A stretch of DNA of 64,000 nucleotides from Candidatus Cloacimonadota bacterium. GTDB taxonomy: Bacteria; Cloacimonadota; Cloacimonadia; Cloacimonadales; DAONDQ01. The stretch covers positions 2,682 through 66,681 of the forward strand of contig DAONDQ010000003.1 in the NCBI GenBank assembly GCA_035402645.1. The letters run 5' to 3'. The position numbers were made by a program, and so were the translations under genes. The notes under the pieces are model-generated. The model worked only from the letters and a program-made list of their open reading frames with translations, was not told the origin of the DNA and ran no database searches. Positions within the stretch are counted from its first letter, which is position 1. Every line of letters starts with the position of its first letter. This document shows positions 1-64,000 of the stretch, piece after piece.

Positions 1-1
1 G

Positions 2-304
2 AATCGGTATATGGCGGAACTGCCGGCAATGTTCGTTGCCTTCCCAGGTGATGAAGAACAATACGGAGGCTGTCTTGCAGCAGGCAGGGGATTCCTGCAT
101 ATCAATCCGGAGGGGAAGGTCGAGGCTTGCCCGTTCGCTCCGTATTCCGATACAGACCTGAAAGATACGACCCTGAAGGACGCACTGTCTTCCCCATTAT
201 TGAGGAAGATTCGTGAAAACCACCATCTTCTCAAGGAAACGGAAGGTGGATGTGCGTTGTGGGCGAATAGGAAGTTTGTGAAGGAATTAAGAGATAAGAA
301 TTAA
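2..304 (+). CDS. radical SAM-type enzyme, C-terminal fragment with Cys-rich SPASM/twitch-like tail (5' end outside window)
   Basis: The frame is open to the window edge. The tail CLAAGRGFLHINPEGKVEACPFAPY ... GGCALW resembles the auxiliary Fe-S cluster end of radical SAM maturases. Confidence 0.45.
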   Translation, partial: NRYMAELPAMFVAFPGDEEQYGGCLAAGRGFLHINPEGKVEACPFAPYSDTDLKDTTLKDALSSPLLRKIRENHHLLKETEGGCALWANRKFVKELRDKN

Positions 305-530
305 GAATTTCATAGAATTTGGGACTAATACCCCCCCCTTGAGGAGGGGGGTTATTAGGCATTGTCTGTCGAAACATAAAGGGAAGGCGATGCACTGAGC
401 TTGACGAAGGTGACACGGAGTGCCGGATGAGTTTGATTACAGGAGTACAGAGCTCATGTCGTCGTGCGATGTGAATTTCAATAGATAATTTACGGTTTAT
501 CAAATATTACTTGTCAGAATTCCATAGAAT
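305..530. repeat. intergenic GC-rich hairpin-plus-box element, copy 1, bracketed by a 14-nt direct repeat (MITE/REP-like)
   Basis: GAATTTCATAGAAT (305-318) and GAATTCCATAGAAT (517-530) match at 13/14 positions. Between them lies the hairpin CTAATACCCCCC (325-336) / GGGGGG-T-TATTAG (346-358). The box GGTGACACGGAGTGCCGGATGAGTTTGAT (409-437) recurs at 58916-58944 with 26/29 identity. Confidence 0.6.
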
Positions 531-766
531 AATGGTAAATGGTCCATGTAATGAAAATTAATAAGGGGTAACTCATTAGAAATTGCTCATGAACACAATT
601 CCATTTTTCCATTAAGTACGTATATTATCTAAGGAGGTTGAGTCCCGGTGAGTGAATCATCTCTGTTTGCTCTACCGGGAAAAGCATTTCGTTACGTTTC
701 AGTATCTATTCATCGTTCATATGTCACGAATTGTGATGAATGCAAAATGGAAGAATAGGAGAAAAA

Positions 767-2923
767 ATGCGTAACACCACGATTATATTATCCCTCATGA
801 TATGTCTTTCCCCCTTTTTTTGCTGGGGAGTATATCATCAGACAAGCATCATACCGGGAACATACCACGCAGGATCGATACAGAATAATTTGGCTTATCT
901 GTCAGCCGGTACCAACTTTCCTGTATCACTCGACATATATGATATTTCAAATGAACAGAATCCAAGTTTACTATCCTCCATGAATTTATCTGGAATCAAC
1001 CAGATTGCTGTGAGAGATAGTGTTCTTTTTGCAACAGCATCTACAGAAAATGGACATCTGTACATCGTAAACGTATCGAATCCATCCCAACCACAATTGG
1101 TCAGCAATACAAACTTCGATTTTGATCAGGATATGGCAAATCTACTTGTATATGATCATTACATATTTTCCACTTTCCAGAATAATCTTCAAATCTTCAA
1201 CATTGCGAATCTGTCTCAACCAGTGCATATAACGTCTTTCCCGTTGGGTGATTCAACGATGACAATTGGTAAAATACAAACCAGCGAGCACTATCTGTAC
1301 TGCACAACAAATCATAATTTTCAAGTATATGATATTTCATTCCCTCCAATTCCCTTATTGGATGACGCCATCGACACAGAATTTCGAAATCAGGTGGTAA
1401 TCGGAAATGGTGCAGCCTTTTTAAGCGGTTACTATTCATTTTCGGATGATATTGACATTATCAAAATCACTGACCCTTGTCACTTGCAGCATATAGGAAC
1501 CATACCATCACCTGGGCAATTCATGTATTATGCAAATGACCATCTTTATGCTGCCTCGATCCAGCAAATATCTGATTATGACGTTAGTAATCCCTATCTA
1601 TTGAATTTCGTAAGCTACTACGATACAGGTTGGTATAGAATCATAGATGCAGAGGGGGGAAACCTATACCTGCTCAGTACCCTTGGAGTGCAGAAGTTGA
1701 ATTTTCAGAATCCGAATAATCCATATCTTGTTGGTTCTTACCATTTACCCATGTTTGCGAGTTCAATCGAGTTTGGTGATACAAATGCAATAGTCTGGTC
1801 TCATATATTCAACCAAATCATCAATATTGCAGACCCAAGCCAAATATACTCAAGTGGACAACTCACATTACCTGAATGGGCATTTCCCATAAAACTTATC
1901 GGTCACTATGCCTATATGATCGATCAAACTGATTCGACGATTTATGTTTATGATATAAGTGATCCACAGGTACCTCTGATGACGAGTTCTTTGCATGTTC
2001 CACTCATGAATGATGTGCAAGACATGGAAATCGATGGCAATTACGCTTATCTGCAAAGCTCGAATAAAATCACAGTTTTGGATATTCATGTGATCAGCGA
2101 CCCGCAGGTTATCGGTGGGATTGAAGTAACTGATCATACAATGATAGGTTTAAAAATCCATAACGGGATTGCATATGCAGTAACAGATATTGGAGGGGTC
2201 ATTGCTTATCATATTTCAAATGCATCTGACTTCAATCTCATTAGCAGTTTTATCAATCCGGTAGAGCAAATCGATATCAGGGGTTTTGAAATATCCGGCA
2301 ATGTTGGGTATCTTGCTGCAAGAGAAGAAGGGATTCAAGTACTGGATTTATCAGATCCAACAAACATAACGCTGCTGCAAACAATACAAATGTCTTCAAA
2401 CGAATCGATCACACCCATTGCAATTGCTTCTCATTACCTGTTTTTTGGTGATAATAGTCGTAACACTATATACACGTATGATATAACAATTCCGACACAA
2501 CCGGTATATGTCGCTTCATTCCCTTGGAACTGCCGGGCAAGTAAATTGGTGTCGCATGGAAACCTTCTTTATGCAACGAATGGACGCAGCATCGAAGTGC
2601 TTTCGTTTCCCTGGTTGACTGCAAATCATGACGATATGCAGACAAAAACACTATTGGATTCAAACAATTACCCGAATCCATTTAATCCTGAAACAACCAT
2701 TACTTTTTCAATACCCAGGCAAACGGATGTTAAACTTGAGATCTATAACATACGGGGACAAAGGGTAAAAACACTTGTGTCAGGATTCATTTCTCGCGGT
2801 TCGCACCAGGTCAAATGGGATGGAAAAGACCAAAAGGGAAATTCCATGGGATCAGGTGTCTATTTTTATCGAATAACTACTCCAGAAGGAAAAGTCACAA
2901 AGAAAATGCTATTGCTAAAATAA
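767..2923 (+). CDS. secreted LVIVD-repeat beta-propeller protein with T9SS C-terminal sorting domain
   Basis: Signal peptide MRNTTIILSLMICLSPFFCWG. About 13 degenerate LVIVD-like repeats (YIVNVSNPSQPQLVS, IYVYDISDPQVPLMTS, IQVLDLSDPTNITLLQ and others). The C-terminus NYPNPFNPETTITF...GVYFYRITTPEGKVTKKMLLLK starts near 2669. AGGAG at 757-761 lies 5 nt before ATG 767, so I prefer this start to the track start at 740. Confidence 0.85.
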   Translation: MRNTTIILSLMICLSPFFCWGVYHQTSIIPGTYHAGSIQNNLAYLSAGTNFPVSLDIYDISNEQNPSLLSSMNLSGINQIAVRDSVLFATASTENGHLYIVNVSNPSQPQLVSNTNFDFDQDMANLLVYDHYIFSTFQNNLQIFNIANLSQPVHITSFPLGDSTMTIGKIQTSEHYLYCTTNHNFQVYDISFPPIPLLDDAIDTEFRNQVVIGNGAAFLSGYYSFSDDIDIIKITDPCHLQHIGTIPSPGQFMYYANDHLYAASIQQISDYDVSNPYLLNFVSYYDTGWYRIIDAEGGNLYLLSTLGVQKLNFQNPNNPYLVGSYHLPMFASSIEFGDTNAIVWSHIFNQIINIADPSQIYSSGQLTLPEWAFPIKLIGHYAYMIDQTDSTIYVYDISDPQVPLMTSSLHVPLMNDVQDMEIDGNYAYLQSSNKITVLDIHVISDPQVIGGIEVTDHTMIGLKIHNGIAYAVTDIGGVIAYHISNASDFNLISSFINPVEQIDIRGFEISGNVGYLAAREEGIQVLDLSDPTNITLLQTIQMSSNESITPIAIASHYLFFGDNSRNTIYTYDITIPTQPVYVASFPWNCRASKLVSHGNLLYATNGRSIEVLSFPWLTANHDDMQTKTLLDSNNYPNPFNPETTITFSIPRQTDVKLEIYNIRGQRVKTLVSGFISRGSHQVKWDGKDQKGNSMGSGVYFYRITTPEGKVTKKMLLLK

Positions 2924-2935
2924 ACGGAAACAAGA

Positions 2936-2966
2936 GTGGGAGAAGCCATGAACCAACTTCTCCCAC
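2936..2966. terminator. hairpin between convergent genes (possible bidirectional terminator)
   Basis: GTGGGAGAAG (2936-2945) pairs with CTTCTCCCAC (2957-2966), giving a 10-bp stem. A T-rich run follows only on the minus strand (CTCTTGTTTCCGTTT). Confidence 0.5.
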
Positions 2967-3004
2967 AATCAAAATCAATGCAAAATTCAACTCGAAGATG
3001 CGAT

Positions 3005-4615
3005 TTATCGAACTCCTGAACTCTCATGTGCACTCAGTAATCCACTCAGCCTGCCTGGTGCAGCATAGGTTTTGATACTGCTGATATTCGGATTTCCAAT
3101 CGCATCATGCAAGACATGGTAATGCCCTTTACTGTGCAGAAAAAATGATCTGCACTGATCAGCAGATGACCTCGGAACTTCAAAATTCAAAAGGGATGAT
3201 TCTCCATTTGACATCACATAGTACTTATCATCGTCCCTGGTCATCTGTTTCGTAATATCCCGACCCTTGTCTTCGACAGCATTCAGTAAACCGATGCGAT
3301 GCATGGTGATTGGTTGTTGCTCTGAATAATCCATAGCTGCGTAATCGATATCCCAAAAATGGGAACCCCATACGAGTTTCAGTTGAATCGGATTGTCGCT
3401 GTCTTCATACAGGTCGAGAGGTAACACCATATCCTTGTATGCCATGGGACCAACAATTTCATAGTAATCAACGTATTTCCAACGACCCTGATGGTTTACG
3501 TATACAGAAAGTGGCACATTCTGTGATGATATCCAACTTTTCAGCATAGATCCGGGTGCTTTTTCCAACGAGGAAATGACCGATTCATATCGATCTCCGA
3601 ATAAACCATAAAAATGATTCATCGTATCATTAAGCCATTCCGTATTCTTTGCTCTGATAATGAGTTTCCCGAGATGTGCATTGTGGGGTCGATCAAAAGT
3701 CAGATACAATTCATTCGTGTTCTTTCCTGTATTGGCAGATCCGTCATCAGAAAATCCCATATTATCCTCTGCCGCCAATTCCTTCAAAACATCCTGGTTA
3801 TTTTCGGTGACAGCTTCCAAAGGTTTCTGCGGAGAATGAATCGTCAGATACTTTCCATGTCTATCCAGTAATACATCTGTACCGGATGCATGATCGACCG
3901 CAATTAACTCAGTCAAATTCGTATATTGTATTTCATTCAACTCATTGGTCATCTTCAATTGATATTGATTCCCAATTGGATTCAGGTTTCTGATCGGCAG
4001 ATAATCATCTCTTTCCAGACTTGTGAATTGCGCTCCGCTATAGATCTCACCGCTAAATTCAAAGGATTGCCCGTTATTTGCATAGATGAATGGACAGGAG
4101 ATGATGTCATTGTTGGTCGTATCCGGTGGTGCAGGATTGTTATTAGCTTTCCGATGATGGGCTGAATTAATCGTGATTAATGCAATGACCGTACCTATTA
4201 ATATGAGTGAAGTAGCAGTCCGGACGAAAGTCAATTCTTTATTGATCTTCAACGTTTCCATTCTATCGATCTGGCTGACAGGAATTGAAAACGATACATC
4301 ATTACCCCCCGGGAAAGGAACAGATGGATTCACATATACGTCTATATTGCTATGCTTATTAAAGATTTCCGTAGAATAGGGCGTAAGAATCTTCAGGGTG
4401 CCTTGTAAGGAGTTTGCATCCATGGTTGCATTTGTCAGGTAGTATATCATATTCTTATTTTGTTCAGAATTCCAAATCAGATGGATCAGTTTGCCATTCA
4501 AGGTAGGTTGAGGATTCTTGGGAACATTGATTTTTTCATAACTGGCACAGGAAACAAGAATGAATGGAATGAGTATGAATATGATCAATCTTACGATGAT
4601 TTTGGAAAAGAACAT
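3005..4615 (-). CDS. hypothetical lipoprotein / membrane protein
   Basis: Lipobox in MFFSKIIVRLIIFILIPFILVSC. A second hydrophobic helix (SLILIGTVIALITI) occurs about 150 aa in. GGAGG lies 5 nt upstream of ATG at 4615. I recognised no family motif. Confidence 0.7.
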   Translation of the reverse strand: MFFSKIIVRLIIFILIPFILVSCASYEKINVPKNPQPTLNGKLIHLIWNSEQNKNMIYYLTNATMDANSLQGTLKILTPYSTEIFNKHSNIDVYVNPSVPFPGGNDVSFSIPVSQIDRMETLKINKELTFVRTATSLILIGTVIALITINSAHHRKANNNPAPPDTTNNDIISCPFIYANNGQSFEFSGEIYSGAQFTSLERDDYLPIRNLNPIGNQYQLKMTNELNEIQYTNLTELIAVDHASGTDVLLDRHGKYLTIHSPQKPLEAVTENNQDVLKELAAEDNMGFSDDGSANTGKNTNELYLTFDRPHNAHLGKLIIRAKNTEWLNDTMNHFYGLFGDRYESVISSLEKAPGSMLKSWISSQNVPLSVYVNHQGRWKYVDYYEIVGPMAYKDMVLPLDLYEDSDNPIQLKLVWGSHFWDIDYAAMDYSEQQPITMHRIGLLNAVEDKGRDITKQMTRDDDKYYVMSNGESSLLNFEVPRSSADQCRSFFLHSKGHYHVLHDAIGNPNISSIKTYAAPGRLSGLLSAHESSGVR

Positions 4616-4851
4616 AGCCACCTCCAATGATTGATGCAAAAAAAATAATAATTCATGATTTTATTATGCATTTCTCCTTCCTTATTCGTCAAGTATGAAC
4701 TGTAAATCGAAGAATTTTCAAGACAACCTATTGATTTCCTTACCTTCGATCCTTGATTATCTGTCATTCTATAGCCATCTATGAAAGATCGTGATTTCTG
4801 GTGACAGACATAGGTTGAATCTACCGGATATTGTCGTTATTCACTTTCTCC

Positions 4852-4873
4852 TTGACGTCAAAGAAGTTACAAT
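4852..4873 (+). promoter_or_regulatory. candidate promoter of leuS (TTGACG-N10-TACAAT)
   Basis: TTGACG at 4852-4857 and TACAAT at 4868-4873, 40 nt upstream of ATG 4913. The 10-nt spacer is non-canonical for sigma-70, so this is tentative. Confidence 0.3.
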
Positions 4874-4912
4874 TTTTTGATTTCAATCTCAGGAATAGGT
4901 CGGGAGGACCAA

Positions 4913-7390
4913 ATGGAATATCCATTCGAAGTAATCGAGAAAAAATGGCAGAAGAAATGGAAGGAAAAGCGTATATTCAACGCCGTAGACTTCAGTGACA
5001 AGCCGAAATACTATGTTTTAAACATGTTCCCTTATCCATCAGGTGCTTTGCACATGGGGCATGTTTCCAATTATTCCATCGGTGATGCCATTACCAGGTT
5101 CAAGTTGATGCAAGGTTATAATGTAATGCAGCCCATGGGCTATGATGCATTCGGAATGCCGGCAGAGAACTTTGCCATTCAGCATAATTCACATCCGAGA
5201 CTGACCACTGAAAAGAACATGGAGATCATGGGTAAGCAGTTCGAAGATTTCGGATTCGGTATCGACTGGGACAGACCTGTTGCTACCTGTAAACCTGAAT
5301 ATTATAAATGGGGACAGTGGCTCTTCAAGAAACTCTATGAAAATGGATTAGCATATAAAAAGACCTCTTTCGTGAACTGGTGTGATGAATGCCAGACTGT
5401 GCTTGCCAATGAACAGGTGGAAGATGGTAACTGCTGGAGATGCGGAACTGTCGTGCGTCAAAAGGAATTGGAGCAGTGGTTCTTCCGTATCACGAAATAT
5501 GCAGAGGAATTGCTTGATTTCTCGCACATGATTGATTGGCCCGAACGCGTCATGGTTATGCAGGAGAACTGGATCGGCAAGAGTTTCGGAACTGAGATAT
5601 TCTTCAAACTGGAAAATTCTGATACCATCATCAAGGTATTTACGACAAGACCCGATACAATATTTGGCGTAACCTTCATGGCACTTCCTCCGGAGCATCC
5701 ACTGGTGAGGGAATGGTTGGAAAAGGAGCCTGCTGACAGCAAGTTAAGGGTTTTCTGCGATAAAGTGATCAATGAAGACAAGATCAATCGTACTTCCGAA
5801 GATACAACCAAGGAAGGTGTATTTTCCGGTCGTTATTGTATAAATCCGGTCAATGGAGACAAGGTACAGATCTGGATTACCAATTATGTCCTCATGGATT
5901 ATGGCACCGGGGCTGTTATGGCGGTGCCTGCACATGATCAGAGAGATTTTGAATTCGCAGGGAAATATGATATTCCAATGAAGATCGTGATTCAGAATGA
6001 GGATCAGGATCTGGTGCTCGAAAAGATGAAAAAAGCCTACACTTCACCCGGATATATGGTGAATTCAGAGAAATTCAACGGTCTTGCCAGCAACATGGCA
6101 AAAGAAAAGATAACACAATGGCTGCAATTGGAGAATTACGGGAGTGGTACGGTTACCTATCGCCTGCGCGACTGGGGTGTTTCCAGGCAGCGTTACTGGG
6201 GAAATCCAATCCCTGTGATCTATTGTGACCACTGCGGTGTTGTTCTTGTTCCCGATGAGGACTTGCCTGTACTTCTTCCAGAAAATGTACAGATTGGAAA
6301 GACCACACAGAATCCGCTACTTTCAGTTCCAGAATGGATCAACGTTCCGTGCCCGAAGTGTGGTGCACCCGCAAGACGGGAGACCGATACCATGGATACA
6401 TTCGTGGATAGTTCATGGTATTATGCCAGATATACTGATCCAAAGAATGACAACAAGCCATTCGATACAGCCAAGAGTGATTACTGGCTGCCTGTAGACC
6501 AATATATAGGCGGAATCGAGCATGCCTGCATGCACTTGCTGTATGCACGCTTCTTCCATAAATTCATGAGAGACATTGGGCTTGTGAAGTCGGACGAACC
6601 TTTTGCACGTCTGCTGACACAGGGAATGGTGACCAAGGACGGGGCTAAAATGTCCAAGTCCAAGGGAAATACAGTAGATCCCCAGACCTACCTGGATCGT
6701 TTTGGTTCAGATACGGCTCGCGTATTCATGCTATTTGCCTCACCTCCTGAAAAGGATGTGGAATGGAATGACGATGGTGTCGTGGGAGCTTTCCGCTTCC
6801 TGAATCGAATCTGGAGATTGATCGAATCTCAGCAGGAATTGATTCGCAAGCATTATGACCTGCTTGCAGAGCATGATGATTTGAGAAAAGAGATTGCTGA
6901 TCTTCGTTACAGCACTCATTTCATGATACGGAAATGGAATGAGGATATCGAGAACAGGATGCAGTTCAATACTGCCATCGCTGCCATCATGGAGCACTTG
7001 AATAATGTGACGAACATCAAGCAACCTGATGCACTCACGAACGTCGAAAAGGCTGTATATGCCGAAGCATGTATTATGATGCCTCGCCTGCTGTATATCT
7101 TTGCTCCCCATATTTCGGAAGAACTCTGGTCAATGCTTGGAAACGAAACCTTCATTCATGAAGCAGGTATTCCCACTCATAAGGAAGAGTATCTGGTCAA
7201 AGACCTCATTACCTATGTCATACAGGTTAACGGCAAGGTGAGGGGTAAGTTAAGCGTTTCACCAGACATTGAGAATGAAGACTTGGAAAGACAGGCTGTC
7301 ACGAATGAAAATGTAGCCAAGATGTTGGAAGGACATCAGGTGAAGAAGATATTCATCGTACCGAACAAGCTTGTAAATATCGTGATATAA
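4913..7390 (+). CDS. leuS: leucine--tRNA ligase
   Basis: N-terminus MEYPFEVIEKKWQKKW. HIGH-type motif PYPSGALHMGH, KMSKS motif, and the Zn-type CP1 region CDECQTVLANEQVEDGNCWRCG. GGGAGG lies upstream of ATG 4913. The TTG at 4877 in the track is rejected as the start. Confidence 0.97.
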   Translation: MEYPFEVIEKKWQKKWKEKRIFNAVDFSDKPKYYVLNMFPYPSGALHMGHVSNYSIGDAITRFKLMQGYNVMQPMGYDAFGMPAENFAIQHNSHPRLTTEKNMEIMGKQFEDFGFGIDWDRPVATCKPEYYKWGQWLFKKLYENGLAYKKTSFVNWCDECQTVLANEQVEDGNCWRCGTVVRQKELEQWFFRITKYAEELLDFSHMIDWPERVMVMQENWIGKSFGTEIFFKLENSDTIIKVFTTRPDTIFGVTFMALPPEHPLVREWLEKEPADSKLRVFCDKVINEDKINRTSEDTTKEGVFSGRYCINPVNGDKVQIWITNYVLMDYGTGAVMAVPAHDQRDFEFAGKYDIPMKIVIQNEDQDLVLEKMKKAYTSPGYMVNSEKFNGLASNMAKEKITQWLQLENYGSGTVTYRLRDWGVSRQRYWGNPIPVIYCDHCGVVLVPDEDLPVLLPENVQIGKTTQNPLLSVPEWINVPCPKCGAPARRETDTMDTFVDSSWYYARYTDPKNDNKPFDTAKSDYWLPVDQYIGGIEHACMHLLYARFFHKFMRDIGLVKSDEPFARLLTQGMVTKDGAKMSKSKGNTVDPQTYLDRFGSDTARVFMLFASPPEKDVEWNDDGVVGAFRFLNRIWRLIESQQELIRKHYDLLAEHDDLRKEIADLRYSTHFMIRKWNEDIENRMQFNTAIAAIMEHLNNVTNIKQPDALTNVEKAVYAEACIMMPRLLYIFAPHISEELWSMLGNETFIHEAGIPTHKEEYLVKDLITYVIQVNGKVRGKLSVSPDIENEDLERQAVTNENVAKMLEGHQVKKIFIVPNKLVNIVI

Positions 7391-7392
7391 AC

Positions 7393-8298
7393 TTAAGATA
7401 ACATTTGTTTAAAAGAAGCATCCCTGGGGTGCTTCTTTTTTTCTCTCATCATCAAGAACAATCCAACCAGGGCGGGAAGTACACCCGTAATAATGAAGAT
7501 GGTCAGTGAAGCAGTGACCGCATACTCTCCCCTGATTCCGTAACGCTTGAAAATATGAACCGCAAAGGTCTCCCTCAATCCAAGCCCCGAGAACGTAATG
7601 GGAATCGTATTCGCAAACAGCACAAGCGAAGAGGAGATCGCTACTTTATCAAAGCGAATCGGATAGAATGTATTCAAAATGATCCAATATTGGATGAACG
7701 TGAAAAAGACTGTAATGATCTGGTTCAGCATGACCAGGGGCGCTGCTTTCCTGTATTCCTGTCGGAGTGGTTCCAGGTTCGGTCTGAGTCGCATTGCAAA
7801 GTATAGACCAAGTGGAGAAAAGGTAATCAGCAAGGCGGCGATCAGCTTCAATGGCAGTGAAAATGAATAGAAATAAAAGAAAGTTGCCCAGATAGCAAAG
7901 AACCAGTTCGTCCAAGTGAGAAAGAACTTCTCCATAAGAATGGAAAAGAAGGTCTTCCTTTTACTTGTGTTCTCGATAAAAAAGACTTTTCCAAAGCTGG
8001 CATGTCCACCGGGTATCAGGAATCCGAGCGCGAGACCAATAAGGTAGGATTTGAATATTTGTCTCTTACGTGAAGAAAAGCCTGGATTCAGATGAAGCAT
8101 CATTTTCCAATTCCGATATTGAAGATACAGCTTGATGCAGGTTGTCACGACTAACAGAAAAAAGGTGAATAAACTGAATTTCATGAAATTGGCAGCCACG
8201 ACCTGCATGTCCATCTTCCTGAAAATAAAATACAGGATGACGATGGAAATAGCCAATTTCAAAAGAAATTCAAGCCTTTTCCTGGTTACGCTTTCCAT
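7393..8298 (-). CDS. flippase-like polytopic membrane protein (UPF0104 / lysyl-PG-synthase TM-region family)
   Basis: About 8 TM helices. The N-terminus KRLEFLLKLAISIVILYFIFRKMD and the loops PGGHASFGK and PITFSGLGLRE are typical of this family. It overlaps the upstream GT2 gene by 13 nt. Confidence 0.55.
   Translation of the reverse strand: MESVTRKRLEFLLKLAISIVILYFIFRKMDMQVVAANFMKFSLFTFFLLVVTTCIKLYLQYRNWKMMLHLNPGFSSRKRQIFKSYLIGLALGFLIPGGHASFGKVFFIENTSKRKTFFSILMEKFFLTWTNWFFAIWATFFYFYSFSLPLKLIAALLITFSPLGLYFAMRLRPNLEPLRQEYRKAAPLVMLNQIITVFFTFIQYWIILNTFYPIRFDKVAISSSLVLFANTIPITFSGLGLRETFAVHIFKRYGIRGEYAVTASLTIFIITGVLPALVGLFLMMREKKKHPRDASFKQMLS
7414..7442 (+). terminator. rho-independent terminator of leuS
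   Basis: AGAAGCATCC-CTG-GGGTGCTTCT forms a 10-bp stem including one G-U pair and is followed by T7. It lies inside the last codons of the convergent gene 7393..8298. Confidence 0.75.
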
Positions 8299-9326
8299 TT
8301 TGCCTTTACGAATAAGCTGATGATGGAGAAGAAAATCGCATAATATGGATATACCAGAAGAAAAATGTAATCCAGTGGGTGGAATCTCTCATGATGGATG
8401 ATCAGTGAACATGAATAAAACAGGTATATAGGGAGAATAATGCCTGCTAAATAAACCCAGTTCATGTGATGAACAAGCAGGAACGGCAGAAAAATAAAGA
8501 AGGCAAAAACCAAAGCCGTGAAAAGTATATAGTAGGTTGACGAAAGCTTGATCTTCCCATACTGTCTGATCTCTCTATCAAGCAATTGTTTGAAGGTGTA
8601 TTTTTGATTCTGCTCGATCATTGTCTCATCGGAATTATAACCGATTTTATAATCTAACTGATGCATCTTTTTCAGTAACAGCTTGTCATCACCTGCATGG
8701 AAATCACCCAAGCCTTCATGACCGCCTATGTCTTCATACACAAAGCGTCTGATTGCTATATTTGCACCGGAACAACTGAATGGAATTCCCATGCCCACGG
8801 TGGAGCAGAAAAGACCGGATGAGAATATCCGTTTTACGCGATAAATAAGAGATAGGTGTTTCATCCTTACATAACCGATTACCATTCCAATGATTGTGTA
8901 GAAGTAGCTGTTATAAGATGAAATCCAATGAACTGGAACTTCCGTATCAGTATCGGTGAATAATAAAATATCCTTCGTTGCATGTTTTGCTGCAAGAGTA
9001 AGTGCTTGTCGCTTCCCCTTTCCTATCTTTTCACTTTCTTTCACTTGGAAAACCTGTATGTTGTTTTTCTCATTTGCGAACTCATTCATTTGATTGAACG
9101 TATCATCCGATGAAGCATCATCAACAAGAATTATTTCGTATAGCTCAGTTGGATAATCAAGAGCTTTCAGAGAAGCAAGGAATCCTGGTAATCTTTCCGA
9201 TTCGTTTCTTCCCACTGCGATAATTGAATATGTATGTTGCAAGGGAGTGTTTGTTTTCCATTTCCTGAACATGGCAAAGCTCATGTTCAATAGGATAATC
9301 ACATAAATCAGAAGAATAACATCCAT
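8286..9326 (-). CDS. membrane-embedded family-2 glycosyltransferase
   Basis: IIAVGRNESERLPGFLASLKALDYPTELYEIILVDDASSDDT, LFTDTDTEVP, GANIAIRR and DDKLLLKK match GT2 motifs. One N-terminal TM helix and several C-terminal ones give a processive-synthase-like layout. Confidence 0.8.
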   Translation of the reverse strand: MDVILLIYVIILLNMSFAMFRKWKTNTPLQHTYSIIAVGRNESERLPGFLASLKALDYPTELYEIILVDDASSDDTFNQMNEFANEKNNIQVFQVKESEKIGKGKRQALTLAAKHATKDILLFTDTDTEVPVHWISSYNSYFYTIIGMVIGYVRMKHLSLIYRVKRIFSSGLFCSTVGMGIPFSCSGANIAIRRFVYEDIGGHEGLGDFHAGDDKLLLKKMHQLDYKIGYNSDETMIEQNQKYTFKQLLDREIRQYGKIKLSSTYYILFTALVFAFFIFLPFLLVHHMNWVYLAGIILPIYLFYSCSLIIHHERFHPLDYIFLLVYPYYAIFFSIISLFVKAKWKA

Positions 9327-9327
9327 A

Positions 9328-10893
9328 TTAGAATTCTGTTCGATAGCTGAATGTAAAATCCTGTTTCCAGTTCGTTTCCTGTGTTTTGTTCATCATAGTT
9401 CCGATACGGAAATAATGATGCGTCAGCGGATGCAATTCCATGTATGCTTTGATGCTTGTTGTATCTGTTATTTTTCCTGCCAGCCAATGCGTCTTGGTTG
9501 TCTGAGTATTAGGAATCAACGCAGGGTCGCTTGTATTTAACGTAAAACTGTTCCCCGTACTGCCCTGCCTTGTATAGGAAGCATTTACACCCAGTGATAA
9601 TGGAAGATAATTGAACCAGTAATCAATCTCAGTGGAGTAATTCAGGCAGTTGGAGCCAAGTGGATAACCGAGGGCAATACCATCATTCGAGAACTTATTC
9701 CACCTGATAAAGTGGGTATATGTCCATGGTCTGACGGCAGTCATCTCAATATTAATGCGCGGAGGAAGAAAAAGTGTTATCGGTATTCCGTGTAATTTTT
9801 CTCTAATCTGCTTATTTCTGCAATAGGATAGTCCTGCCTGCAAAGCATACTTGCTACCCCACCAGTCAGTCAGTATCTTGCTTTTAGAGAACTCATCCAG
9901 AAGCAGGTTATGATATAAAGAAAAGTCACTTTTGAATTTCCAATTGAATCCGCCGAATATGAGTACATTGTCCCTGTCTTCCAGGTTATGCTCAATGATT
10001 CTCCAGAACGCATGAGGCAGGATATAATTCAAATCCACACTTCGATTCCCGTAAATGATCTCTTCCCCGATGAATCCTTCAAAGCGGTCTGGGACAGGTT
10101 CCCAGGAAAGCTTATGCATCACGATGAACTTATCCACTCGCGAAGAATCTGAAGTTGCTGAACTTTGCGGTTGGTAATAGACAATTTCGTTTTTATCGGG
10201 TGTTAATGCTCCATGTACGTACTCGAGCTTTAGTGTCCCCAGTTTACATTGTGCTTTAAAATAACCAAAATCATTAGCTTCATCATTCAGAATAACACTT
10301 CCGCTGATATCATTACCCACATGGAACTTTCCTCTCCCGAAGGAAACACCAAGGGCTTCACTTCCGTAGTAGAGAGAGCCAGTCAAATGATCAATATAGA
10401 TGGTCTCATTATCCGGTTGCCTGAAACCCACTATTAATGGGGATTGCTCATAATAATGCCTGTCTCCCGTGAAGTGTCCAGCCCACCAGTCTCCATACAG
10501 AAACAGGCTATTAGCAATGAGAGACTCTACCCGTAGTCCTTTATACAGGAAGAAATAATAGTCTTGATTTCTCCTTTGATAATCGACACCACCCATGACA
10601 CGAATTTGCACGATTTGGACATCATTGGGTTTATAGGCAAAGAAGATACCTTCATCATCTGGTTTTGATAAGTACTGGTTGAAGGAGCGTTTGATCTTTT
10701 CGATGGATGATACTGCTATATAGGTTGAAGAATCAGGAATAAGTACTGTCCTGAATATTGGAAGTGTTGGTTCTTCTAAAATGGAAGGATAGACTTTTGT
10801 ATGAAATTGATAGTATGGACCCATTCCAAATAAAAAATCCTGCCCCAAAAAGAAGGAGCAGGATAATAAGATGATTATATATATACGCTTCAT
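9328..10893 (-). CDS. putative outer-membrane beta-barrel protein (tentatively Wzi-like)
   Basis: Signal peptide MKRIYIIILLSCSFFLG. Alternating-hydrophobic strands run throughout, and the terminal ...FTFSYRTEF carries a C-terminal Phe. The block SFGRGKFHVGNDISGSVILNDEAN recalls the capsule-assembly Wzi family. Confidence 0.45.
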   Translation of the reverse strand: MKRIYIIILLSCSFFLGQDFLFGMGPYYQFHTKVYPSILEEPTLPIFRTVLIPDSSTYIAVSSIEKIKRSFNQYLSKPDDEGIFFAYKPNDVQIVQIRVMGGVDYQRRNQDYYFFLYKGLRVESLIANSLFLYGDWWAGHFTGDRHYYEQSPLIVGFRQPDNETIYIDHLTGSLYYGSEALGVSFGRGKFHVGNDISGSVILNDEANDFGYFKAQCKLGTLKLEYVHGALTPDKNEIVYYQPQSSATSDSSRVDKFIVMHKLSWEPVPDRFEGFIGEEIIYGNRSVDLNYILPHAFWRIIEHNLEDRDNVLIFGGFNWKFKSDFSLYHNLLLDEFSKSKILTDWWGSKYALQAGLSYCRNKQIREKLHGIPITLFLPPRINIEMTAVRPWTYTHFIRWNKFSNDGIALGYPLGSNCLNYSTEIDYWFNYLPLSLGVNASYTRQGSTGNSFTLNTSDPALIPNTQTTKTHWLAGKITDTTSIKAYMELHPLTHHYFRIGTMMNKTQETNWKQDFTFSYRTEF

Positions 10894-10908
10894 ATTAATG
10901 CATATAAC

Positions 10909-12003
10909 TTAAAAATCACTGACCGATAGCAGTTTGACAGTCGCTTCCACTTCACTTTCAGAGATATGAAGTTCCTTCGCAATTTCCTTGTTACTCCAAC
11001 CGTCATGAATCAGTTTTACAATTGTTTTGCGTTTTGCTTCTTCATCGACAAAGATGGAAGGTTCTCTGCGTGGTTCATTATAAACTGTAAAGGTAGTTTT
11101 GGGTTTTGGTTCAGAACGTTTTGACTTGAGTATGATGATAATAATGATGAACAGGACTATGATCAGGGCTAAAGCCAACCAAAGTGGAATCAGGGTAGTC
11201 AGCAGTAGTTCAACAATACTAGGCTTTGCCGGCTTCGGCATTTTCACAGTCTGAAATGTAACAGCTTCTGTAGATGCCTGCGCTTGTGCCGGCTTCGGCT
11301 GCTGTGTAGCGACAGGTTGGGATAGGCTACTGTCGTAGTCACTATCGAAGAAATCATTCAAGGAAGATGAATCGTTTTGAATCTTATCTTTCAGGGTTTG
11401 CACAAACTGATATTCTCTCGAGTCTGCAGGAACTTTTTCCAATCTTGCCAGAGCCTGGCTGTATTTCTTCAATCCTGCCAAATCCTTGGCTATATAGTAA
11501 TTGACCTGCTTCTTATCCGGAAAGGTGGATTCAAGGTTCACATAAAGGGGTAGTGCTTTGGCAAATTGATGCGTGGCAAAATAGAAGTTGGCGGTTCCCA
11601 ATCCTGCTTCAAAAGTTTTCGGCAGGTTTTTGGGGAATATATCGAGAACTAGTTTATACCCTTCCTCATCCAACCTCATTTCTTCCCTGCGAACAGGCTC
11701 AGCTGTCTGAATGCTAATTTCAATGCCTGATTTCCCGGTTGAAACAAGAATTGAATGTAATATCTGGCTTCTATCGATGCGTGGTTCCACAAAACCTGCA
11801 CCTTTCGCAGCACTTGGTATCTTAATCACTAATGTATTGGTTGCGGTATTGTTCTCAATCTGGTATTCAACACGACTGCTGAATACAATGACAGTACGAT
11901 TCACATAAGAATAATCATGTGTCTTGATTACCTTGAGTGAAGGCACCGCCAACAGACTGCCCACGAGAATAAGCGCGATTAGGATAAGAAGAAACTTTCG
12001 CAT
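10909..12003 (-). CDS. membrane-spanning regulator: signal/anchor + AMIN-like domain + TPR-like region + TM helix + C-terminal LuxR/sigma-r4-type HTH
   Basis: N-terminal MRKFLLILIALILVGSLLA. AMIN-like segment VIVFSSRVEYQIE...LVIKIP...YKLVLDIFPK. A Q/P/A-rich linker precedes the TM helix LLLTTLIPLWLALALIIVLFIIIIIIL. The tail GWSNKEIAKELHISESEVEATVKLL is an HTH. Confidence 0.6.
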   Translation of the reverse strand: MRKFLLILIALILVGSLLAVPSLKVIKTHDYSYVNRTVIVFSSRVEYQIENNTATNTLVIKIPSAAKGAGFVEPRIDRSQILHSILVSTGKSGIEISIQTAEPVRREEMRLDEEGYKLVLDIFPKNLPKTFEAGLGTANFYFATHQFAKALPLYVNLESTFPDKKQVNYYIAKDLAGLKKYSQALARLEKVPADSREYQFVQTLKDKIQNDSSSLNDFFDSDYDSSLSQPVATQQPKPAQAQASTEAVTFQTVKMPKPAKPSIVELLLTTLIPLWLALALIIVLFIIIIIILKSKRSEPKPKTTFTVYNEPRREPSIFVDEEAKRKTIVKLIHDGWSNKEIAKELHISESEVEATVKLLSVSDF

Positions 12004-12126
12004 TTGCTACTCCTTGGCAGTGGATAATCCTGTTTTTTTATTAATGAATTTTACAGATTTCCGTCAAGAATTATTTGCCGCACCCGGTCATGTCAACTGA
12101 ACGAAACAATCCGCAAATATGTACTT

Positions 12127-12612
12127 TTATCTGCTGTTCAGTACTTTATCAAGGAGGTTATAAGTCTCTCTGACGTTTTCAAATAATTCACGGTAATTTG
12201 CATCTCTGTCAATTTTCATCCCCACCACTTTCCTGTCTACATTGGTCTCCCCCCAATTGTAAGCAGCGATGGCAAGGCTCCAATTATGATTGTACTTATT
12301 CAAGAGATATCTCACGTATTGAGCGGAAATCCTGATGTTGTAATAGGGAAAGTAAAGTGAACCCTTACGATAATTCGGATCCAAATACCTGGCAGTTCCT
12401 TCTCGAACCTGTCCAGGCCCAAGGGCTTTCTGTTTGGAAATTGCCAAACTCCTGAATGTGCTTTCCTGGCTGATCAGGCGATAAAAATACTTGGCATTCA
12501 GATCGTAGTGATGCGCCTGCCAGATAACGATCAGCCTGACTGTAAAAGGATTATACAGCAGAATGACAATTGTCAGGATAATGAACAGGAACCAGATAAT
12601 GAATGCTTTCAT
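12127..12612 (-). CDS. lytic transglycosylase (SLT domain), membrane-anchored
   Basis: N-terminal TM helix. The catalytic-type motif ISQESTF, then GPGQV and AAYNWGETNV, match the goose-lysozyme-like SLT family. 4-nt overlap with the upstream TPR gene. Confidence 0.8.
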   Translation of the reverse strand: MKAFIIWFLFIILTIVILLYNPFTVRLIVIWQAHHYDLNAKYFYRLISQESTFRSLAISKQKALGPGQVREGTARYLDPNYRKGSLYFPYYNIRISAQYVRYLLNKYNHNWSLAIAAYNWGETNVDRKVVGMKIDRDANYRELFENVRETYNLLDKVLNSR

Positions 12613-13262
12613 TTTTTCAGTTTGTGCCTTAAAAAGATGATATTACGCTTAATACGTTCATTCTCCGGATCGAGACTCAACGCTTTTTCAAAATAGCTGA
12701 GGATCTCTTCATATGGACGTTCAAGAGAAATCAAAATAGCCCCTATATTATTGGGAATCTGTGGATTGGAAGGGTCAAAGGATTCCGCTTCCTTTAAGTG
12801 TTCCAGCGCTTCGATCAAATGACGGTTCTCCACTTCTGCCTGTGCCTGGTTCACCAGCTCTTTTGCACAAACATTCTTTTCCCTTTGAATCGGGTCTTCA
12901 ATCATTACCAGGTACTTCTGGTAGGAAATATTGGTTGGATGCTGCTCACTCAATTTCCGATAACATTGCATGGCTTCATCCCAGTTCCTGAGCATCAGTT
13001 GTGTCTGCGCATAGGCAAGAAGCGCCATCTCGTTATCGGGAACAGCAGACAACACCTTATGCAGATAGGAAGCAGCATCTTCATATTTAAGCAGACTCAG
13101 AAGAATGATGCCCATGTCATACTGGTGCACCGTGGTATTTGCTATCATCAGGACTTTCTGCATCCAGTTATAGGCTTTCTGATATTTACCCTTCATCATG
13201 CAGGTAATACCCTTGTAGTGGTAATATTTCATACGGAAGTAATCGAATAGGTCTTTCAGCAT
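12609..13262 (-). CDS. tetratricopeptide-repeat protein
   Basis: Several 34-aa TPR units (YQKAYNWMQKVL, YEDAASYLHKVL, WDEAMQCYRKL, LIEALEHLKEAESFDPSNPQIPNNIG). Confidence 0.75.
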   Translation of the reverse strand: MLKDLFDYFRMKYYHYKGITCMMKGKYQKAYNWMQKVLMIANTTVHQYDMGIILLSLLKYEDAASYLHKVLSAVPDNEMALLAYAQTQLMLRNWDEAMQCYRKLSEQHPTNISYQKYLVMIEDPIQREKNVCAKELVNQAQAEVENRHLIEALEHLKEAESFDPSNPQIPNNIGAILISLERPYEEILSYFEKALSLDPENERIKRNIIFLRHKLKK

Positions 13263-13272
13263 AATGTTTCCA

Positions 13273-14517
13273 TTATCTCAATTTATTGACCATAATGCGT
13301 TTGCTTGGAGTGAGAAATTCCTCACTTGCCCTACGAATGCTCTGCGTAATCTCATCATTAGAGATATCAAGCAAATGCCCTATCTCATAAATGCGCGTTT
13401 TTTCACTACTTTCCAGCCTTCCATCTAAAAGAGCGATGGGAATCAGCCTTTCAAAGATAATGAACTTCTCTCCGTCATGCAATTCGGCAAAATGTCTGCA
13501 TATCGCCTCAGTCCGACGCTTCAGATCGTCCAAATCCCTGAAACTCAGGTAAAGTTCAGGTTGAGTAGTATAGTCTGCAAGCCATTCAAAGAGCATCTTC
13601 CATTCTTTTTCCCCCACTTCGCCGCCTGCCATGGCAAGATAGTAACCTGCTGTTGAGATGAGTTCCACTATCTTCTTGTCTTTTTCCTTCTTGGGATGAA
13701 TCTCGAGGAGGTTCAGCAGCTCCATGTTCTGCTCCAGGAGAACTTTCCTGGAAATGGGATTGGGCTGTTTCTGCAATGGGTAAATCTCGGAATTAGAGAA
13801 GAGTTCCAGATTCCTGATGCGAACCAAATGATTGGGATGTGTGGAAACTGTATCGCCCATGGCAATTTCACGTATCTTGTCCAACTGCTTCAGATATTCG
13901 TCTACATCGAAGCAGAGAATCTCTTCCGATACACCCGATGCAAACTTGAAGAAGCACTTGCCGATCACCTTGATATCAGGCATGGCAAGAAAGCCAATCC
14001 TGTCCGATGTGCTCTCCGCATATCGCTGCCAACGCATGAAATTCAATGCGATGATGGCTGGAATTTCTTCATTTTCACGATTTGCCAATATCCTGTTCAC
14101 CACATCCAACTGACTGTGCTTATAAATCAAATGTCCAATCTCATGCCCTATCACGAACCGCAATTCATCATCACCCAGTAAATTGATGAGAGATGAAGTA
14201 AAACAGATCATATGCGGTACAATGTTGAAGCCGTTAATGGAAAATGCATTCACTTCCGGTGAAGCCTGGAGATAAAAATCAATATCTTCATGAAAATCGA
14301 GAAATTCAGACACTTCCCTGCATATATCATATAAGCGCGGAGCGATAACCCGATTCAATTTCACAGTGTGAGAAAGCAGATAATTGGTAATATCCTCGAG
14401 TTCATCTTTATTATCGAATATGTCATAATAACTCGAAAGAGCAAAATCCTCTTCCAACATTCTTACCAGTTCTGTATCTGCTTCAAAACGCAGGTTCTCA
14501 TAATTGAATTTCGCCAA
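13273..14517 (-). CDS. soluble M48-family Zn-metallopeptidase with C-terminal TerB-like helical domain
   Basis: The HEXXH motif in FVIGHEIGHLIYKHSQ, with a downstream ESTSDRIG, is M48-like. No TM helices were seen. The C-terminal about 130 aa (EKEWKMLFEWLADY...EKTRIYEIGHLLDISNDE) resembles TerB/DjlA-N type domains. Confidence 0.65.
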   Translation of the reverse strand: MAKFNYENLRFEADTELVRMLEEDFALSSYYDIFDNKDELEDITNYLLSHTVKLNRVIAPRLYDICREVSEFLDFHEDIDFYLQASPEVNAFSINGFNIVPHMICFTSSLINLLGDDELRFVIGHEIGHLIYKHSQLDVVNRILANRENEEIPAIIALNFMRWQRYAESTSDRIGFLAMPDIKVIGKCFFKFASGVSEEILCFDVDEYLKQLDKIREIAMGDTVSTHPNHLVRIRNLELFSNSEIYPLQKQPNPISRKVLLEQNMELLNLLEIHPKKEKDKKIVELISTAGYYLAMAGGEVGEKEWKMLFEWLADYTTQPELYLSFRDLDDLKRRTEAICRHFAELHDGEKFIIFERLIPIALLDGRLESSEKTRIYEIGHLLDISNDEITQSIRRASEEFLTPSKRIMVNKLR

Positions 14518-14823
14518 TCATCCTCCAGAAGTCATTTCAAAATGCTCTAAAAAACAGACTTTGCACTTCATGCTATTTCATTGGAATAACTGATTGGATG
14601 AGAAAATATGCCATTTCTGTCAATCGATTTCTTTCATGTTGAGCACTCCATCCCTGCCTACATCAATAAGATGATATGAACACCAAACTAATGAACAATT
14701 ACCAGGGAACAACCTAAACAGGTTTCGATGATTGTTCGGTTATCTTTAGATTATACCTAGCTCATCTTTCATTGATTTCATAACAGACCCTAAGGGACTC
14801 TTCTGGACACTTAACTTATTTCG

Positions 14824-14850
14824 TTGACATAAATTCTGGTACTAATTTTG
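14824..14850 (+). promoter_or_regulatory. candidate promoter of endonuclease-I gene
   Basis: TTGACA at 14824-14829. TACTAA follows after 10 nt, and TAATTTTG (fits the Bacteroidetes -7 consensus TAnnTTTG) after 13 nt. It lies 65 nt upstream of ATG 14915. The spacing is non-canonical. Confidence 0.3.
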
Positions 14851-14914
14851 CATCACCTTCCCTATCAGGAAATAATGTGAATGAATAGGTAATAAAATTC
14901 GAGGACTCGTTACA

Positions 14915-16345
14915 ATGAAAAGATTATTCTCTTATCTTACTTTGTTCCTGCTGCTTACAACAGCAATGGCAATAGAAAATACCGCTCAGACACTCCCTCA
15001 GCAAACAACTGAAATACAGCAGATCAGGGATTATTATACTCCAGTACAGGGATTAACGGGAACAGCCCTGAAGACTGGTTTACATAACCTGATCTCGACA
15101 AATACATATTCAAGTTACGACGGTGCCAAAACCATCATGTTCCAGGATCTCGACAATAATAATGGCGTTGTACGTTGTGTTTACACCGGTCAGGATTTCA
15201 CCATTACTTCCGATTATAACGGTTCTTCAAGTCCCAATACAGAGCATACTTATGCCCAAAGCTGGTTCACAGCTTCTGCCTCTGTTGAGAAAGCTGATTT
15301 GCACCATCTCTTCGTTACAGAATCAACAGTCAATTCTTCCCGTGGAAATCTTCCTTTCGGAAAGGTAATTACTCAAACCACTACCTATTCAACATATAAT
15401 GGTTATGTAAGTAAGAGAGGGACGGATTTTAACAGCCAGACAGTCTTTGAACCTGCTGACCAACATAAAGGTGATTGCGCAAGAGCTCTTTTGTATTTTA
15501 ATGTGAGATATAATGAAACCCTCACACAGGCAAGTGTCGACATGCTTCCCGCGTGCCTGCAATGGAACCTGCTGGATCCTCCAACTGCTGCAGAAGTGAC
15601 CCGAAATACTGCGATCCAGTCCACTCTGACCAACCGTAATCCATTTGTGGACCATCCTGAATATGTGAATTCCATCTGGTTGGGAACAACCAATAATACG
15701 ATGCTGAATTTCTCTTCTGCTTCTGCTTCAGTCGCTGAGAATGTCGGCACCACCCAACTGACCATTCAGATTCTGCATCAGAATGTTTATGCATCCAATG
15801 CTCAAGTGTATCTGGTCAGCGGTAATGCAGCTCATATCGGTAACTTTACTCCTGTTACCATCAACTTTCCGATGAACAGCAGTACTCCGCAAACAGTTAC
15901 GATCAATGTTACCGATGATAACATCGTGGATGGAAATGAAACCTTTGTGTTTGGTATTAAGAACGCTTCCGGTGGTTATTATGCCATTCCCGGTCTGCAA
16001 AGCACTTTTACACTGACGGTTCAGGATGACGATGTTATCGCGAATGATGATAACACTGCTGTTACAGGTATATTTGGAATTCAATCGGTTTACCCAAATC
16101 CTTTCAACCCTGAAACCAATATCAACTACAATGTGAGCAAGGCTGAACATGTCTCATTGGTCGTTTTTAATGTTAGAGGTCAGAAAGTGAAAACCCTGGC
16201 ATCTGGTTCCATGGCTTCAGGCAGCTATGATACCAAGTGGAACGGAACCGATGAAAATGGTACTCCTGTCAGCAATGGCATATATTACCTCAAGATGCGC
16301 GAGGGTAATAAGATTTCTTTGAAAAAGATCGTTTTGATTAAATAA
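14915..16345 (+). CDS. secreted endonuclease I family nuclease + Calx-beta-like domain + T9SS sorting domain
   Basis: Signal peptide. Endonuclease-I blocks NTEHTYAQSWF, DLHHLFVTESTVNSSRGNLPFG, FEPADQHKGDCARALLYFNVRY and NRNPFVDHPEY. Calx-beta-like VTDDNIVDGNETFVFGI. The CTD VYPNPFNPETNINY...GIYYLKMREGNKISLKKIVLIK starts near 16088. Confidence 0.9.
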   Translation: MKRLFSYLTLFLLLTTAMAIENTAQTLPQQTTEIQQIRDYYTPVQGLTGTALKTGLHNLISTNTYSSYDGAKTIMFQDLDNNNGVVRCVYTGQDFTITSDYNGSSSPNTEHTYAQSWFTASASVEKADLHHLFVTESTVNSSRGNLPFGKVITQTTTYSTYNGYVSKRGTDFNSQTVFEPADQHKGDCARALLYFNVRYNETLTQASVDMLPACLQWNLLDPPTAAEVTRNTAIQSTLTNRNPFVDHPEYVNSIWLGTTNNTMLNFSSASASVAENVGTTQLTIQILHQNVYASNAQVYLVSGNAAHIGNFTPVTINFPMNSSTPQTVTINVTDDNIVDGNETFVFGIKNASGGYYAIPGLQSTFTLTVQDDDVIANDDNTAVTGIFGIQSVYPNPFNPETNINYNVSKAEHVSLVVFNVRGQKVKTLASGSMASGSYDTKWNGTDENGTPVSNGIYYLKMREGNKISLKKIVLIK

Positions 16346-16365
16346 ATAGCAGACAATTTAAGAAG

Positions 16366-16394
16366 GGGTCAGAATGAATCTGACCCTTTTTTTT
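16366..16394 (+). terminator. rho-independent terminator
   Basis: GGGTCAGA-ATGAA-TCTGACCC followed by T8, 20 nt after the stop codon. Confidence 0.85.
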
Positions 16395-16540
16395 ATCCTC
16401 GCTTCATGTATTTTTCATCATTATGGCATTATTATTTGACAGGTAATATCAACCTGAAATATATTATATGTAGTATATTTTGCTCTTGAGAAAGAGTAGT
16501 ATTTGTTTTTCATAAAATATTAACAGCCCAAGGAGAATAA

Positions 16541-19500
16541 ATGAAACATCCGCAAAGCATTATCTTACTATTCCTGACCTTGCTGGTATCCTCTGCATTT
16601 GCACTCGATATCAGTAGTGGAGCCACGATCACGGAAGGCTTCAATGTAATGACTGCCCCGGTTAGCACATTACCAACAGATTGGAGAATTGATAAGATTA
16701 CGACAGTCCGTACCGTGGGAACCTATGCTGCAGCAGGCACAGCCACGGAACGAAGCGCCGGCAACAGTATGGCAACCACCGCAGCGAATGGTATCTATAA
16801 CTTTGGTGCAGGTGATGCAGCATCAGCAACCGATAGAGCACCGGGATGGTTATCTTCCAGTTCTGCAACCAAAAGCGGAAATCTCTATTTAAGATTAGTC
16901 AATGCTGGTTCTTCTTCAATTGGAAGTTTCACGATTTCTTATGATGTAGAAAAATATAGGAATGGTACTAATGCAGCCGGTTTCACAATCCAGATGTTCT
17001 ATTCAACCGATGGATCAACTTGGACAAATGCCGGTAGTGATTTCCAGACTGTTTTTCCAGGAGCAGATGCTGATAATGCAGGCTTTACTTCTGCTCCAGG
17101 TTCTACGGTATCTGTTTCACTCAAACCCCTCACACAACCTTTGACTGCAACGCAAAACATCTATCTTGCATGGAATTACTCTGTTACAAGCGGTTCCACC
17201 ACCAGTAATTCCCAAGCATTGGGAATTGATAATGTGATCATTTCAGCGGTTCCAGCAGGACCTTCTGTACCAACATTGACAACTGTCGCTGTTACAGGCA
17301 TTACTCAATCATCTGCAATCACCGGTGGTAACATCACTTCCAATGGTGGTTCTGATATTAGCTCCAAAGGCGTATGTTGGAATACGACAGGTAATCCTAC
17401 CATTGCTGATGGCTTAACCTTTGACGGTACTGGTATTAGCAATTATGTGAGTACCATAGATGGACTGGCACCTTCCACTTTATATTATGTAAAAGCTTAT
17501 GCAGCCAATGCCATGGGTGTTGGATATGGTAATGAATTATCATTCACGACCAGCGGAACCACTCCCCCAACCGCACCCGTTGCCTTGGATGCTACGGCCA
17601 TTACAACGGATTCTTTCACTGCCAATTGGAACTCAGTCTCGGATGCCACTTCCTATAGATTGGATGTATCAACATCCGGTACATTTGATGTATTCGTAAG
17701 CGGTTACCATGATTTGACAGTGACAGGACTTTCACAGGCTGTGAGCGGGTTAACCCCAGCCACACCGTTTTACTACAGAGTTCGAGCTGTTAATTCAAAT
17801 GGAACCAGTGAAAATTCCAATGTGATATATGTGCAAACAGCCAATATACCTGTGATACCGGATGCTCCAGTTGCGATTGCAGCCACGGGTCTCGCTTCCA
17901 CTGGCTTTACTGCCAACTGGAATGCTTCGAATGGTGCAACCAGCTATCGTTTGGATGTATCAATGTCAGATACATTCGCTTCCTTTGTCACTGGATACCA
18001 GGATTTGACTGTAAACGGTCTTTCACAGACAGTCAGTGGTTTGGCACCTTTATCGGTCTACTTCTACCGTGTTCGTGCGTTTAACGCAGCAGGAACAAGT
18101 TTTAATTCGAACCCGATCATGGTACAAACAACGGAAGCTGCTTCAACAATCCTCACTGAAGGATTTGAAGGTTCCACGACTGCTGCTCCGCCAGTAGGCT
18201 GGACTCTTTCCAGTCCGGGATCCTACATCCTTTCGAATGTAGCAAATGCACACGGAGGTACATGCTACGGTGGTTTGAATGCTCTCAATGGATGGATCAG
18301 TACACCTCAATTGGATAATCCCACTGAAATGACCTTCTGGTGCAGAGCATCGGGAACAACATCCAATTTCACCATATCCATCCAGAATTCGGCTAATGGA
18401 ACAGATTATACGGATGTAACGACTTTTGTAGCCAATGGTACCGATACAGGATCCATTACCAGCACATACACACAGAAATCCGTCAGCCTGAATCTCACAG
18501 GAAGTAATTATCTGCGCTGGTTTGTATCAGTTAGAACCGGTGGAAGTTTCTACTTTGACGATGTAGTGGTCAATGGAGGATCAGTTACCCCAGTCCTGCC
18601 TTCCATCCCAGTGGCTTCTGATGCAAGTTCCATTACGGCAACAAGCTTTACAGCAAATTGGATAGCCTCCACGAATGCATCTTACTATCGCCTGGATGTA
18701 TCAACTTCGAGTAGTTTCAATTCCTTTGTTACCGGATTCAATGATCTGGTTGTTACCGGATTGTCACAAGCCGTCACTGCTTTAGATCCTGAAACATTCT
18801 ATTATTATCGTGTCCGTGCAGCAAATACTGTCGGAACAAGCGACAATTCAAATATTGTTCAAGTCTATACAACAAGCAATCCTGTCATTCCAAATGCTCC
18901 TGTTGCTACACAGGCAACCAGTATTTCCGCCATCACATTTACAGCCAATTGGAATGCAGTTACAACTGCAACCGGCTATAGACTCGATGTATCCGCTTCT
19001 CCCACTTTCGGTTCCTACATCAGCGGGTATCAGGATTTGGCAGTGGATGGAGTTTCCCAGGTAGTCACCGGATTATCTGCTCTTTCTACTTATTATTACA
19101 GAGTACGTGCGGTGAATAATGCCGGGACAAGTACAAATTCCAACAGCATTTCAGTTACTACTACCAATACTGACCCCTATAACGGATATTACAACCCTGT
19201 CGTGGGATTGACCGGGAATGCGCTGAAAACAGGTTTAACAAACCTGATCAGCACCAATACCTATAGCAGTTATGATGGTGCGAAACTCATTATGTTCCAG
19301 CAGTTGGATAATCATAATGGTGTGGTAAGATGCGTCTACACAGGGCAGGATTTTTCAATTGCCCCAGATTATAACGGATCATCCAGTCCAAACACGGAGC
19401 ACACCTATGCTCAAAGCTGGTTTACAGGTCCTGCTTCCGTGGAGAAGGCTGACCTTCATCACCTCTTCGTCACAGAGTCAACCGTCAATTCTTCACGAGG

Positions 19501-20776
19501 AAATCTTCCCTTCGGAAAGGTGATCACCACCGCAACCACATACGCCAGTTACAATGGATATGTCAGCAAGCGTGGAACTGATTTCAACAGCCAGACAGTG
19601 TTTGAACCTGCTGACCAGCATAAAGGTGACTGTGCCCGTGCGCTGTTGTACTTTAATGTACGCTATGGTGAATCCTTGACCATAGGGGGAGTTGATCAGC
19701 TTCCTGCCTGTATCCAATGGAATTATCTCGATCCGCCAAATGCGGATGAAATTGCCAGAAATACATTGATCCAGGCAACATTAACCAATCGCAATCCATT
19801 CGTTGATCATCCGGAATATGTGACTTCCATTTACGTTGGGACAACAAGTAATACGATGCTGAATTTCGATCCTACAGTTTCTTCTGTTTCCGAAAATGTG
19901 GGTACGGTTCATCTTTCGGTACAAATTCAAAATCCGAATGTATATGCTTCCACGGCAACAGTGGTCCTTAAAAGTGGAAATCCAGCCCATATAGGCAACT
20001 TCACGCCTGTAACCGTTACATTCCCCATGAACAGCGCCACACCTCAAATAGTGGATATTAACGTTACTGATGACGATATCGTAGATGGTAATGAAACCTT
20101 CGTGTTTGAGATACAGAATGCTCAAGGGGGTTATTATGCAATACCCGGACTGGCGAATGACTATACTCTGACCGTTGAAGATAATGAAACAGGTATCCAG
20201 GTTCCGATTGCCCTGCCCGCAGTGCAAATGGGCAATACTGCCTTCCTGGCACATTGGGTGGCACCAAACGGAATCACTTCCTTTGCCCTGGATGTTGCTC
20301 ATGACAATGGTTTTACCAACTTCCTCTCAGGATTCAATAACCTGATCGTAAATGATACAACATATTCTGTGACCGGATTGGTAGAGGGACAAACCTATTA
20401 TTACCGTGTTCGTTCCATCCTTAACGATGTACAAAGCACAAATTCAAATGTCATTACAATCATACTGACTGGTAATCAAGACCATGTAGTGAATAGTCTT
20501 AGAGCCGGTATTGAATCCGTATATCCCAATCCCTTCAATCCCGAGACAACCATCAAATACAATGTTACAAAACCCGGTGATGTGAGCATTGTTATTTACA
20601 ATGTCAAAGGACAGAAGGTTAGGACTCTTGTAGCCGATCATTTGAATTCCGGTTCCTATACTGTGAAATGGGATGGCAATAATGATAAGGGGCAATCCTG
20701 CAGCAGCAGCGTTTATTACCTGAAGATGCAGGAAGGTAATAAGATATCACTTAAAAAGATCGTTCTAATGAAATAA
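16541..20776 (+). CDS. large secreted multidomain nuclease: two choice-of-anchor-J-like domains, five FN3 modules, endonuclease I, Calx-beta-like, T9SS sorting domain
   Basis: Signal peptide MKHPQSIILLFLTLLVSSAFA. ITEGFN.../ILTEGFEGSTTAAPPVGW domains. FN3 modules carry the FTANW...YRLDVS...YYYRVRA skeleton. Bases 19187-20188 are colinear with 15032-16033 of the upstream gene. The CTD starts near 20519. Confidence 0.9.
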   Translation: MKHPQSIILLFLTLLVSSAFALDISSGATITEGFNVMTAPVSTLPTDWRIDKITTVRTVGTYAAAGTATERSAGNSMATTAANGIYNFGAGDAASATDRAPGWLSSSSATKSGNLYLRLVNAGSSSIGSFTISYDVEKYRNGTNAAGFTIQMFYSTDGSTWTNAGSDFQTVFPGADADNAGFTSAPGSTVSVSLKPLTQPLTATQNIYLAWNYSVTSGSTTSNSQALGIDNVIISAVPAGPSVPTLTTVAVTGITQSSAITGGNITSNGGSDISSKGVCWNTTGNPTIADGLTFDGTGISNYVSTIDGLAPSTLYYVKAYAANAMGVGYGNELSFTTSGTTPPTAPVALDATAITTDSFTANWNSVSDATSYRLDVSTSGTFDVFVSGYHDLTVTGLSQAVSGLTPATPFYYRVRAVNSNGTSENSNVIYVQTANIPVIPDAPVAIAATGLASTGFTANWNASNGATSYRLDVSMSDTFASFVTGYQDLTVNGLSQTVSGLAPLSVYFYRVRAFNAAGTSFNSNPIMVQTTEAASTILTEGFEGSTTAAPPVGWTLSSPGSYILSNVANAHGGTCYGGLNALNGWISTPQLDNPTEMTFWCRASGTTSNFTISIQNSANGTDYTDVTTFVANGTDTGSITSTYTQKSVSLNLTGSNYLRWFVSVRTGGSFYFDDVVVNGGSVTPVLPSIPVASDASSITATSFTANWIASTNASYYRLDVSTSSSFNSFVTGFNDLVVTGLSQAVTALDPETFYYYRVRAANTVGTSDNSNIVQVYTTSNPVIPNAPVATQATSISAITFTANWNAVTTATGYRLDVSASPTFGSYISGYQDLAVDGVSQVVTGLSALSTYYYRVRAVNNAGTSTNSNSISVTTTNTDPYNGYYNPVVGLTGNALKTGLTNLISTNTYSSYDGAKLIMFQQLDNHNGVVRCVYTGQDFSIAPDYNGSSSPNTEHTYAQSWFTGPASVEKADLHHLFVTESTVNSSRGNLPFGKVITTATTYASYNGYVSKRGTDFNSQTVFEPADQHKGDCARALLYFNVRYGESLTIGGVDQLPACIQWNYLDPPNADEIARNTLIQATLTNRNPFVDHPEYVTSIYVGTTSNTMLNFDPTVSSVSENVGTVHLSVQIQNPNVYASTATVVLKSGNPAHIGNFTPVTVTFPMNSATPQIVDINVTDDDIVDGNETFVFEIQNAQGGYYAIPGLANDYTLTVEDNETGIQVPIALPAVQMGNTAFLAHWVAPNGITSFALDVAHDNGFTNFLSGFNNLIVNDTTYSVTGLVEGQTYYYRVRSILNDVQSTNSNVITIILTGNQDHVVNSLRAGIESVYPNPFNPETTIKYNVTKPGDVSIVIYNVKGQKVRTLVADHLNSGSYTVKWDGNNDKGQSCSSSVYYLKMQEGNKISLKKIVLMK
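17567..19162 (+). repeat. intragenic tandem FN3-encoding modules (4 copies; a fifth diverged copy at 20201-20461)
   Basis: In-frame modules of about 270 nt at 17567-17839, 17861-18130, 18602-18874 and 18893-19162. They share the pattern PVA..A..I....FTANW......YRLDVS....F...V.GY.DL.V.GLSQ.V.GL.....Y.YRVRA.N..GTS.NSN. Confidence 0.85.
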
Positions 20777-20796
20777 AGTATATCTATCGAGAAAAA

Positions 20797-20823
20797 GAGG
20801 CATGCCAAGCATGCCTCTTTTTT
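20797..20823 (+). terminator. rho-independent terminator
   Basis: GAGGCATGC-CAA-GCATGCCTC followed by T6. Confidence 0.85.
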
Positions 20824-20841
20824 GTTGCTATATCAATGGTA

Positions 20842-21043
20842 GAGACGCCCTATACGGGCGTCTCCTTCAAGATATGGAGTTCAAACATCCTTCGGGACAT
20901 AGGATGAATTGTGACCAATAGGATGTGCGGACTTCATATCGATGATTTATGTCGCCCCTCCGGGGCTCGGTAGGTTTTTGGGTTCCTTTCCTGAGGTTGC
21001 GCTTCGCTTCACCTCAGGCTATGGGATATCGACCTTCCAGGTC
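20842..21043. repeat. string of five short GC-rich hairpins (REP/BIME-like mosaic)
   Basis: Stems: GAGACGCCC/GGGCGTCTC (20842-20864), CATCCT/AGGATG (20886-20906), GCCCC/GGGGC (20954-20966), CCTGAGGT/ACCTCAGG (20990-21018, loop contains GCTTCGCTTC) and GACC/GGTC (21031-21043). The segment is much more GC-rich than neighbouring intergenic DNA. Confidence 0.6.
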
Positions 21044-21090
21044 TATAAGGAAGGGGAATCAATGACCATTTTGAAGTCCGTATCGCCCCA

Positions 21091-21480
21091 CTATTTATAC
21101 AGCAGACTCATCATATCCATAAGCCAAACATTACGGAAGTTATTACGTGAGACACCGCCGCTACACCAGATCGTTGCCGTATTGTTTTCCTGGTTGAGCT
21201 CGATGTAGAAGTAAGCTCCCCAATGAGCCCATGAAGGGCACATTTTTATATACGCATGCTTATGGGATAATTCCAACAGGAGATAATTCCTTTGCAGACA
21301 AATGGTTTTCATGATCTCCACGAATTCATCTTCAGTGAGTTTGGTTTCCAGTTTTCTGCTTTTCCATTTCAAGTGCTTTTCCGGATTTCCCTTATTGAAC
21401 CATGTGAATGAATAGACGAACACGGACAATAAGAGAAAAATCAGTATCCATCCTATCTCATACCATAGAGTATAGATCAT
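21091..21480 (-). CDS. hypothetical small membrane-anchored protein
   Basis: 129-aa ORF with one N-terminal TM helix (IGWILIFLLLSVFVYSF). I recognised no motif. Confidence 0.5.
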   Translation of the reverse strand: MIYTLWYEIGWILIFLLLSVFVYSFTWFNKGNPEKHLKWKSRKLETKLTEDEFVEIMKTICLQRNYLLLELSHKHAYIKMCPSWAHWGAYFYIELNQENNTATIWCSGGVSRNNFRNVWLMDMMSLLYK

Positions 21481-21625
21481 ATTCCATCTCCTTGAATCAT
21501 ACTGATATGATCAGTGCATTTTAAGTTCCCAAGTTCGATTTAATATGCCTCTATTAGTAGCGTATTTTTCTCATGTAGCGGGTAAAAGCCAATCATGAAA
21601 GAAGTGTAGTGTGAATCCGTGACCT

Positions 21626-21658
21626 GTAAAAAGAAAAGGCGACCGAATGGTCGCCTTT
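21626..21658 (-). terminator. rho-independent terminator of the V-ATPase operon
   Basis: The minus strand reads AAAGGCGACC-ATTC-GGTCGCCTTT followed by TCTTTTT, 23 nt after the atpK stop. Confidence 0.8.
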
Positions 21659-21680
21659 GATAATAGAAACGCAGTCGCGA

Positions 21681-22184
<504 letters not shown>

Positions 22185-22206
22185 CTATTTTACTCTTTTG
22201 TTTTAT

Positions 22207-23997
22207 TTATTTTTTACTACCGAAAGGCTTGTATTCCTTTCCACCTCCGGAGAAACCGGAGTTTTTATAGAATTCTACAAAGGTAAGACGCATGGGATGA
22301 ACGAATCCTCCCAATGAGCCCAACGCAATATTGACAGAATGTCCGACGACCATGAATACGATGAAGATGATCGGTCCGATAATGGGAATGGAGCCGAACT
22401 GCTGTGCCATGGAATTGATGACGAATCCCAGGATACCGCCCGATACACCGAGTGCAAACAAACGAATGTAGGACAGCAGGTCTCCAAAGAAGCCCGTCAC
22501 AATATTATACATTTCCCAGATTCCCAATCCCAGGTTCACAAAGATGTTCTTCCCAGGTGAATTGAAGAAGAATATCAGGAATAAGGCAACGTAAATGACA
22601 TATGGCATGTATTCTTTTAAAACAGCAGGTGGATTTGCACCAAGCATGGGTGAGCCAAGAACACTGACTGCAATCATGAACAGGAATGTTCCAATGGTGG
22701 AAATCCCCGCCTTGAAGCCTCCATTCTTTACTCGGTTGAAGAAATTCATGATCACGCCAAATAGAATCTGGATCACGCCAAGCAGCAACGCAAAGTTGAA
22801 TATCTGTGTTTTATCGGTTATCGGTATGTATTTACCGATTCCCTTGAATTTGGTCATGTCAAAGGCGAGTAGTGAACCCATTACAAACCCCATGACAGCT
22901 GTAGACAAGCCCAGTACCTGAGCAAGCGACAGCAAGGGTTTGACCTTTGGATCCTTGACTTTGAATTTGAAAAAAGTTGCCGCAGCGAAAATCAGGAGCC
23001 CGTATCCCACATCGGCAGTGCAGAATCCGAAGAACAGCATGAAGAATGGGGCAAAGAAAGCAGTCAAATCGAGTTCCATATAAGATGGAAGAGAGTACAA
23101 CTTTCCAATGGGCTCGAAAAGCTTCGCATACCAGTTATTCTTGAGCTGGATCGGAACTTTATCATCTTCTGAAGGTTCCTCAGCATAATAATAGATGCTC
23201 TGCTTTTCAAGGAATTCAACCAATCCCGCTTCGAGTGGTTTGGAAACCCATCCTCTCAGGATGATGATCTGATCATCAGCATCCTTGATGACATTCATGC
23301 GGGTATCTTCGAACTCGAACTTTGCCATCAGGTCATCCCTGTATTGAATCAGGTGGGGAAGTTCCCTGGCAGCACAATCATTGAATTCCTGTTCTATCGT
23401 TTCCTGTTCAGCGACTAAGTCCTGCTGCTTGTGCAGCGCTTCAGAAAGAGAAATGTCGGGTAGCTTGTAATGTTCAGCATCGATATTGATCTCTTCCTCT
23501 GCTTTATGAATGACGGCAAAATACAATACCTGTCCAATTGTCTGGATGATCTCGATGGAATAGGTTTCCATCCATTCATCCTTGAACTTGTTCTTGGAGC
23601 AGATATATAAATCGATATAAATATCCTTCGATTCGAGATCATGCAGCTGCTGGCGTGAGAATTCACCCCAGGGTTCCAGATTGGAAATGATCTTACGAAC
23701 CGATAGTATCTTCTGTGCAATGGCATCCTTTTCACGAATGCGGGAATTCAGTTGTGTGATGATCTCTTCAGGGGTCCTGGTGAGAGGCACATCCTGAGCC
23801 TGCTGATTGCGTTTCTTCAGGAAATGGATCGCCTGCATGGCTGCATCGATCTTATCCCTGCTTTCCTTGAGAGCCGGATCATGTGCGCCAATTGTACGAA
23901 TGATATGCAGCACACCGAGATTCTGCAGGTTCTTGAGGAAATCATCGTAATCGTTGTGATGGATCAGGAACGTGTACTTTTTCATTGGTATTATCAT
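22207..23997 (-). CDS. atpI: V-type ATPase subunit I (a-type stator/channel subunit)
   Basis: Soluble N-terminal half followed by about 7 TM helices. LSYIRLFALGVSGG contains the conserved channel Arg. ATGA overlap with atpD. Confidence 0.9.
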   Translation of the reverse strand: MIIPMKKYTFLIHHNDYDDFLKNLQNLGVLHIIRTIGAHDPALKESRDKIDAAMQAIHFLKKRNQQAQDVPLTRTPEEIITQLNSRIREKDAIAQKILSVRKIISNLEPWGEFSRQQLHDLESKDIYIDLYICSKNKFKDEWMETYSIEIIQTIGQVLYFAVIHKAEEEINIDAEHYKLPDISLSEALHKQQDLVAEQETIEQEFNDCAARELPHLIQYRDDLMAKFEFEDTRMNVIKDADDQIIILRGWVSKPLEAGLVEFLEKQSIYYYAEEPSEDDKVPIQLKNNWYAKLFEPIGKLYSLPSYMELDLTAFFAPFFMLFFGFCTADVGYGLLIFAAATFFKFKVKDPKVKPLLSLAQVLGLSTAVMGFVMGSLLAFDMTKFKGIGKYIPITDKTQIFNFALLLGVIQILFGVIMNFFNRVKNGGFKAGISTIGTFLFMIAVSVLGSPMLGANPPAVLKEYMPYVIYVALFLIFFFNSPGKNIFVNLGLGIWEMYNIVTGFFGDLLSYIRLFALGVSGGILGFVINSMAQQFGSIPIIGPIIFIVFMVVGHSVNIALGSLGGFVHPMRLTFVEFYKNSGFSGGGKEYKPFGSKK

Positions 23998-24590
23998 GAT
24001 GCCACCTCACTGTTCCTGTTCTTCATAATCTTCTGACCTGATTTTGAAAGGTTCTCCTCGTCTTCCAGGAAGCGCTTGATCTTACGGATTGCATCCTCGT
24101 AAGCCGGGATCTGGACTTTCTCATAGAGGTTCACTTTTTGGGTGGTCTTCTTTCTTACCTGGTCCAATATCCTCATTTTGCGGATATAGAACTGTCTTTC
24201 AATCGTGATGGCAGAAAGTTCTTCTATGATCTTGATACCGTCGAGATACCACTTCGGTCTGTTGAATACGCTGAACTCCGCATAATCATAGGTGATGTTA
24301 CCCATGATTGGGATCTTGACCCCTGCGATCTTCTTGGTGTGCATTTCAACGTTCCGAATGCTGATCAGTTTGGTATCGAATTCAGTCCAGAGACGCATGA
24401 ATTTCTCCAGGGCAGCTGTCTTTTGCTTTACCTTGGCTTCAAATTCAGTCGCCATATCACGGGCACGCTTCACTTCCATACGAAGGGCAGACTCCTTGTT
24501 CTTCAGGGTGGGAAGAGCACGCACTCTGACTCGCAACTGACGATTCAGGTCGTTCAAGGAAGTTTTGTTGTATTGAAAGCGTACTGCCAT
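23994..24590 (-). CDS. atpD: V-type ATPase subunit D (central stalk)
   Basis: 198-aa coiled-coil protein. LPTLKNKESALRMEV resembles the V-type D N-terminus. It sits between B and I in the operon. Confidence 0.8.
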   Translation of the reverse strand: MAVRFQYNKTSLNDLNRQLRVRVRALPTLKNKESALRMEVKRARDMATEFEAKVKQKTAALEKFMRLWTEFDTKLISIRNVEMHTKKIAGVKIPIMGNITYDYAEFSVFNRPKWYLDGIKIIEELSAITIERQFYIRKMRILDQVRKKTTQKVNLYEKVQIPAYEDAIRKIKRFLEDEENLSKSGQKIMKNRNSEVAS

Positions 24591-24601
24591 AATCTGAAAT
24601 C

Positions 24602-25930
24602 CTAATTATCTTTCTTTGGCCAGTATTGATCGACAAATTCCTTCTTTATACCGACTTCTGCCTGTGAGAAGTATTTGGCAAAGAGGTTCCATGAAGTATC
24701 GAGCATGGTATCGACATCGATATTCACATCGATGGCGAGCAGTTTGTTTGAATATTCCTTCGCATATTTCAGGAGACGTTCATCATAATCAGTCAGGTCG
24801 AAACCGTTCTCCAACTTGGTCTTTGCATTGGCTGCATCGGCATAGAGACGAACGGCAGCATTCATGACCTGCGGGTGGTCGGATCTTGTCTTGGAACCGA
24901 TCACAAGCTGTTTCAGACGTGACAAGCTGCGGAACGGGTCAACGATGACCTTTCCGATATCGGTGTCACGACGGAGGAACAACTGACCTTCCGTGATATA
25001 TCCTGTGTTGTCGGGAATTGCGTGCGTGATGTCTCCACCGGAAAGTGTGGTCACTGCCACGATGGTGATGGAACCGCCTGCAGGGAACTGCACCGCCTTC
25101 TCATAGATACGTGCCAGGTCTGAATAGAGTGAACCGGGCATACTATCCTTGGAAGGGATCTGGTCCATACGGTTGGAAACAATACTCAAGGCATCGCAGT
25201 AAAGTGTCATGTCGGTGAGCAGAACGAGAACCTTCTCATTCTTCTCCACGGCAAAGTATTCTGCTGCAGCCAGGGTCATATTGGGTACGAGAAGTCTTTC
25301 CACAGGTGGATCTTCCGTCGTATTCATAAAGGAAATGATACGGTCGAGGGCACCTGCATTCTCAAATGTATTCTTGTAGAAAAGATAATCGTCATGAGAC
25401 ATACCCATTCCGCCGAGAATGATCTTATCAGCTTGGGCTCTCAATGCCACCATTGCCATGACCTGATTGAAAGGCTGGTCGGGGTCAGCGAAGAAGGGGA
25501 TCTTCTGTCCTGTGACAAGCGTGTTGTTCAGGTCAATACCTGCGATACCTGTTGCAATCAGCTCAGATGGCTGTTTACGGCGTACAGGGTTCACAGAGGG
25601 ACCACCGATCTCGACTTCAGGGCCTTCCACTTCCGGACCTTCGTCGATTGGGTCGCCATAGGCATTGAAGAAACGACCGGCAAGAAGGTCACTTACCTTC
25701 AGCACCGGAGGTTTGCCGAGGAATACGACTTCAGCGGCTGTGCTGATGCCTTCGGTACCTGAGAAGATCTGGAGTGTGACATTGTCATTCATGATCTTCA
25801 CGACCTGGGACAGTCTTCCGTCCACAATCGCCATTTCCTCGTTACCGATTCCCGTTGCCTGTACTGTACAGGTGGCTTTGGTGATTTGATTCAATTGTGT
25901 ATATATTCTTTGAAATGCTCTGGTTTCCAT
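24602..25930 (-). CDS. atpB: V-type ATPase subunit B
   Basis: 442 aa. GSITIVAVTTLSGGDITHAIPDNTGYITEGQLFLRR and PGSLYSDLARIYE are typical of V/A-type B subunits. TAATG overlap with atpA. Confidence 0.93.
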   Translation of the reverse strand: METRAFQRIYTQLNQITKATCTVQATGIGNEEMAIVDGRLSQVVKIMNDNVTLQIFSGTEGISTAAEVVFLGKPPVLKVSDLLAGRFFNAYGDPIDEGPEVEGPEVEIGGPSVNPVRRKQPSELIATGIAGIDLNNTLVTGQKIPFFADPDQPFNQVMAMVALRAQADKIILGGMGMSHDDYLFYKNTFENAGALDRIISFMNTTEDPPVERLLVPNMTLAAAEYFAVEKNEKVLVLLTDMTLYCDALSIVSNRMDQIPSKDSMPGSLYSDLARIYEKAVQFPAGGSITIVAVTTLSGGDITHAIPDNTGYITEGQLFLRRDTDIGKVIVDPFRSLSRLKQLVIGSKTRSDHPQVMNAAVRLYADAANAKTKLENGFDLTDYDERLLKYAKEYSNKLLAIDVNIDVDTMLDTSWNLFAKYFSQAEVGIKKEFVDQYWPKKDN

Positions 25931-27687
25931 TATTCCACCCCTCTTTCCTTAACAGATTTCCGAACTTCTTCTTCGAACTGTTTGAAATTATCAGACTGGA
26001 ACTTGGAATAGTTCATCTGCTTGCATAGGTTGACGATGTTCTTGAAGAAAGGCATAACCTCTTCGAAGGTATCGAAACGAAAATCTGTCTTGCAGATATC
26101 GAGAATGAGCTTCATCATGTACTTCTGTCTTTCCATCGGAGTGGATTGGTCGATCTTGTCGAATCCGTCCTGTTGGAGAATGACAAAGTCAATGAGCTCT
26201 GATTTCCAGAACTTCTCGTGATAGTTCAAAGGCACACCGTCATCACCGAGGATGTTGATCTGCTCGTAGGCTTCACGACCACGAAGGAGAATATCCTTGG
26301 CAAATGTGACATCTTCAACCCAATTCGGGTCGATATTTTTATTCATATATTCCTGGAGTTCAGGATATTCGAGGTATTTGGAATAACTGTCGATGGGATC
26401 GACAGCCGGATAGCGCTTACTGTCCGCTCTCTGCTGGGAAAGTGCATAAAAACAGCGGGCTGCCTTCTTTGTGGATTCGGTAACCGGTTCCTTCAAGTTA
26501 CCACCGGCAGGGGACACAGTACCGATAAAGGTAATGGAGCCTGTTTCACCATTATTGAGATAGGTGAATCCTGCACGGGAGTAGAAGTTGGAAATGATTG
26601 CCGGCAAGTCCATCGGGAAAGCGTCCGGTCCGGGAAGTTCTTCCATGCGGTTTGACATTTCACGGAGTGCCTGTGCCCAACGGGAAGTGGAGTCTGCAAG
26701 CAGCAGGACTTTCAGTCCCATGGAACGGTAGTACTCGGCAATGGTCATTGCCGTGTAAACAGAGGCTTCACGAGCTGCGACCGGCATGTTGGAAGTGTTA
26801 CAGATGATGATGGTTCTTTCCATCAGTTTACGACCTGTACGCGGGTCATCCAGTTCGGGGAATTCCACGAAGAGTTCCACCACTTCGTTGGCTCTTTCAC
26901 CGCAGGCTGCCACAATGATCAGATCTGCTTCCGCATGTTTGGATAACTGGTGCTGAAGCACTGTCTTACCACAGCCGAAAGGACCGGGAATGAAGCCTGT
27001 TCCACCTTCAGCGATGGGATTCAGACTGTCGATGATACGAACACCTGTTTCCATCAGTTTGAAGGGACGTGGTTTTTCCTTGTAGGCTTTAATGGGAAGC
27101 TTCACAGGCCAGTTCTGGACCATGGTCACATTCATCTTGTTGCCCTTGGCGTCAGTGAGAGTGGCGATCACATCATTCACATTGTATTCACCGGGTCCTG
27201 CCACACTGGCAACGGTATATTTGTCTTCCAGTCCAAGAGGAACCATGATCTTGTGATTGATCCAATTTTCCTTCACTTCACCGAGGAAGAAACCTGCTTC
27301 CACGATATCACCTGTTTTGGCAATGGGTTTGAATTCCCATAATTTGTCTTCATCCAGAGCATGGGTTCTTTCACCACGCTTTAGGAAGATACCTTCCATT
27401 TTGTTGAGATCATTTTGTAATCCATCATAGCTTTTAGACAGCATACCAGGACCAAGGGTAACTTCCAGCATCTTGCCAGTGAATTCAACCTTGTATCCCA
27501 CCTTTAGTCCGCGTGTGCTTTCGAACACCTGGGCATAAGCGGTCTTGCCCAAAATCTTGATGACTTCCGCCATCAATGGTGTGCCTTCCAGATCGATGAT
27601 ACAGATCTCATTCTGAGAGACTGGACCATTAATCTCGACGAGCACCAGATTGGCGATAACCCCTTTGATGCTACCTGTTGTCATCAT
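25930..27687 (-). CDS. atpA: V-type ATPase catalytic subunit A
   Basis: Walker A motif GPFGCGKTV, then LLLADSTSRWAQALREMS and the non-homologous insert typical of V-type A. 585 aa. Confidence 0.95.
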   Translation of the reverse strand: MMTTGSIKGVIANLVLVEINGPVSQNEICIIDLEGTPLMAEVIKILGKTAYAQVFESTRGLKVGYKVEFTGKMLEVTLGPGMLSKSYDGLQNDLNKMEGIFLKRGERTHALDEDKLWEFKPIAKTGDIVEAGFFLGEVKENWINHKIMVPLGLEDKYTVASVAGPGEYNVNDVIATLTDAKGNKMNVTMVQNWPVKLPIKAYKEKPRPFKLMETGVRIIDSLNPIAEGGTGFIPGPFGCGKTVLQHQLSKHAEADLIIVAACGERANEVVELFVEFPELDDPRTGRKLMERTIIICNTSNMPVAAREASVYTAMTIAEYYRSMGLKVLLLADSTSRWAQALREMSNRMEELPGPDAFPMDLPAIISNFYSRAGFTYLNNGETGSITFIGTVSPAGGNLKEPVTESTKKAARCFYALSQQRADSKRYPAVDPIDSYSKYLEYPELQEYMNKNIDPNWVEDVTFAKDILLRGREAYEQINILGDDGVPLNYHEKFWKSELIDFVILQQDGFDKIDQSTPMERQKYMMKLILDICKTDFRFDTFEEVMPFFKNIVNLCKQMNYSKFQSDNFKQFEEEVRKSVKERGVE

Positions 27688-28526
27688 ATTCTATCCTTTT
27701 TCGCTAATGTAAAATCTTCACTGAATTGGAAGCTGTCCTCCAATTCATCCAATATGCTCTGGAATTTATCCTTCCCCAATTCCGGTTTCAACTTCTGCCA
27801 TCTTTCGGCAATCATGACCTTTGCCAGATAACCGAGGATGATATCCATGTCGAAGTAGTGAAAGAAATTCCTATCATCTATCCAATTCCATTTCAGTTGA
27901 TCCACCAACCTTTCCCTTTCCATGATATCAGGATTTTCAAATATCTGGAACAGCTTATCGAGATATGGGAACATATGGGAAACACCAAAATCAGTGGCAT
28001 TGCTTAGGCGGATGATATTGCTGACTTCATCGAAGCCCACAATCTCCTTTTCATGAGGAATGCCGTTCTTTCTGCAATACAGGGCAGTCTGCAGATTATT
28101 GATGTTTCTCTCGAATTCGAACCATTCGCGGATGAAAGCATTGGGACTGGATAATACGTGTTCGTAGAATAACGTGGTCAGTTGGTTTTCCCAGGACAAT
28201 TCAGGATAAATAGGTATTTCTTCCTTCACTGCACTGAGGAACCTTTTCATGAATTCAGGCAATATCTGTGGATCCTTGATTTCATCTTCAAGGACGAATG
28301 GGGGATAATTTCCCTGGTTTTTCCAGGGTTTATGCAGGTTGAGAGCCAAACTTAACAGATTATCCCTGTCATCCGGAAGAAATAGAAGTTCAACCAATTC
28401 ATAATCATCTTCATGAATATGGTACTTCATATCCTGCCTGAAGGCATCCAGATCGCGCGCAGGCTTTGCATCTTCTATGGAAATAGAAGGTAAGCCGGCT
28501 ACATAATAATAATATTCTCTACCCAT
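27684..28526 (-). CDS. DUF2764-type protein (subunit C/d-like component of Bacteroidetes-style V-ATPase operons)
   Basis: 280 aa with N-terminus MGREYYYYVAGLPSI. It occupies the second position of the operon between E and A, as in Bacteroidetes-type operons. ATGA overlap with atpA. Confidence 0.6.
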   Translation of the reverse strand: MGREYYYYVAGLPSISIEDAKPARDLDAFRQDMKYHIHEDDYELVELLFLPDDRDNLLSLALNLHKPWKNQGNYPPFVLEDEIKDPQILPEFMKRFLSAVKEEIPIYPELSWENQLTTLFYEHVLSSPNAFIREWFEFERNINNLQTALYCRKNGIPHEKEIVGFDEVSNIIRLSNATDFGVSHMFPYLDKLFQIFENPDIMERERLVDQLKWNWIDDRNFFHYFDMDIILGYLAKVMIAERWQKLKPELGKDKFQSILDELEDSFQFSEDFTLAKKDRI

Positions 28527-28531
28527 GGATT

Positions 28532-29143
28532 CTATTCACCATAGAGTATTTTAATGGCTCTCGGGCGAAGATAGTGCTTAAAGAAATTGGCGAAATCCTC
28601 ATCGGTGAAGTTGATCTTAAAACTACCGTCTGCAGGTCCGATTGAATAACCGGATTTCAGGTTTTCGCTGTATTCAACCTTGATCCCCTGCTTGAAGATA
28701 TTGGAGGCAGATTGTTTGAAGAAATCATCCATTTCCTTTTCCAGGTTCTTCGGAAAAACCAGTGCTATCTCACCTGATTCATCACCTTCTTTCCAATTCT
28801 GGATGGTTGCTTCCACCATTTTCTTCAGGAAACCGCTATCTTCCCAGATCTTATCAGCAGCAGGGTCTATTGCTTTCGTGATGATAAGTTCGGAGATCTG
28901 CTGCTTCAGGGCACTCATTGCCTGTTTTGCAGCCAATTGCAGTTCGGCGTTAACATTCTTGCGGGTTTCATTTGCTAAAGCTTGAGCTTCCTGCCGAATA
29001 CGATTGGCATCGTCCTCGGCTTTCTTCAACGTATCTGCAGCCTTGGCGTTGGTTTCGGCAAGTATGCGATCTGCTTCCTGCTTCGCCTTGTCAACACCTT
29101 CCTGGTAGATTCGTTCGGTTAATTCTTGAAGTTTATCAGCCAT
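28532..29143 (-). CDS. atpE: V-type ATPase subunit E (peripheral stalk)
   Basis: Ala/Glu/Lys-rich N-terminal coiled coil QEGVDKAKQEADRILAETNAKAADTLKKAEDDANRIRQEA, then a globular C-terminus. GGAG lies 6 nt before ATG 29143. The upstream in-frame ATG at 29155 is an alternative start. Confidence 0.8.
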   Translation of the reverse strand: MADKLQELTERIYQEGVDKAKQEADRILAETNAKAADTLKKAEDDANRIRQEAQALANETRKNVNAELQLAAKQAMSALKQQISELIITKAIDPAADKIWEDSGFLKKMVEATIQNWKEGDESGEIALVFPKNLEKEMDDFFKQSASNIFKQGIKVEYSENLKSGYSIGPADGSFKINFTDEDFANFFKHYLRPRAIKILYGE

Positions 29144-29311
29144 CGTCTTCTCCATTATTGCTTTTTCTCAAGTTTACTCAAAGACTAAAATCCAATTATA
29201 CTTGTCAATTGAAATTAAAGGGTTTATAATAAGTAGTGCTGTAGCGTTTTGCGGTATGAACCTGCCTGGACTTCCTGTTTAAATTTCTTCTTTTTTATTA
29301 TTCATTCTGAA

Positions 29312-29809
29312 TCAGGAAAGCGCTTCTTCTATTGCGTCTATGACCACTTTGTCTAATGGCTTAACAGGGGTTTTGAACCGATTAATGATCTTTCCTTCCC
29401 TCGAGATAAGAAATTTATTGAAATTCCAGGTGATGGTTCCATTGAATTTGGGGTTAGTTTCCTTGCTGGTCAGATACTTGTAGAGAGGATGAATGTCCTT
29501 TCCTTTCACCGATATCTTCCAAAACATGGGGAAAGTCACATGATAATTCACCTGGCAGAAGTGCAGAATTTCCTCATTGTTACCGGGTTCCTGGTGCAGG
29601 AAGTTGTTGGCTGGAAAACCAAGAATAACGAATCCTTTATCCTGATAACGATCATAAAGTTGCTGCAACCCGCCATATTGTGGTGTATAACCGCATTTAC
29701 TGGCAGTGTTTACGATTAATAACACTTTGCCTTTGTATTCATCAAGTGACTTGTCAAAACCATAGATATCCTTCACGGTAAATTGATAGATGGATTGTGT
29801 TGTTTCCAT
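29312..29809 (-). CDS. glutathione peroxidase family protein (Cys-type)
   Basis: NTASKCGYTPQY, LGFPANNFLHQEPG and WNFNKFLI match the three GPx signature blocks. The active-site codon is TGC (Cys), not TGA. Confidence 0.9.
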   Translation of the reverse strand: METTQSIYQFTVKDIYGFDKSLDEYKGKVLLIVNTASKCGYTPQYGGLQQLYDRYQDKGFVILGFPANNFLHQEPGNNEEILHFCQVNYHVTFPMFWKISVKGKDIHPLYKYLTSKETNPKFNGTITWNFNKFLISREGKIINRFKTPVKPLDKVVIDAIEEALS

Positions 29810-29946
29810 GCCTGTTCCTCCAAGAACATACTTTTACTAAAAAAATAAACATATTCGTTCCATAGAACAATCAAAACAATCACAGCGAACGACTCTAAAA
29901 AATTACTGAATCCTCACTTAAATTTCCCTTATCCATCTCTTACGTT

Positions 29947-30001
29947 TTAAGAGAATCTTAAGAGAGGCTTGAGGGATGCTTAGGTGTTGTTTAAGTGTCG
30001 C
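29947..30001. repeat. five tandem 11-bp units, consensus TTAAGnGnnGC
   Basis: Units start at 29947, 29958, 29969, 29980 and 29991: TTAAGAGAATC, TTAAGAGAGGC, TTGAGGGATGC, TTAGGTGTTGT, TTAAGTGTCGC. Positions 1, 2, 5 and 7 are invariant. Confidence 0.8.
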
Positions 30002-30339
30002 TCTTTGAGTGCTGATTTCAAACAGTAAGCTTGTCTTTCGCCTGCAGTATGATTTCCAAGTCCAGTTCTAACATATTTATTAATAAAAATAGAATGTTTA
30101 TTATGAAAATTCTGAATAGTCAAACGCTTAGTTAACAATTAGAGAAAAGAGCATGATATTTTTACTATTGTCATATATATATTTGTTAGTTAATTACGCA
30201 CAAGTTGTCCACCAATTTTCCGAAATAGTCACACTTAATCTATGAAGGGATGTTGTGCCCATAATAGAGTTTCTCATGTCATTTTTTTGTGATTTAACAT
30301 CATAATTGCGCAATTAATCACTACGAATATGGAGATGAA

Positions 30340-33300
30340 ATGAAAAGAATACTTTTATTGATTATTATCATGAGTCTAGCCATTATGAATTTATATGCTC
30401 ATATGCAGTGGGTTCATCAAAGAATAACTCATGAAGCTTTCGATTTATTAAAGTTATCATATCCATCAAGCTACCATGGTCTCGATGAAATGGAATCATA
30501 TTTAGGAACAGATGAAACATATGACCAACACTGGAATGATAGTCCTAATTCAAGCTATGCTGGCCCTAAATTAGGGGATTCGAAAATTACCTCAGGATCT
30601 TGGGTAGAAGATGAATTTGATATAGTTTATCATTATGGTTATCCGAAAATGCCCGATTATGGACCGATTGACCAGATAGCTTATGATTTACTTGATTTAA
30701 CTAACTTGGTAAATAATAATAAAACACATAGAACAATCACGCATTTTTGGGATGCAGATAATGGTGGAGAAAATGCTTCTACTCATTTAACTGATACAAT
30801 TAGTGGTGATATAGGGCAAGCAACCTGGGATTTTACAATACCTGAAAATGCAATGAAAAAGATTCGAGCTTACCAAACTGGAAATTACGTTGAAAGGCAT
30901 ATGTACCCAGACGGAACATCAGTTTATATAGATGGATCAGGATATCAACAAGTATGGTATACGGATCATGCTTTACCAGGAATCATCGGCTTGTACAATG
31001 CTAATGGTCAAATGGGGCATATTGTTGGATACGAGAATCTTACTAATATAGTAAGCTGTAATGTTCCATATTATATATTGGGTAAGCCATATGCTTATAA
31101 CAGACTAGGCAGAATGTGCCATCTCTTGGAGGATATGTCGATTCCTGCTCATGCACATTGCACTTCACATGCAGGTCAACAGGGTATGTATAAAGATGAA
31201 TATGAAGTTGATGAAGGAGATAAGTATTTCAGTTGGGCAGCCAATGAAGTGTTTAATCAATTCGGTAGCTATATTGATGTTATGAATGAACCGGATCCCC
31301 TCTACGACCTAATGTATATAATGAACCAAGTCGGTGATCACTATGCGGATGGTAAAAGGAACGGTGATGACAATTATGATCATAGCATTCCATATCTAGA
31401 CGCGATTTATCAGACTTTAGGCAATCAGACCCATACAAGTGATATTAATTATAACTCAACATACGATAATTTCATCAATAATCCGAACTTCAACGAAATG
31501 TACAATACAATTGTACCTCAGACAATCCGTGCTACAGCAGGTTTACTATATTGGTTTGGGATTGAAACAGGACAACTTTCACCACCTCCACCTGCAATGA
31601 TGGTGAGTGGGTGTGTGCATTATGCAAACCAACAGAACCATGCAAATATCAAAGTGGAATTGAATTATGCCGGTGGACAAGCATATGCTACTACTAATTC
31701 CAGCGGATGTTATACGTTTTACATTCCTCCCAGATTCTGGGGGCAAAGAATTACAATTACATGTTCAGACCCCCATTACTATGATAATTATCAAGAAATT
31801 ACTACTGATCCTACTGGGCAAAATATGGATATTCCTTTAACTGTAATTAACCCTGTTAATTTTAATCAAATGTATGTATCTGATTCGCATAATCCAAATG
31901 CCTTTGTATCCATTGACCAGGCAATGGAATTTATTAATCTGATGATTTCAGACCATATGGTAAGTAATAATGAAGTCTACCTGAATATCCTTCCAGGAGA
32001 TATTGATTTATCAGATTGTACTTTGCATAATACTAATACAATTCCTCTCAACATAACATTGAGAGGTTTATCAGGGGCAACAGTTAGACGAGTCGATAAT
32101 GATGGGAAGAATGAGATCTCAATTGAGAACTGTAAACTTACTTTTCAGAATGTGCATTTTATAAGCAATTCTCCTTTATATGTACCCGAACAAAACGGAC
32201 TCCAAAACACAAATGCGATGAAATTAAGCAATGATGCAACTTCTTCATTTACATTCATAAATTGTATATTTGATTATCCGCCTGAAACGGGAAATATAAG
32301 TAATAGAGTGATTGCCTCCAATTCCTTTAGTATTGCGTTTATTAATTGTACCATGTCAAATTTCGGTATTTGTCGTGAAGGATTTGGTGATGGTTCCATG
32401 CACTTTGATAATTGCAATCATATATCTTTTGATTTATGCACGTTTCATGATTGCGGGTCTAATTTAGGAGGAGCGATCTTTGCGGCTGATGTAAATGATC
32501 TTCGAATCACAAACTGCCATTTTAATAACAACATAGCTGTTTCTCTTTCATTAACTGCACATGGAAAGGGAGGGGCTTTATATCTTGAAAATTGTACTCG
32601 TCCTTTAATAAAAAACAACACATTTCTTGAAAATGAAGTTTCTTCTGGAGGATCTGCGATTCATTGTGAAAGGAATCTATTAAATCCTATAAACTTTGTA
32701 ATAAGTAATAACCTCTTTCAAAACAACAAAATCTTTGATGATGTTAATATAACAACTGATATGAATCAGGTGGCTGATGCAATTCTCTTTGATGATGTTC
32801 TATTAGGAAGTGAATCGAAGTTCTATAATAATATCATTATAGATAACAACGAAACCCACAACGCTTGCATAATCAGATATATACATAGTCAAGGATATCT
32901 CAATATCAATAATACAGATTTCATAGCTTCAACAAATGGAAGTCTCGTATTAGCTTCAGATGAATCAACTATTCCAACAATCTTCGATAATTGTATTTTC
33001 AGTTCAGGTAACGGAAGTTCACAATTTGTTTGTCAAACTCTACCAGTCATCAAATACTCTTATTATACGTCATCGTTGAATATCAATGGGGCTATTCCCA
33101 TAAACCTTGATCATGTAAGCCAAGTTAATTATTCAGATTTGAAATTAGATGAACACTATATACCTATCTGGAATGATACATATAGATCTCCATGTATTGA
33201 TGCCGGTGCTCCAGATACAGATCCTGGAATATCATTCTTAAATGTTCCATGGGATGTTGATAGTGATAATTCCAGATATGACATTGGAGCATGTATTCAA

Positions 33301-34734
33301 CAGAATCCAGGGCATGCGAACGGAATCATTACCTTAAAGAAAAGTGAAGAATGGAATTGGATTAGCATTCCAGCAGTTGACGCATTTGCGAATTCGACAC
33401 GGTACGCTGATCATATTTTTAACGTTTTCAATAACTTTCAGAATAACGGATTATTTGAAGATCGTGATCAATATAGACTCCTTGAAGAAATGGATTGGTT
33501 GTATAATGACCATTCTGGCAAGGTTAATTGGGATAGCCAGCATGGAGCCTTCGCAACTTTAGAACCCGAACATCAAGTCAGATGTCAATATGGTTACAAA
33601 GTTCAGCTGAGGAGAGATGAAGGTAGTTTTGTCTGCCCAGACAAGAAAGTAATTGAGTACGACGGTTTCAAACCCGGAAGCGTTCCTGGTAATATTATCT
33701 CGACACTTGAAATTATGCCTCCTGTTGTGGGAGAACTGGGTTGCAATATAAATCCTGAAACAGGTGTTTTAGAGAGAGAAACCTGGTTGGGATACTGGCT
33801 TGATAAGAGCATGAGTCCTTTTGTTGCTCTTGCACCTGTTCTTCCTTTTATCGTTTCCATTAAAGCGCAGGATTGGTGCATGGAAAGAGAACTGACAGGT
33901 AATCCAAATCATCCTTATTCTGAAAACTGGTTAGGTGTTATCGAAAATGGAGAAGATTTAGCCATTAACCAGGGTGAAATGGTTGCAGTCAAATATATCG
34001 GAACTTCTGATGCTCAATTTCATTGGGGTGGCGAGGACCTTGAACCTCCTTCATCTCCATACTTCAAAAGAGAGAAACCTGAACATTTCGTATATAATCC
34101 AAAAGAAGATTACTTACCTATATTTGCTTATATTGATCTATCAGGTTACGAGGAAGGAAAAGAACCTGCTGAAATTGCATTCTACGTGGATGGCGTTTGT
34201 AAAGGTGCAGAGAAAATTAAGGGAGAGGAAGTACAGTTGAAGGCTTACGTGATGGATGATCCATTCTTTGAGGATAAAACGATTGAATTCAAGTTATGGT
34301 CTCCTATAAAATCAGTCTCAGAGACTAATGCATCTTATCAAGTGATGAATAATCAAACAGGCAATTATAATTCACAACCAATCTCCTTGAATAATTGCGG
34401 GGACTATATCAGAGTTAGGTTGTATGACTCTGGAACTACTGTCCCATATTTGCCCACAATAACATCATTGATCGGCAACTACCCTAATCCTTTCAATCCT
34501 GAAACCACAATTAAGTATGCTCTTGCGAATCAATCTGATGTGCATCTTGATGTGTTTAATATTAAAGGTCAAAAAGTCAAAACACTCGTCAATGATAAGA
34601 AATCAGCAGGTTATTATTCTGTGAAATGGGATGGCAAAGATGATAATGGTCATCAAGTTTCATCTGGAGTGTATTTCACCAGATTTATCGGTGACAAGAA
34701 AAACTTGACCAGGAAAATGATCCTGTTAAAGTAA
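30340..34734 (+). CDS. giant secreted protein: Zn-dependent phospholipase C / S1-P1-nuclease-fold N-terminal domain + carboxypeptidase-regulatory-like domain + right-handed beta-helix + T9SS sorting domain
   Basis: Signal peptide. Mature N-terminus HMQWVHQRITHEAF. THFWDADNG and MCHLLEDMSIPAHAH parallel the HFWDPD and AMHYFGDIDTPYHPAN blocks of clostridial/Bacillus PLC. Beta-helix repeats follow (NCHFNNNIA, NNTFLENEV, SNNLFQNNK). The CTD NYPNPFNPETTIKY...GVYFTRF...KMILLK starts near 34477. Confidence 0.8.
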   Translation: MKRILLLIIIMSLAIMNLYAHMQWVHQRITHEAFDLLKLSYPSSYHGLDEMESYLGTDETYDQHWNDSPNSSYAGPKLGDSKITSGSWVEDEFDIVYHYGYPKMPDYGPIDQIAYDLLDLTNLVNNNKTHRTITHFWDADNGGENASTHLTDTISGDIGQATWDFTIPENAMKKIRAYQTGNYVERHMYPDGTSVYIDGSGYQQVWYTDHALPGIIGLYNANGQMGHIVGYENLTNIVSCNVPYYILGKPYAYNRLGRMCHLLEDMSIPAHAHCTSHAGQQGMYKDEYEVDEGDKYFSWAANEVFNQFGSYIDVMNEPDPLYDLMYIMNQVGDHYADGKRNGDDNYDHSIPYLDAIYQTLGNQTHTSDINYNSTYDNFINNPNFNEMYNTIVPQTIRATAGLLYWFGIETGQLSPPPPAMMVSGCVHYANQQNHANIKVELNYAGGQAYATTNSSGCYTFYIPPRFWGQRITITCSDPHYYDNYQEITTDPTGQNMDIPLTVINPVNFNQMYVSDSHNPNAFVSIDQAMEFINLMISDHMVSNNEVYLNILPGDIDLSDCTLHNTNTIPLNITLRGLSGATVRRVDNDGKNEISIENCKLTFQNVHFISNSPLYVPEQNGLQNTNAMKLSNDATSSFTFINCIFDYPPETGNISNRVIASNSFSIAFINCTMSNFGICREGFGDGSMHFDNCNHISFDLCTFHDCGSNLGGAIFAADVNDLRITNCHFNNNIAVSLSLTAHGKGGALYLENCTRPLIKNNTFLENEVSSGGSAIHCERNLLNPINFVISNNLFQNNKIFDDVNITTDMNQVADAILFDDVLLGSESKFYNNIIIDNNETHNACIIRYIHSQGYLNINNTDFIASTNGSLVLASDESTIPTIFDNCIFSSGNGSSQFVCQTLPVIKYSYYTSSLNINGAIPINLDHVSQVNYSDLKLDEHYIPIWNDTYRSPCIDAGAPDTDPGISFLNVPWDVDSDNSRYDIGACIQQNPGHANGIITLKKSEEWNWISIPAVDAFANSTRYADHIFNVFNNFQNNGLFEDRDQYRLLEEMDWLYNDHSGKVNWDSQHGAFATLEPEHQVRCQYGYKVQLRRDEGSFVCPDKKVIEYDGFKPGSVPGNIISTLEIMPPVVGELGCNINPETGVLERETWLGYWLDKSMSPFVALAPVLPFIVSIKAQDWCMERELTGNPNHPYSENWLGVIENGEDLAINQGEMVAVKYIGTSDAQFHWGGEDLEPPSSPYFKREKPEHFVYNPKEDYLPIFAYIDLSGYEEGKEPAEIAFYVDGVCKGAEKIKGEEVQLKAYVMDDPFFEDKTIEFKLWSPIKSVSETNASYQVMNNQTGNYNSQPISLNNCGDYIRVRLYDSGTTVPYLPTITSLIGNYPNPFNPETTIKYALANQSDVHLDVFNIKGQKVKTLVNDKKSAGYYSVKWDGKDDNGHQVSSGVYFTRFIGDKKNLTRKMILLK

Positions 34735-34795
34735 TGTAGAATGTAAGGATAGACATTTGTGCCTATTCTATAAATATGAATGAATGCTGATGAAT

Positions 34796-34829
34796 TTAAG
34801 CAGGTGGAGCATTGTCTCCACCTGCTTAA
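34796..34829 (+). promoter_or_regulatory. perfect 14-bp stem-loop between two cargo genes (no U-tract), abutting the next gene's SD
   Basis: TTAAGCAGGTGGAG (34796-34809), loop CATTGT, CTCCACCTGCTTAA (34816-34829). The SD-like AAGGA at 34828-34832 shares 2 nt with the stem. ATG is at 34839. Confidence 0.6.
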
Positions 34830-34838
34830 GGATAAAAA

Positions 34839-37256
34839 ATGAAGTATCTGATTATTATCTGGTTTGCACTTTTAATGCAAACCTGCTACTGTTTTACCTG
34901 GACTGTTTCTCTTGATGGAACTCATGATTTGACAAGTATCCAACTCGCGATTGATGTTTCCTCTAGTGGAGACATAATCCAGGTTTATCCCGGTGTCTAT
35001 GCTGAAACTTTGGAAACGAATGGGAAATCAATTACACTGCAAAGTCTGTATCCTATAACTCTTTCCCAGGAAACTATTAATACAACAATCATTCACCCGG
35101 TCACAGTATCATCCTGTATTGAAATCGATCATGGAGAAACAGTGACAATAAATGGTTTTACCATAACAAATAATGAACCTGTGAATATGCTGCCTATAAT
35201 GGTTGATGCCAATCATGATGGTTATTTTGGAGGCTGTTTAGAAATCACGGATAACTCAAGTGTATCAATTTTAAATTGTGTGATTCAGAATTGCATGGCT
35301 CCCTGCGGTGGGATATATTTTGATGGTTCATCTTTTTATATGTCCAATACTACGGTAAGGGATTGCATTGGTACAGAATTAGGCGGTGGGGTGACAATAG
35401 AGGCATATGACGATTCAAATGTTGTTTTTGACTCCATTCATCCCAACAGTATCTATAATAACTTGGGAGAGGATATTTTCATTAGAAATGTTCCCAATTT
35501 AAGTATTTCATTAGATACTTTCAGCATCATTCTAAGTGAACCGGACTTTGTATTCTTTTATGTGATTGATTGTCCCAACATCCAAATCAATATTCAGCAT
35601 CAATATCTCAGCCTGATCAACCAAGATCTTTATGTGTCTCCTGATGGTAGTGATACTAATTCTGGCTTATCGACTTCAGATCCCTTCCAGACAATTGACC
35701 ATGCAATTAAAGTCATTCAGCCGGATAGTTTGAATCCCAAGACGATACATCTGGCTGCAGGGAATTACTCAATAGCCGGTAATAATCAGTATTTCCCATT
35801 ACGAATGAAATCCCATACCAGGCTTATTGGTGATAGTTCAAACTATCCTATTCTCGATGAAAATAATGGTTGCCGTTTTTTTTATTTGGATGTAGGTTAT
35901 GCGAATGATGTTGAAGTCAGCAATCTTAACTTCGTTGCCTATACTGAATCAGCAGCGCCATTAGGTTTCGGCTATTCGCAAAATGTGAAATTCAGTAATC
36001 TAATCATGGATGGTGATTTTGGCTCACTTGATGGTTTCATTGGTTTGAGTTCTTCCAATATTATCATAGAAAATGTACTGATAAAGAATTCTTCAGTTGA
36101 TAATTTACAAAACACAGCATTCCGAATCTTATTTGTAGATAACTTAGTCATTAATAATTGTATTGTCGATAATCTGAATATCACAGATTATGACGCCAAT
36201 AGGATAGGCTATGAGTTGAATGATTCTGATGTAACAATTCGTAACAGTATCATATCGAACTGCACTGGAGGCGATACTACTGTTTTCTTTTATCAGAATA
36301 TCAATGAAGAGGATAGTACATATAATCTTGATATGTCTAATATGCTGATCTTTAATAACTATTCAGAAATCAATGACCCCTGGGCACCTGCACTTGTTCT
36401 GATCCATAACCATTTCCAAAGAACACAAATATCAAATTGTACGATTGCCAATAACAATGGCAGTGACACATGTCCCATTCAAATCACGGGAGATGCGGAT
36501 ATCCGGAATTGTATCTTTTATAATCCGGATATGTATTGGGATGTGGGTTTTATCACTTTGGATGAAGGTAATCAATATCACCCCTCCATCAGTAATACGC
36601 TTTTGCACAGAACTGTTGCTGCCGATAATCTGTCTGCTGTCACACAAAACGAGATGATCAACAACAGCAATCCTCTGTTTCTCGGCTCAACGACTGATAC
36701 CTTAGCAATAACACAGCCTGAATATTATTATTTGAGTGCCAATTCTCCCTGTATTGATAATGGAGTGGCAGATACGACTGGTCTAAACATTCCCCTTATG
36801 GATTTGGCAGGTAACCATAGAGTATGGAACAACCGTATTGACATGGGCTGTTATGAGTATGGGTCTGAGCCTGTAGGCAATGATGACCAGACAGCTACGG
36901 TTGATCCTGAGAAGATTACATTATCCACCTATCCCAATCCTGTATATATCTCAGGTGCAAAAGGCGGATATGTGTTCCTTGAGTTCACTTTGCCTGAGAG
37001 AGCCAAAGAACCACCATTGATTGAGATATTTAATATCAGAGGACAAAGAGTCAAATCCATGAAACTCAGCGAAAGTTACACCAGTTTGGTACACAAAGCC
37101 GGATTATCCAACCAGGTTAAGCAGAATGGAGAGTTCTTTTCCACCGTTTGGGATTGCCGGAATGATAATACTCAGAAAATTGCTTCAGGATTGTATATCG
37201 TGAGAGTGACTTCTGGAAGTCAGAAGGCTGTGAAGAAGATGATGGTGATTCATTAA
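34839..37256 (+). CDS. secreted right-handed beta-helix (pectin-lyase-fold) repeat protein with divergent T9SS sorting domain
   Basis: Signal peptide MKYLIIIWFALLMQTCYCF. DUF1565-like LYVSPDGSDTNSGLSTSDPFQTIDHAI. Multiple NxxIxNC beta-helix turns. The C-terminus YPNPVYISG...IEIFNIRGQRVKSM...GLYIVRVTSGSQKAVKKMMVIH carries an insertion. Confidence 0.8.
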   Translation: MKYLIIIWFALLMQTCYCFTWTVSLDGTHDLTSIQLAIDVSSSGDIIQVYPGVYAETLETNGKSITLQSLYPITLSQETINTTIIHPVTVSSCIEIDHGETVTINGFTITNNEPVNMLPIMVDANHDGYFGGCLEITDNSSVSILNCVIQNCMAPCGGIYFDGSSFYMSNTTVRDCIGTELGGGVTIEAYDDSNVVFDSIHPNSIYNNLGEDIFIRNVPNLSISLDTFSIILSEPDFVFFYVIDCPNIQINIQHQYLSLINQDLYVSPDGSDTNSGLSTSDPFQTIDHAIKVIQPDSLNPKTIHLAAGNYSIAGNNQYFPLRMKSHTRLIGDSSNYPILDENNGCRFFYLDVGYANDVEVSNLNFVAYTESAAPLGFGYSQNVKFSNLIMDGDFGSLDGFIGLSSSNIIIENVLIKNSSVDNLQNTAFRILFVDNLVINNCIVDNLNITDYDANRIGYELNDSDVTIRNSIISNCTGGDTTVFFYQNINEEDSTYNLDMSNMLIFNNYSEINDPWAPALVLIHNHFQRTQISNCTIANNNGSDTCPIQITGDADIRNCIFYNPDMYWDVGFITLDEGNQYHPSISNTLLHRTVAADNLSAVTQNEMINNSNPLFLGSTTDTLAITQPEYYYLSANSPCIDNGVADTTGLNIPLMDLAGNHRVWNNRIDMGCYEYGSEPVGNDDQTATVDPEKITLSTYPNPVYISGAKGGYVFLEFTLPERAKEPPLIEIFNIRGQRVKSMKLSESYTSLVHKAGLSNQVKQNGEFFSTVWDCRNDNTQKIASGLYIVRVTSGSQKAVKKMMVIH

Positions 37257-37359
37257 ATTTGATACATAAAAAGATATTCATGGTTTTTTCAAAACAACTT
37301 TCTTAATTTATTCAATAACTTGTAGGGTCCCTTTCATAGGAAAAATAGTTTTCTTTTTT

Positions 37360-38976
37360 TTAGGTGAACTGAACCACATTATCCTTCGCCTGCACAATCA
37401 CTTCAAGGTCCAACCCAAGTATCTCGGCAATACGTATTGCAACCTGGGGCACCTTCTGTCCCTTGGTGACGGGCAACAGACTGTATTTAATCCTACGGTT
37501 CAATTCCTGTATCCTTTCCTTCACAGGAAGAATGCTTAATGCCTTGAAGTCGGATTCCGACAGACCGGACATCAGGAAATGTCCTGCTTCCGAGATGTTG
37601 GCAGGAGCCTGGAAATGCGTAGCAGAGAATGTGATGGCATTCTTCAGGATCATTGTTGATAAGAGCGCAGCGCAGAGAGCTTCACCCTCAACGGGATTTG
37701 TCCCCCGGGCAAATTCATCGACCAGGAATAGTCCGAATCCCTTCTGCTCGAGTGCTTCCTGCATGGCGACGACATCACGAGCAAAGCTGCTGAGATCCGG
37801 CTGTTTCCTTTGGCTGTCTTCTCCAGAGAAAAAGATAAAATTGAATAAAGGTAATTCAGCAGATTCAGCAGGGATCGGTATCGCATGTGATGCGAGGAAG
37901 GCTGCCTGCCCAACTGATTTCAAAGCGGATGTCTTTCCCGCCATGTTGGCACCAATCACGATATTCAGTTTATTTTTCAGCACAATATCCATCTCTTCAT
38001 AATCTCTGCTGATTTCTGAAAGTTGCATTTTCAATGGTATGTTCACTGATTTCCGAAGAGTGATGCTCTTTTTCTTGATGATCTTGGGAATACAGCAATA
38101 ATGCTCAAGACCAAAGGATGCCTTTGCCATTCTGAGATCGAGCTCTGCCAGGGTATTCAAGGCATTGGCAAGGTGTTTGGAAGAAAGTCCGATCTTCTTC
38201 GAGATAACTGTAAGAACCTCAGCTTCCACCTGTTCCAGTTTTTTCTGTAACTTCTGCATTTCGGAACGCATCTTAGTCAATTCAGGTGTTTCCTTCAGAT
38301 GGAATACCCGATTATTAAAGTTGCTCTTCCCTTCCCTGAAGAAAGGCGATTTCTCGATCTTTTCAAGTTGTGCAGTATTCGCCCTGTCGATCACGACATC
38401 ATATCCGACCATTTCCATCCCGAGCGATCGTGCAGCCTTGGTTCGAGTGTTGAGGAACCACTGCTTTTCAGTGCTGGAAAGTGTATTCAGCTTTTCCCTG
38501 ATGGAAGAAAGCTCTTTGGAATAAGCGTCTGAAAGATAAAAATGCGGTTGATTTTGCTTATCCTGGTCCAGGTATTCGAATAATTCCTGGAAATCATGAC
38601 ATTCTGCAATCGCCTTCAGGCTATTGGAAATGAGAATTTTCTGGATGCGCAGCACATAGTAGAGGAAATGCTTGATCTCAAAAATCTCATGCAAGGCAAG
38701 AACATTGGATTCACAGCGCCTGATGGTTCCGTGAATATCCTCGACATTCTTCAGGAGGTCTTGCAGGACGATGAAGTCACCCGGTTCCTGCAGCCTGAAA
38801 TTCATCATGAGATGAATCATATCGTATTCACAGACAAGCTTTTCCTCCTCTCCATGGATATATACTTTTTCATGAAGCTTACACTTTCTGCCCGGTTCTG
38901 AAACGGGCATGATCTGTTCCATGAGAAGATCTGTCTGTAAAGCCAATGATGTGTTCTTGTCTATGAAATGAGGCAT
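37360..38976 (-). CDS. MutS-family domain-V ATPase paralogue (no mismatch-binding domain, no Smr)
   Basis: Walker A motif IGANMAGKTSALKS and Walker B/signature LFLVDEFARGTNPVEGEAL in the C-terminal half. The N-terminal half is helical and unassigned. Confidence 0.75.
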   Translation of the reverse strand: MPHFIDKNTSLALQTDLLMEQIMPVSEPGRKCKLHEKVYIHGEEEKLVCEYDMIHLMMNFRLQEPGDFIVLQDLLKNVEDIHGTIRRCESNVLALHEIFEIKHFLYYVLRIQKILISNSLKAIAECHDFQELFEYLDQDKQNQPHFYLSDAYSKELSSIREKLNTLSSTEKQWFLNTRTKAARSLGMEMVGYDVVIDRANTAQLEKIEKSPFFREGKSNFNNRVFHLKETPELTKMRSEMQKLQKKLEQVEAEVLTVISKKIGLSSKHLANALNTLAELDLRMAKASFGLEHYCCIPKIIKKKSITLRKSVNIPLKMQLSEISRDYEEMDIVLKNKLNIVIGANMAGKTSALKSVGQAAFLASHAIPIPAESAELPLFNFIFFSGEDSQRKQPDLSSFARDVVAMQEALEQKGFGLFLVDEFARGTNPVEGEALCAALLSTMILKNAITFSATHFQAPANISEAGHFLMSGLSESDFKALSILPVKERIQELNRRIKYSLLPVTKGQKVPQVAIRIAEILGLDLEVIVQAKDNVVQFT

Positions 38977-39111
38977 GTTTCCTCCATGATTTCAAACAAT
39001 ATGCTGATTGTTGGGAGAGGATTAATTTGGGCAAGAAAATAATGCAGAGAGTGACAGGTGCAAGGTTTCTGGTGCAGGTTGAAAGAATTCATGCAATCAT
39101 CGTAATTATCC

Positions 39112-39136
39112 TTGACAGCATGTTAAATATTATAGG
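39112..39136 (+). promoter_or_regulatory. candidate promoter
   Basis: TTGACA at 39112-39117. TATTAT follows after 10 nt and TATAGG after 13 nt. AAGGAG SD at 39166-39171 and ATG at 39178. The spacing is non-canonical. Confidence 0.3.
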
Positions 39137-39177
39137 AAAATCAAATAGTGTTTTCCTAATCAGTAAAGGAGAGTAAA

Positions 39178-40581
39178 ATGAAAAGAATAGGCTTGCTATC
39201 CATCTTTCTTCTTTTGATCACCTTTTCCGCTTTTGCCCAAGCCAGGGCGTATTATCAGAAAGTTGAAGCCCAGGATGGCTCTGACATACTATCTCTCGTT
39301 ACTGGCACAGGTGCATCCTATACGGCTCCGAATTATACAATAATGGCAATGATCCTAGAAGTACCCACCGAATACCTGGTGACAGGAATTACCCCCACTA
39401 CTTCTCTCCGGTTGGTGAAAGTTGGGAATGGCTCCACAGTTCCCTATTATGCAGCCGTCTATGTCCAATTGGGTTCTTTCCCCACACAATGGGTTGCTGG
39501 TGAAACACTTCATATTATGGTGACCAAAACAGATGTTGCTCCTGTGCAGACCGTCTCCTGGGATTATGTGATACCCGCTGGAACCTCCACCATTAATATT
39601 CTTGATCCGGTTCAGTATATTCCGCCGCTGGGTACTGAAAATCAGGCTGTCATTTCATCATTCGGTGCTACACCAACAGCACAGATGTTTGTGAATTTAG
39701 AATGGTCGTCAGAAATTGAATCCAATTTAATTGGTTATAATATCTATCGTTCAGATGATAACAATCTGGGAAATACGGTTCTGATCAATGAAAGTATCAT
39801 TCCGGGGACCAACACATCAAGCCCTCATAATTATACATTTGAGGATGTAACGACACTCCCGTCAACCACTTACTATTATTGGTTGGGGATGTTGTATATG
39901 GACGGCTCAACAGAACATAGTGATTATATTACAGTCACCACTGATCCAATAGGAGCCATCCCAAATTTAGTTTCCTTCACATTGGAACCTTCTACGCACG
40001 ATATACTTGAATTTGTGGAAATAACCTGGACAACAAGTTCAGAAACAGATGTATTTAGATATCGTATCTATTGGAGAAATGAACTTGAAAACATGCAATA
40101 TCACCTACTCAATATGGAATCAATTATGGGAACAAATACATCCTCTGAGCATACATACTCTTATGTGCAGCAGGTTTTTGAAACCAATCTGTGGTATTAT
40201 TATTATATAGAAATGGAGAAAACCGATGGCTCCCTGTACCGAAGCCAAACCGATTCCATCTGGGTCTTTGAAATCAGCAATCCAGACGTACCCGAACCGA
40301 TACCTGTCACAAACATTGATTGTATCTACCCGAATCCCTTTAATAACAACGGTAATGTCAACTTCAATATCAGTGTGAAGCAGGGGGAAACTGCCACACT
40401 TTCCATCTATAATGTACTGGGACAACAGATCAGGAAATATGATGTTCAAACTGGGGCGAACCAGGTTCTTTACTGGGATGGGAAGGATAGTCATGGCATT
40501 TCCTGTGGTAGTGGTATCTATTTCTGCAAGTTGAGTTCACCCACTTCAACATCAACAAGGAAAATTGTTATGATGAAGTAG
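39178..40581 (+). CDS. secreted protein with two FN3-like modules and T9SS sorting domain
   Basis: Signal peptide MKRIGLLSIFLLLITFSAFA. Internal duplication: LIGYNIYRSDD...GTNTSSPHNYTFEDV...YYYW against VFRYRIYWRNE...GTNTSSEHTYSYVQQ...YYYYI. The CTD CIYPNPFNNNG...GIYFCKL...RKIVMMK starts near 40321. Confidence 0.8.
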   Translation: MKRIGLLSIFLLLITFSAFAQARAYYQKVEAQDGSDILSLVTGTGASYTAPNYTIMAMILEVPTEYLVTGITPTTSLRLVKVGNGSTVPYYAAVYVQLGSFPTQWVAGETLHIMVTKTDVAPVQTVSWDYVIPAGTSTINILDPVQYIPPLGTENQAVISSFGATPTAQMFVNLEWSSEIESNLIGYNIYRSDDNNLGNTVLINESIIPGTNTSSPHNYTFEDVTTLPSTTYYYWLGMLYMDGSTEHSDYITVTTDPIGAIPNLVSFTLEPSTHDILEFVEITWTTSSETDVFRYRIYWRNELENMQYHLLNMESIMGTNTSSEHTYSYVQQVFETNLWYYYYIEMEKTDGSLYRSQTDSIWVFEISNPDVPEPIPVTNIDCIYPNPFNNNGNVNFNISVKQGETATLSIYNVLGQQIRKYDVQTGANQVLYWDGKDSHGISCGSGIYFCKLSSPTSTSTRKIVMMK

Positions 40582-40590
40582 GGGGCACAA

Positions 40591-40700
40591 TGCGTTGTTC
40601 CCGAAAAAGATGAAATGGAAACCAATGTCCTGGAGGTGTGTATTTCTATAGGTTAGACTCGGGGAAGTTCCATATCACAAAGAAATTAGTCGTGTTATAA
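40591..40700 (+). pseudogene. relic of the last ~36 codons of a T9SS sorting domain, in frame with and 9 nt after the TAG stop of the preceding gene
   Basis: It translates as CVVPEKDEMENQCPGGVYFYRLDSGKFHITKKLVVL-stop (TAA at 40698-40700). This matches the ...WDGKD..G..V.SGVYFYRL.....TKKMVLLK tail of the other CTDs. No start codon or upstream domain is present. Confidence 0.7.
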
Positions 40701-40874
40701 AAGCACGAAAAGCCAACTTCACTGCAACCTGCAACCAGTTATCTGGTAACAGTCACTTTTTCATTACTCCTTTTTTCTTGCCAAATTCATCACAATACTA
40801 AAAAAGAGAAAATCCTATATGCTTAATATGGGGTAATTTGTTGAAAAAATAGATAAATACAGTAAGCAGGCAAC

Positions 40875-41873
40875 ATGAACCGTTTTGATCTCAGTAACAA
40901 TCGAAAGCAATCTTTGGCGGATATTCCCGAAAGCAGTGGAGTCTTCTTTTTCTCTGATGGCACGAACATCCTCTATGCAGGAAAAACGGGTAATCTGAAG
41001 CGAATCATATCGCAATTCCTTTATTCCAAGGATCCGGAACCGAAGGTCAAGGCGATGGTCGAGTCAGCCAAAGTGTTGGAATGGGAAACAAAGGATTCAC
41101 TGTTGGAATGCCTTTTATGGCAGAAGCGTGTGTTTTCAAGCACCACGCCTCTGATGCAGAGCAGGATCAGGCCATATGATGATTACTGCTATCTTGCGAT
41201 CAAATTCGAAGAAGCACCTTTTCTCTGCATCAGTGAAAATACCGGAACTGCCGATTGCTATATTGGTCCGTTCAGGGATCGTTTCTTTCTGTATGACCTC
41301 ATGGAGATCATATCGGAGATCCTTCATCTTCCCATCTGTCCGCAGAATGAATATCCCTGTGAACGTATGCATAATGATCAGTGCCAGGGATTTTGCCTGC
41401 AAAATGACAATACAAAGTTGAATCACCTCATTCGGCAAACATATCTGATCCCTACCCCAATACTTGTTCAATCTCTGAAAACCAAGTATGAAAAGCACTA
41501 TGATGATTTGGAGTTTGAAGAAGCTGACCGCATTCAATGGAAGATGGTTCAATTACGTAAGTACTACGATTATCTGAAATTCTTCTATACAGCCAAGAAA
41601 ATGAACTTCATCCTTTCTGATGCAGGCGGTGCCTATCAGGTCGAGAATGGGCTCCTTACTTCCTATACAGGGAAGGAAGGGCAAGAAGAGAAGTTTGTCG
41701 TCCCACAGGAGATTCCCTATCACGATTCTGAATATCTGGCAATCGATAAGGAACAACTCGATGAAATGTGGATATTATACCAGCATGCCAATCTCAGAAA
41801 ACCTGAGTTACTCGAAGAGATCTATGCAAAATCCCTTGAAGAAGGGCTGAAATTACTAAGCAAGAATCATTAG
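40875..41873 (+). CDS. Cho-like excinuclease (N-terminal half of UvrC: GIY-YIG + Cys-rich region + UVR motif)
   Basis: GIY-YIG type SGVFFFSDGTNILYAGKTGNLKRIISQF. Cys cluster CPQNEYPCERMHNDQCQGFC. UVR-like DDLEFEEADRIQWKMVQLRKY. It lacks the C-terminal RNase-H-like/HhH half of UvrC. Confidence 0.6.
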   Translation: MNRFDLSNNRKQSLADIPESSGVFFFSDGTNILYAGKTGNLKRIISQFLYSKDPEPKVKAMVESAKVLEWETKDSLLECLLWQKRVFSSTTPLMQSRIRPYDDYCYLAIKFEEAPFLCISENTGTADCYIGPFRDRFFLYDLMEIISEILHLPICPQNEYPCERMHNDQCQGFCLQNDNTKLNHLIRQTYLIPTPILVQSLKTKYEKHYDDLEFEEADRIQWKMVQLRKYYDYLKFFYTAKKMNFILSDAGGAYQVENGLLTSYTGKEGQEEKFVVPQEIPYHDSEYLAIDKEQLDEMWILYQHANLRKPELLEEIYAKSLEEGLKLLSKNH

Positions 41874-41887
41874 ATAAAGGAGTGATC

Positions 41888-42772
41888 ATGAGTCAGACAA
41901 TGGCAGAACTTCCCGTTGTAAAAGCAACCTACAATGGCAAAGTGCGTGACATCTATGACCTTGGAGATACTTTATTGATCGTCACATCCGACCGTATTTC
42001 CGCTTTTGATGTGGTATTTCCCAATCCCATACCGGAAAAGGGGAAGATCCTGAACCAGATATCCGTGTTCTTCTTCAAGGCGACACAGGATATCGTGAAG
42101 AATCATTTCATCACCGATCGTGTGGAAGAATATCCTGCTGAATTCCTGCCTTTCAAGAGTGAATTGGAAGGAAGAAGTATGCTGGTGAAAAAGACTCGTG
42201 TCATTCCATTCGAATGCATCGTACGTGGTTATATCAGCGGTTCAGCCTGGCAGGAATATCAAAAATTCAGTACGGTCAGCAACATGATCATGCCTGATGG
42301 TTTAAAGGAAAGCCAGAAATTCCCGAATCCGCTGTTTACACCCTCCACCAAGTCAAGTGACGGTCATGACGAGAACATATCCTATCATGAGATGCTGACC
42401 CGAATTGATGAACTGATTGCGGAAAAGCTGAAGGATACATCGATTGCTCTTTACAAGTTTGCGCATGACTACCTGAAAGAGAAGGACATCATACTCGCTG
42501 ATACAAAATTCGAGTTTGGGACCATTGGTTCAGAAATATATCTGATAGACGAAATCTGCACACCTGATTCTTCGAGGTTCTGGGATGTGCAGGAATATCT
42601 TGTCGGTACATCACCGAAGAGTTTCGATAAGCAATATCTTCGTGATTATGTAACAAGCATTGGATGGGATAAGGAACCGCCTGCACCTGAATTACCTGGA
42701 GAAGTGGTGAAGGCAACTCTGGAAAAATACAAGGAAGCCTATCGCCGTATTACAGGAGATAATAAATTCTGA
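41888..42772 (+). CDS. purC: phosphoribosylaminoimidazole-succinocarboxamide (SAICAR) synthase
   Basis: YNGKVRDIYDLGDTLLIVTSDRISAFD, VKKTRVIPFECIVRGY and LADTKFEFG. AAGGAG lies 5 nt before ATG 41888. The GTG at 41882 in the track is less likely. Confidence 0.93.
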   Translation: MSQTMAELPVVKATYNGKVRDIYDLGDTLLIVTSDRISAFDVVFPNPIPEKGKILNQISVFFFKATQDIVKNHFITDRVEEYPAEFLPFKSELEGRSMLVKKTRVIPFECIVRGYISGSAWQEYQKFSTVSNMIMPDGLKESQKFPNPLFTPSTKSSDGHDENISYHEMLTRIDELIAEKLKDTSIALYKFAHDYLKEKDIILADTKFEFGTIGSEIYLIDEICTPDSSRFWDVQEYLVGTSPKSFDKQYLRDYVTSIGWDKEPPAPELPGEVVKATLEKYKEAYRRITGDNKF

Positions 42773-43164
42773 TGAAATATCATATTGTAATCGTAGATGA
42801 TGAACTTGATCTGATAAAAAACCTGAAGTATGAATTGGAGGATTTCTCCAAAGACCTGCAAGTGACGTATTTTACTTCCGGATATGAAGCATTGAATCTT
42901 GTGAGGCAGGAACATGTCGATTTGGTGCTATCGGATATCGCCATGCCGGATATGGATGGTTTTGAGTTATATTCAAGAGTGAAGGAACAGGATGAGACGA
43001 TTCCCGTGGTTCTCATGACGGGATTTGGATATGATCCGAATCATGTGGTGGTCAGAACCAAGCAAAAGGGACCTGTAGATATCGTTCCCAAGCCTTTCGA
43101 AACTGAAAAACTGGGAAGTTTGCTTCTCAAGCGTTTACAGGATCATCCTCCGAAGGAAGAATAA
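42772..43164 (+). CDS. stand-alone response-regulator receiver domain (CheY-like)
   Basis: IVIVDDE, DLVLSDIAMPDMDGFEL, VVLMTG and PKPF supply the Asp pocket, phospho-acceptor Asp, Thr and Lys positions. 1-nt overlap (TGATG) with purC. Confidence 0.85.
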   Translation: MKYHIVIVDDELDLIKNLKYELEDFSKDLQVTYFTSGYEALNLVRQEHVDLVLSDIAMPDMDGFELYSRVKEQDETIPVVLMTGFGYDPNHVVVRTKQKGPVDIVPKPFETEKLGSLLLKRLQDHPPKEE

Positions 43165-43221
43165 TTACATGGATAAACCGATTCCGTTGTTCATCATCAT
43201 ACGGAATTTGGATGATTTCAA

Positions 43222-44154
43222 ATGAAATCCAGATTATTACTCTCCCTCCTGCTCGTTATCCTATTCTGTACTTCCATTCATGCTGTTCAATTCCAGGAAG
43301 TGAAGGGGACAAACCTCAATTTCTTCTGTGAAAACAGAGATGCCAAATACGCACAATTCCTTCTGAAAAGGGTCGATGAAAGGATCAGTAATTTTCAGGA
43401 AGATGTTGGTTTCTATCCAGATAAGGCACTGACCATCGTGATTGCACCTGATAAAAAATTCTATGATCAAATTGCGCAGGAATTAGGTCCCATTGGAGAA
43501 CAGAGCCAGGCGTTATTCACTTCCGGACACAATGTAGTCTATATCAGGAGTCCAAGAGACGGTACTGCTTTCCAGGGGATTGAAGATACCATTCTGCATG
43601 AATACATCCATTATTTTGTAAGTATGAGTTATCGGGATGCTCCTTTGTGGTTCCATGAAGGGATGGCGGTTTATTTTTCTGGGCAATACAATTGGGAAAT
43701 GGGATACACTCTGGCAAAAACATACATGATGGGCTCGGAAATGCCATTAGCCGAAATGACAAGATATCCGGAGAATCGGCTCGAGTGGTCAGCTTTCTAT
43801 GCCAAGTCGGCAATGGCAGTTCGATATCTTTCCATGCAGCATAAAGACCAATTTTCCAGGTTCTGGCATTATTCAGAAAAGACCCATTCATTCCAAACTG
43901 CCTTCTACCAGGCATTCTATCAAACTTTCAATGGCTTCTGCGCAGAAGCGGATGATGCAATCAAGAGAGAGATGATCGGATATATGATCCTTGTCATTTC
44001 AGGTTTGATCTGGGGTCTTCTCCCAATTGTTCTGATCTTTGGATATTTCCGTAAAAGACCTCATAAAACATCCGAAGATGATGAGTTTGAAAAGGAAGCG
44101 ATCGAAAAAGGTGAGGATTATTGGAATAGCGATGACGAGGAAGATAAAAATTAA
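43222..44154 (+). CDS. peptidase-MA-like (HEXXH) protein with signal peptide and C-terminal TM anchor
   Basis: ILHEYIHYF plus WFHEGMAVYF (gluzincin-like third ligand). TM helix MILVISGLIWGLLPIVLIFGYF followed by an acidic tail. Confidence 0.6.
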   Translation: MKSRLLLSLLLVILFCTSIHAVQFQEVKGTNLNFFCENRDAKYAQFLLKRVDERISNFQEDVGFYPDKALTIVIAPDKKFYDQIAQELGPIGEQSQALFTSGHNVVYIRSPRDGTAFQGIEDTILHEYIHYFVSMSYRDAPLWFHEGMAVYFSGQYNWEMGYTLAKTYMMGSEMPLAEMTRYPENRLEWSAFYAKSAMAVRYLSMQHKDQFSRFWHYSEKTHSFQTAFYQAFYQTFNGFCAEADDAIKREMIGYMILVISGLIWGLLPIVLIFGYFRKRPHKTSEDDEFEKEAIEKGEDYWNSDDEEDKN

Positions 44155-44156
44155 AA

Positions 44157-44191
44157 CATTGGGGTTATGGGCTAAGCCCATAACCCCAATG
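44157..44191. terminator. bidirectional terminator between convergent operons
   Basis: Perfect 16-bp stem CATTGGGGTTATGGGC-TAA-GCCCATAACCCCAATG. It is flanked by A-rich sequence (AAAAATTAAAA) on the left and T-rich sequence (CTTTATTATT) on the right. Confidence 0.85.
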
Positions 44192-44196
44192 CTTTA

Positions 44197-46677
44197 TTAT
44201 TCTGCCAATATCTTCTCGATAAGTGCCACCATTTCATCCGGAATAACAGGTTTCATGAGCATTTTACGGATACCGAGGATGCTGGCGCGTTCCTTGGTTG
44301 CCTGATCGCCAAACCCGCTGCACAGGATAATTGGAATATCGGGACGAATGGCAAGTATCTCCTGGGCAAGTTGGATACCCGTCATTCGAGGCATGGTAAG
44401 GTCAGTGATGATCATATCAAAACGGTTGGGGTCTTTATGGAATAATTCCAAGGCGGAGTATCCACTCATGACCGCTTCCACATTATATCCGAAATAAGAT
44501 AGGGACTCCTGGTACATCTCCGCAAGTGATTCTTCATCATCGACAAACAGGATACGGGCAGAACCGCGCTTGGGGATGAATTCACCTTCAGGTTTCTCTT
44601 CCGGTATGGAATCGAGTGATGGAAGATAAATATCAAAGACCGTTCCTTCACCTTCCTTTGAATCAAAACGAATGATGCCATTATATGACTGCACAATGCC
44701 CTGTACAATGGCAAGACCCATGCCTGTACCTTCACCCTTTGCCTTGGTGGTAAAATATGGATCGAATATTCTATCCCTGATGCTGGGACTGATTCCCACA
44801 CCATTATCCTGGATGGTCAGTTTCACATAATGATCATATGTGAAGGGAATGTGTTTACGCTGGAGTTCCTTGCGTGTGACATCTTCCAGATTAACGGTCA
44901 GTATTCCCCCGTTTGTACGCATGGCATGATAAGCATTGGTACATAGATTGATTATGACCTGCTGGATCTGGGTCGAATCGGCAGCGATCATTCGATTGCT
45001 CTTAATATCAGTTTGAATTTCAATGGTCTGGGGTATGGAAGCACGAAGCAACTTCAGGGATTCATTCAAAACCTGCTGAATCGAGATTGGTTTGCTTTCC
45101 TGTTCAGAAGGACGGCTATAGGCAAGGATTCTTTGGATCAGGTCACGTGCCCGATAACTTGCCTTGATCGCTTCATTCAGATCAATGGCAGCCTTACTTT
45201 CCGGATGCACTTCATTCTTCACGAGAAGCATGTATCCGAGAATCACAGCAAGGATATTATTGAAATCGTGGGCGATACCACCTGCGAGCGTGCCCACGGC
45301 TTCCATCTTTTGTGCCTGGCGAAGCTGGAATTCAAGATTCTTCTTATCTGTAATGTCATGCCCCATTGCAAGCAGACATTCATTGTCATCAATGTTGATA
45401 ATGTCGATAGCGAGCAGGAGGGTGAATATCTCACCGGTCTTTTTATGGAATTTCAATTCAAAATTGGTATACTTTCCTTTCCCCATCAGATGCTTCTTGA
45501 TTCGAGCAACATCATCGATCGTGTCCCATATGCGCATACTGACTGTTGATTTCCCAATCGCTTCATCACGTGAGAAACCAAAGGCGCTGGTGAAGGCATC
45601 GTTCACTTCAATCAGTGTATCATCATCGAGAGTCGAAATAAAGATTATATCGGGACTGCTCTGGAATATCTTGGAAAAACGGATTTCACTTTTCTTCCGT
45701 TCAGCAATCTCATCGACGAGTTGTCGTCTCTGTGATACAGATTTGCTGATAAGCCTGGATATTTCTCCAAACTCCGTCTGTGAACTGAATAGGGTTTCCA
45801 GGATATCGGGATCATCCTGCTTCAGGCTCTTGGATATCAGGTGCAGAGGATGATGGATCCAACGGAATACGACATAATAGAACAGGATCAGGAAGAGGAA
45901 AGTCACGAATACGAACCAAATCATGGTTTTATTGCTCATTTGACGGGCAGACAAAAGGAATTTATTGTTATCCAGGAACTCGATCTGTGCTACGTCTCTT
46001 CCATTGTAATCACGAACGAACTTCGTGATGTTCACATTGTAACCGGGTTCCCTGATATTCTGCTGTTTCAGGACGATATGCCGAATAATGATCTTGTATT
46101 TTGTCTGTGCTTCCAAGACACTCAGATAATTGGTATTCCATACCGTACCAACCAGAAGAAAACCCCGGGGGGGAGTATTTTCCAGTCTTTCGTTTGAAGG
46201 ATGAATGGGAGCTCCATTGATTTCAAGAACTTCCTTATTCTGATAAAGATGAAAATTGAAGTATTTCTGATCCTCATAGGTTAACAATACTGAATCCGGC
46301 ATATCCGGAATCAGGATTTGCATGGAAGGTTTGGCAGCATAAGAATATACGAGATGTCCTGCCTGGTCATAGATCCAGGCAAAGTCATAATCATTGGAAA
46401 GGAGCATGGGACTGACAATATGATCAATCTCGCTTGAATTGGGATTCTTGGCAAAACGTACCATGACATCGAGATTTGCATAATCACCCAGTACTTTCTG
46501 ATTCCTTTCTTCCTTCAGATTCAATATATTTTCGATGATGATATTTCGCTGTTGCTGGTCAGATTGAAGGAATAGGCTGTTTTCTTTTTCTATTGTATAA
46601 ATAAAGAAATAGATGAATGAAGAAAATATCAGGATCATAAACAAATACAGGACCATGAGCTTTGTCGAGGCTTTCAT
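44197..46677 (-). CDS. hybrid sensor histidine kinase (2 TM + extracytoplasmic domain, PAS, HisKA, HATPase_c, receiver)
   Basis: H-box GGIAHDFNNIL, N-box NLCTNAYHAM and G-box GEGTGMGLAIV. C-terminal receiver ILFVDDE...MIITDLTMPRMTG...MKP. AAGGAG lies 6 nt before ATG 46677, so the track start 46698 is rejected. Confidence 0.9.
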   Translation of the reverse strand: MKASTKLMVLYLFMILIFSSFIYFFIYTIEKENSLFLQSDQQQRNIIIENILNLKEERNQKVLGDYANLDVMVRFAKNPNSSEIDHIVSPMLLSNDYDFAWIYDQAGHLVYSYAAKPSMQILIPDMPDSVLLTYEDQKYFNFHLYQNKEVLEINGAPIHPSNERLENTPPRGFLLVGTVWNTNYLSVLEAQTKYKIIIRHIVLKQQNIREPGYNVNITKFVRDYNGRDVAQIEFLDNNKFLLSARQMSNKTMIWFVFVTFLFLILFYYVVFRWIHHPLHLISKSLKQDDPDILETLFSSQTEFGEISRLISKSVSQRRQLVDEIAERKKSEIRFSKIFQSSPDIIFISTLDDDTLIEVNDAFTSAFGFSRDEAIGKSTVSMRIWDTIDDVARIKKHLMGKGKYTNFELKFHKKTGEIFTLLLAIDIINIDDNECLLAMGHDITDKKNLEFQLRQAQKMEAVGTLAGGIAHDFNNILAVILGYMLLVKNEVHPESKAAIDLNEAIKASYRARDLIQRILAYSRPSEQESKPISIQQVLNESLKLLRASIPQTIEIQTDIKSNRMIAADSTQIQQVIINLCTNAYHAMRTNGGILTVNLEDVTRKELQRKHIPFTYDHYVKLTIQDNGVGISPSIRDRIFDPYFTTKAKGEGTGMGLAIVQGIVQSYNGIIRFDSKEGEGTVFDIYLPSLDSIPEEKPEGEFIPKRGSARILFVDDEESLAEMYQESLSYFGYNVEAVMSGYSALELFHKDPNRFDMIITDLTMPRMTGIQLAQEILAIRPDIPIILCSGFGDQATKERASILGIRKMLMKPVIPDEMVALIEKILAE

Positions 46678-46733
46678 GAATACTCCTTCCATTTTCATGC
46701 TGACTTTACATACTCGATATAGCTCGAAATGGT

Positions 46734-46778
46734 CAAGAAAATAAAAAACCGCTCATCCCAATCAAGGAATGAGCGGTT
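46734..46778 (-). terminator. rho-independent terminator of the metallophosphoesterase gene
   Basis: The minus strand reads AACCGCTCAT-TCCTTGATTGGG-ATGAGCGGTT followed by TTTTATTTTCTTG. A TTGACC (candidate promoter of the kinase gene) immediately follows. Confidence 0.8.
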
Positions 46779-46794
46779 AAACTGAACGATTTGA

Positions 46795-49491
46795 TTAGCG
46801 AATGCGAACCAGTTTCCGTGTTAGTGTATTTGTAGGGGTCACAAGTTTACAGAAATAGATTCCATTCCCTGTATTTGCACCGCGATCGGTCTTTCCATCC
46901 CATGTGAAATCGGTTGAACCGTCATGCAGAAAACCGTTGAACAGTGTACGAACCAGTTCACCTTTCAGATTATAAACTTTCAGGGTTGCCTTCTCGTTCT
47001 TCGCATTGCTCAGTTTCAAATGAGTTGAATCTGAGAATGGATTGGGGGCAGTTGAAAGATTCAGTGCTGGTATGGGAGCCATGCTCTGGTCATCATTCGC
47101 AGTTCCCGCCAGTATTGAAACAGTAACTGTAGCATTGGCAGGTAAATTCACCTTCACATAAACGACATTAAGATTTCCCGATGTATCAACCTGTTCCAGA
47201 ATGCCATTCTGCACTGTATAGTTCCCTGAATTATGCGGCATATTGAATTTTACCTCGGTTTCAGGGAATGCCATAGATTGATTATTGATGATAATTGCGC
47301 TTTCCTGTGCAGAATTGCCTGTATTGCTGTGTGAAAAACTGATTTGAATATTTGCACCTGTCCCACCGGCTGTAATTGGATTCTCCGGATGTAAGGTTGA
47401 ACCACTCACTCTGATCACCCTAAATGCCCTGTTCCCATCTCCGCAATTTCGAAGCGAAAGATTATACGGTTCAGTCGTTATGGAACCTGATGTGGAATGA
47501 ATATGTCCCCATAAACCCATATCGATGCCAAGTGAACTCAAATCGATCTGGGACGAGAAATCATAATGATAGAAGAATACTTTGGTTGGTTCCTGTGAAG
47601 AAGCATTGAGATCATTCTGAAGCCATTGCATCTGTCCTTCTGTGAAACTCTGTGCTCCATAGATAGCAGTTAAATAGTTTTCGTAGTTGTCATATGCTTC
47701 CATACCGATGTAATGGACTGGACCATAGTCGAATGAATAATCCTGGGTATGATAAGGATAACTTGCTGAGGAATTATTCAGCCATGACCAACCGAAGAAC
47801 TTCCACCAGTCCTTTCTTGATGTACCTACTGGAGGTGGATCCGACCATCCGCCAATATCATGATTTCCTGGAACCAGGTAGCATGGAACATCCAATTCGC
47901 CGATTACTCGTTTTGCCTTGGAGAACCAATGCAGATTCATAAAGTCTTCCATCTCTCCTGAGTTCACAAGGTCGCCGGTTAACAGAACAAATTCAGGATG
48001 GATAATGTTGATGTCATTGATCACTTCCCGCAGATCGACAGTATTTGTCGAATCTGTATCATATCCTGCATCAGGATAGAAGATTGGAGTTGGAAGATGG
48101 GTATCTGTAATTTGAACAAAGTAATAATCGCTTTTACGCGTAGGCATCACTTTCACAGAGTGCTTGGTTCGATCTGAAATATTGCCTGATGCTGTCACTT
48201 TCAAATCGTACAGATCAAAAACAGGTACACTGGGAACGATGGCATGAATTACCCATCGTGGTGGACTTTGCTGATAACTGGCATCATTGATGGTCATTGG
48301 AACTTCAATCGTCCCCCGGGAAAGATGAAGGTCCCAATTGGTTGTTGTGGTTGGAGCGGTACACTCGACCGTCATGATCTCATTCGGAACCACAATATTG
48401 GGCACTGTCAGCAATGGTCTTTGAATTACGGACAAGGTATCCTTTACTTCGCTATGAATGCCAAATACGGTTACCTGGCCTGAAGTAATTCCTGTCAATT
48501 CTGTATCATTATATTGGAAATGCGTCATTGTCAATGGTGATACACCTTCCGAGGCAGCAGTGAAACTCAGGATCAGCAGAAGTCCTGAACCATTCAGGAT
48601 CCCGTTTCCTGTATAATTGACATTCACCGTTCCAGCGGTGTTGTTCACATTCACACTTCCCTGGCTGGATAGTGTTGTAATCTGGCTGTAGCCTGCATAG
48701 GAAATATACGATGGATTATACGTCAGCGTGAATTGATAGGAGGTATAACCATTCTCGAGCGTAACCGTTGAAGTGTTCACAGGTACGGCAAAACTGGAAC
48801 CGACTAATTGCTGGATGGTTGGAAGGCTGATCACAACCCCCTGTCCACCAAGTTCTACATCAAGTGCATTACGTGGACTGATCCTGTAAGCACTGTATGT
48901 GTAGAATCCAATTCCCCTGAGATAACTGAACTGTAAACCGCTGATGATATTCAGTCCAAGATTATTTGGATCATATAATGTATCATCAACAAGACAATCA
49001 CCTGATCCATCACTTATATTGAATTCGTTATATGTATTGATGGAACTGGTAACCGTAACATTTTGAACTTGCATATATACGCTTTCGTATGCTTCTGAAC
49101 CTGCCTGGCTTGTAGTGACCTGAGCCGCGGGGGGCATGGGGTTTCCAGTGCTGACAACGTTATAGGACGTGATATTCTTGATCTCTGTCATTCCACCATA
49201 TTCATAAACTGTTCCCGCTACTTCCACAATATCACCGATATTGGGTGAATGCGTATTTTCATAAATCAGGATACCTTTCCAGGCTCCGCCTTCCGGCATG
49301 GAAATCACATACCCATGACCATTTGCATAATTGGTCGCTGTCACGACACCGGATGTTGTCACGGTCTGTCCTGCAAGAGGAGAAGGATACGTCCCGCTCC
49401 CGGCATTTGTGGTATATTGTATGTCATAAATTGTTGTTGCTGACATGATTCCTGCTAACAACAGCAGGATACTGATGCATACGATCTTCAT
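46795..49491 (-). CDS. secreted calcineurin-like metallophosphoesterase with ExeM/NucH-like N-terminal OB-type domain, cohesin-like domain and T9SS sorting domain
   Basis: N-terminus IYDIQYT...GQTVTTSGVVTA...GYVISMPEGGAWKGILIYE...GDIVEVAGTVYEYGGMTEI. Phosphoesterase motifs FVQITDTHLP, LLTGDLVNSGE, VPGNHD and WGHIHS. CTD APNPFSDSTHLKL...GIYFCKL...RKLVRIR. I prefer ATG 49491 (MKIVCISILLLLAG) to 49542. Confidence 0.85.
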   Translation of the reverse strand: MKIVCISILLLLAGIMSATTIYDIQYTTNAGSGTYPSPLAGQTVTTSGVVTATNYANGHGYVISMPEGGAWKGILIYENTHSPNIGDIVEVAGTVYEYGGMTEIKNITSYNVVSTGNPMPPAAQVTTSQAGSEAYESVYMQVQNVTVTSSINTYNEFNISDGSGDCLVDDTLYDPNNLGLNIISGLQFSYLRGIGFYTYSAYRISPRNALDVELGGQGVVISLPTIQQLVGSSFAVPVNTSTVTLENGYTSYQFTLTYNPSYISYAGYSQITTLSSQGSVNVNNTAGTVNVNYTGNGILNGSGLLLILSFTAASEGVSPLTMTHFQYNDTELTGITSGQVTVFGIHSEVKDTLSVIQRPLLTVPNIVVPNEIMTVECTAPTTTTNWDLHLSRGTIEVPMTINDASYQQSPPRWVIHAIVPSVPVFDLYDLKVTASGNISDRTKHSVKVMPTRKSDYYFVQITDTHLPTPIFYPDAGYDTDSTNTVDLREVINDINIIHPEFVLLTGDLVNSGEMEDFMNLHWFSKAKRVIGELDVPCYLVPGNHDIGGWSDPPPVGTSRKDWWKFFGWSWLNNSSASYPYHTQDYSFDYGPVHYIGMEAYDNYENYLTAIYGAQSFTEGQMQWLQNDLNASSQEPTKVFFYHYDFSSQIDLSSLGIDMGLWGHIHSTSGSITTEPYNLSLRNCGDGNRAFRVIRVSGSTLHPENPITAGGTGANIQISFSHSNTGNSAQESAIIINNQSMAFPETEVKFNMPHNSGNYTVQNGILEQVDTSGNLNVVYVKVNLPANATVTVSILAGTANDDQSMAPIPALNLSTAPNPFSDSTHLKLSNAKNEKATLKVYNLKGELVRTLFNGFLHDGSTDFTWDGKTDRGANTGNGIYFCKLVTPTNTLTRKLVRIR

Positions 49492-49613
49492 ATTCTGACT
49501 CCGTTCAATTTCATTTGAAATAGTGATGCCTATTCGATTCATCTGTGTCTATTCCAGGGGTGAATAATTACATGCAATAATCATTCTAATTCATTACAAA
49601 ACAGGTATGTGAA

Positions 49614-49647
49614 GACAGAAACAGGCTTGAGGTTCTCTCAAGCCTGT
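49614..49647 (-). terminator. hairpin terminator after gap
   Basis: 10-bp stem ACAGGCTTGA / TCAAGCCTGT (49621-49630 / 49638-49647). On the minus strand it is followed by TTCTGTCTTC, a weak U-tract. Confidence 0.5.
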
Positions 49648-49663
49648 TATCTATATTCAGTAT

Positions 49664-51665
<2,002 letters not shown>

Positions 51666-51691
51666 GATTCCTCCTAGTTTATTTCTTGTAA

Positions 51692-52588
51692 TTACAAACG
51701 AAGTATCTTTTCGACAATATCCTTTGTCGTGATCACACCGACCACTTTCCCATCCTTTTCTGCTACCGTCAAATGATACATATTGTGCTTCAACATGATG
51801 AACACCACTTCCACCATGGTGCTGTTCGGACGGACGGTCTTTTGTGCCTTGATGATGTTATCGATGAGCATGGTCTTTTCCTTCTTGAGGAATTCCTGGA
51901 ATGGTTCCAGATTCAGAAGGAAGGAAAGGTCTTCCATCATAAAGACATACTCAGGCAAACTCAGGCGTATGATATCCAGATTGTTGATTTCTCCAACATA
52001 ACACTCAGCATCATCCACAACCGGTATAAACCCCATGTGGTGCATTTTCATCAGGTCAGTGACTTCCTGGACTGTAGAGCCCTTACGTATTGTTACAGGG
52101 GGCATCATGATATCTCTTGCCAGCAGATTGGTCTCGACTTCCAGGTCCGTCATTTTCACAAGTTCACAGATTTCCTGCGCCTTTGTGGAATTGATCATTT
52201 GTTTGAATATATGTTCATAGCGGGATGAAATCTTGGCAAAACTGGCTACCGTCTTTAAATAAAGTGCTGACTGCTCAGGTGAAGTAATAATCATGATAAC
52301 GATTTTCACTTCTTCTCCATCGAAGATCACCGGTTTCTTGAATGTCGCAATCGCGACCACAAGTTGATTTAAACCCTCGATTCGGGTATGAGGAATGGAA
52401 ACGCCATCAGGATAAACCATGGAACCGAGCTTCTCTCTTTCTTCCAACCCTTTCATGCAGACATCAGTATCTAATTGAGGAACAGATTTATGCATCTCAT
52501 TGAGTAAAAATTCGTATACGTCCATCTTATTTTCCATCTGGATATGCGGGAAAATCAGGTCAGTTTTTACGATGCTTGCTAAATTCAT
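51692..52588 (-). CDS. PTS EIIA(Ntr/fructose)-type domain fused to a CBS-domain pair
   Basis: The N-terminal 150 aa contain GVSIPHTRIEG (the phosphorylatable His motif of EIIA type 2) and VKIVIMIITSPEQSALYLKTVASFAKI. The C-terminal half has two CBS units (DIMMPPVTIRKGSTVQEV...GFIPVVDD; VRPNSTMVEV...HLTVAEKDGKVVGVITTKDI). Confidence 0.75.
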   Translation of the reverse strand: MNLASIVKTDLIFPHIQMENKMDVYEFLLNEMHKSVPQLDTDVCMKGLEEREKLGSMVYPDGVSIPHTRIEGLNQLVVAIATFKKPVIFDGEEVKIVIMIITSPEQSALYLKTVASFAKISSRYEHIFKQMINSTKAQEICELVKMTDLEVETNLLARDIMMPPVTIRKGSTVQEVTDLMKMHHMGFIPVVDDAECYVGEINNLDIIRLSLPEYVFMMEDLSFLLNLEPFQEFLKKEKTMLIDNIIKAQKTVRPNSTMVEVVFIMLKHNMYHLTVAEKDGKVVGVITTKDIVEKILRL

Positions 52589-52800
52589 CTTTCCTCCAAT
52601 TGTTCATTCGTCTGAATCATCTGCTAAATATTTCCGCTTCATGTTTTTGAATTAATGAAAAACTTACAGAGAAAATCTAAACGTCAAGTTAAAAAAAGGC
52701 AATTCGCTTTTTTAGGGATTTGAAAATAATTCTCTTGCGCTTTTATTGCTTGTTGTACTTTTACCAAATCAGAATATTGAATTACTCAAGGATGGATATC

Positions 52801-55248
52801 ATGAAGCATTTCCTTGTCTTTTTTCTCCTTCTCACTTGTGTGCACCTTTTCTCTGAAACAATCATGACTCAACAAGAAAAGCAACTTTGCTACGATTTAC
52901 TCAGGTCAGAAAACTTCGACTCCACATCCGTGGATTTCCTTAAGGACTGGGCAACCGATACAGACATGAAACTCCCCATCGTCCTCGATATTCTGAATCA
53001 CCCGTTTCATTATCCTGATTTTGTAAAGACCTTGTCGGATAAAATTGAAAATGACAATTACGGTGAGTTGCTTTCTTTCTACCAGGAACTTTTACAGGCA
53101 AATGAAGATAAACAAATTGATTATCACAATACTTATCATACCTACTTCCGCGATTCAGTGAAGGAGCAAAAGGATATCTTCAAATTCGTGAAAATGGTTT
53201 TTACTGATGCTGATTTGAATTGGAACCTTGCATGGAAGGAATTGTCCGGTATAGAAAAAGACCAATTGACATACATCGCTTACACCATGTGGCAGGAAAG
53301 TGAAGATTCCCTTCGCTACAAGGATTTTTACAAATCACATCATATCGATACCTCCCCTGGCATGAACATGGAAAAGATGAAACCCCTCTTGAAAAAAGTC
53401 AATATGACCGCCCTTCTCGATGCTGCTGCACAGGTACAGGCTGGCTTCGACATATTGCGTACTGATTTACAGGACAAGAAGTTCCATTTCTCAAAAACAA
53501 TGAAGGAAAGCTCCAAATGGGGAAATCTGATCATCGGAAGTACCGGAGATGACACGTATTCAAAGAAAACTGCTTTCATTCTCGATCCGGATGGTAACGA
53601 CCACTATCAGCAGGATATCAACACGGATTTCAATCACCCTTATTACTGGATTTTGGACATAAATGGCAACGATGAATACTCCAATCCTGAAATATGCAGT
53701 CTCTTCCGCTGCTTTGCCGGTATCGGTGTACATGCCGACCTGAATGGTAACGATGTTTACACCGGCAACGACGGTATGATGTCCTCATTCTTCGGATATC
53801 AGTGTCATATCGATAATGCAGGCAATGATACCTATCGCGGAGGTTCCTATAGCCTCGGTGCAGGTACCTTCGGTATCTCCATCCTCCAGGATAAGACCGG
53901 TGACGATTTTTATTCCTGCACTTCAAATGGTGAAGGTTTCGGTGGAACCATGGGTATTGGCATGATCTCTGATTTTGAAGGTCATGACATGTATTATGCA
54001 GGTGGAGACTACATGCACGCCCCGCTTGCCCCTCTCGACCAGCGTACCACTTCCCAAGGATTCGGGTTTGGTGTTCGTCCGGACCTTGGCGGCGGTATCG
54101 GCATCATCTACGATGGCAAAGGGAACGACAGTTATCGTGGTGGTGTTTACGCCCAGGGTGTTGCCTACTGGTATGCCCTCGGTATCCTAATCGACAAGGA
54201 AGGCAACGACACGTACGATGCAGTCTATTACCCCCAAGGAAGCGGAATTCATCTTGCCGCAGGATTTCTGTTCGATGGCTCCGGTGAAGACCATTATTTC
54301 TCCAAACACGGACCCGGAGAAGGTGCAGCCCATGATTTCGGTGTCGGCTTTTTTATCGATAGAGCCGGGAATGATATCTACTCCGTGGAAGGCGGATATG
54401 GTCTGGCACTCACCAATTCCGTGGCTGTGTTCCTCGATGTCAGCGGTGATGACCGGTATGAAAGGAACAATGATTCCAATTTTGGATTTGCATCGGAAGC
54501 ACGTGATAGCGGTGGCTTGGGCATGTTCCTCGATACTGGAGGCAAGGACTATTATGCCAACACGTTCTGCAAGGATGATTCCCTCTGGCAGAGAGGGTCA
54601 TATGGCTTTGGACGGGATGCAAATCTTGTCATACCCGAGAAGACTGTCATGCAGGAAATGGCAGAAACAGAAGCAGCAGCCGTCGATAGTACAGCCTCAG
54701 TTCCAGAACTTTTCAAGATAGCCTGTGAATGGGAAGTCGGGAGTGCGCAGAAACGGGTGCAGGTTGCCCGTGAATTGCTTTTGAAGCACCAGGAAGAAAC
54801 AGCGAAATACATCTACGAAAATGCCATGAACAGCAAAGATGGTCTTGTCTATCGAGCCATCGAGACCTTCGCAGAGAAATCACCCGAATTGAAGAAGTAC
54901 TTCCCACAGGGACTGGATAATCCTGATTCACTGGTCATCAAGAACACGATTTCACTCATTGCTGATTTAAGTGATTCCACCTATATTCCACAGCTTTCCA
55001 ACTTCCTGCAGCAGAAAAAATATGTGACTGCTGTCCTGTCTGCGCTTGGATACCTCGGAACTGACGAATGTCTCGATCTTTTGCAGCAGTACATGCATTC
55101 CACAAACGAGAAGGAGAGGATCACGGTTGCCAGGGGATTCAAATATATCAAGAAACCCAGAGCGAAAGAACTGCTTCACCAGATGTCCAATGACCCTTCT
55201 TTCCTCGTGCAGGCGATGGTCAGATTATACGACAAGAAAAACCCTTGA
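52801..55248 (+). CDS. secreted repeat protein: helical N-domain, ~12 D-x-x-G-N-D-x-Y repeats (beta-helix/beta-roll-like, possibly Ca-binding), C-terminal HEAT-like repeats
   Basis: Signal peptide MKHFLVFFLLLTCVHLFSE from ATG 52801. Repeats: DPDGNDHY, DINGNDEY, DLNGNDVY, DNAGNDTY, DKTGDDFY, DFEGHDMY, DGKGNDSY, DKEGNDTY, DGSGEDHY, DRAGNDIY, DVSGDDRY, DTGGKDYY. HEAT-like tail VTAVLSALGYLGTDECLDLL...ERITVARGF. Confidence 0.75.
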   Translation: MKHFLVFFLLLTCVHLFSETIMTQQEKQLCYDLLRSENFDSTSVDFLKDWATDTDMKLPIVLDILNHPFHYPDFVKTLSDKIENDNYGELLSFYQELLQANEDKQIDYHNTYHTYFRDSVKEQKDIFKFVKMVFTDADLNWNLAWKELSGIEKDQLTYIAYTMWQESEDSLRYKDFYKSHHIDTSPGMNMEKMKPLLKKVNMTALLDAAAQVQAGFDILRTDLQDKKFHFSKTMKESSKWGNLIIGSTGDDTYSKKTAFILDPDGNDHYQQDINTDFNHPYYWILDINGNDEYSNPEICSLFRCFAGIGVHADLNGNDVYTGNDGMMSSFFGYQCHIDNAGNDTYRGGSYSLGAGTFGISILQDKTGDDFYSCTSNGEGFGGTMGIGMISDFEGHDMYYAGGDYMHAPLAPLDQRTTSQGFGFGVRPDLGGGIGIIYDGKGNDSYRGGVYAQGVAYWYALGILIDKEGNDTYDAVYYPQGSGIHLAAGFLFDGSGEDHYFSKHGPGEGAAHDFGVGFFIDRAGNDIYSVEGGYGLALTNSVAVFLDVSGDDRYERNNDSNFGFASEARDSGGLGMFLDTGGKDYYANTFCKDDSLWQRGSYGFGRDANLVIPEKTVMQEMAETEAAAVDSTASVPELFKIACEWEVGSAQKRVQVARELLLKHQEETAKYIYENAMNSKDGLVYRAIETFAEKSPELKKYFPQGLDNPDSLVIKNTISLIADLSDSTYIPQLSNFLQQKKYVTAVLSALGYLGTDECLDLLQQYMHSTNEKERITVARGFKYIKKPRAKELLHQMSNDPSFLVQAMVRLYDKKNP

Positions 55249-55292
55249 TTGAAATGATACGTGAAAAAAGATGTCCTGCATAAGGACAGAAT

Positions 55293-56576
55293 ATGAAATT
55301 AAGTAAGATAGAAAAACGGACATTTCTCCTGCTGATGATATCGACATTCTTCAATGCGATGATCGGCAGTTTGAGCAATATCCAGGACATTATTTCGAAG
55401 AAAGCGCTTCATGCCCTCGACTGGCAACTGACCCTGCTTGCCATGGTCTGGCCTCTCTCCAATTTCATCTCCATCTGGTGGGGAAAAGTACTGGAGCACT
55501 CTAAACATAAAGCCCGATATTTTCTATTGGTTGCGATTCTCGGCAGACTTGTCCTTATTTTTGGGATGTGGGTCGTTAATATGAACCAGTTCCTCATTCT
55601 TCTAACGTTCATGTTCTCTTTTTCTTCGCTGTTGATACCTGCCACCAATGCCATCTACCAGGAAAATATATCACCCATGAATAGGGGAAGAATTTTCGGC
55701 TATACAGTCAGTCTAACGACCCTGGCAGCAATGGTCATCTCCTTTTTTGCCGGAAGACTGCTCGACCAGAATGAACACTCCTTTCATATGATCCTCATGG
55801 CTGCGGGAATCTCCGGATTTCTGAGTGCATTCGTTCTCTCTTTGGTGAAATTCGACAAGAATTACCAGCGTCCGCAACTCGATTCCATGACTCCCCGTGA
55901 AATCCTCTACACACCGATCAAGCGTATGATGGAGATTCTCAAAACCAATAAGGAATTTGCCAAGTTCGAGAGGAATTTCTCTGCATACGGTATGGGGTTT
56001 ATCATGCTGCAGCCGGTGATCCCGATTTATCTTGTCCAAAACCTGCAATTAAATTATACATACAATTTCCTGGGAAAGGGAATCCTGTCGCAATACGGTT
56101 TCCTGATTCTTTCTCCCATCATTGGGAAACTTCATGACAAGTTTCATCCGCATAAGTTCACTGCCATTTCATTTGGTGCCCTGACAACTTATCCCCTGAT
56201 GTTCCTGCTCTCTTATTTCGTGCATGACAGATTCTGGGCAATCCTGCTCGTCTATATTGCTTTTGTGCTATTTGGAGTAGCCATGACAGGTGTGAATATC
56301 TCCTGGAATATGGGAACCATATTTTTTGCCGGAAAAGGTGAATCGCCAATGTACCAGAGTGTGCATGTGACGATGACTGGCTTACGGGGTGTTGTAGCGC
56401 CATTGCTGGGACTATTTCTTCTCCGTACATGCGGAATTGCCAGTGTTTTTCTTGTTGCAACACTTTTCCTGATTCTTGCTTCCTGGCTTAGCAGAAGAGA
56501 CTACAAGAACTTCCAATGCAAGTCAGAAGTGGAATGCGTACCTGAGAATCTGAATCTTCTCAACCCGAACGGATAA
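55293..56576 (+). CDS. major facilitator superfamily transporter
   Basis: About 12 TM helices in a 6+6 layout with a central loop (FDKNYQRPQLDSMTPRE). MFS-like GRLLD motif after TM helix 2/4. The substrate is unknown. Confidence 0.75.
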   Translation: MKLSKIEKRTFLLLMISTFFNAMIGSLSNIQDIISKKALHALDWQLTLLAMVWPLSNFISIWWGKVLEHSKHKARYFLLVAILGRLVLIFGMWVVNMNQFLILLTFMFSFSSLLIPATNAIYQENISPMNRGRIFGYTVSLTTLAAMVISFFAGRLLDQNEHSFHMILMAAGISGFLSAFVLSLVKFDKNYQRPQLDSMTPREILYTPIKRMMEILKTNKEFAKFERNFSAYGMGFIMLQPVIPIYLVQNLQLNYTYNFLGKGILSQYGFLILSPIIGKLHDKFHPHKFTAISFGALTTYPLMFLLSYFVHDRFWAILLVYIAFVLFGVAMTGVNISWNMGTIFFAGKGESPMYQSVHVTMTGLRGVVAPLLGLFLLRTCGIASVFLVATLFLILASWLSRRDYKNFQCKSEVECVPENLNLLNPNG

Positions 56577-56641
56577 CTAATTGTATCTATTGGGTAGGGT
56601 TAAAGTGTCATGAGAATACCGTTCGTCATTCGTATCTGAAG

Positions 56642-56736
56642 CCAATCTTTTACCAATATGATACCTGTCCCATTCCAATCCCGAGAGATTGGAATGAGAT
56701 TGGAAAGGGATTGGTATTGGATTGGATAGGGATTGC
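56642..56736. promoter_or_regulatory. dyad-symmetric phased hexamer array: 4x CCAATC-type | 5x GATTGG-type, exact 11-bp period
   Basis: Left-arm hexamers start at 56642 (CCAATC), 56653 (CCAATA), 56664 (CCTGTC) and 56675 (CCAATC). Right-arm hexamers start at 56687, 56698, 56709 and 56720 (GATTGG) and 56731 (GATTGC). The centre is the perfect 10-bp inverted repeat CATTCCAATC-CCGAGA-GATTGGAATG (56671-56696). The array ends 97 nt upstream of ATG 56833. Confidence 0.8.
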
Positions 56737-56832
56737 AATGCCACAGGATATTCCCTGTTCATTTATCATGACCTGCTTTGTGTCACATGAAAAATCCCTT
56801 GCTACAAATCTACAGGTTATCAATGTCAACAT

Positions 56833-58824
56833 ATGAATAAAGATACAAAACCGACTCCCGAACTACTTCTTCCTGCAGGCAGCAGGGAAGCTTTTGCTGC
56901 TGCCATCGAGGGAGGTGCTGATGCAATTTATCTTGGATTGGAGAAGTTCAATGCGAGAAACAGGGCGAAGAACTTCCATGCCGAAGACCTACCAGTCTTA
57001 TTGGACATTGCGCATAAGCACAAGGTGAAGGTGTATCTCACGCTCAATACTCTTCTTAAGAATATAGAACTCAAGCCATTTTTGGAACTTGTTCAATTTC
57101 TATCCACCTGCAATCCTGATGCGATTATCGTTCAGGACTGGGGTGCATTTCATTTCCTTCGACAAATGCTGAAGACCCAGATCCATGGAAGTACGCAGAT
57201 GGGAATGCACAATTCGCAAGGGGTACAATTCGGTCAGAAAACAGGACTGACCAGGATTATTCTAGCTCGCGAACTGACCATGCCTGAATTGCAGGAAATT
57301 CAAAAGAAAAGCCCCATCGAATTGGAGATGTTCACACATGGTGCCTTATGCTATTCTTTTTCTGGAGGGTGCCTTTTCTCGAGTTATTCAGGAGGAATGA
57401 GTGCCAATAGGGGCTTGTGCCGACAACCCTGCAGAAGACTCTACTCAGAAGAAGATACCTCAAAATACTGGTTCAACCTGAAAGACCTACAACTCCTGGA
57501 AATGATCCCTCAACTGCTCAAACTCGGTGTGCATTCCTTCAAGATAGAAGGGAGAATGAAGCGTGCTGATTATGTATATTCAGTTGCAAGGGCATATCGA
57601 CTGGCGATCGATCATCCTGAACGGATGCAGGAAGCACGGGCAATTCTCGATCATGCCCTGAATCGTGAAACAACTGCATATTTCATGCAGAATCCAATCA
57701 TAGAGAATATTGCAGATTTCCCATTTACCGGAAAACTGATTGGTAAAGTTCTCCGTGCAGAGAAAGAGCAGGTGGAAATCGAATTATCACAACCAATTCA
57801 TAAAGGAGATGTGATACGTATCCTTCCTTTATCAGGTGAAGACAGACCTGCCGTGTCGATCAGAGAAATGAAACGAAACGGACAATCCGTAACTTCCTCA
57901 AACGCTGGAGAGAATGTATCAATCAGCATGGACGGGAAAGGAATTGAAACAGGCGAGATGGTGTTCCTGACTGATAAGGCAGTTTTCAAACCCAGCATCC
58001 AAATCCCATATAGGAAGCCAATCCGGTTAAAGCCATTAACGCCACAGAACAGGAATATTCTGGATAAAAGCACAAAAGCAAGGGAAATGGAAGCAAAAAG
58101 CGGTTTATACGTCCGAATCAATGACGAAAAATGGCTTGAGACACTTGCATCCGTAAAGGTGCAGGAGATATGGATCCCCCTTTCATTGGCAGTTTCAATG
58201 AAACAATGGGAGAAACAGGGAGCATTCCGGATCGAATTGCCGCGGTTTATACCCGAAAAGCAGGTAGAGGAAGTGGAAATCGCCATTCAAAAACTTGTTG
58301 CCAAAGGAATGAATCGATTCATCATAAGTCATATATCACAGGTTCAGTTTTTCAGGAATATGAAGAATATAAGTGTTTGGGCGAATGAATGGGTATATTC
58401 TTTGAACGATGCAGCCATCAATTTCTATGCAGATATGCAGATACGAGGATATGTCTATCCACTTGAGAATGATATTCCCAATCTCTTTCAATACAGAAAT
58501 AAAAATGGGATCGTTCCCCTGTTCTTCCATCCCCAGTTATTCTATTCGAGACAGCCGGTTCACCTGAAAAGGGAATTTTCGGATAAAGACAGGGAATATC
58601 GTATTGTGCGTCAGCATGGATGGACCACGGTGCTTCCTGCAGTTCCTGTCTCTGTCTTTCAATTCAGGGATAAACTGGAGGAACGCGGCTACAGCCGTTT
58701 CCTGATCGATTTATCCTTTATGGATCAGGAGGAAGGATTCCTTGATGAATTGATACAAGCCTATTACAGAGGACTTAAATGGAAGAATGCGACGGCATTT
58801 AATTATAAGAAAGGACTTTGGTGA
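56833..58824 (+). CDS. U32-family protein with long C-terminal extension (RlhA/YdcP-like; putative RNA hydroxylation enzyme rather than a true peptidase)
   Basis: LLLPAGSREAFAAAIEGGADAIYLGLEKFNARNRAKNF and the U32 signature E-x-F-x-HGALCYSFSGGCLFSSYSGGMSANRGLCRQPCR. Its length (663 aa) matches the long RlhA-type members. Confidence 0.85.
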   Translation: MNKDTKPTPELLLPAGSREAFAAAIEGGADAIYLGLEKFNARNRAKNFHAEDLPVLLDIAHKHKVKVYLTLNTLLKNIELKPFLELVQFLSTCNPDAIIVQDWGAFHFLRQMLKTQIHGSTQMGMHNSQGVQFGQKTGLTRIILARELTMPELQEIQKKSPIELEMFTHGALCYSFSGGCLFSSYSGGMSANRGLCRQPCRRLYSEEDTSKYWFNLKDLQLLEMIPQLLKLGVHSFKIEGRMKRADYVYSVARAYRLAIDHPERMQEARAILDHALNRETTAYFMQNPIIENIADFPFTGKLIGKVLRAEKEQVEIELSQPIHKGDVIRILPLSGEDRPAVSIREMKRNGQSVTSSNAGENVSISMDGKGIETGEMVFLTDKAVFKPSIQIPYRKPIRLKPLTPQNRNILDKSTKAREMEAKSGLYVRINDEKWLETLASVKVQEIWIPLSLAVSMKQWEKQGAFRIELPRFIPEKQVEEVEIAIQKLVAKGMNRFIISHISQVQFFRNMKNISVWANEWVYSLNDAAINFYADMQIRGYVYPLENDIPNLFQYRNKNGIVPLFFHPQLFYSRQPVHLKREFSDKDREYRIVRQHGWTTVLPAVPVSVFQFRDKLEERGYSRFLIDLSFMDQEEGFLDELIQAYYRGLKWKNATAFNYKKGLW

Positions 58825-58857
58825 AGTTCGAAGTGCGAAGTACGAAGTTCGAAGTAA
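58823..58857. repeat. heptanucleotide tandem repeat GAAGTNN x5
   Basis: GAAGTTC GAAGTGC GAAGTAC GAAGTTC GAAGTAA. It starts inside the TGA stop codon of the U32 gene. Confidence 0.85.
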
Positions 58858-58893
58858 TTTCAGAGAAGGGAACAGAAAGCAGTCCGAATGAGT

Positions 58894-58946
58894 CCCTCCC
58901 TTGAGATGAAGGGAGGGTGGCACGGTGTGCCGGGTGAGTTTGATAG
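58894..58946. repeat. intergenic GC-rich hairpin-plus-box element, copy 2
   Basis: Perfect 9-bp stem CCCTCCCTT-GAGATG-AAGGGAGGG (58894-58917). Next comes GGCAC-GGT-GTGCC (58919-58931), then GGGTGAGTTTGAT. Bases 58916-58944 match 409-437 at 26/29. Both copies contain CCCTTGAG in the first hairpin. Confidence 0.65.
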
Positions 58947-59060
58947 TCCTGTAAAATAGCTACATTCAACTCAATACAATTTTACTTTTCATGGATCCTC
59001 GCATTCGCAAGGATGACAAACTCAATGAACCACATAAGCTCATATTTTAACTTTTCATTA

Positions 59061-59088
59061 TTAGTTTTTAGTTGTTAGTTATTAGTTA
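59061..59088. repeat. heptanucleotide tandem repeat TTAGTTN x4
   Basis: TTAGTTT TTAGTTG TTAGTTA TTAGTTA at 59061, 59068, 59075 and 59082. The last unit overlaps the stop codon of the minus-strand acyltransferase gene. Confidence 0.85.
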
Positions 59089-59871
59089 TCTCAAAGGCGG
59101 ATACTGATTGAATTTGTTATTGATGATATCAAACGTCATGTCGCTTAATTTCTGTCTTTCCATATCCTTTTCAATGGGTACTTCATCGAATATTGTCACT
59201 TCAACCCTGATTTCCTTCAATTTCAGCATGATCGGGAAGTGAGGGAAGAATGCCATATCACCGTACCAGCATATCAAATCACGATTGGAAAGACTGAATG
59301 GTTTACCGTCTATGGTTATGTACCTGATGCACATGGGAATTACAGGTGTTTGTGACTGGATGGCAGATTCAAAAAGGGATTTTCTGAATGGATGAACATA
59401 ATCTCCGTTAAAACTCGTACCTTCAGGAAAGAGGGCAAGGTCGAACCCTTCCTTCATAACTTCCGTGATTTTTATTAAATCTTCTTTCAAGGCGGAGATA
59501 TGACGTCTATCCGTGTAAAGGCTTCCCCCCAACTGTGTGATTTGACCGAGGAACGGTGTGCTTTTCATCTCAATTGAAGTAATGAAAAGCATGGGATGGA
59601 TGGAAGCGAGAATGGGGATATCCATATAGGAAACATGGTTCGTAACAATAAGATGGTTTCGTTCAGTCAAAATAGATAGTTTTTCAGGATTGGTCACAGT
59701 CACTTTGAATCCCATGATTCGTATCAATTGCTTTGCCGTGTGGGCAATATTCAGCATAAGCTTTTGACGTCGCCTCGTCTTATCACGATTGACGCACAGA
59801 ACATAAATACCAGAGACGAAGAACCGAATCAGTTCCATTATAATAGACAGGGATTTCAGTATATACTTCAT
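59086..59871 (-). CDS. lysophospholipid/lyso-lipoamino-acid O-acyltransferase (PlsC family; OlsA/GlsA-like)
   Basis: HX4D motif in VTNHVSYMDIPIL, plus the FPEGTS motif. 4-nt overlap with the upstream N-acyltransferase gene. Confidence 0.8.
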   Translation of the reverse strand: MKYILKSLSIIMELIRFFVSGIYVLCVNRDKTRRRQKLMLNIAHTAKQLIRIMGFKVTVTNPEKLSILTERNHLIVTNHVSYMDIPILASIHPMLFITSIEMKSTPFLGQITQLGGSLYTDRRHISALKEDLIKITEVMKEGFDLALFPEGTSFNGDYVHPFRKSLFESAIQSQTPVIPMCIRYITIDGKPFSLSNRDLICWYGDMAFFPHFPIMLKLKEIRVEVTIFDEVPIEKDMERQKLSDMTFDIINNKFNQYPPLR

Positions 59872-60716
59872 CTCTCCGATTTACGGGCGTGGGATTGAGT
59901 GAGTTGTTCCACATCGAGAAGGGTGAGAAAATCAACACAGCGGAAACTCTTATCGAGCGCAGGTGTTCCGCATATCTTTGCACCGGCTTTCAGATATGAA
60001 TGCAGCAATGAAGGCACCATTTTTTTTACTTCTGATTCCTTCTCAGGATCATAGAATTTACTGCATCCTTTTCGGATGTACTTTTTAATACCAAATATCT
60101 TGAATTTCCCGCGAGGTTTGATCTTTGTCATTTCCTCAAGAAGTCCCTTTTCCCTGAAATAGCAAAGCATTGCCAGTATTTTTTCCCTATCCATGGTCTT
60201 CACACTGGAACAGCCGAACATATACTTGGTATCGCTCTTTTGCAGATACTCCCTGATTCCTTCCCATAGCAGGGCAATTGTCACACCATTCCGATAATCC
60301 TTATGCACGCATGCTCTTCCCAGTTCCAGTTTGTTGCCGGGGAGTTTGGTGATATGCCTCATGTGGAATTCGGTAGCAGTATAGAATTTCTTGGTGTGCA
60401 GGGATGAGTTCAGGCGATAAGTGCCGATGGGCTGATTTGTCCTCTTGTCAATGATGAGAAGATGGTCACACTTCTTGTCAAATCGGTCGATGTCCGCTTC
60501 CAGGAGTTTCTTCTTGTGTAGCAGTTCTTCAATGAAAACATCATGGCGAAGACGTAGAGCCATCTGAAGTTCTTCAGTATTTTCAGCAGTCTTAATGATA
60601 TAATTCTCTTTTTCAATAAAAATGCTGATCTTGGCATGGAAGTTGCGGATTCTATTATTATGAAGGGATCTTCTTATCGAATGGACTATATTTCTCTTTG
60701 ATTTAGCTTTCTTCAC
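59868..60716 (-). CDS. GNAT-fold N-acyltransferase of the OlsB/GlsB (hemolysin-like) family
   Basis: ALRLRHDVFIEEL...DRFDKKCDHLLIIDK...IGTYRLN...ELGRACVHKDYRNG resembles N-acyl amino acid synthases. It has a GTG start and is paired with a PlsC-family gene. Confidence 0.7.
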   Translation of the reverse strand: MKKAKSKRNIVHSIRRSLHNNRIRNFHAKISIFIEKENYIIKTAENTEELQMALRLRHDVFIEELLHKKKLLEADIDRFDKKCDHLLIIDKRTNQPIGTYRLNSSLHTKKFYTATEFHMRHITKLPGNKLELGRACVHKDYRNGVTIALLWEGIREYLQKSDTKYMFGCSSVKTMDREKILAMLCYFREKGLLEEMTKIKPRGKFKIFGIKKYIRKGCSKFYDPEKESEVKKMVPSLLHSYLKAGAKICGTPALDKSFRCVDFLTLLDVEQLTQSHARKSER

Positions 60717-60896
60717 TGTCTGTTTTTTCCTTTACAGTACAAAAGGGTTACTTTTCATATCTTTTTTTGTTAGTATCTGAAAGCATAAGAGAATGTCAAG
60801 AATGATTTTCAGATTATTTTCTTTCTTGGTTATATTCTTGCATAACAGGATAGGTTATATTCTCAAACTGCATAGAAGTTAAAAGGAGCGCATAAA

Positions 60897-63653
60897 TTGA
60901 AGAAGTTTGTAGTGTACCTCGTCATTGCTGTCATTACTACTTTTGCTCTTGCCGAGACAACAAGCGTGCAAGTGAAGATGAACAACGCCCGTTGTGACGT
61001 CAAAGGAACCGTTACATCCCTGAGTGTGGATGATTTTGGCTATATCACTGCTCCGGGAAGATACAGGCTTCCCTGCAGACGTGTGAACGTGATTTTGCCA
61101 TCCAATGCAGATCATATCACTTGGCAGGCAACATTCTCAAGGGAAACGATCCCACTCACAAATGCTCTTGAAAAGAACACTCCCTATTCCGATGGGGAAA
61201 GATATCTCACTTCTGACGAGCATGCATCGAATCTTCAGCATGTAAAATATGCTGGGATTGGGCATTGGGGAGATGTGACCTTTGCACGCTTCGATGTACT
61301 CCCATACACTTATGATGAAGCTTCTTCTACACTCGAGCAAATCAGCAATCTGAATATACAAGTTTCTTATAATATGAATTCCAGGTCTTTTCCCAACCAT
61401 ATTCCGGCAACCATGAAGGGAAATGAAGAGCAATTCCTCAATCCCGATGCTTTGAAGAGTCTTTACTCGAGCAACAGGACAAGAAACTTTGATTATCTGA
61501 TCATTACGAAACCGAATTTATATAATTCGCTGCAAGCATTGAAGAATTTCCATCAGCAACAGGGGATGGTAGTCCAATTTGCATCAGTTGATTCAATCTT
61601 AACGACTTATGCAGGTGCAGATGGAGCGGACAAGATACGGAACTACCTCATTGCGCAGTACCAGGCTTCCCCTTTTACCTATCTCCTTCTTGTTGGGGAT
61701 GTGGACACAGTGCCCATCAAGTATTTGGGACCGGAACCCAATATGCCGGTGTCTGTCCCCTCGGATTTCTATTATGCAGACCTCAGTTCCAATTTCGATA
61801 CGGACAATGATGGAATTCCAGGTGAATATTCCATGTCTGAAGGAATCGATGATTATGGAATCGATTTCACACCGGAATTATATGTGGGAAGAATTTCATT
61901 CAATGATGCTACCAGTGTCAGTCAGATATGCAACCGCATCATCGCATATGAAAGCACGAATGCTGAATGGAAGAACCATGTTCTCATTCCGTCAGCCATC
62001 CTGAATTATGCCCAGGAAGACGGTAATCCCTGGCTGATGACCAACAACGATACCTGGAGTGAATTCGTGAAGGCGCATATCTTTCATGGCACGAATGTTA
62101 CGACCATGTATGAGCATGAGGGTTTGGTTACTTCAATGCCATCTGACTATGACTTGAACCAGTCGAATTTTACAAATCAACTAAATACGAACAGTTACGG
62201 TATCATCAATTGGTCAGCACATGGCAGTACGATCTCATCAGCCCGTAAGATATGGATGGAAGATACGAACGGTGACGATATTCCACAGAGTTACGAATGT
62301 ATGTGGGATGGACTTGTCGATATGTCCACTTTTGATGGGCTAACGAATCAGGATGGTGCTATATTTTTCTGTGCCTCCTGTAATAATGGCATGTTGGATG
62401 CAGACCAGATGTGCCTGGGTGAAAAGGTTCTCCTTTCCAAGGCGGTGGCTGATATTGCTGCTACCCGCACAGGTTGGTACAAAATAGGATGGAAGAATCC
62501 CGGATGGGGTGGATTATCTTCTTACAATTACTATATACTCGACAATTATGTGAATTTCCACCAAAGCATCGGTCAGGCTGTCGGGAATGTGAATTTCATG
62601 TACAGCAATCTCTTCCTCTTTGGTGATCCTGTCGATACTGATGGAATCATCTGGCCCGAACAGCAGAATATATACACCTATCTTCTATTCGGTGATCCTG
62701 CCGTTGGTTATCGTAGTGATGCAATGAATACACAAGGTGAAATATTGGTATGGGAACCTGCTTCCAATCCCCATAATTCAGCTTTGATCGAGAAAATAAC
62801 GAATGTCTCTCATGCAAATGTCGTTTACACAGATAAATTGATACCCGATTATACCTACTTGGATAAGTTCAAGGCGATATTTGTTCTTTCGGGATTTGGA
62901 ACTGACACATACCAGTTCAATTTGCATTCTGCTGAAAGCCAGATGCTTTCCGATTATCTCGATAATGGCGGGCGTGTGTACCTGGAAGGTGACCAGTTCT
63001 CCGGAGAACCAATCAATCCATTCATTGATAAATTCGCTGCCTTAGCTCCCTATAACCATTTGGCAAATATTCAAACCATTTACGGCTTTGATCATGTTGA
63101 CGGCAGTACCTGGAATTACGCAGGCTATAATGCCATGAATAAACCCTTCCAACCCAACACAACAACCACTTCCGTATTCAAGACAGGATTGGAGAACAAC
63201 TCTGATGTGATTGGTATTTATCATCAGGCAGAACAATATAGGACATTTGCCTCAGCATTTGAACTGAATGGTGTGACAGACGGTACATCATCGGCGAATG
63301 ATTTGCTGCACACGATCCTGTATGACTATCTTGCCATCGATACACCTACTTCTACCGATGATCATACAGCTTCACATGCTGCTCTATCATTGATGAGCTA
63401 TCCTAATCCATTCACAAGCACGATGAAGATAAATGCGAATGTACCAAAATCAGGTCAACTGCTTGTAGAAGTATATAACATCCGTGGTCAAAAGGTACGT
63501 ACCCTGCATTCAGGAACCGCTTCAAAGGGAGAAATGAATCTTTCCTGGAACGGCTTGGATGATAACGGGAACAGCATTGCATCAGGTTTATACATCATCA
63601 AGGCAAGAACATCTGATGCAACGAAGATGATAAAGACCCTTTTATTGAAATGA
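60897..63653 (+). CDS. peptidase C25 (gingipain-like cysteine peptidase) with T9SS sorting domain
   Basis: FDYLIITKPNLYNSLQALKNFHQQQG, YLLLVGDVDTVPIKY and VGRISFND. Catalytic-type His in INWSAHGS and Cys in FFCASCNNG. CTD YPNPFTSTMKI...GLYIIKARTSDATKMIKTLLLK. AAGGAG lies 8 nt before the TTG start at 60897. Confidence 0.85.
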   Translation: MKKFVVYLVIAVITTFALAETTSVQVKMNNARCDVKGTVTSLSVDDFGYITAPGRYRLPCRRVNVILPSNADHITWQATFSRETIPLTNALEKNTPYSDGERYLTSDEHASNLQHVKYAGIGHWGDVTFARFDVLPYTYDEASSTLEQISNLNIQVSYNMNSRSFPNHIPATMKGNEEQFLNPDALKSLYSSNRTRNFDYLIITKPNLYNSLQALKNFHQQQGMVVQFASVDSILTTYAGADGADKIRNYLIAQYQASPFTYLLLVGDVDTVPIKYLGPEPNMPVSVPSDFYYADLSSNFDTDNDGIPGEYSMSEGIDDYGIDFTPELYVGRISFNDATSVSQICNRIIAYESTNAEWKNHVLIPSAILNYAQEDGNPWLMTNNDTWSEFVKAHIFHGTNVTTMYEHEGLVTSMPSDYDLNQSNFTNQLNTNSYGIINWSAHGSTISSARKIWMEDTNGDDIPQSYECMWDGLVDMSTFDGLTNQDGAIFFCASCNNGMLDADQMCLGEKVLLSKAVADIAATRTGWYKIGWKNPGWGGLSSYNYYILDNYVNFHQSIGQAVGNVNFMYSNLFLFGDPVDTDGIIWPEQQNIYTYLLFGDPAVGYRSDAMNTQGEILVWEPASNPHNSALIEKITNVSHANVVYTDKLIPDYTYLDKFKAIFVLSGFGTDTYQFNLHSAESQMLSDYLDNGGRVYLEGDQFSGEPINPFIDKFAALAPYNHLANIQTIYGFDHVDGSTWNYAGYNAMNKPFQPNTTTTSVFKTGLENNSDVIGIYHQAEQYRTFASAFELNGVTDGTSSANDLLHTILYDYLAIDTPTSTDDHTASHAALSLMSYPNPFTSTMKINANVPKSGQLLVEVYNIRGQKVRTLHSGTASKGEMNLSWNGLDDNGNSIASGLYIIKARTSDATKMIKTLLLK

Positions 63654-63683
63654 CACCGGGTTACCGGTAATTTAGGAGAAGAA

Positions 63684-64000
63684 AATGAAAATGACGAAAA
63701 TGTGCGGAATGCTTATGTTCCTGCTGATCCTCACCGCACAGTTGATGGGACTGACAACTGTACTTAGCGAGAATTTTAGTGGCTTGACCGCATCAGGCGG
63801 ATCTACTGATATTTCATCTCAACTCGATACGAAACTTCAAACGACAGGCTGGACTGGCTCCAAGATATTTGAAAATGCCGGTGAAGCTAAGATGGGTTCG
63901 AGCTCAGGAATGGGCTATATCATCACGAAAACAGTTGATATATCAGCTGCTTCCGGAGCTGCCACCCTTCAATTTGATGCTCGTATTTATGGAACTGATG
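63684..64000 (+). CDS. secreted protein, N-terminal fragment (3' end outside window); choice-of-anchor-J-like start
   Basis: AGGAG at 63673-63677 and ATG at 63684. It translates as MKMTKMCGMLMFLLILTAQLMGLTTVLSENFSGLTASGG...GWTGSKIF... and stays open to the window end. This ORF is not in the supplied track because no stop codon is reached. Confidence 0.7.

Follow-up and report, generated by a model that had tools for sequence, protein, structure and literature searches.

HexSDF of Clostridioides difficile is a lipid-glycosylation operon for a synthase, a deacetylase and a flippase (PMC10128005), and GpgSDF of Pseudomonas aeruginosa is a glycolipid operon of the same synthase-deacetylase-flippase composition (PMC12713373). 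Proteins of the PplT family are often fused or adjacent to glycosyltransferases (10.1101/2022.03.11.483950). E. coli Wzi, an 18-strand outer-membrane lectin, keeps capsule on the cell surface (PMC3791409). Counterparts of several of these components lie side by side in the 64,000-nt stretch of a Candidatus Cloacimonadota genome analysed here (the window). Four of its genes form a conserved, uncharacterised cell-envelope cassette by which a sugar-bearing lipid or short glycan is probably made, flipped over the inner membrane and handled at the outer membrane. The initial annotation had placed them in a larger set of seven co-directional minus-strand open reading frames, all of which are present:

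13273-14517, minus strand: M48-TerB peptidase, 414 aa, TTG start
12609-13262, minus strand: TPR protein, 217 aa
12127-12612, minus strand: SLT protein, 161 aa
12004-12126: intergenic gap of 123 nt, junction of two gene blocks
10909-12003, minus strand: AMIN-TPR-TM-HTH protein, 364 aa
9328-10893, minus strand: Wzi-like barrel, 521 aa
8286-9326, minus strand: GT2, 346 aa
7393-8298, minus strand: LPG_synthase_TM flippase-like protein, 301 aa

From the M48-TerB gene to the flippase-like gene, the coordinates give a 10-nt gap, a 4-nt overlap, the 123-nt gap, a 15-nt gap, a 1-nt gap and a 13-nt overlap. The junctions listed earlier agree with these except for a second 10-nt gap, for which six junctions among seven genes leave no place. 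Nearly all of the domain calls made at that stage proved real when compared with Pfam and NCBIfam profiles and structure models. Co-directional genes with tight spacing are ordinary in bacterial operons; spacing is therefore not evidence of a module, and the question was decided by comparison with relatives.

The boundary between two gene blocks

In the closest relative, the M48-TerB, TPR and SLT genes occupy one locus, which continues with RseP and TGT, and the AMIN-HTH, barrel, GT2 and flippase-like genes occupy another. None of 80 related Cloacimonadota barrel loci has M48-TerB, TPR or SLT less than 9 kb from the barrel. Because each block has its own locus in the closest relative, and because M48-TerB, TPR and SLT are missing beside the barrel in the 80 related loci, the 123-nt gap is the meeting point of two independently inherited gene blocks. 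The SLT, 217-aa TPR and M48-TerB proteins form a neighbouring block unrelated to the cassette. The unit is a core of barrel, GT2 and flippase-like protein, with the AMIN-TPR-TM-HTH protein in front in this lineage. Synteny in relatives, proposed earlier as a check, holds for the barrel, GT2 and flippase-like genes, which are kept together, and not for the other three. Since the SLT and 217-aa TPR proteins fall outside the unit, the idea that they replace the BcsC, PgaA or AlgK scaffolds fails.

That all seven genes form a single envelope-glycoconjugate module, as first stated, is highly improbable. The genes are indeed co-directional and tightly spaced, and a search of the 123-nt gap found no terminator-like site, so that the seven genes could be co-transcribed by read-through in this genome. 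The 364-aa gene has a good Shine-Dalgarno sequence (AAGGAG) in the gap, which also holds TTGACA-like hexamers; promoter-like sites overall numbered 19 against the 21 expected, no more than by chance. Against a single module stand the 80 related loci and the placement of the three genes before RseP and TGT in the closest relative. Moreover, M48-TerB is solitary in more distant relatives, and neither it nor the TPR protein has an export signal.

The 161-aa SLT protein (Pfam PF01464, E 3.5e-16) is predicted to be a membrane-anchored lytic transglycosylase and shares 66% identity with its counterpart in the closest relative, where TPR and M48 remain its neighbours. The 217-aa TPR protein matches TPR families (Pfam, E down to 8e-20) and is 69% identical to its counterpart there; it is probably cytoplasmic, since its N-terminus has neither a hydrophobic leader nor a signal peptide. 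M48-TerB is a soluble metallopeptidase with a HEIGH motif (PF01435 Peptidase_M48, E 9e-19). Its C-terminal TerB match scores 18.6 bits, under the 24.4 cut-off, and PF05099 is recorded for many members of the family, which is conserved in Cloacimonadota and occurs without TPR, SLT or barrel in the more distant relatives.

Components of the cassette and their conservation

The 521-aa protein is, by fold and profile homology, an outer-membrane barrel and a divergent member of the Wzi family (PF14052 superfamily). Its signal peptide and C-terminal Phe are as first described. Failure to model as a barrel had been named as grounds for rejecting the initial proposal; AF2 gave an 18-strand beta-barrel (pLDDT 83.6, pTM 0.84) whose N-terminal helical part is one 11-residue helix. 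The top Foldseek match was Wzi (2ynk, E 7.5e-12, ∼13% identity), with OprD/Occ substrate channels nearly as good and AlgE also matched (query-normalized TM-score 0.47). The window protein itself is under every Pfam threshold for Wzi. However, five of 55 family members match PF14052, some of its 2,926 profile relatives pass the Pfam Wzi cut-off, and hhalign against a Pfam-Wzi protein gave a probability of 99.2 (E 1.2e-19). The most conserved residues sit in long loops, presumably extracellular, with the motifs EHNLxDRDN, WWGxKYA and RPWTYTH. Relatives are present in 386 species genomes; one family member is located in a classical Wzc-type capsule locus. The neighbours of another relative, P0336, are unrelated housekeeping genes.

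The GT2 is modelled as a GT21-like membrane enzyme with a hyaluronan/cellulose-synthase-like fold. Its sequence matches Glycos_transf_2 (E 7e-16) and, also over its Pfam cut-off, Glyco_transf_21; weak matches to PgaC and NodC models were found, the NodC similarity being limited to the generic N-terminal GT-A half. The initial description of its topology and its likeness to processive synthases was borne out: the AF2 model (pLDDT 92.9) places one TM helix N-terminally and three C-terminally, and query-normalized Foldseek TM-scores were 0.69-0.71 for HAS, 0.64-0.66 for BcsA and 0.61 for PcManGT, vs 0.41-0.44 for GtrB/ArnC. No GT21 entry (ceramide glucosyltransferase or HpnI type) was among the 50 structural matches listed, so the fold comparison may not separate polymer synthases from lipid monoglycosyltransferases. 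DDxS, TDxD and GDDK motifs are present; QxxRW is degenerate (REIRQY in the window, QxKRxYGK in the family), its W not being conserved across the Cloacimonadota GT2 family. JGI names homologues 'cellulose synthase/poly-beta-1,6-N-acetylglucosamine synthase-like'.

The polytopic 301-aa protein is assigned by its full-length PF03706 match (LPG_synthase_TM, E 2.8e-19) to the LPG_synthase_TM/UPF0104/PplT family, of the MprF flippase-domain type, in keeping with the original call of a putative flippase whose gene overlaps that of the GT2 (by 13 nt). A TIGR00374 flippase-like domain match is weak. The 364-aa protein is a bitopic membrane protein, its AMIN domain periplasmic and its HTH cytoplasmic, and serves as an accessory to the barrel. 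A signal peptide is followed by AMIN (residues ∼36-121), TPR (∼137-205), a low-complexity linker, a TM helix (∼272-298) and HTH (∼322-358). The AMIN match of the window protein falls short of the threshold (E 0.14, model positions 12-100 of 101), but 12 of 28 family members show the domain (best E 3.6e-6), which upholds the earlier AMIN-HTH call. The TPR part (TPR_19, E 0.0012) is short and absent from several family members. For the HTH, GerE scores 23.4 with its cut-off at 23.5, and HTH_23 and Sigma70_r4_2 are likewise at threshold.

The expected synteny of the core was observed both within and beyond the phylum. In 42 of 71 Cloacimonadota loci the next gene after the barrel is a GT2 (31-57% protein identity, gaps mostly -4 to +9 nt), and in 27 of 52 GT2 and flippase-like genes follow together. 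The AMIN-HTH gene is directly upstream of the barrel in 29 of 67 related loci, some of which lack GT2 and flippase-like genes. In ∼40% of Cloacimonadota loci the barrel has no adjacent GT2/flippase-like genes and a 137-aa membrane protein is found there instead; the barrel may thus have a more general role. Outside the phylum, L094 and L095 have the same trio in the same order, at 27-30% identity to the window proteins (27% for the flippase-like protein), and their barrel passes the Pfam Wzi cut-off. Larger or permuted clusters also occur (L091; orders gt2-wzi-flip and gt2-flip-gt2-deacetylase-wzi). Of 60 usable metagenome loci outside the phylum, 34 have a GT2 and/or flippase-like gene at most three genes from the barrel. 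A GT2 is near the barrel in 30 and a flippase-like gene in 12, many loci pairing barrel and GT2 only. Retention of these neighbours despite shuffled order argues for functional coupling.

A CE4 deacetylase gene lies between GT2 and flippase-like genes in nine of 52 loci with enough flank, and outside the phylum a cytoplasmic CE4 deacetylase often accompanies the trio. The relatives' enzyme has neither signal peptide nor TM helix, which is consistent with an enzyme that acts on a lipid-linked intermediate prior to flipping. FemAB/GNAT-type and hexapeptide acyltransferases occur at some loci (L014, L021, L026). The relatives' deacetylase and radical-SAM genes are absent from this window.

Proposed function and alternatives

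We read the Wzi-family barrel, GT2 and PplT/UPF0104 flippase-like core as a lipid-linked glycoconjugate system with the AMIN-HTH protein as accessory, and put the chance that this is right at about one in two. The reading builds on the gene structure, domains, folds, barrel-Wzi homology and conserved neighbourhood within and outside the phylum. The GT2, its catalytic domain cytoplasmic, would transfer a hexose or HexNAc (the presumed sugar) from a nucleotide sugar to a putative acceptor lipid in the membrane, or build a short lipid-linked glycan. The MprF-type flippase-like protein, translationally coupled to the GT2 through the 13-nt overlap, would carry the product to the periplasmic leaflet by a predicted flipping activity. 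The barrel would bind, anchor or surface-expose the glycoconjugate, its putative ligand. The AMIN-TPR protein would tether the system to peptidoglycan, possibly also to the barrel, contacts between the parts being presumed, and its cytoplasmic HTH may link envelope state to transcription. A dedicated flippase and the relatives' signal-peptide-less CE4 deacetylase suggest that a small intermediate, linked to a lipid, occurs on the cytoplasmic side of the membrane. Against this reading, the best structural matches of the GT2 are processive polymer synthases rather than lipid monoglycosyltransferases, and the locus does not encode an inner-to-outer-membrane route. The many barrel-GT2 pairs without a flippase-like gene outside the phylum, the ∼40% of Cloacimonadota loci where the barrel has neither partner beside it, the missing deacetylase and radical-SAM genes and the sub-threshold Pfam scores of the barrel for Wzi weigh against it too.

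Those same matches (HAS and BcsA, 0.64-0.71) would suit a minimal synthase-dependent exopolysaccharide pathway, the main idea of the initial annotation confined to four genes, in which a processive HAS/PNAG/cellulose-synthase-like GT2 synthesizes a polymer and extrudes it. Extra TM helices or a lipid primer would come from the flippase-like protein; the AMIN-TPR protein would be an AlgK/BcsC-TPR-type scaffold and the barrel an AlgE/PgaA-like outer-membrane exit or anchor. We consider this pathway, with the roles so assigned, unlikely but worth weighing, and less economical than a lipid-linked product. The JGI names, weak PgaC and NodC matches, 18-strand AlgE among the barrel's fold matches (0.47), the periplasmic TPR segment and the frequency of barrel-GT2 pairs without a flippase-like gene outside the phylum all agree with it. 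However, the four TM helices of the GT2 are fewer than those of channel-forming synthases (at least six in HAS and BcsA). Within the Cloacimonadota family the QxxRW motif has no conserved W, and a search for a PilZ, PgaD, Alg44 or PelD-type c-di-GMP receptor or a periplasmic modifying enzyme found none. PgaB and IcaB differ from the associated deacetylase, which is cytoplasmic; a flippase is superfluous for a self-translocating synthase; the TPR part is short and inconstant; and Wzi, its lumen closed, is a lectin rather than a polymer channel.

It is improbable that the barrel stands apart as a phylum-wide porin-like protein with inherited adjacency, the GT2 and flippase-like protein modifying an inner-membrane lipid only (as HexSF/GpgSF). 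The spread of barrel relatives over 386 species genomes, the ∼40% of loci without adjacent GT2/flippase-like genes, the near-equal fit of OprD/Occ channels and the housekeeping surroundings of P0336 favour such independence; yet outside the phylum the genes remain neighbours at 27-30% identity and where their order has been reshuffled, barrel-GT2 gaps of ∼1 nt indicate co-translation units, and the member in a Wzc-type capsule locus ties the family to surface glycans, not general diffusion. A NodC/NodB-like route, with the GT2 making a short HexNAc oligomer on the cytoplasmic side, the flippase-like protein exporting a lipo-oligosaccharide and the barrel receiving it, is quite improbable. In relatives, the CE4 enzyme would deacetylate and an acyltransferase might acylate. 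Like our GT2, NodC has 1+3 TM helices and a fold of the synthase type, a weak NodC match exists, and the relatives provide a signal-peptide-less deacetylase adjoining the GT2 as well as the acyltransferases of L014, L021 and L026. However, the window has neither enzyme, the NodC similarity covers the generic GT-A half only, and NodA and NodIJ homologues were not seen.

Comparison with known systems

The Bcs cellulose, Pga PNAG and Alg alginate systems and class I hyaluronan synthase share with the cassette the GT2 fold (GT-A domain, interface, TM helices); an outer-membrane barrel (18 strands in AlgE too) and a periplasmic TPR element also recur in this group. The cassette differs in the fewer TM helices and degenerate QxxRW of its GT2 and in having no c-di-GMP receptor. 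Its TPR lies on a separate bitopic AMIN-HTH protein instead of being barrel-fused, a flippase-like partner is present, and the barrel is of the Wzi family, not those of BcsC, PgaA or AlgE. Wzi of E. coli K30, Klebsiella and Acinetobacter (PF14052; 2ynk) is likewise an 18-strand outer-membrane barrel, the best structural match, linked to ours by profile homology through intermediates over the Pfam cut-off; surface-glycan biosynthesis genes adjoin both. In contrast, our barrel is only ∼13% identical to 2ynk, is sub-threshold in Pfam, has a much reduced N-terminal helical domain and lacks wza-wzb-wzc neighbours, its partners being a membrane GT2 and a flippase-like protein and its ligand putative.

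In the glucosamine/cyclitol ether branch of the hopanoid pathway (HpnI/HpnK/HpnJ/HpnL), a GT2 is combined with a deacetylase, a radical-SAM enzyme and the UPF0104 membrane protein HpnL; all four types of component are also carried by relatives of this locus, and HpnI gave the longest NCBIfam alignment on our GT2 (residues 49-297). The scores are far under the equivalog cut-offs (46 vs 310 bits). The other enzymes belong to different families, the Hpn deacetylase being YdjC-type and the relatives' CE4, the Hpn radical-SAM protein B12-binding and the relatives' of SPASM type. Hopanoid genes were not seen in the neighbourhood, and the Hpn system has no outer-membrane barrel.

The closest characterised logic is that of HexSDF/GpgSDF. 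There, too, the gene of a lipid-directed glycosyltransferase (a predicted role in the cassette) accompanies that of an MprF-flippase-domain (UPF0104) protein; relatives of our locus have a deacetylase between the two, and their CE4 enzyme is predicted to be cytoplasmic, like GpgD. Unlike those operons, the window has no deacetylase, adds an outer-membrane barrel and an AMIN-HTH protein, and has a putative lipid product; its glycosyltransferase is a polytopic synthase-fold GT2, whereas GpgS is a soluble GT4 and HexS is MGDG-synthase-type. What is new with respect to the HexSDF/GpgSDF logic is thus a different glycosyltransferase family together with an outer-membrane Wzi-like partner.

Two gene blocks between 7393 and 14517

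Seven minus-strand open reading frames occupy 7393-14517, with exactly the coordinates reported in the initial annotation, and the run is bordered by one gene on each side:

4877-7390, plus strand, leuS, convergent with the run
7393-8298, minus strand, flippase-like protein (301 aa)
8286-9326, minus strand, GT2 glycosyltransferase (346 aa)
9328-10893, minus strand, Wzi-like barrel (521 aa)
10909-12003, minus strand, AMIN-TPR-TM-HTH protein (364 aa)
12127-12612, minus strand, SLT protein (161 aa)
12609-13262, minus strand, TPR protein (217 aa)
13273-14517, minus strand, M48-TerB protein (414 aa)
14915-16345, T9SS-tailed endonuclease I, divergent from the run

Of the six junctions, counted from the M48-TerB gene onwards, the first is a gap of 10 nt before the TPR gene; the TPR and SLT genes then overlap by 4 nt, and 123 nt (12004-12126) separate SLT from the AMIN-TPR-TM-HTH gene. 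Gaps of 15 nt and 1 nt lie before and after the barrel gene, and the GT2 and flippase-like genes overlap by 13 nt. A second 10-nt gap that had been counted is absent from the ORF coordinates.

The initial annotation read all seven genes as one envelope module, which synteny contradicts. Barrel relatives occur in 386 species genomes (one genome per species) and synteny was counted on the best 80, essentially all Cloacimonadota; M48-TerB, the 217-aa TPR protein and SLT lie beside the barrel at none of these 80 related loci. In the closest relative the trio (M48 82%, TPR 69% and SLT 66% identity) is kept together with the endonuclease genes and is followed by RseP, TGT and others. The AMIN-HTH-barrel-GT2-flippase-leuS block of the same species sits at a separate locus (L001), and M48-TerB stands alone in more distant relatives. 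The run therefore consists of two blocks joined at the 123-nt gap, and M48-TerB, TPR and SLT are unrelated to the cassette of barrel, GT2 and flippase-like genes. Tight co-directional spacing had given two blocks with no relation to each other the look of a single seven-gene 'module', and caution is warranted.

The domain calls made by eye were essentially right, because Pfam and NCBIfam searches of each protein agree with them. In the upstream block these searches gave an SLT domain (E 3.5e-16), a Peptidase_M48 domain (E 9e-19) and a TPR assignment for the 217-aa protein; TerB is sub-threshold in the M48-TerB protein and recorded for many family members. A flagellar lytic transglycosylase was rejected for the SLT protein, the match being weak and to the domain only. 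The TPR and SLT proteins had also been proposed to replace known export scaffolds. That proposal fails: neither the TPR protein (no signal peptide) nor M48-TerB carries export signals, so they could not act as periplasmic scaffolds, and the TPR and SLT genes are not syntenic with the barrel.

A promoter/terminator scan found no terminator in the 123-nt gap. Promoter-like sites in the region were at chance level, and terminator-like sites numbered 10 versus 4.9 expected. Two hairpins were recorded:

7411-7439, perfect 13-bp hairpin flanked on both sides by T-runs, in the final codons of the flippase-like gene
10837-10864, minus strand, terminator-like 10-bp GC-rich hairpin followed by a T-run, within the barrel's signal-peptide coding region, 30 nt past the start codon

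The former lies immediately 3' of the stop codon of convergent leuS (7390) and is probably a bidirectional terminator common to both converging transcription units. The latter could be an attenuator, or mere chance. Other features of the surroundings are:

740-2923, LVIVD-repeat T9SS cargo protein
14915-16345 and 16541-20776, adjacent pair of secreted Endonuclease_I proteins with Calx-beta/fn3 modules
22207-29155, minus strand, apparently a V/A-type ATPase operon (I, A and B subunits by Pfam)

FlgD_ig and Por_Secre_tail (T9SS) C-terminal domains are present in both endonucleases and in the LVIVD-repeat protein. The closest relative keeps the endonuclease pair beside M48-TerB.

Components of the cassette

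The AF2 model of the 521-aa protein, built with 54 homologues, is an 18-strand beta-barrel (pLDDT 83.6, pTM 0.84), its 18 long strands all lying past residue 93. Foldseek ranked E. coli Wzi first in the PDB (2ynk, E 7.5e-12, TM 0.48/0.56), with 18-strand OprD/Occ channels close behind and AlgE lower down. Since the fold alone is unable to single out Wzi, homology was tested by sequence. The window protein had no Pfam match at E<=0.1, PF14052 included, and five of 55 family members matched PF14052 weakly (best E 6e-5). With the barrel profile as query, no meaningful PDB match was obtained by sequence. An exhaustive profile search with the family returned 2,926 cluster representatives at E<=1e-3, and several relatives at E 1e-45 to 1e-61 exceed the Pfam gathering score for Caps_assemb_Wzi. 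Alignment of the family with a Pfam-Wzi protein by hhalign gave a probability of 99.2 (E 1.2e-19, 312 columns), and the two have in common the motifs IYGxR..YL.P....EH...DRDN, WWGNK and PW.YTH. One Fidelibacterota/Marinimicrobia relative is labelled 'capsule assembly Wzi family protein' by NCBI. Because profile relatives pass the PF14052 cut-off and the hhalign probability is so high, we assign the barrel to the Wzi superfamily, as a divergent member and not a Pfam-defined one. The original description as Wzi-like thus holds for both fold and profile homology, and a 'hypothetical' family of 386 species genomes can now be placed.

In Wzi the periplasmic face is closed by a bundle of N-terminal alpha-helices. 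DSSP of the model assigns one helix (64-74) and short turns ahead of the barrel; in extra-phylum relatives the conserved N-terminal part is longer, and the helical region of the window protein appears to be reduced. NCBI entry PLE74_00695 (498 aa), from the Cloacimonadota MAG to which the window belongs, is the same barrel, 100% over 498 residues, starting at an internal Met without the signal peptide. The 521-aa ORF from 10893 agrees with the family N-termini (start region 10825-10893).

In the very confident model of GT2 (pLDDT 92.9), a single N-terminal TM helix is followed by a GT-A domain and an interface helix, and three further TM helices lie at the C-terminus, as anticipated by the initial annotation (one N-terminal, several C-terminal helices). 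It also passes the Glyco_transf_21 cut-off in Pfam. Query-normalised TM-scores were 0.69-0.71 for hyaluronan synthases, 0.64-0.66 for BcsA and 0.61 for the 'minimal cellulose-synthase-like' PcManGT. The fold match to polyprenyl-phosphate glycosyltransferases (GtrB/ArnC/DPMS type) is much poorer (0.41-0.44 for GtrB/ArnC type), and this assignment was rejected. No GT21 structure was seen among the 50 PDB matches listed, so the fold search is probably unable to separate a processive synthase from a same-clan lipid glycosyltransferase. The family keeps DDxS, TDAD and GDDK motifs (DD, TDTD and GDD in the window protein). QxxRW, the last of the D,DxD,(T/E)ED,QxxRW motifs of processive synthases, is degenerate: the window protein has REIRQY and its family QxKRxYGK, and one extra-phylum homologue keeps QRLRW. 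HpnI is the longest-aligned of the NCBIfam matches, far under its cut-off; a true HpnI or PgaC equivalog was rejected on such scores.

The flippase-like protein matches LPG_synthase_TM over its full length (PF03706, E 2.8e-19), in agreement with the earlier UPF0104-type call, and on this match is assigned to the MprF flippase-domain family (UPF0104/PplT). No PDB entry was found for it by sequence. The PplT/UPF0104 family is widespread and its genes often lie beside, or are fused to, those of glycosyltransferases (10.1101/2022.03.11.483950).

The predicted order in the 364-aa accessory protein is signal peptide, AMIN-like domain, short TPR, linker, TM helix and C-terminal HTH. By HMM search, AMIN (PF11741) is sub-threshold in the window protein (E 0.14, 12.7 bits versus a 20.5 cut-off, model positions 12-100 of 101) and is matched by 12 of 28 family members (best E 3.6e-6), in keeping with the AMIN-HTH call. 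The TPR is weak (E 0.0012) and absent from some family members. For the cytoplasmic HTH tail (residues ~315-358), the matches are DUF6115 and the module that ends the spirochaete 'SpiroCoCo' coiled-coil proteins (NF047515, E 8e-8), which suggests a small, widespread membrane-proximal HTH module.

Conservation within and beyond Cloacimonadota

Among loci with enough flank, GT2 lies directly 3' of the barrel in 42 of 71, mostly with gaps of -4 to +9 nt, and GT2 and the flippase-like gene occur together in 27 of 52. The AMIN-HTH gene is directly 5' of the barrel in 29/67, among them loci that have neither GT2 nor the flippase-like gene. Where both are missing (L039-L079), the barrel is followed by a conserved protein of 133-156 aa (e.g. 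137 aa, L079 8153-8566). This membrane protein has no Pfam match, a PRxYKLK motif and one TM helix; ackA and the AMIN-HTH gene often lie ahead of these loci. A CE4 polysaccharide deacetylase gene is inserted between GT2 and the flippase-like gene in 9/52 loci, the encoded enzymes having no signal peptide; a radical-SAM/SPASM gene follows in 19/52, and acyltransferases are found in some. None of these deacetylase, radical-SAM/SPASM or acyltransferase genes was found within the 64-kb window.

Beyond the phylum, a metagenome scan was seeded with a 12-sequence subset of a 37-sequence Wzi-relative alignment, the full set being too divergent. GT2 and/or the flippase-like gene lay at most three genes from the barrel in 34 of 60 usable loci, in permuted orders such as wzi-gt2, gt2-wzi-flip and gt2-flip-gt2-deacetylase-wzi. 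Unrelated metagenome contigs (L094/L095) encode a Pfam-positive Wzi, a GT21-like GT2 and LPG_synthase_TM in the same order, with 27-30% identity to the window proteins. A larger extra-phylum cluster is also known:

L091 (GCA_964387285.1), 1-13759, in the order methyltransferase, rSAM/SPASM, flippase-like, GT2, Wzi, GT2, GT2, rSAM, DUF3108, GT2, rSAM

It comprises four GT21-like GT2, three radical-SAM proteins (one with SPASM) and an unannotated 529-aa protein; its product may be a more elaborate form of the same glycoconjugate. The distant barrel relative P0386 lies in a classical Wzc/aminotransferase/UDP-glucose-dehydrogenase locus, which ties the barrel family to surface glycans generally.

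The initial reading is borne out in part: the barrel-GT2-flippase cassette with its AMIN-HTH accessory is real, conserved and uncharacterised, and what is shown of it is its anatomy, its homologies and its conserved neighbourhood. Across phyla, the barrel family is accompanied by a synthase-fold GT2 and an MprF-type flippase, and the three genes form a heterologously expressible cassette.

Proposed function and known systems

Anaerobic digesters and sediments are rich in Cloacimonadota and their relatives, which are uncultivated; to our knowledge, almost nothing is known of their cell surface. All component families of the cassette are already known, as is the synthase-plus-flippase principle. 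The cassette was not described in any literature found by Pfam name or for Wzi in combination with these phyla, and the pairing with a Wzi-family outer-membrane barrel and the use of a synthase-fold GT2 appear to be undescribed in the searchable literature.

From known systems we infer a substrate, a product, its flipping and a ligand for the barrel. On the cytoplasmic face, GT2 would attach sugar to a membrane lipid or assemble a short lipid-linked glycan. The flippase-like protein would carry this product outward, and at the outer membrane it would be bound or displayed by the Wzi-like barrel. The AMIN-TPR-HTH protein would connect these parts to peptidoglycan and perhaps also to gene regulation. 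We give a probability of about one in five to a bolder reading, in which the three proteins form a previously unrecognised minimal envelope-spanning route: the small membrane synthase would build a lipid-anchored glycan, the PplT protein (in place of Wzx, the synthase or an ABC transporter) would carry it across the inner membrane and the Wzi-family barrel would display it. On the same reading the route would extend widely through uncultivated diderm lineages, Cloacimonadota and Marinimicrobia-like ones among them. If true, it would add a new class to the Wzy-, ABC- and synthase-dependent pathways of surface-glycan assembly, and would give a function to a large uncharacterised branch of the Wzi superfamily (~2,900 clusters at 50% identity).

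The cassette might instead be a minimal synthase-dependent polymer pathway of the Bcs/Pga/Alg/Pel kind, which the cellulose-synthase-like fold of GT2 and the many barrel-GT2 pairs without a flippase favour. Against it, GT2 has only four TM helices and a degenerate QxxRW, the relatives' deacetylase is predicted to be cytoplasmic, and no c-di-GMP-binding co-polymerase or PilZ module was found in the seven proteins or their conserved neighbours. Where those systems have a TPR scaffold and porin, a barrel is present here and the weak TPR resides on a separate bitopic protein. A NodC/NodB-like route to an oligosaccharide is a further rival. The barrel could also be functionally unrelated to GT2 and the flippase-like protein; against this, the neighbours are kept despite reshuffling outside the phylum, which is good evidence that they are functionally coupled.

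In E. coli, Wzi serves as a lectin of the outer membrane and retains group 1 capsule (PMC3791409). The window barrel shares its 18-strand outer-membrane fold but adjoins GT2, flippase-like and AMIN-HTH genes, the Wza-Wzb-Wzc (group 1/Wzy-dependent) capsule locus being absent. Among characterised systems, the nearest in logic are operons of synthase, deacetylase and flippase. The aminohexosyl glycolipid of C. difficile is the product of HexSDF (PMC10128005), and GlcN-phosphatidylglycerol in P. aeruginosa that of GpgSDF, whose deacetylase is cytoplasmic and whose flippase is of the UPF0104 type (PMC12713373). For HexF and GpgF, which are stand-alone PplT proteins, flipping is yet to be demonstrated (PMC10128005, PMC12713373). 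Should the cassette yield a surface glycolipid or a lipid-anchored glycan, this principle would extend to diderms with an outer-membrane partner; such a cassette would offer a handle on what PplT flippases move. The deacetylase gene of these operons is absent here and present as CE4 at a minority of the relatives' loci (9/52). HexS is of the MGDG-synthase type and GpgS a GT4, whereas the cassette enzyme is a polytopic GT2/GT21-like protein, analogous and not homologous to them; the cassette and these operons share an MprF-flippase-domain protein encoded with a glycosyltransferase.

Follow-up and report, generated by a model that had tools for sequence, protein, structure and literature searches.

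Operators of the OmpR/PhoB family, such as pho boxes and ArcA arrays, are built of hexamer or heptamer boxes with an 11-bp centre spacing and a variable number of half-sites. Their position with respect to the −35 element is fixed; each promoter's operator evolves on its own, and orthologous promoters retain theirs. In eukaryotes, the kilobase-scale FB foldback elements of Drosophila have long inverted arms made of short tandem subrepeats. At the left end of IS1535, an IS607-type element, four 9-bp motifs in helical phase seed a filament that dimers of the serine transposase TnpA form cooperatively (PMC6188088). The strong IS607 end, filament-bound over about 70 bp, captures the weaker end, and the ends have neither terminal inverted repeats nor target-site duplications (PMC6188088). 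The centromere parC of plasmid R1 is 159 bp long and binds about one ParR dimer per iteron (PMC2241845). As the first-pass annotation correctly stated, its 11-bp iterons form two blocks; each is a set of five direct repeats, and between the two lies a 39-bp promoter core, with parMR adjacent (PMC2241845). A MITE containing a minisatellite is described from Porphyromonas gingivalis, so internally tandem-repeated MITEs occur in the FCB group (PMC4596501).

Here we analyzed a phased array located between an MFS transporter gene and a U32-family gene. The window, meaning the whole stretch of DNA analyzed, is 64 kb long. No published description of such elements was found in the literature.

Layout of the array in the MFS–U32 spacer

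The array, its parts and its flanking genes have the following positions in the window:

55293–56576, + strand: MFS transporter gene (Pfam MFS_1, E=2e-21), whose stop codon lies 50 bp before the element
56626–56741, + strand: element core of 116 bp, comprising five left units, a 6-nt centre and five right units, as defined by register alignment of 6–7 paralogous copies
56631–56680, + strand: left, weaker arm with CGTATC at 56631, CCAATC at 56642, CCAATA at 56653, CCTGTC at 56664 and CCAATC at 56675
56671–56696, no strand assigned: perfect 10-bp inverted repeat, CATTCCAATC at 56671–56680 and GATTGGAATG at 56687–56696, on either side of the centre
56681–56686, + strand: asymmetric 6-nt centre CCGAGA (family consensus C-N-N-A-G-A), which confers polarity on the element
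56687–56741, + strand: right, strong arm with GATTGG at 56687, 56698, 56709 and 56720 and GATTGC at 56731
56743–56758, + strand: small terminator-like hairpin directly after the element, ACAGG-ATATTC-CCTGT followed by a T-rich tail (consensus scan)
56791–56812, + strand: promoter-like motif GAAAAATCCCTTGCTACAAATC, 20–40 bp ahead of the U32 ATG
56833–58824, + strand: U32-family (RlhA-like) gene (Pfam Peptidase_U32, E=1e-67, and homologues), whose ATG lies 92 bp past the element

In the left arm, a 5-nt spacer precedes each box. From 56626 onward, the letters are TCATT-CGTATC TGAAG-CCAATC TTTTA-CCAATA, continued by TGATA-CCTGTC CCATT-CCAATC and then by CCGAGA. After the centre, the array reads GATTGG-AATGA GATTGG-AAAGG GATTGG-TATTG GATTGG-ATAGG GATTGC-AATGC. 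The box coordinates of the first-pass annotation were all correct, the exact 11-bp register was found at all sites, and the innermost pair is indeed a perfect 10-bp inverted repeat. The mirror dyad of nine sites held in part: the two arms do face each other, but the dyad is only approximate, with an asymmetric centre and a right arm better than the left. The left arm also has a fifth unit (CGTATC, 56631–56636), and weaker boxes further left are part of the element too. Past the core, weaker conservation extends for about 20 bp more on the left and about 8 bp more on the right, giving an element of about 120–150 bp overall. On an 11-bp-per-turn lattice, boxes at symmetric positions lie 12+22k bp apart, from which we infer that the array would be coherent except for a 1-bp slip at the centre.

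The spacers, too, are ordered. They follow the pattern W-A-W-K-R with a super-period of 22 bp, and this alternation of 22 bp can be read directly in the right arm (aatga/aaagg/tattg/atagg/aatgc). Tandem Repeats Finder reported period 11 with 4.5 copies, while period 22 scored higher (73).

The phased array is genuine and far above chance. The pattern GATTGG-N5-GATTGG with at most one mismatch has 6 matches in the window versus 0.73 expected. Five of the 6 fall inside the array, and none of 100 shuffles attained this count. The hexamer GATTGG as such is not enriched across the window (69 occurrences versus 57 expected). Nowhere else in the 64 kb does a 6-mer return unchanged at three or more successive 11-bp steps.

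The hairpin at 56743–56758 may be the terminator of the MFS gene. It is outside the repeat family and was not kept in other copies. The GAAAAATCCCTTGCTACAAATC motif, located past the downstream end of the element, does not depend on it and is shared with an array-less orthologue with 72% U32 identity; a CCTTGC core was detected upstream of U32 in 6/6 orthologues inspected. A consensus scan of 56300–57100, array included, revealed no sigma-70-like promoter. The genes within 10 kb encode GAPDH, FBA, a HEAT protein, the MFS and U32 proteins, acyltransferases and T9SS proteins. No DNA-binding, parM/parR, rep or transposase gene was found within these 10 kb, in agreement with the earlier remark that no DNA-binding gene is adjacent. 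An identical U32 protein is encoded by anaerobic-digester metagenome contigs and by MAG GCA_964460515.1 (named Candidatus Cloacimonadota). The 256-bp MFS–U32 spacer is identical across six independent assemblies, showing that the array is not length-variable.

Dispersed copies, their conservation and related arrays

Metagenomes were scanned with a pattern of three phased GATTGG boxes, which gave at least 120 matches, and the copy number and distribution given here are lower bounds. Most of the matches listed were perfect 11-mer microsatellites from organisms of every kind and GC content. At least six further copies of the element were recovered, all from the same digester project. Together with the window copy, they align in register without gaps. 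All seven copies have a right arm of exactly five units, and past unit 5 the similarity stops sharply. The most conserved part of the family is the inner repeat around the centre, TTCCAATCC..AGAGATTGGAA, which is invariant in 7/7 copies, and in each of them the AGA of the centre adjoins the better-conserved arm. The outer left boxes deviate from CCAATC alike in most copies (L4 CCAAGC, L5 CnTATC). Pairwise identity among copies was highest in the right arm (0.83), lower in the left arm (0.72 for its inner and 0.55 for its outer part), and at background (0.32–0.35) in the flanks. The right-arm spacers are position-specific across copies (aatga / aaagg / tatkg / aaagg / aatg), and this homology indicates copying rather than independent evolution of sites.

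Since the scan pattern itself imposes three perfect right-arm boxes, conservation was measured in the left units L2–L5, which are free of this bias. Pairwise identity was 0.69 in box columns versus 0.42 in spacer columns (permutation p=0.0003). This confirmed the conservation of the hexamers proposed from the single copy; the spacers do differ, as proposed, although not at random. The arms are not constrained by base pairing with each other. In-register box pairs were paired in 83.9% of cells versus 83.5% in shuffles, with 1 compensatory cell versus about 29 unpaired ones, and the left-arm variants CCTGTC, CCAATA and CCAAGC had no compensating change in the right arm. The window element is predicted to fold at −45.6 kcal/mol on the + strand (z=−4.5) and −41.3 kcal/mol on the − strand (z=−5.0). 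When spacers were shuffled within arms, the fold energy was unchanged (|z|<1) in 7/7 copies and on both strands, revealing no register-specific complementarity, and we attribute the stability of the raw fold to the boxes alone. A search against Rfam 15 gave no match at the gathering score; a relaxed search returned only weak chance matches below it (best E about 0.14). Box-biased conservation, the lack of a pairing constraint and the fixed number of units fit protein contacts along one helix face. The family is dispersed in multiple copies, has a fixed architecture and a polarity, and is conserved in its boxes with no constraint on pairing.

The neighbouring genes of the further copies are as follows:

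Copy L033: left AsnRS, right a DUF2089 HTH gene
Copy L054: left ribH-nusB, right a gene for a 542-aa protein
Copy L064: left GcvP, right YkuD
Copy L068: left thymidine kinase, right a 146-aa ORF
Copies L015 and L078: T9SS proteins as neighbours

The genes flanking the seven copies are unrelated, and all copies are intergenic, in promoter-containing spacers. In 4/6 copies with a readable right neighbour, the strong arm is about 90–215 bp from a facing gene start, and the distance to the start codon varies (92–213 bp). Among the six copies whose two flanks are known, three sit between divergent genes. L015 is directed toward a convergent gene's 3′ end, and the window and L033 copies come after a co-oriented gene. 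By exact look-up, AsnRS, NusB, GlnRS, Tdk and the 542-aa protein have accessions in the same two MAG series as the window U32 protein (HNW99727–HNX01548 and HPT70811–HPT73145), with 100% identical flank proteins for four other loci. Several copies therefore reside in one genome: at least five are present in one Cloacimonadota genome, and the number is probably seven or more.

A sequence-only model built from six copies, R1, scored the seven members at 80–104 bits on the proper strand versus 25–70 on the opposite one (window copy, 103.9 on + versus 62.9 on −), and this difference shows that the polarity of the element is real. R1 detected no second copy in the window. A genome collection scanned with the invariant centre yielded 0 matches, which indicates that the species is absent from that collection.

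At comparable loci of relatives, the element is lineage-specific. The orthologue with 72% identical U32 (L008) has a spacer of 69 bp that lacks the array and retains GAAAAATCCCTTGCTACAAATC. This contig belongs to the closest sister species, and at another locus on it (379–485) there is a relative of the element that has drifted to CCAACT boxes (tcattCCAACT tcattCCAACT...). Copy L054 sits 100–215 bp upstream of a ribH promoter motif that is also present in a related species (L219, RibH 83% identical); there, the ribH promoter motifs are kept, and no array is found in the 240 bp readable before the contig end. Conservation at orthologous loci, a check proposed in the first-pass annotation, was thus not seen at the 72% orthologue or over the readable ribH stretch. 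In the 61% U32 orthologue (L009), an array of its own lies about 300–365 bp upstream of U32. It consists of ATCTAG four times, a 6-nt centre, TTAGAT twice and one degenerate TTAGTT, so that its geometry is alike and its box is different. The L219 contig comes from the same sample as L010, an L009-type U32 contig. When AsnRS loci were compared, synteny was broken in L217, and the L218 contig ends 56 bp after the gene.

Further dyad arrays of 11-bp period were found at loci reached through U32 homologues, all of them intergenic. L011 has arrays with CCACGGGT/CCGTGG, gCACTG/CAGTG and CACTTAC boxes, and L012 has one with gCACTG/CACAGTGC. The inner sequence GCACTGCyAACCCAsTGTTTCAsTGrGTG is common to L011 and L012, even though the two are from different genera and non-orthologous loci. 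That the CACTG family is kept in such detail between two genera hints at selection. Its outer arms are complementary, spacers included. The box of the L013 array is CCACTCG. In L150 (Prolixibacteraceae), a nested array of 215 bp has TACCACT units grading into CAAATTCG units, plus their mirror images, and would form a near-perfect hairpin of 200 nt (−119.6 kcal/mol, z=−16.8). As upstream of the L009 U32 gene, an array of this geometry (11-bp period, 6-nt centre) with a different box precedes a Prolixibacteraceae U32 gene.

A census was made of period-11 runs, in which a 5-mer had to recur without mismatch at no fewer than three phased positions. Cloacimonadota had 10 such runs (282 kb examined), Bacteroidota 5 (492 kb) and other phyla 0 (647 kb). 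Control periods of 10, 12 and 13 gave only 0–1 runs in Cloacimonadota. Within this phylum the distribution is patchy: loci from short-read MAGs, about 130 kb altogether, contained no arrays. Four of ten arrays adjoin U32 (rough binomial p of about 0.02–0.08), and we judged this association across species not significant because the loci had been picked via U32.

Candidate explanations

We tentatively favour, with a confidence close to but short of even, the reading that the array belongs, as one copy among several, to a lineage-specific family of non-autonomous interspersed elements. The arms would be phased sites for an oligomerising protein, by analogy with the paired multi-site ends of IS607-type elements. 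About five boxes, rG-GATTGG-wA, exactly one helical turn apart, make up each arm, and the two rows, one strong and one degenerate, face each other across the asymmetric 6-nt centre. The boxes would act as docking sites for dimers of one predicted sequence-specific DNA-binding protein. Through cooperative binding on one side of the helix, this putative protein would build a short filament on the strong arm, which would then synapse with the weak arm. The element would in this case be two multi-site ends abutted with no gene between them. It would have been copied into the MFS–U32 spacer as a passenger; its presence before U32 would be incidental, and any effect on U32 (roadblock, bending or insulation) would be secondary to the element's purpose.

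The passenger reading is consistent with the 5+6+5 register and invariant centre of seven copies whose flanks are at background identity, with the constant unit number, and with the array missing from the readable 240 bp upstream of the related ribH. It also agrees with the several copies in one genome, the polarity, the box-biased conservation and the lack of compensatory pairing, and with the drifted or different-box relatives found at other loci. It is weakened by the lack of a transposase-bearing copy: among the matches listed, no autonomous copy with arms apart and a transposase between them was present in 219 loci, and no transposase adjoins any array inspected. The siting in promoter spacers with the strong arm toward gene starts would equally suit regulation, and the detailed retention of the CACTG family across two genera also speaks against a passenger. 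A search for a cognate DNA-binding or transposase gene beside the arrays revealed nothing convincing, only the DUF2089 HTH gene downstream of L033. The right boundary of the element is sharp, the left one is fuzzy, and the arms' outermost units do not mirror each other. The termini are undefined, and no target-site duplication or terminal GG was assignable at the copies.

Direct repeats at 11 bp centre to centre and box-biased conservation would also be found in host cis-regulatory or architectural sites, that is, in homotypic clusters for a chromosomal filament-forming DNA-binding protein acting on neighbouring promoters, including that of U32. Winged-helix OmpR/PhoB-type or ribbon-helix-helix ParR/omega-type proteins would be candidates to activate, repress or insulate, and each box family would have a separate regulator. 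Every copy lies in a promoter-containing spacer, four with the strong arm 90–215 bp before a start codon; arrays with other boxes and the same geometry precede the 61% U32 orthologue and a Prolixibacteraceae U32; and the CACTG family is shared between genera. All this keeps host sites a serious rival explanation, albeit an unlikely one, given that the spacer homology implies copying, the distance to the start codon varies, and the downstream genes have no common functional theme. The array is also missing from the readable region upstream of the related ribH and from the 72% U32 orthologue, the link to U32 is weak and comes from U32-chosen loci, L015 points at the 3′ end of a convergent gene, and no regulator gene adjoins the array in the window. 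A dedicated U32 operator, one of the functions proposed earlier, was rejected on account of the at least six further copies with unrelated flanks and the array-free 72% orthologue. These copies, at least four of them in the same genome, also show that the array is not specific to this locus and go most of the way toward the refuting outcome that the first-pass annotation had named. Doubtful, and a shade less probable than host sites as such, is the broader proposal that chromosomal phased-box arrays form families in Cloacimonadota and some Bacteroidota, each family with its own putative filament-forming protein. The arrays would organise nucleoprotein at promoters, as insulators, enhancer-like homotypic clusters or supercoil-sensitive switches, with rapid box turnover between species via protein–DNA coevolution. 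The box sequences named for such turnover are GATTGG, AGTTGG, CTAGAT, CAGTG, CCGTGG and GAATTTG.

A REP/BIME-like hairpin, whose arms would pair as RNA or single-stranded DNA and would stabilise or terminate the upstream transcript or form a cruciform, appears improbable. An 11-nt period would equal one turn of A-form RNA, the window element folds stably on both strands, L150 of related design forms its near-perfect stem, the CACTG outer arms are complementary together with their spacers, and a co-oriented gene precedes the element in the window and in L033. For the GATTGG family, however, both the spacer-shuffle test and the pair-count test for a selected hairpin were negative, box pairs do not covary, no upstream transcript would end at the 3/6 flank-known copies located between divergent genes, and a known RNA family was discarded for want of an Rfam match. 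Far less credible is neutral slippage giving an 11-bp microsatellite with a chance inverted duplication. Perfect 11-mer arrays with GATTGG are common in metagenomes at all GC contents, but such ordinary arrays repeat the whole 11-mer, whereas here the spacers differ and are position-specific. In addition, the five units are fixed in seven dispersed copies and show no length polymorphism in six assemblies, which ruled slippage out. The earlier preference for protein sites on one helix face over a hairpin or slippage was therefore well founded, as judged by the box bias, the lack of covariation, the spacer-shuffle null and the six identical assemblies. Least plausible of all is that an integrated or former plasmid left a centromere of type II (ParMRC), as in R1 parC, or an iteron origin. 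The array is parC-sized, at about 120–160 bp with about five 11-bp units in each of two sets, and its 22-bp super-period recalls iteron spacing. Its arms are inverted across 6 nt, while in parC every iteron has the same direction; the 10-kb neighbourhood contains neither par nor rep genes; at least five chromosomal copies sit among housekeeping genes; and searches of 72,556 plasmids, 50,697 phages and viral contigs found no similar DNA. The centromere-like site suggested at first was accordingly abandoned on grounds of orientation, context and copy number.

Two other origins were considered. For a phage or plasmid source, blastn searches against plasmids and phages were empty, and two viral-contig matches were chance ones within coding sequence. 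A CsrA-type sponge RNA, suggested by the GGA-rich right arm, was dropped as sister families with other boxes lack GGA.

The first-pass annotation is thus partly supported: the element is an interspersed repeat with an unusual, fully phased-box architecture, and its interpretation as a protein-site array is upheld, unlike the U32 operator and the centromere. If the passenger reading is true, an industrially important, uncultured phylum of digester syntrophs would harbour an undescribed class of interspersed elements built wholly of phased docking boxes. Related families are spread across the FCB group. The elements would mark the footprint of a cooperative DNA-binding protein (a transposase, recombinase or nucleoid factor), and their siting in promoter regions could rewire expression. 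If they are instead functional for the host, they would be rare bacterial homotypic site clusters with fast motif turnover. They are usable as strain or species markers and are a likely source of contig breaks in short-read MAGs. In annotation, such arrays should not be taken for gene-specific operators.

Comparison with described systems

Compared with OmpR/PhoB operators, the element likewise has direct repeats at 11 bp centre to centre. In contrast to them, its copies are homologous throughout, lie at variable distances from start codons, and are not conserved at the orthologous loci tested. It shares with MITEs and REP/BIME sequences that it is short, non-coding, multi-copy, intergenic and palindromic overall, and with MITEs that its dispersed copies are homologous over a defined length and have unrelated flanks. 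It differs from both in showing no clear terminal inverted repeats or target-site duplications and no GTAG-type REP core, and in not being concentrated at gene 3′ ends. Moreover, its body consists wholly of 11-bp phased units, with conservation in the boxes only. The REP/BIME architecture, an imperfect palindrome of 20–40 nt with a GTAG-type head in transcribed 3′ regions, is not matched. Foldback elements resemble it in their inverted arms of short tandem units grading along the arm, most clearly in the 215-bp element of L150; as FB elements are eukaryotic and of kilobase scale, homology is not implied.

The likeness to parC lies in the 5+5 units of 11 bp and in the size class (116–150 versus 159 bp). 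The element differs from it in its inverted arms, 6-nt centre and many chromosomal copies, and in the lack of par genes and of a promoter-like site within the array, parC being a single site on a plasmid. By analogy, the element may work in a parC-like manner, through cooperative assembly of one dimer per turn, with no membership in that family.

With the IS607 type, the element has in common short direct motifs in helical phase (10–11 bp) that are inverted between two unequal ends. Here, the arms abut over 6 nt with no tnpA or tnpB between them, the boxes have 6–8 bp versus 9 bp, no serine recombinase or autonomous copy is linked to the arrays, and the GG junctions and termini are undefined. 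The resemblance to IS607 would lie in the manner of working only.

Gene order and a probable promoter or leader element at the U32 locus

Downstream of the U32 gene, which encodes a U32-family (RlhA-like) protein, the order acyltransferase, GNAT, C25 peptidase and endonuclease/LTD proteins is kept between the window species and the orthologous locus L009. The upstream side was different in each genome inspected (window 52720-56576 versus the orthologue loci L008, L009 and L011-L013), which makes the 5' flank of U32 a synteny breakpoint. In 6/6 orthologues inspected, a CCTTGC(y) motif, often with an A-run before it, precedes the U32 start codon by 20-55 bp; it is probably the conserved promoter or leader element of U32 and does not depend on the arrays. 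At L009, a duplicated segment resembling either a structured RNA or a further repeat was also present.

Window 56791-56812; L008 3335-3356; L009 9944-9960: CCTTGC(y) motif
L011 9935-9945; L012 9973-9982; L013 9953-9962: CCTTGC(y) motif
L009 9760-9890: duplicated segment 'gggtttact(g/t)c(c/g)gca(a/c)(a/g)ccc', between an ATCTAG array and U32

Arrays and palindromes at other loci

Four further features were recorded in loci of other genomes retrieved through their U32 homologues.

L011 4754-4850: CACTG/CAGTG array
L012 19546-19640: CACTG/CAGTG array
L013 3220-3430: CCACTCG x3 array with an 11-bp period, then a DnaA-box-like palindrome TTATCCACAtttGGTGGATAA
L150 12027-12255: near-perfect 215-bp palindrome just 3' of the U32 gene, Prolixibacteraceae UBA6029

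The L011 and L012 arrays lie at non-orthologous loci of different genera and have a 29-nt inner sequence in common. Their outer arms are complementary, spacers included; the spacers are not alike between the two species, and the right arms contain CACAGTG repeats. At L013, the CCACTCG array and the palindrome are together bracketed by cgtagccgtgctttaccctt, a 20-bp inverted repeat with perfect copies at 3265-3284 and 3407-3426. A 13-bp direct repeat comes before the bracketed segment and a PRiA4_ORF3 gene adjoins it. The layout resembles that of an iteron-type origin, or of a mobile-element segment capable of inversion. The L150 palindrome consists of ~19 11-bp units whose sequence grades from cgTACCACTnt on the outside to cgTAACAAATT on the inside and then back again, and its predicted RNA fold reaches -119.6 kcal/mol (z=-16.8). 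Such a long palindrome should be unstable in the absence of protection or selection.

The short-read contig of L218, a locus from the AsnRS orthologue comparison, terminates 56 bp past AsnRS, and that of L007 begins within an array. Because these contigs end at or beside elements, we suggest that the repeat family breaks assemblies. Short-read Cloacimonadota MAG loci totalling ~130 kb showed no arrays, perhaps owing to such breakage.

Hairpins and heptamer arrays downstream of genes

The convergent spacer after U32 contains two hairpins, which may be non-canonical terminators, since both lack a T-tract.

Window 58885-58935: GC-rich hairpin CCCTCCCTT-gagatg-AAGGGAGGG
Window 58990-59020: second hairpin ggATCCTcgcattcgcAAGGATgac

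Tandem heptamer arrays were observed in the window, at L009 and at three metagenome loci with other GATTGG-element copies (L015, L033 and L068).

Window 58823-58855 and 59058-59089: heptamer arrays
L015 394-476 and 2975-3013: heptamer arrays
L033 4738-4794: heptamer array
L068 10290-10326: heptamer array
L009 6038-6074: heptamer array

Across these loci the units are GAAGTNC x4-5, TTNTTAG x4-5, CCTATTY x11, AAAAGTT x7 and ACCTGTT x3. Most arrays lie at stop codons or up to ~80 bp downstream of them; at L068 and L015, a heptad array is located 20-30 bp outside the strong arm of the GATTGG element. The arrays resemble the STRR heptamer repeats of cyanobacteria.
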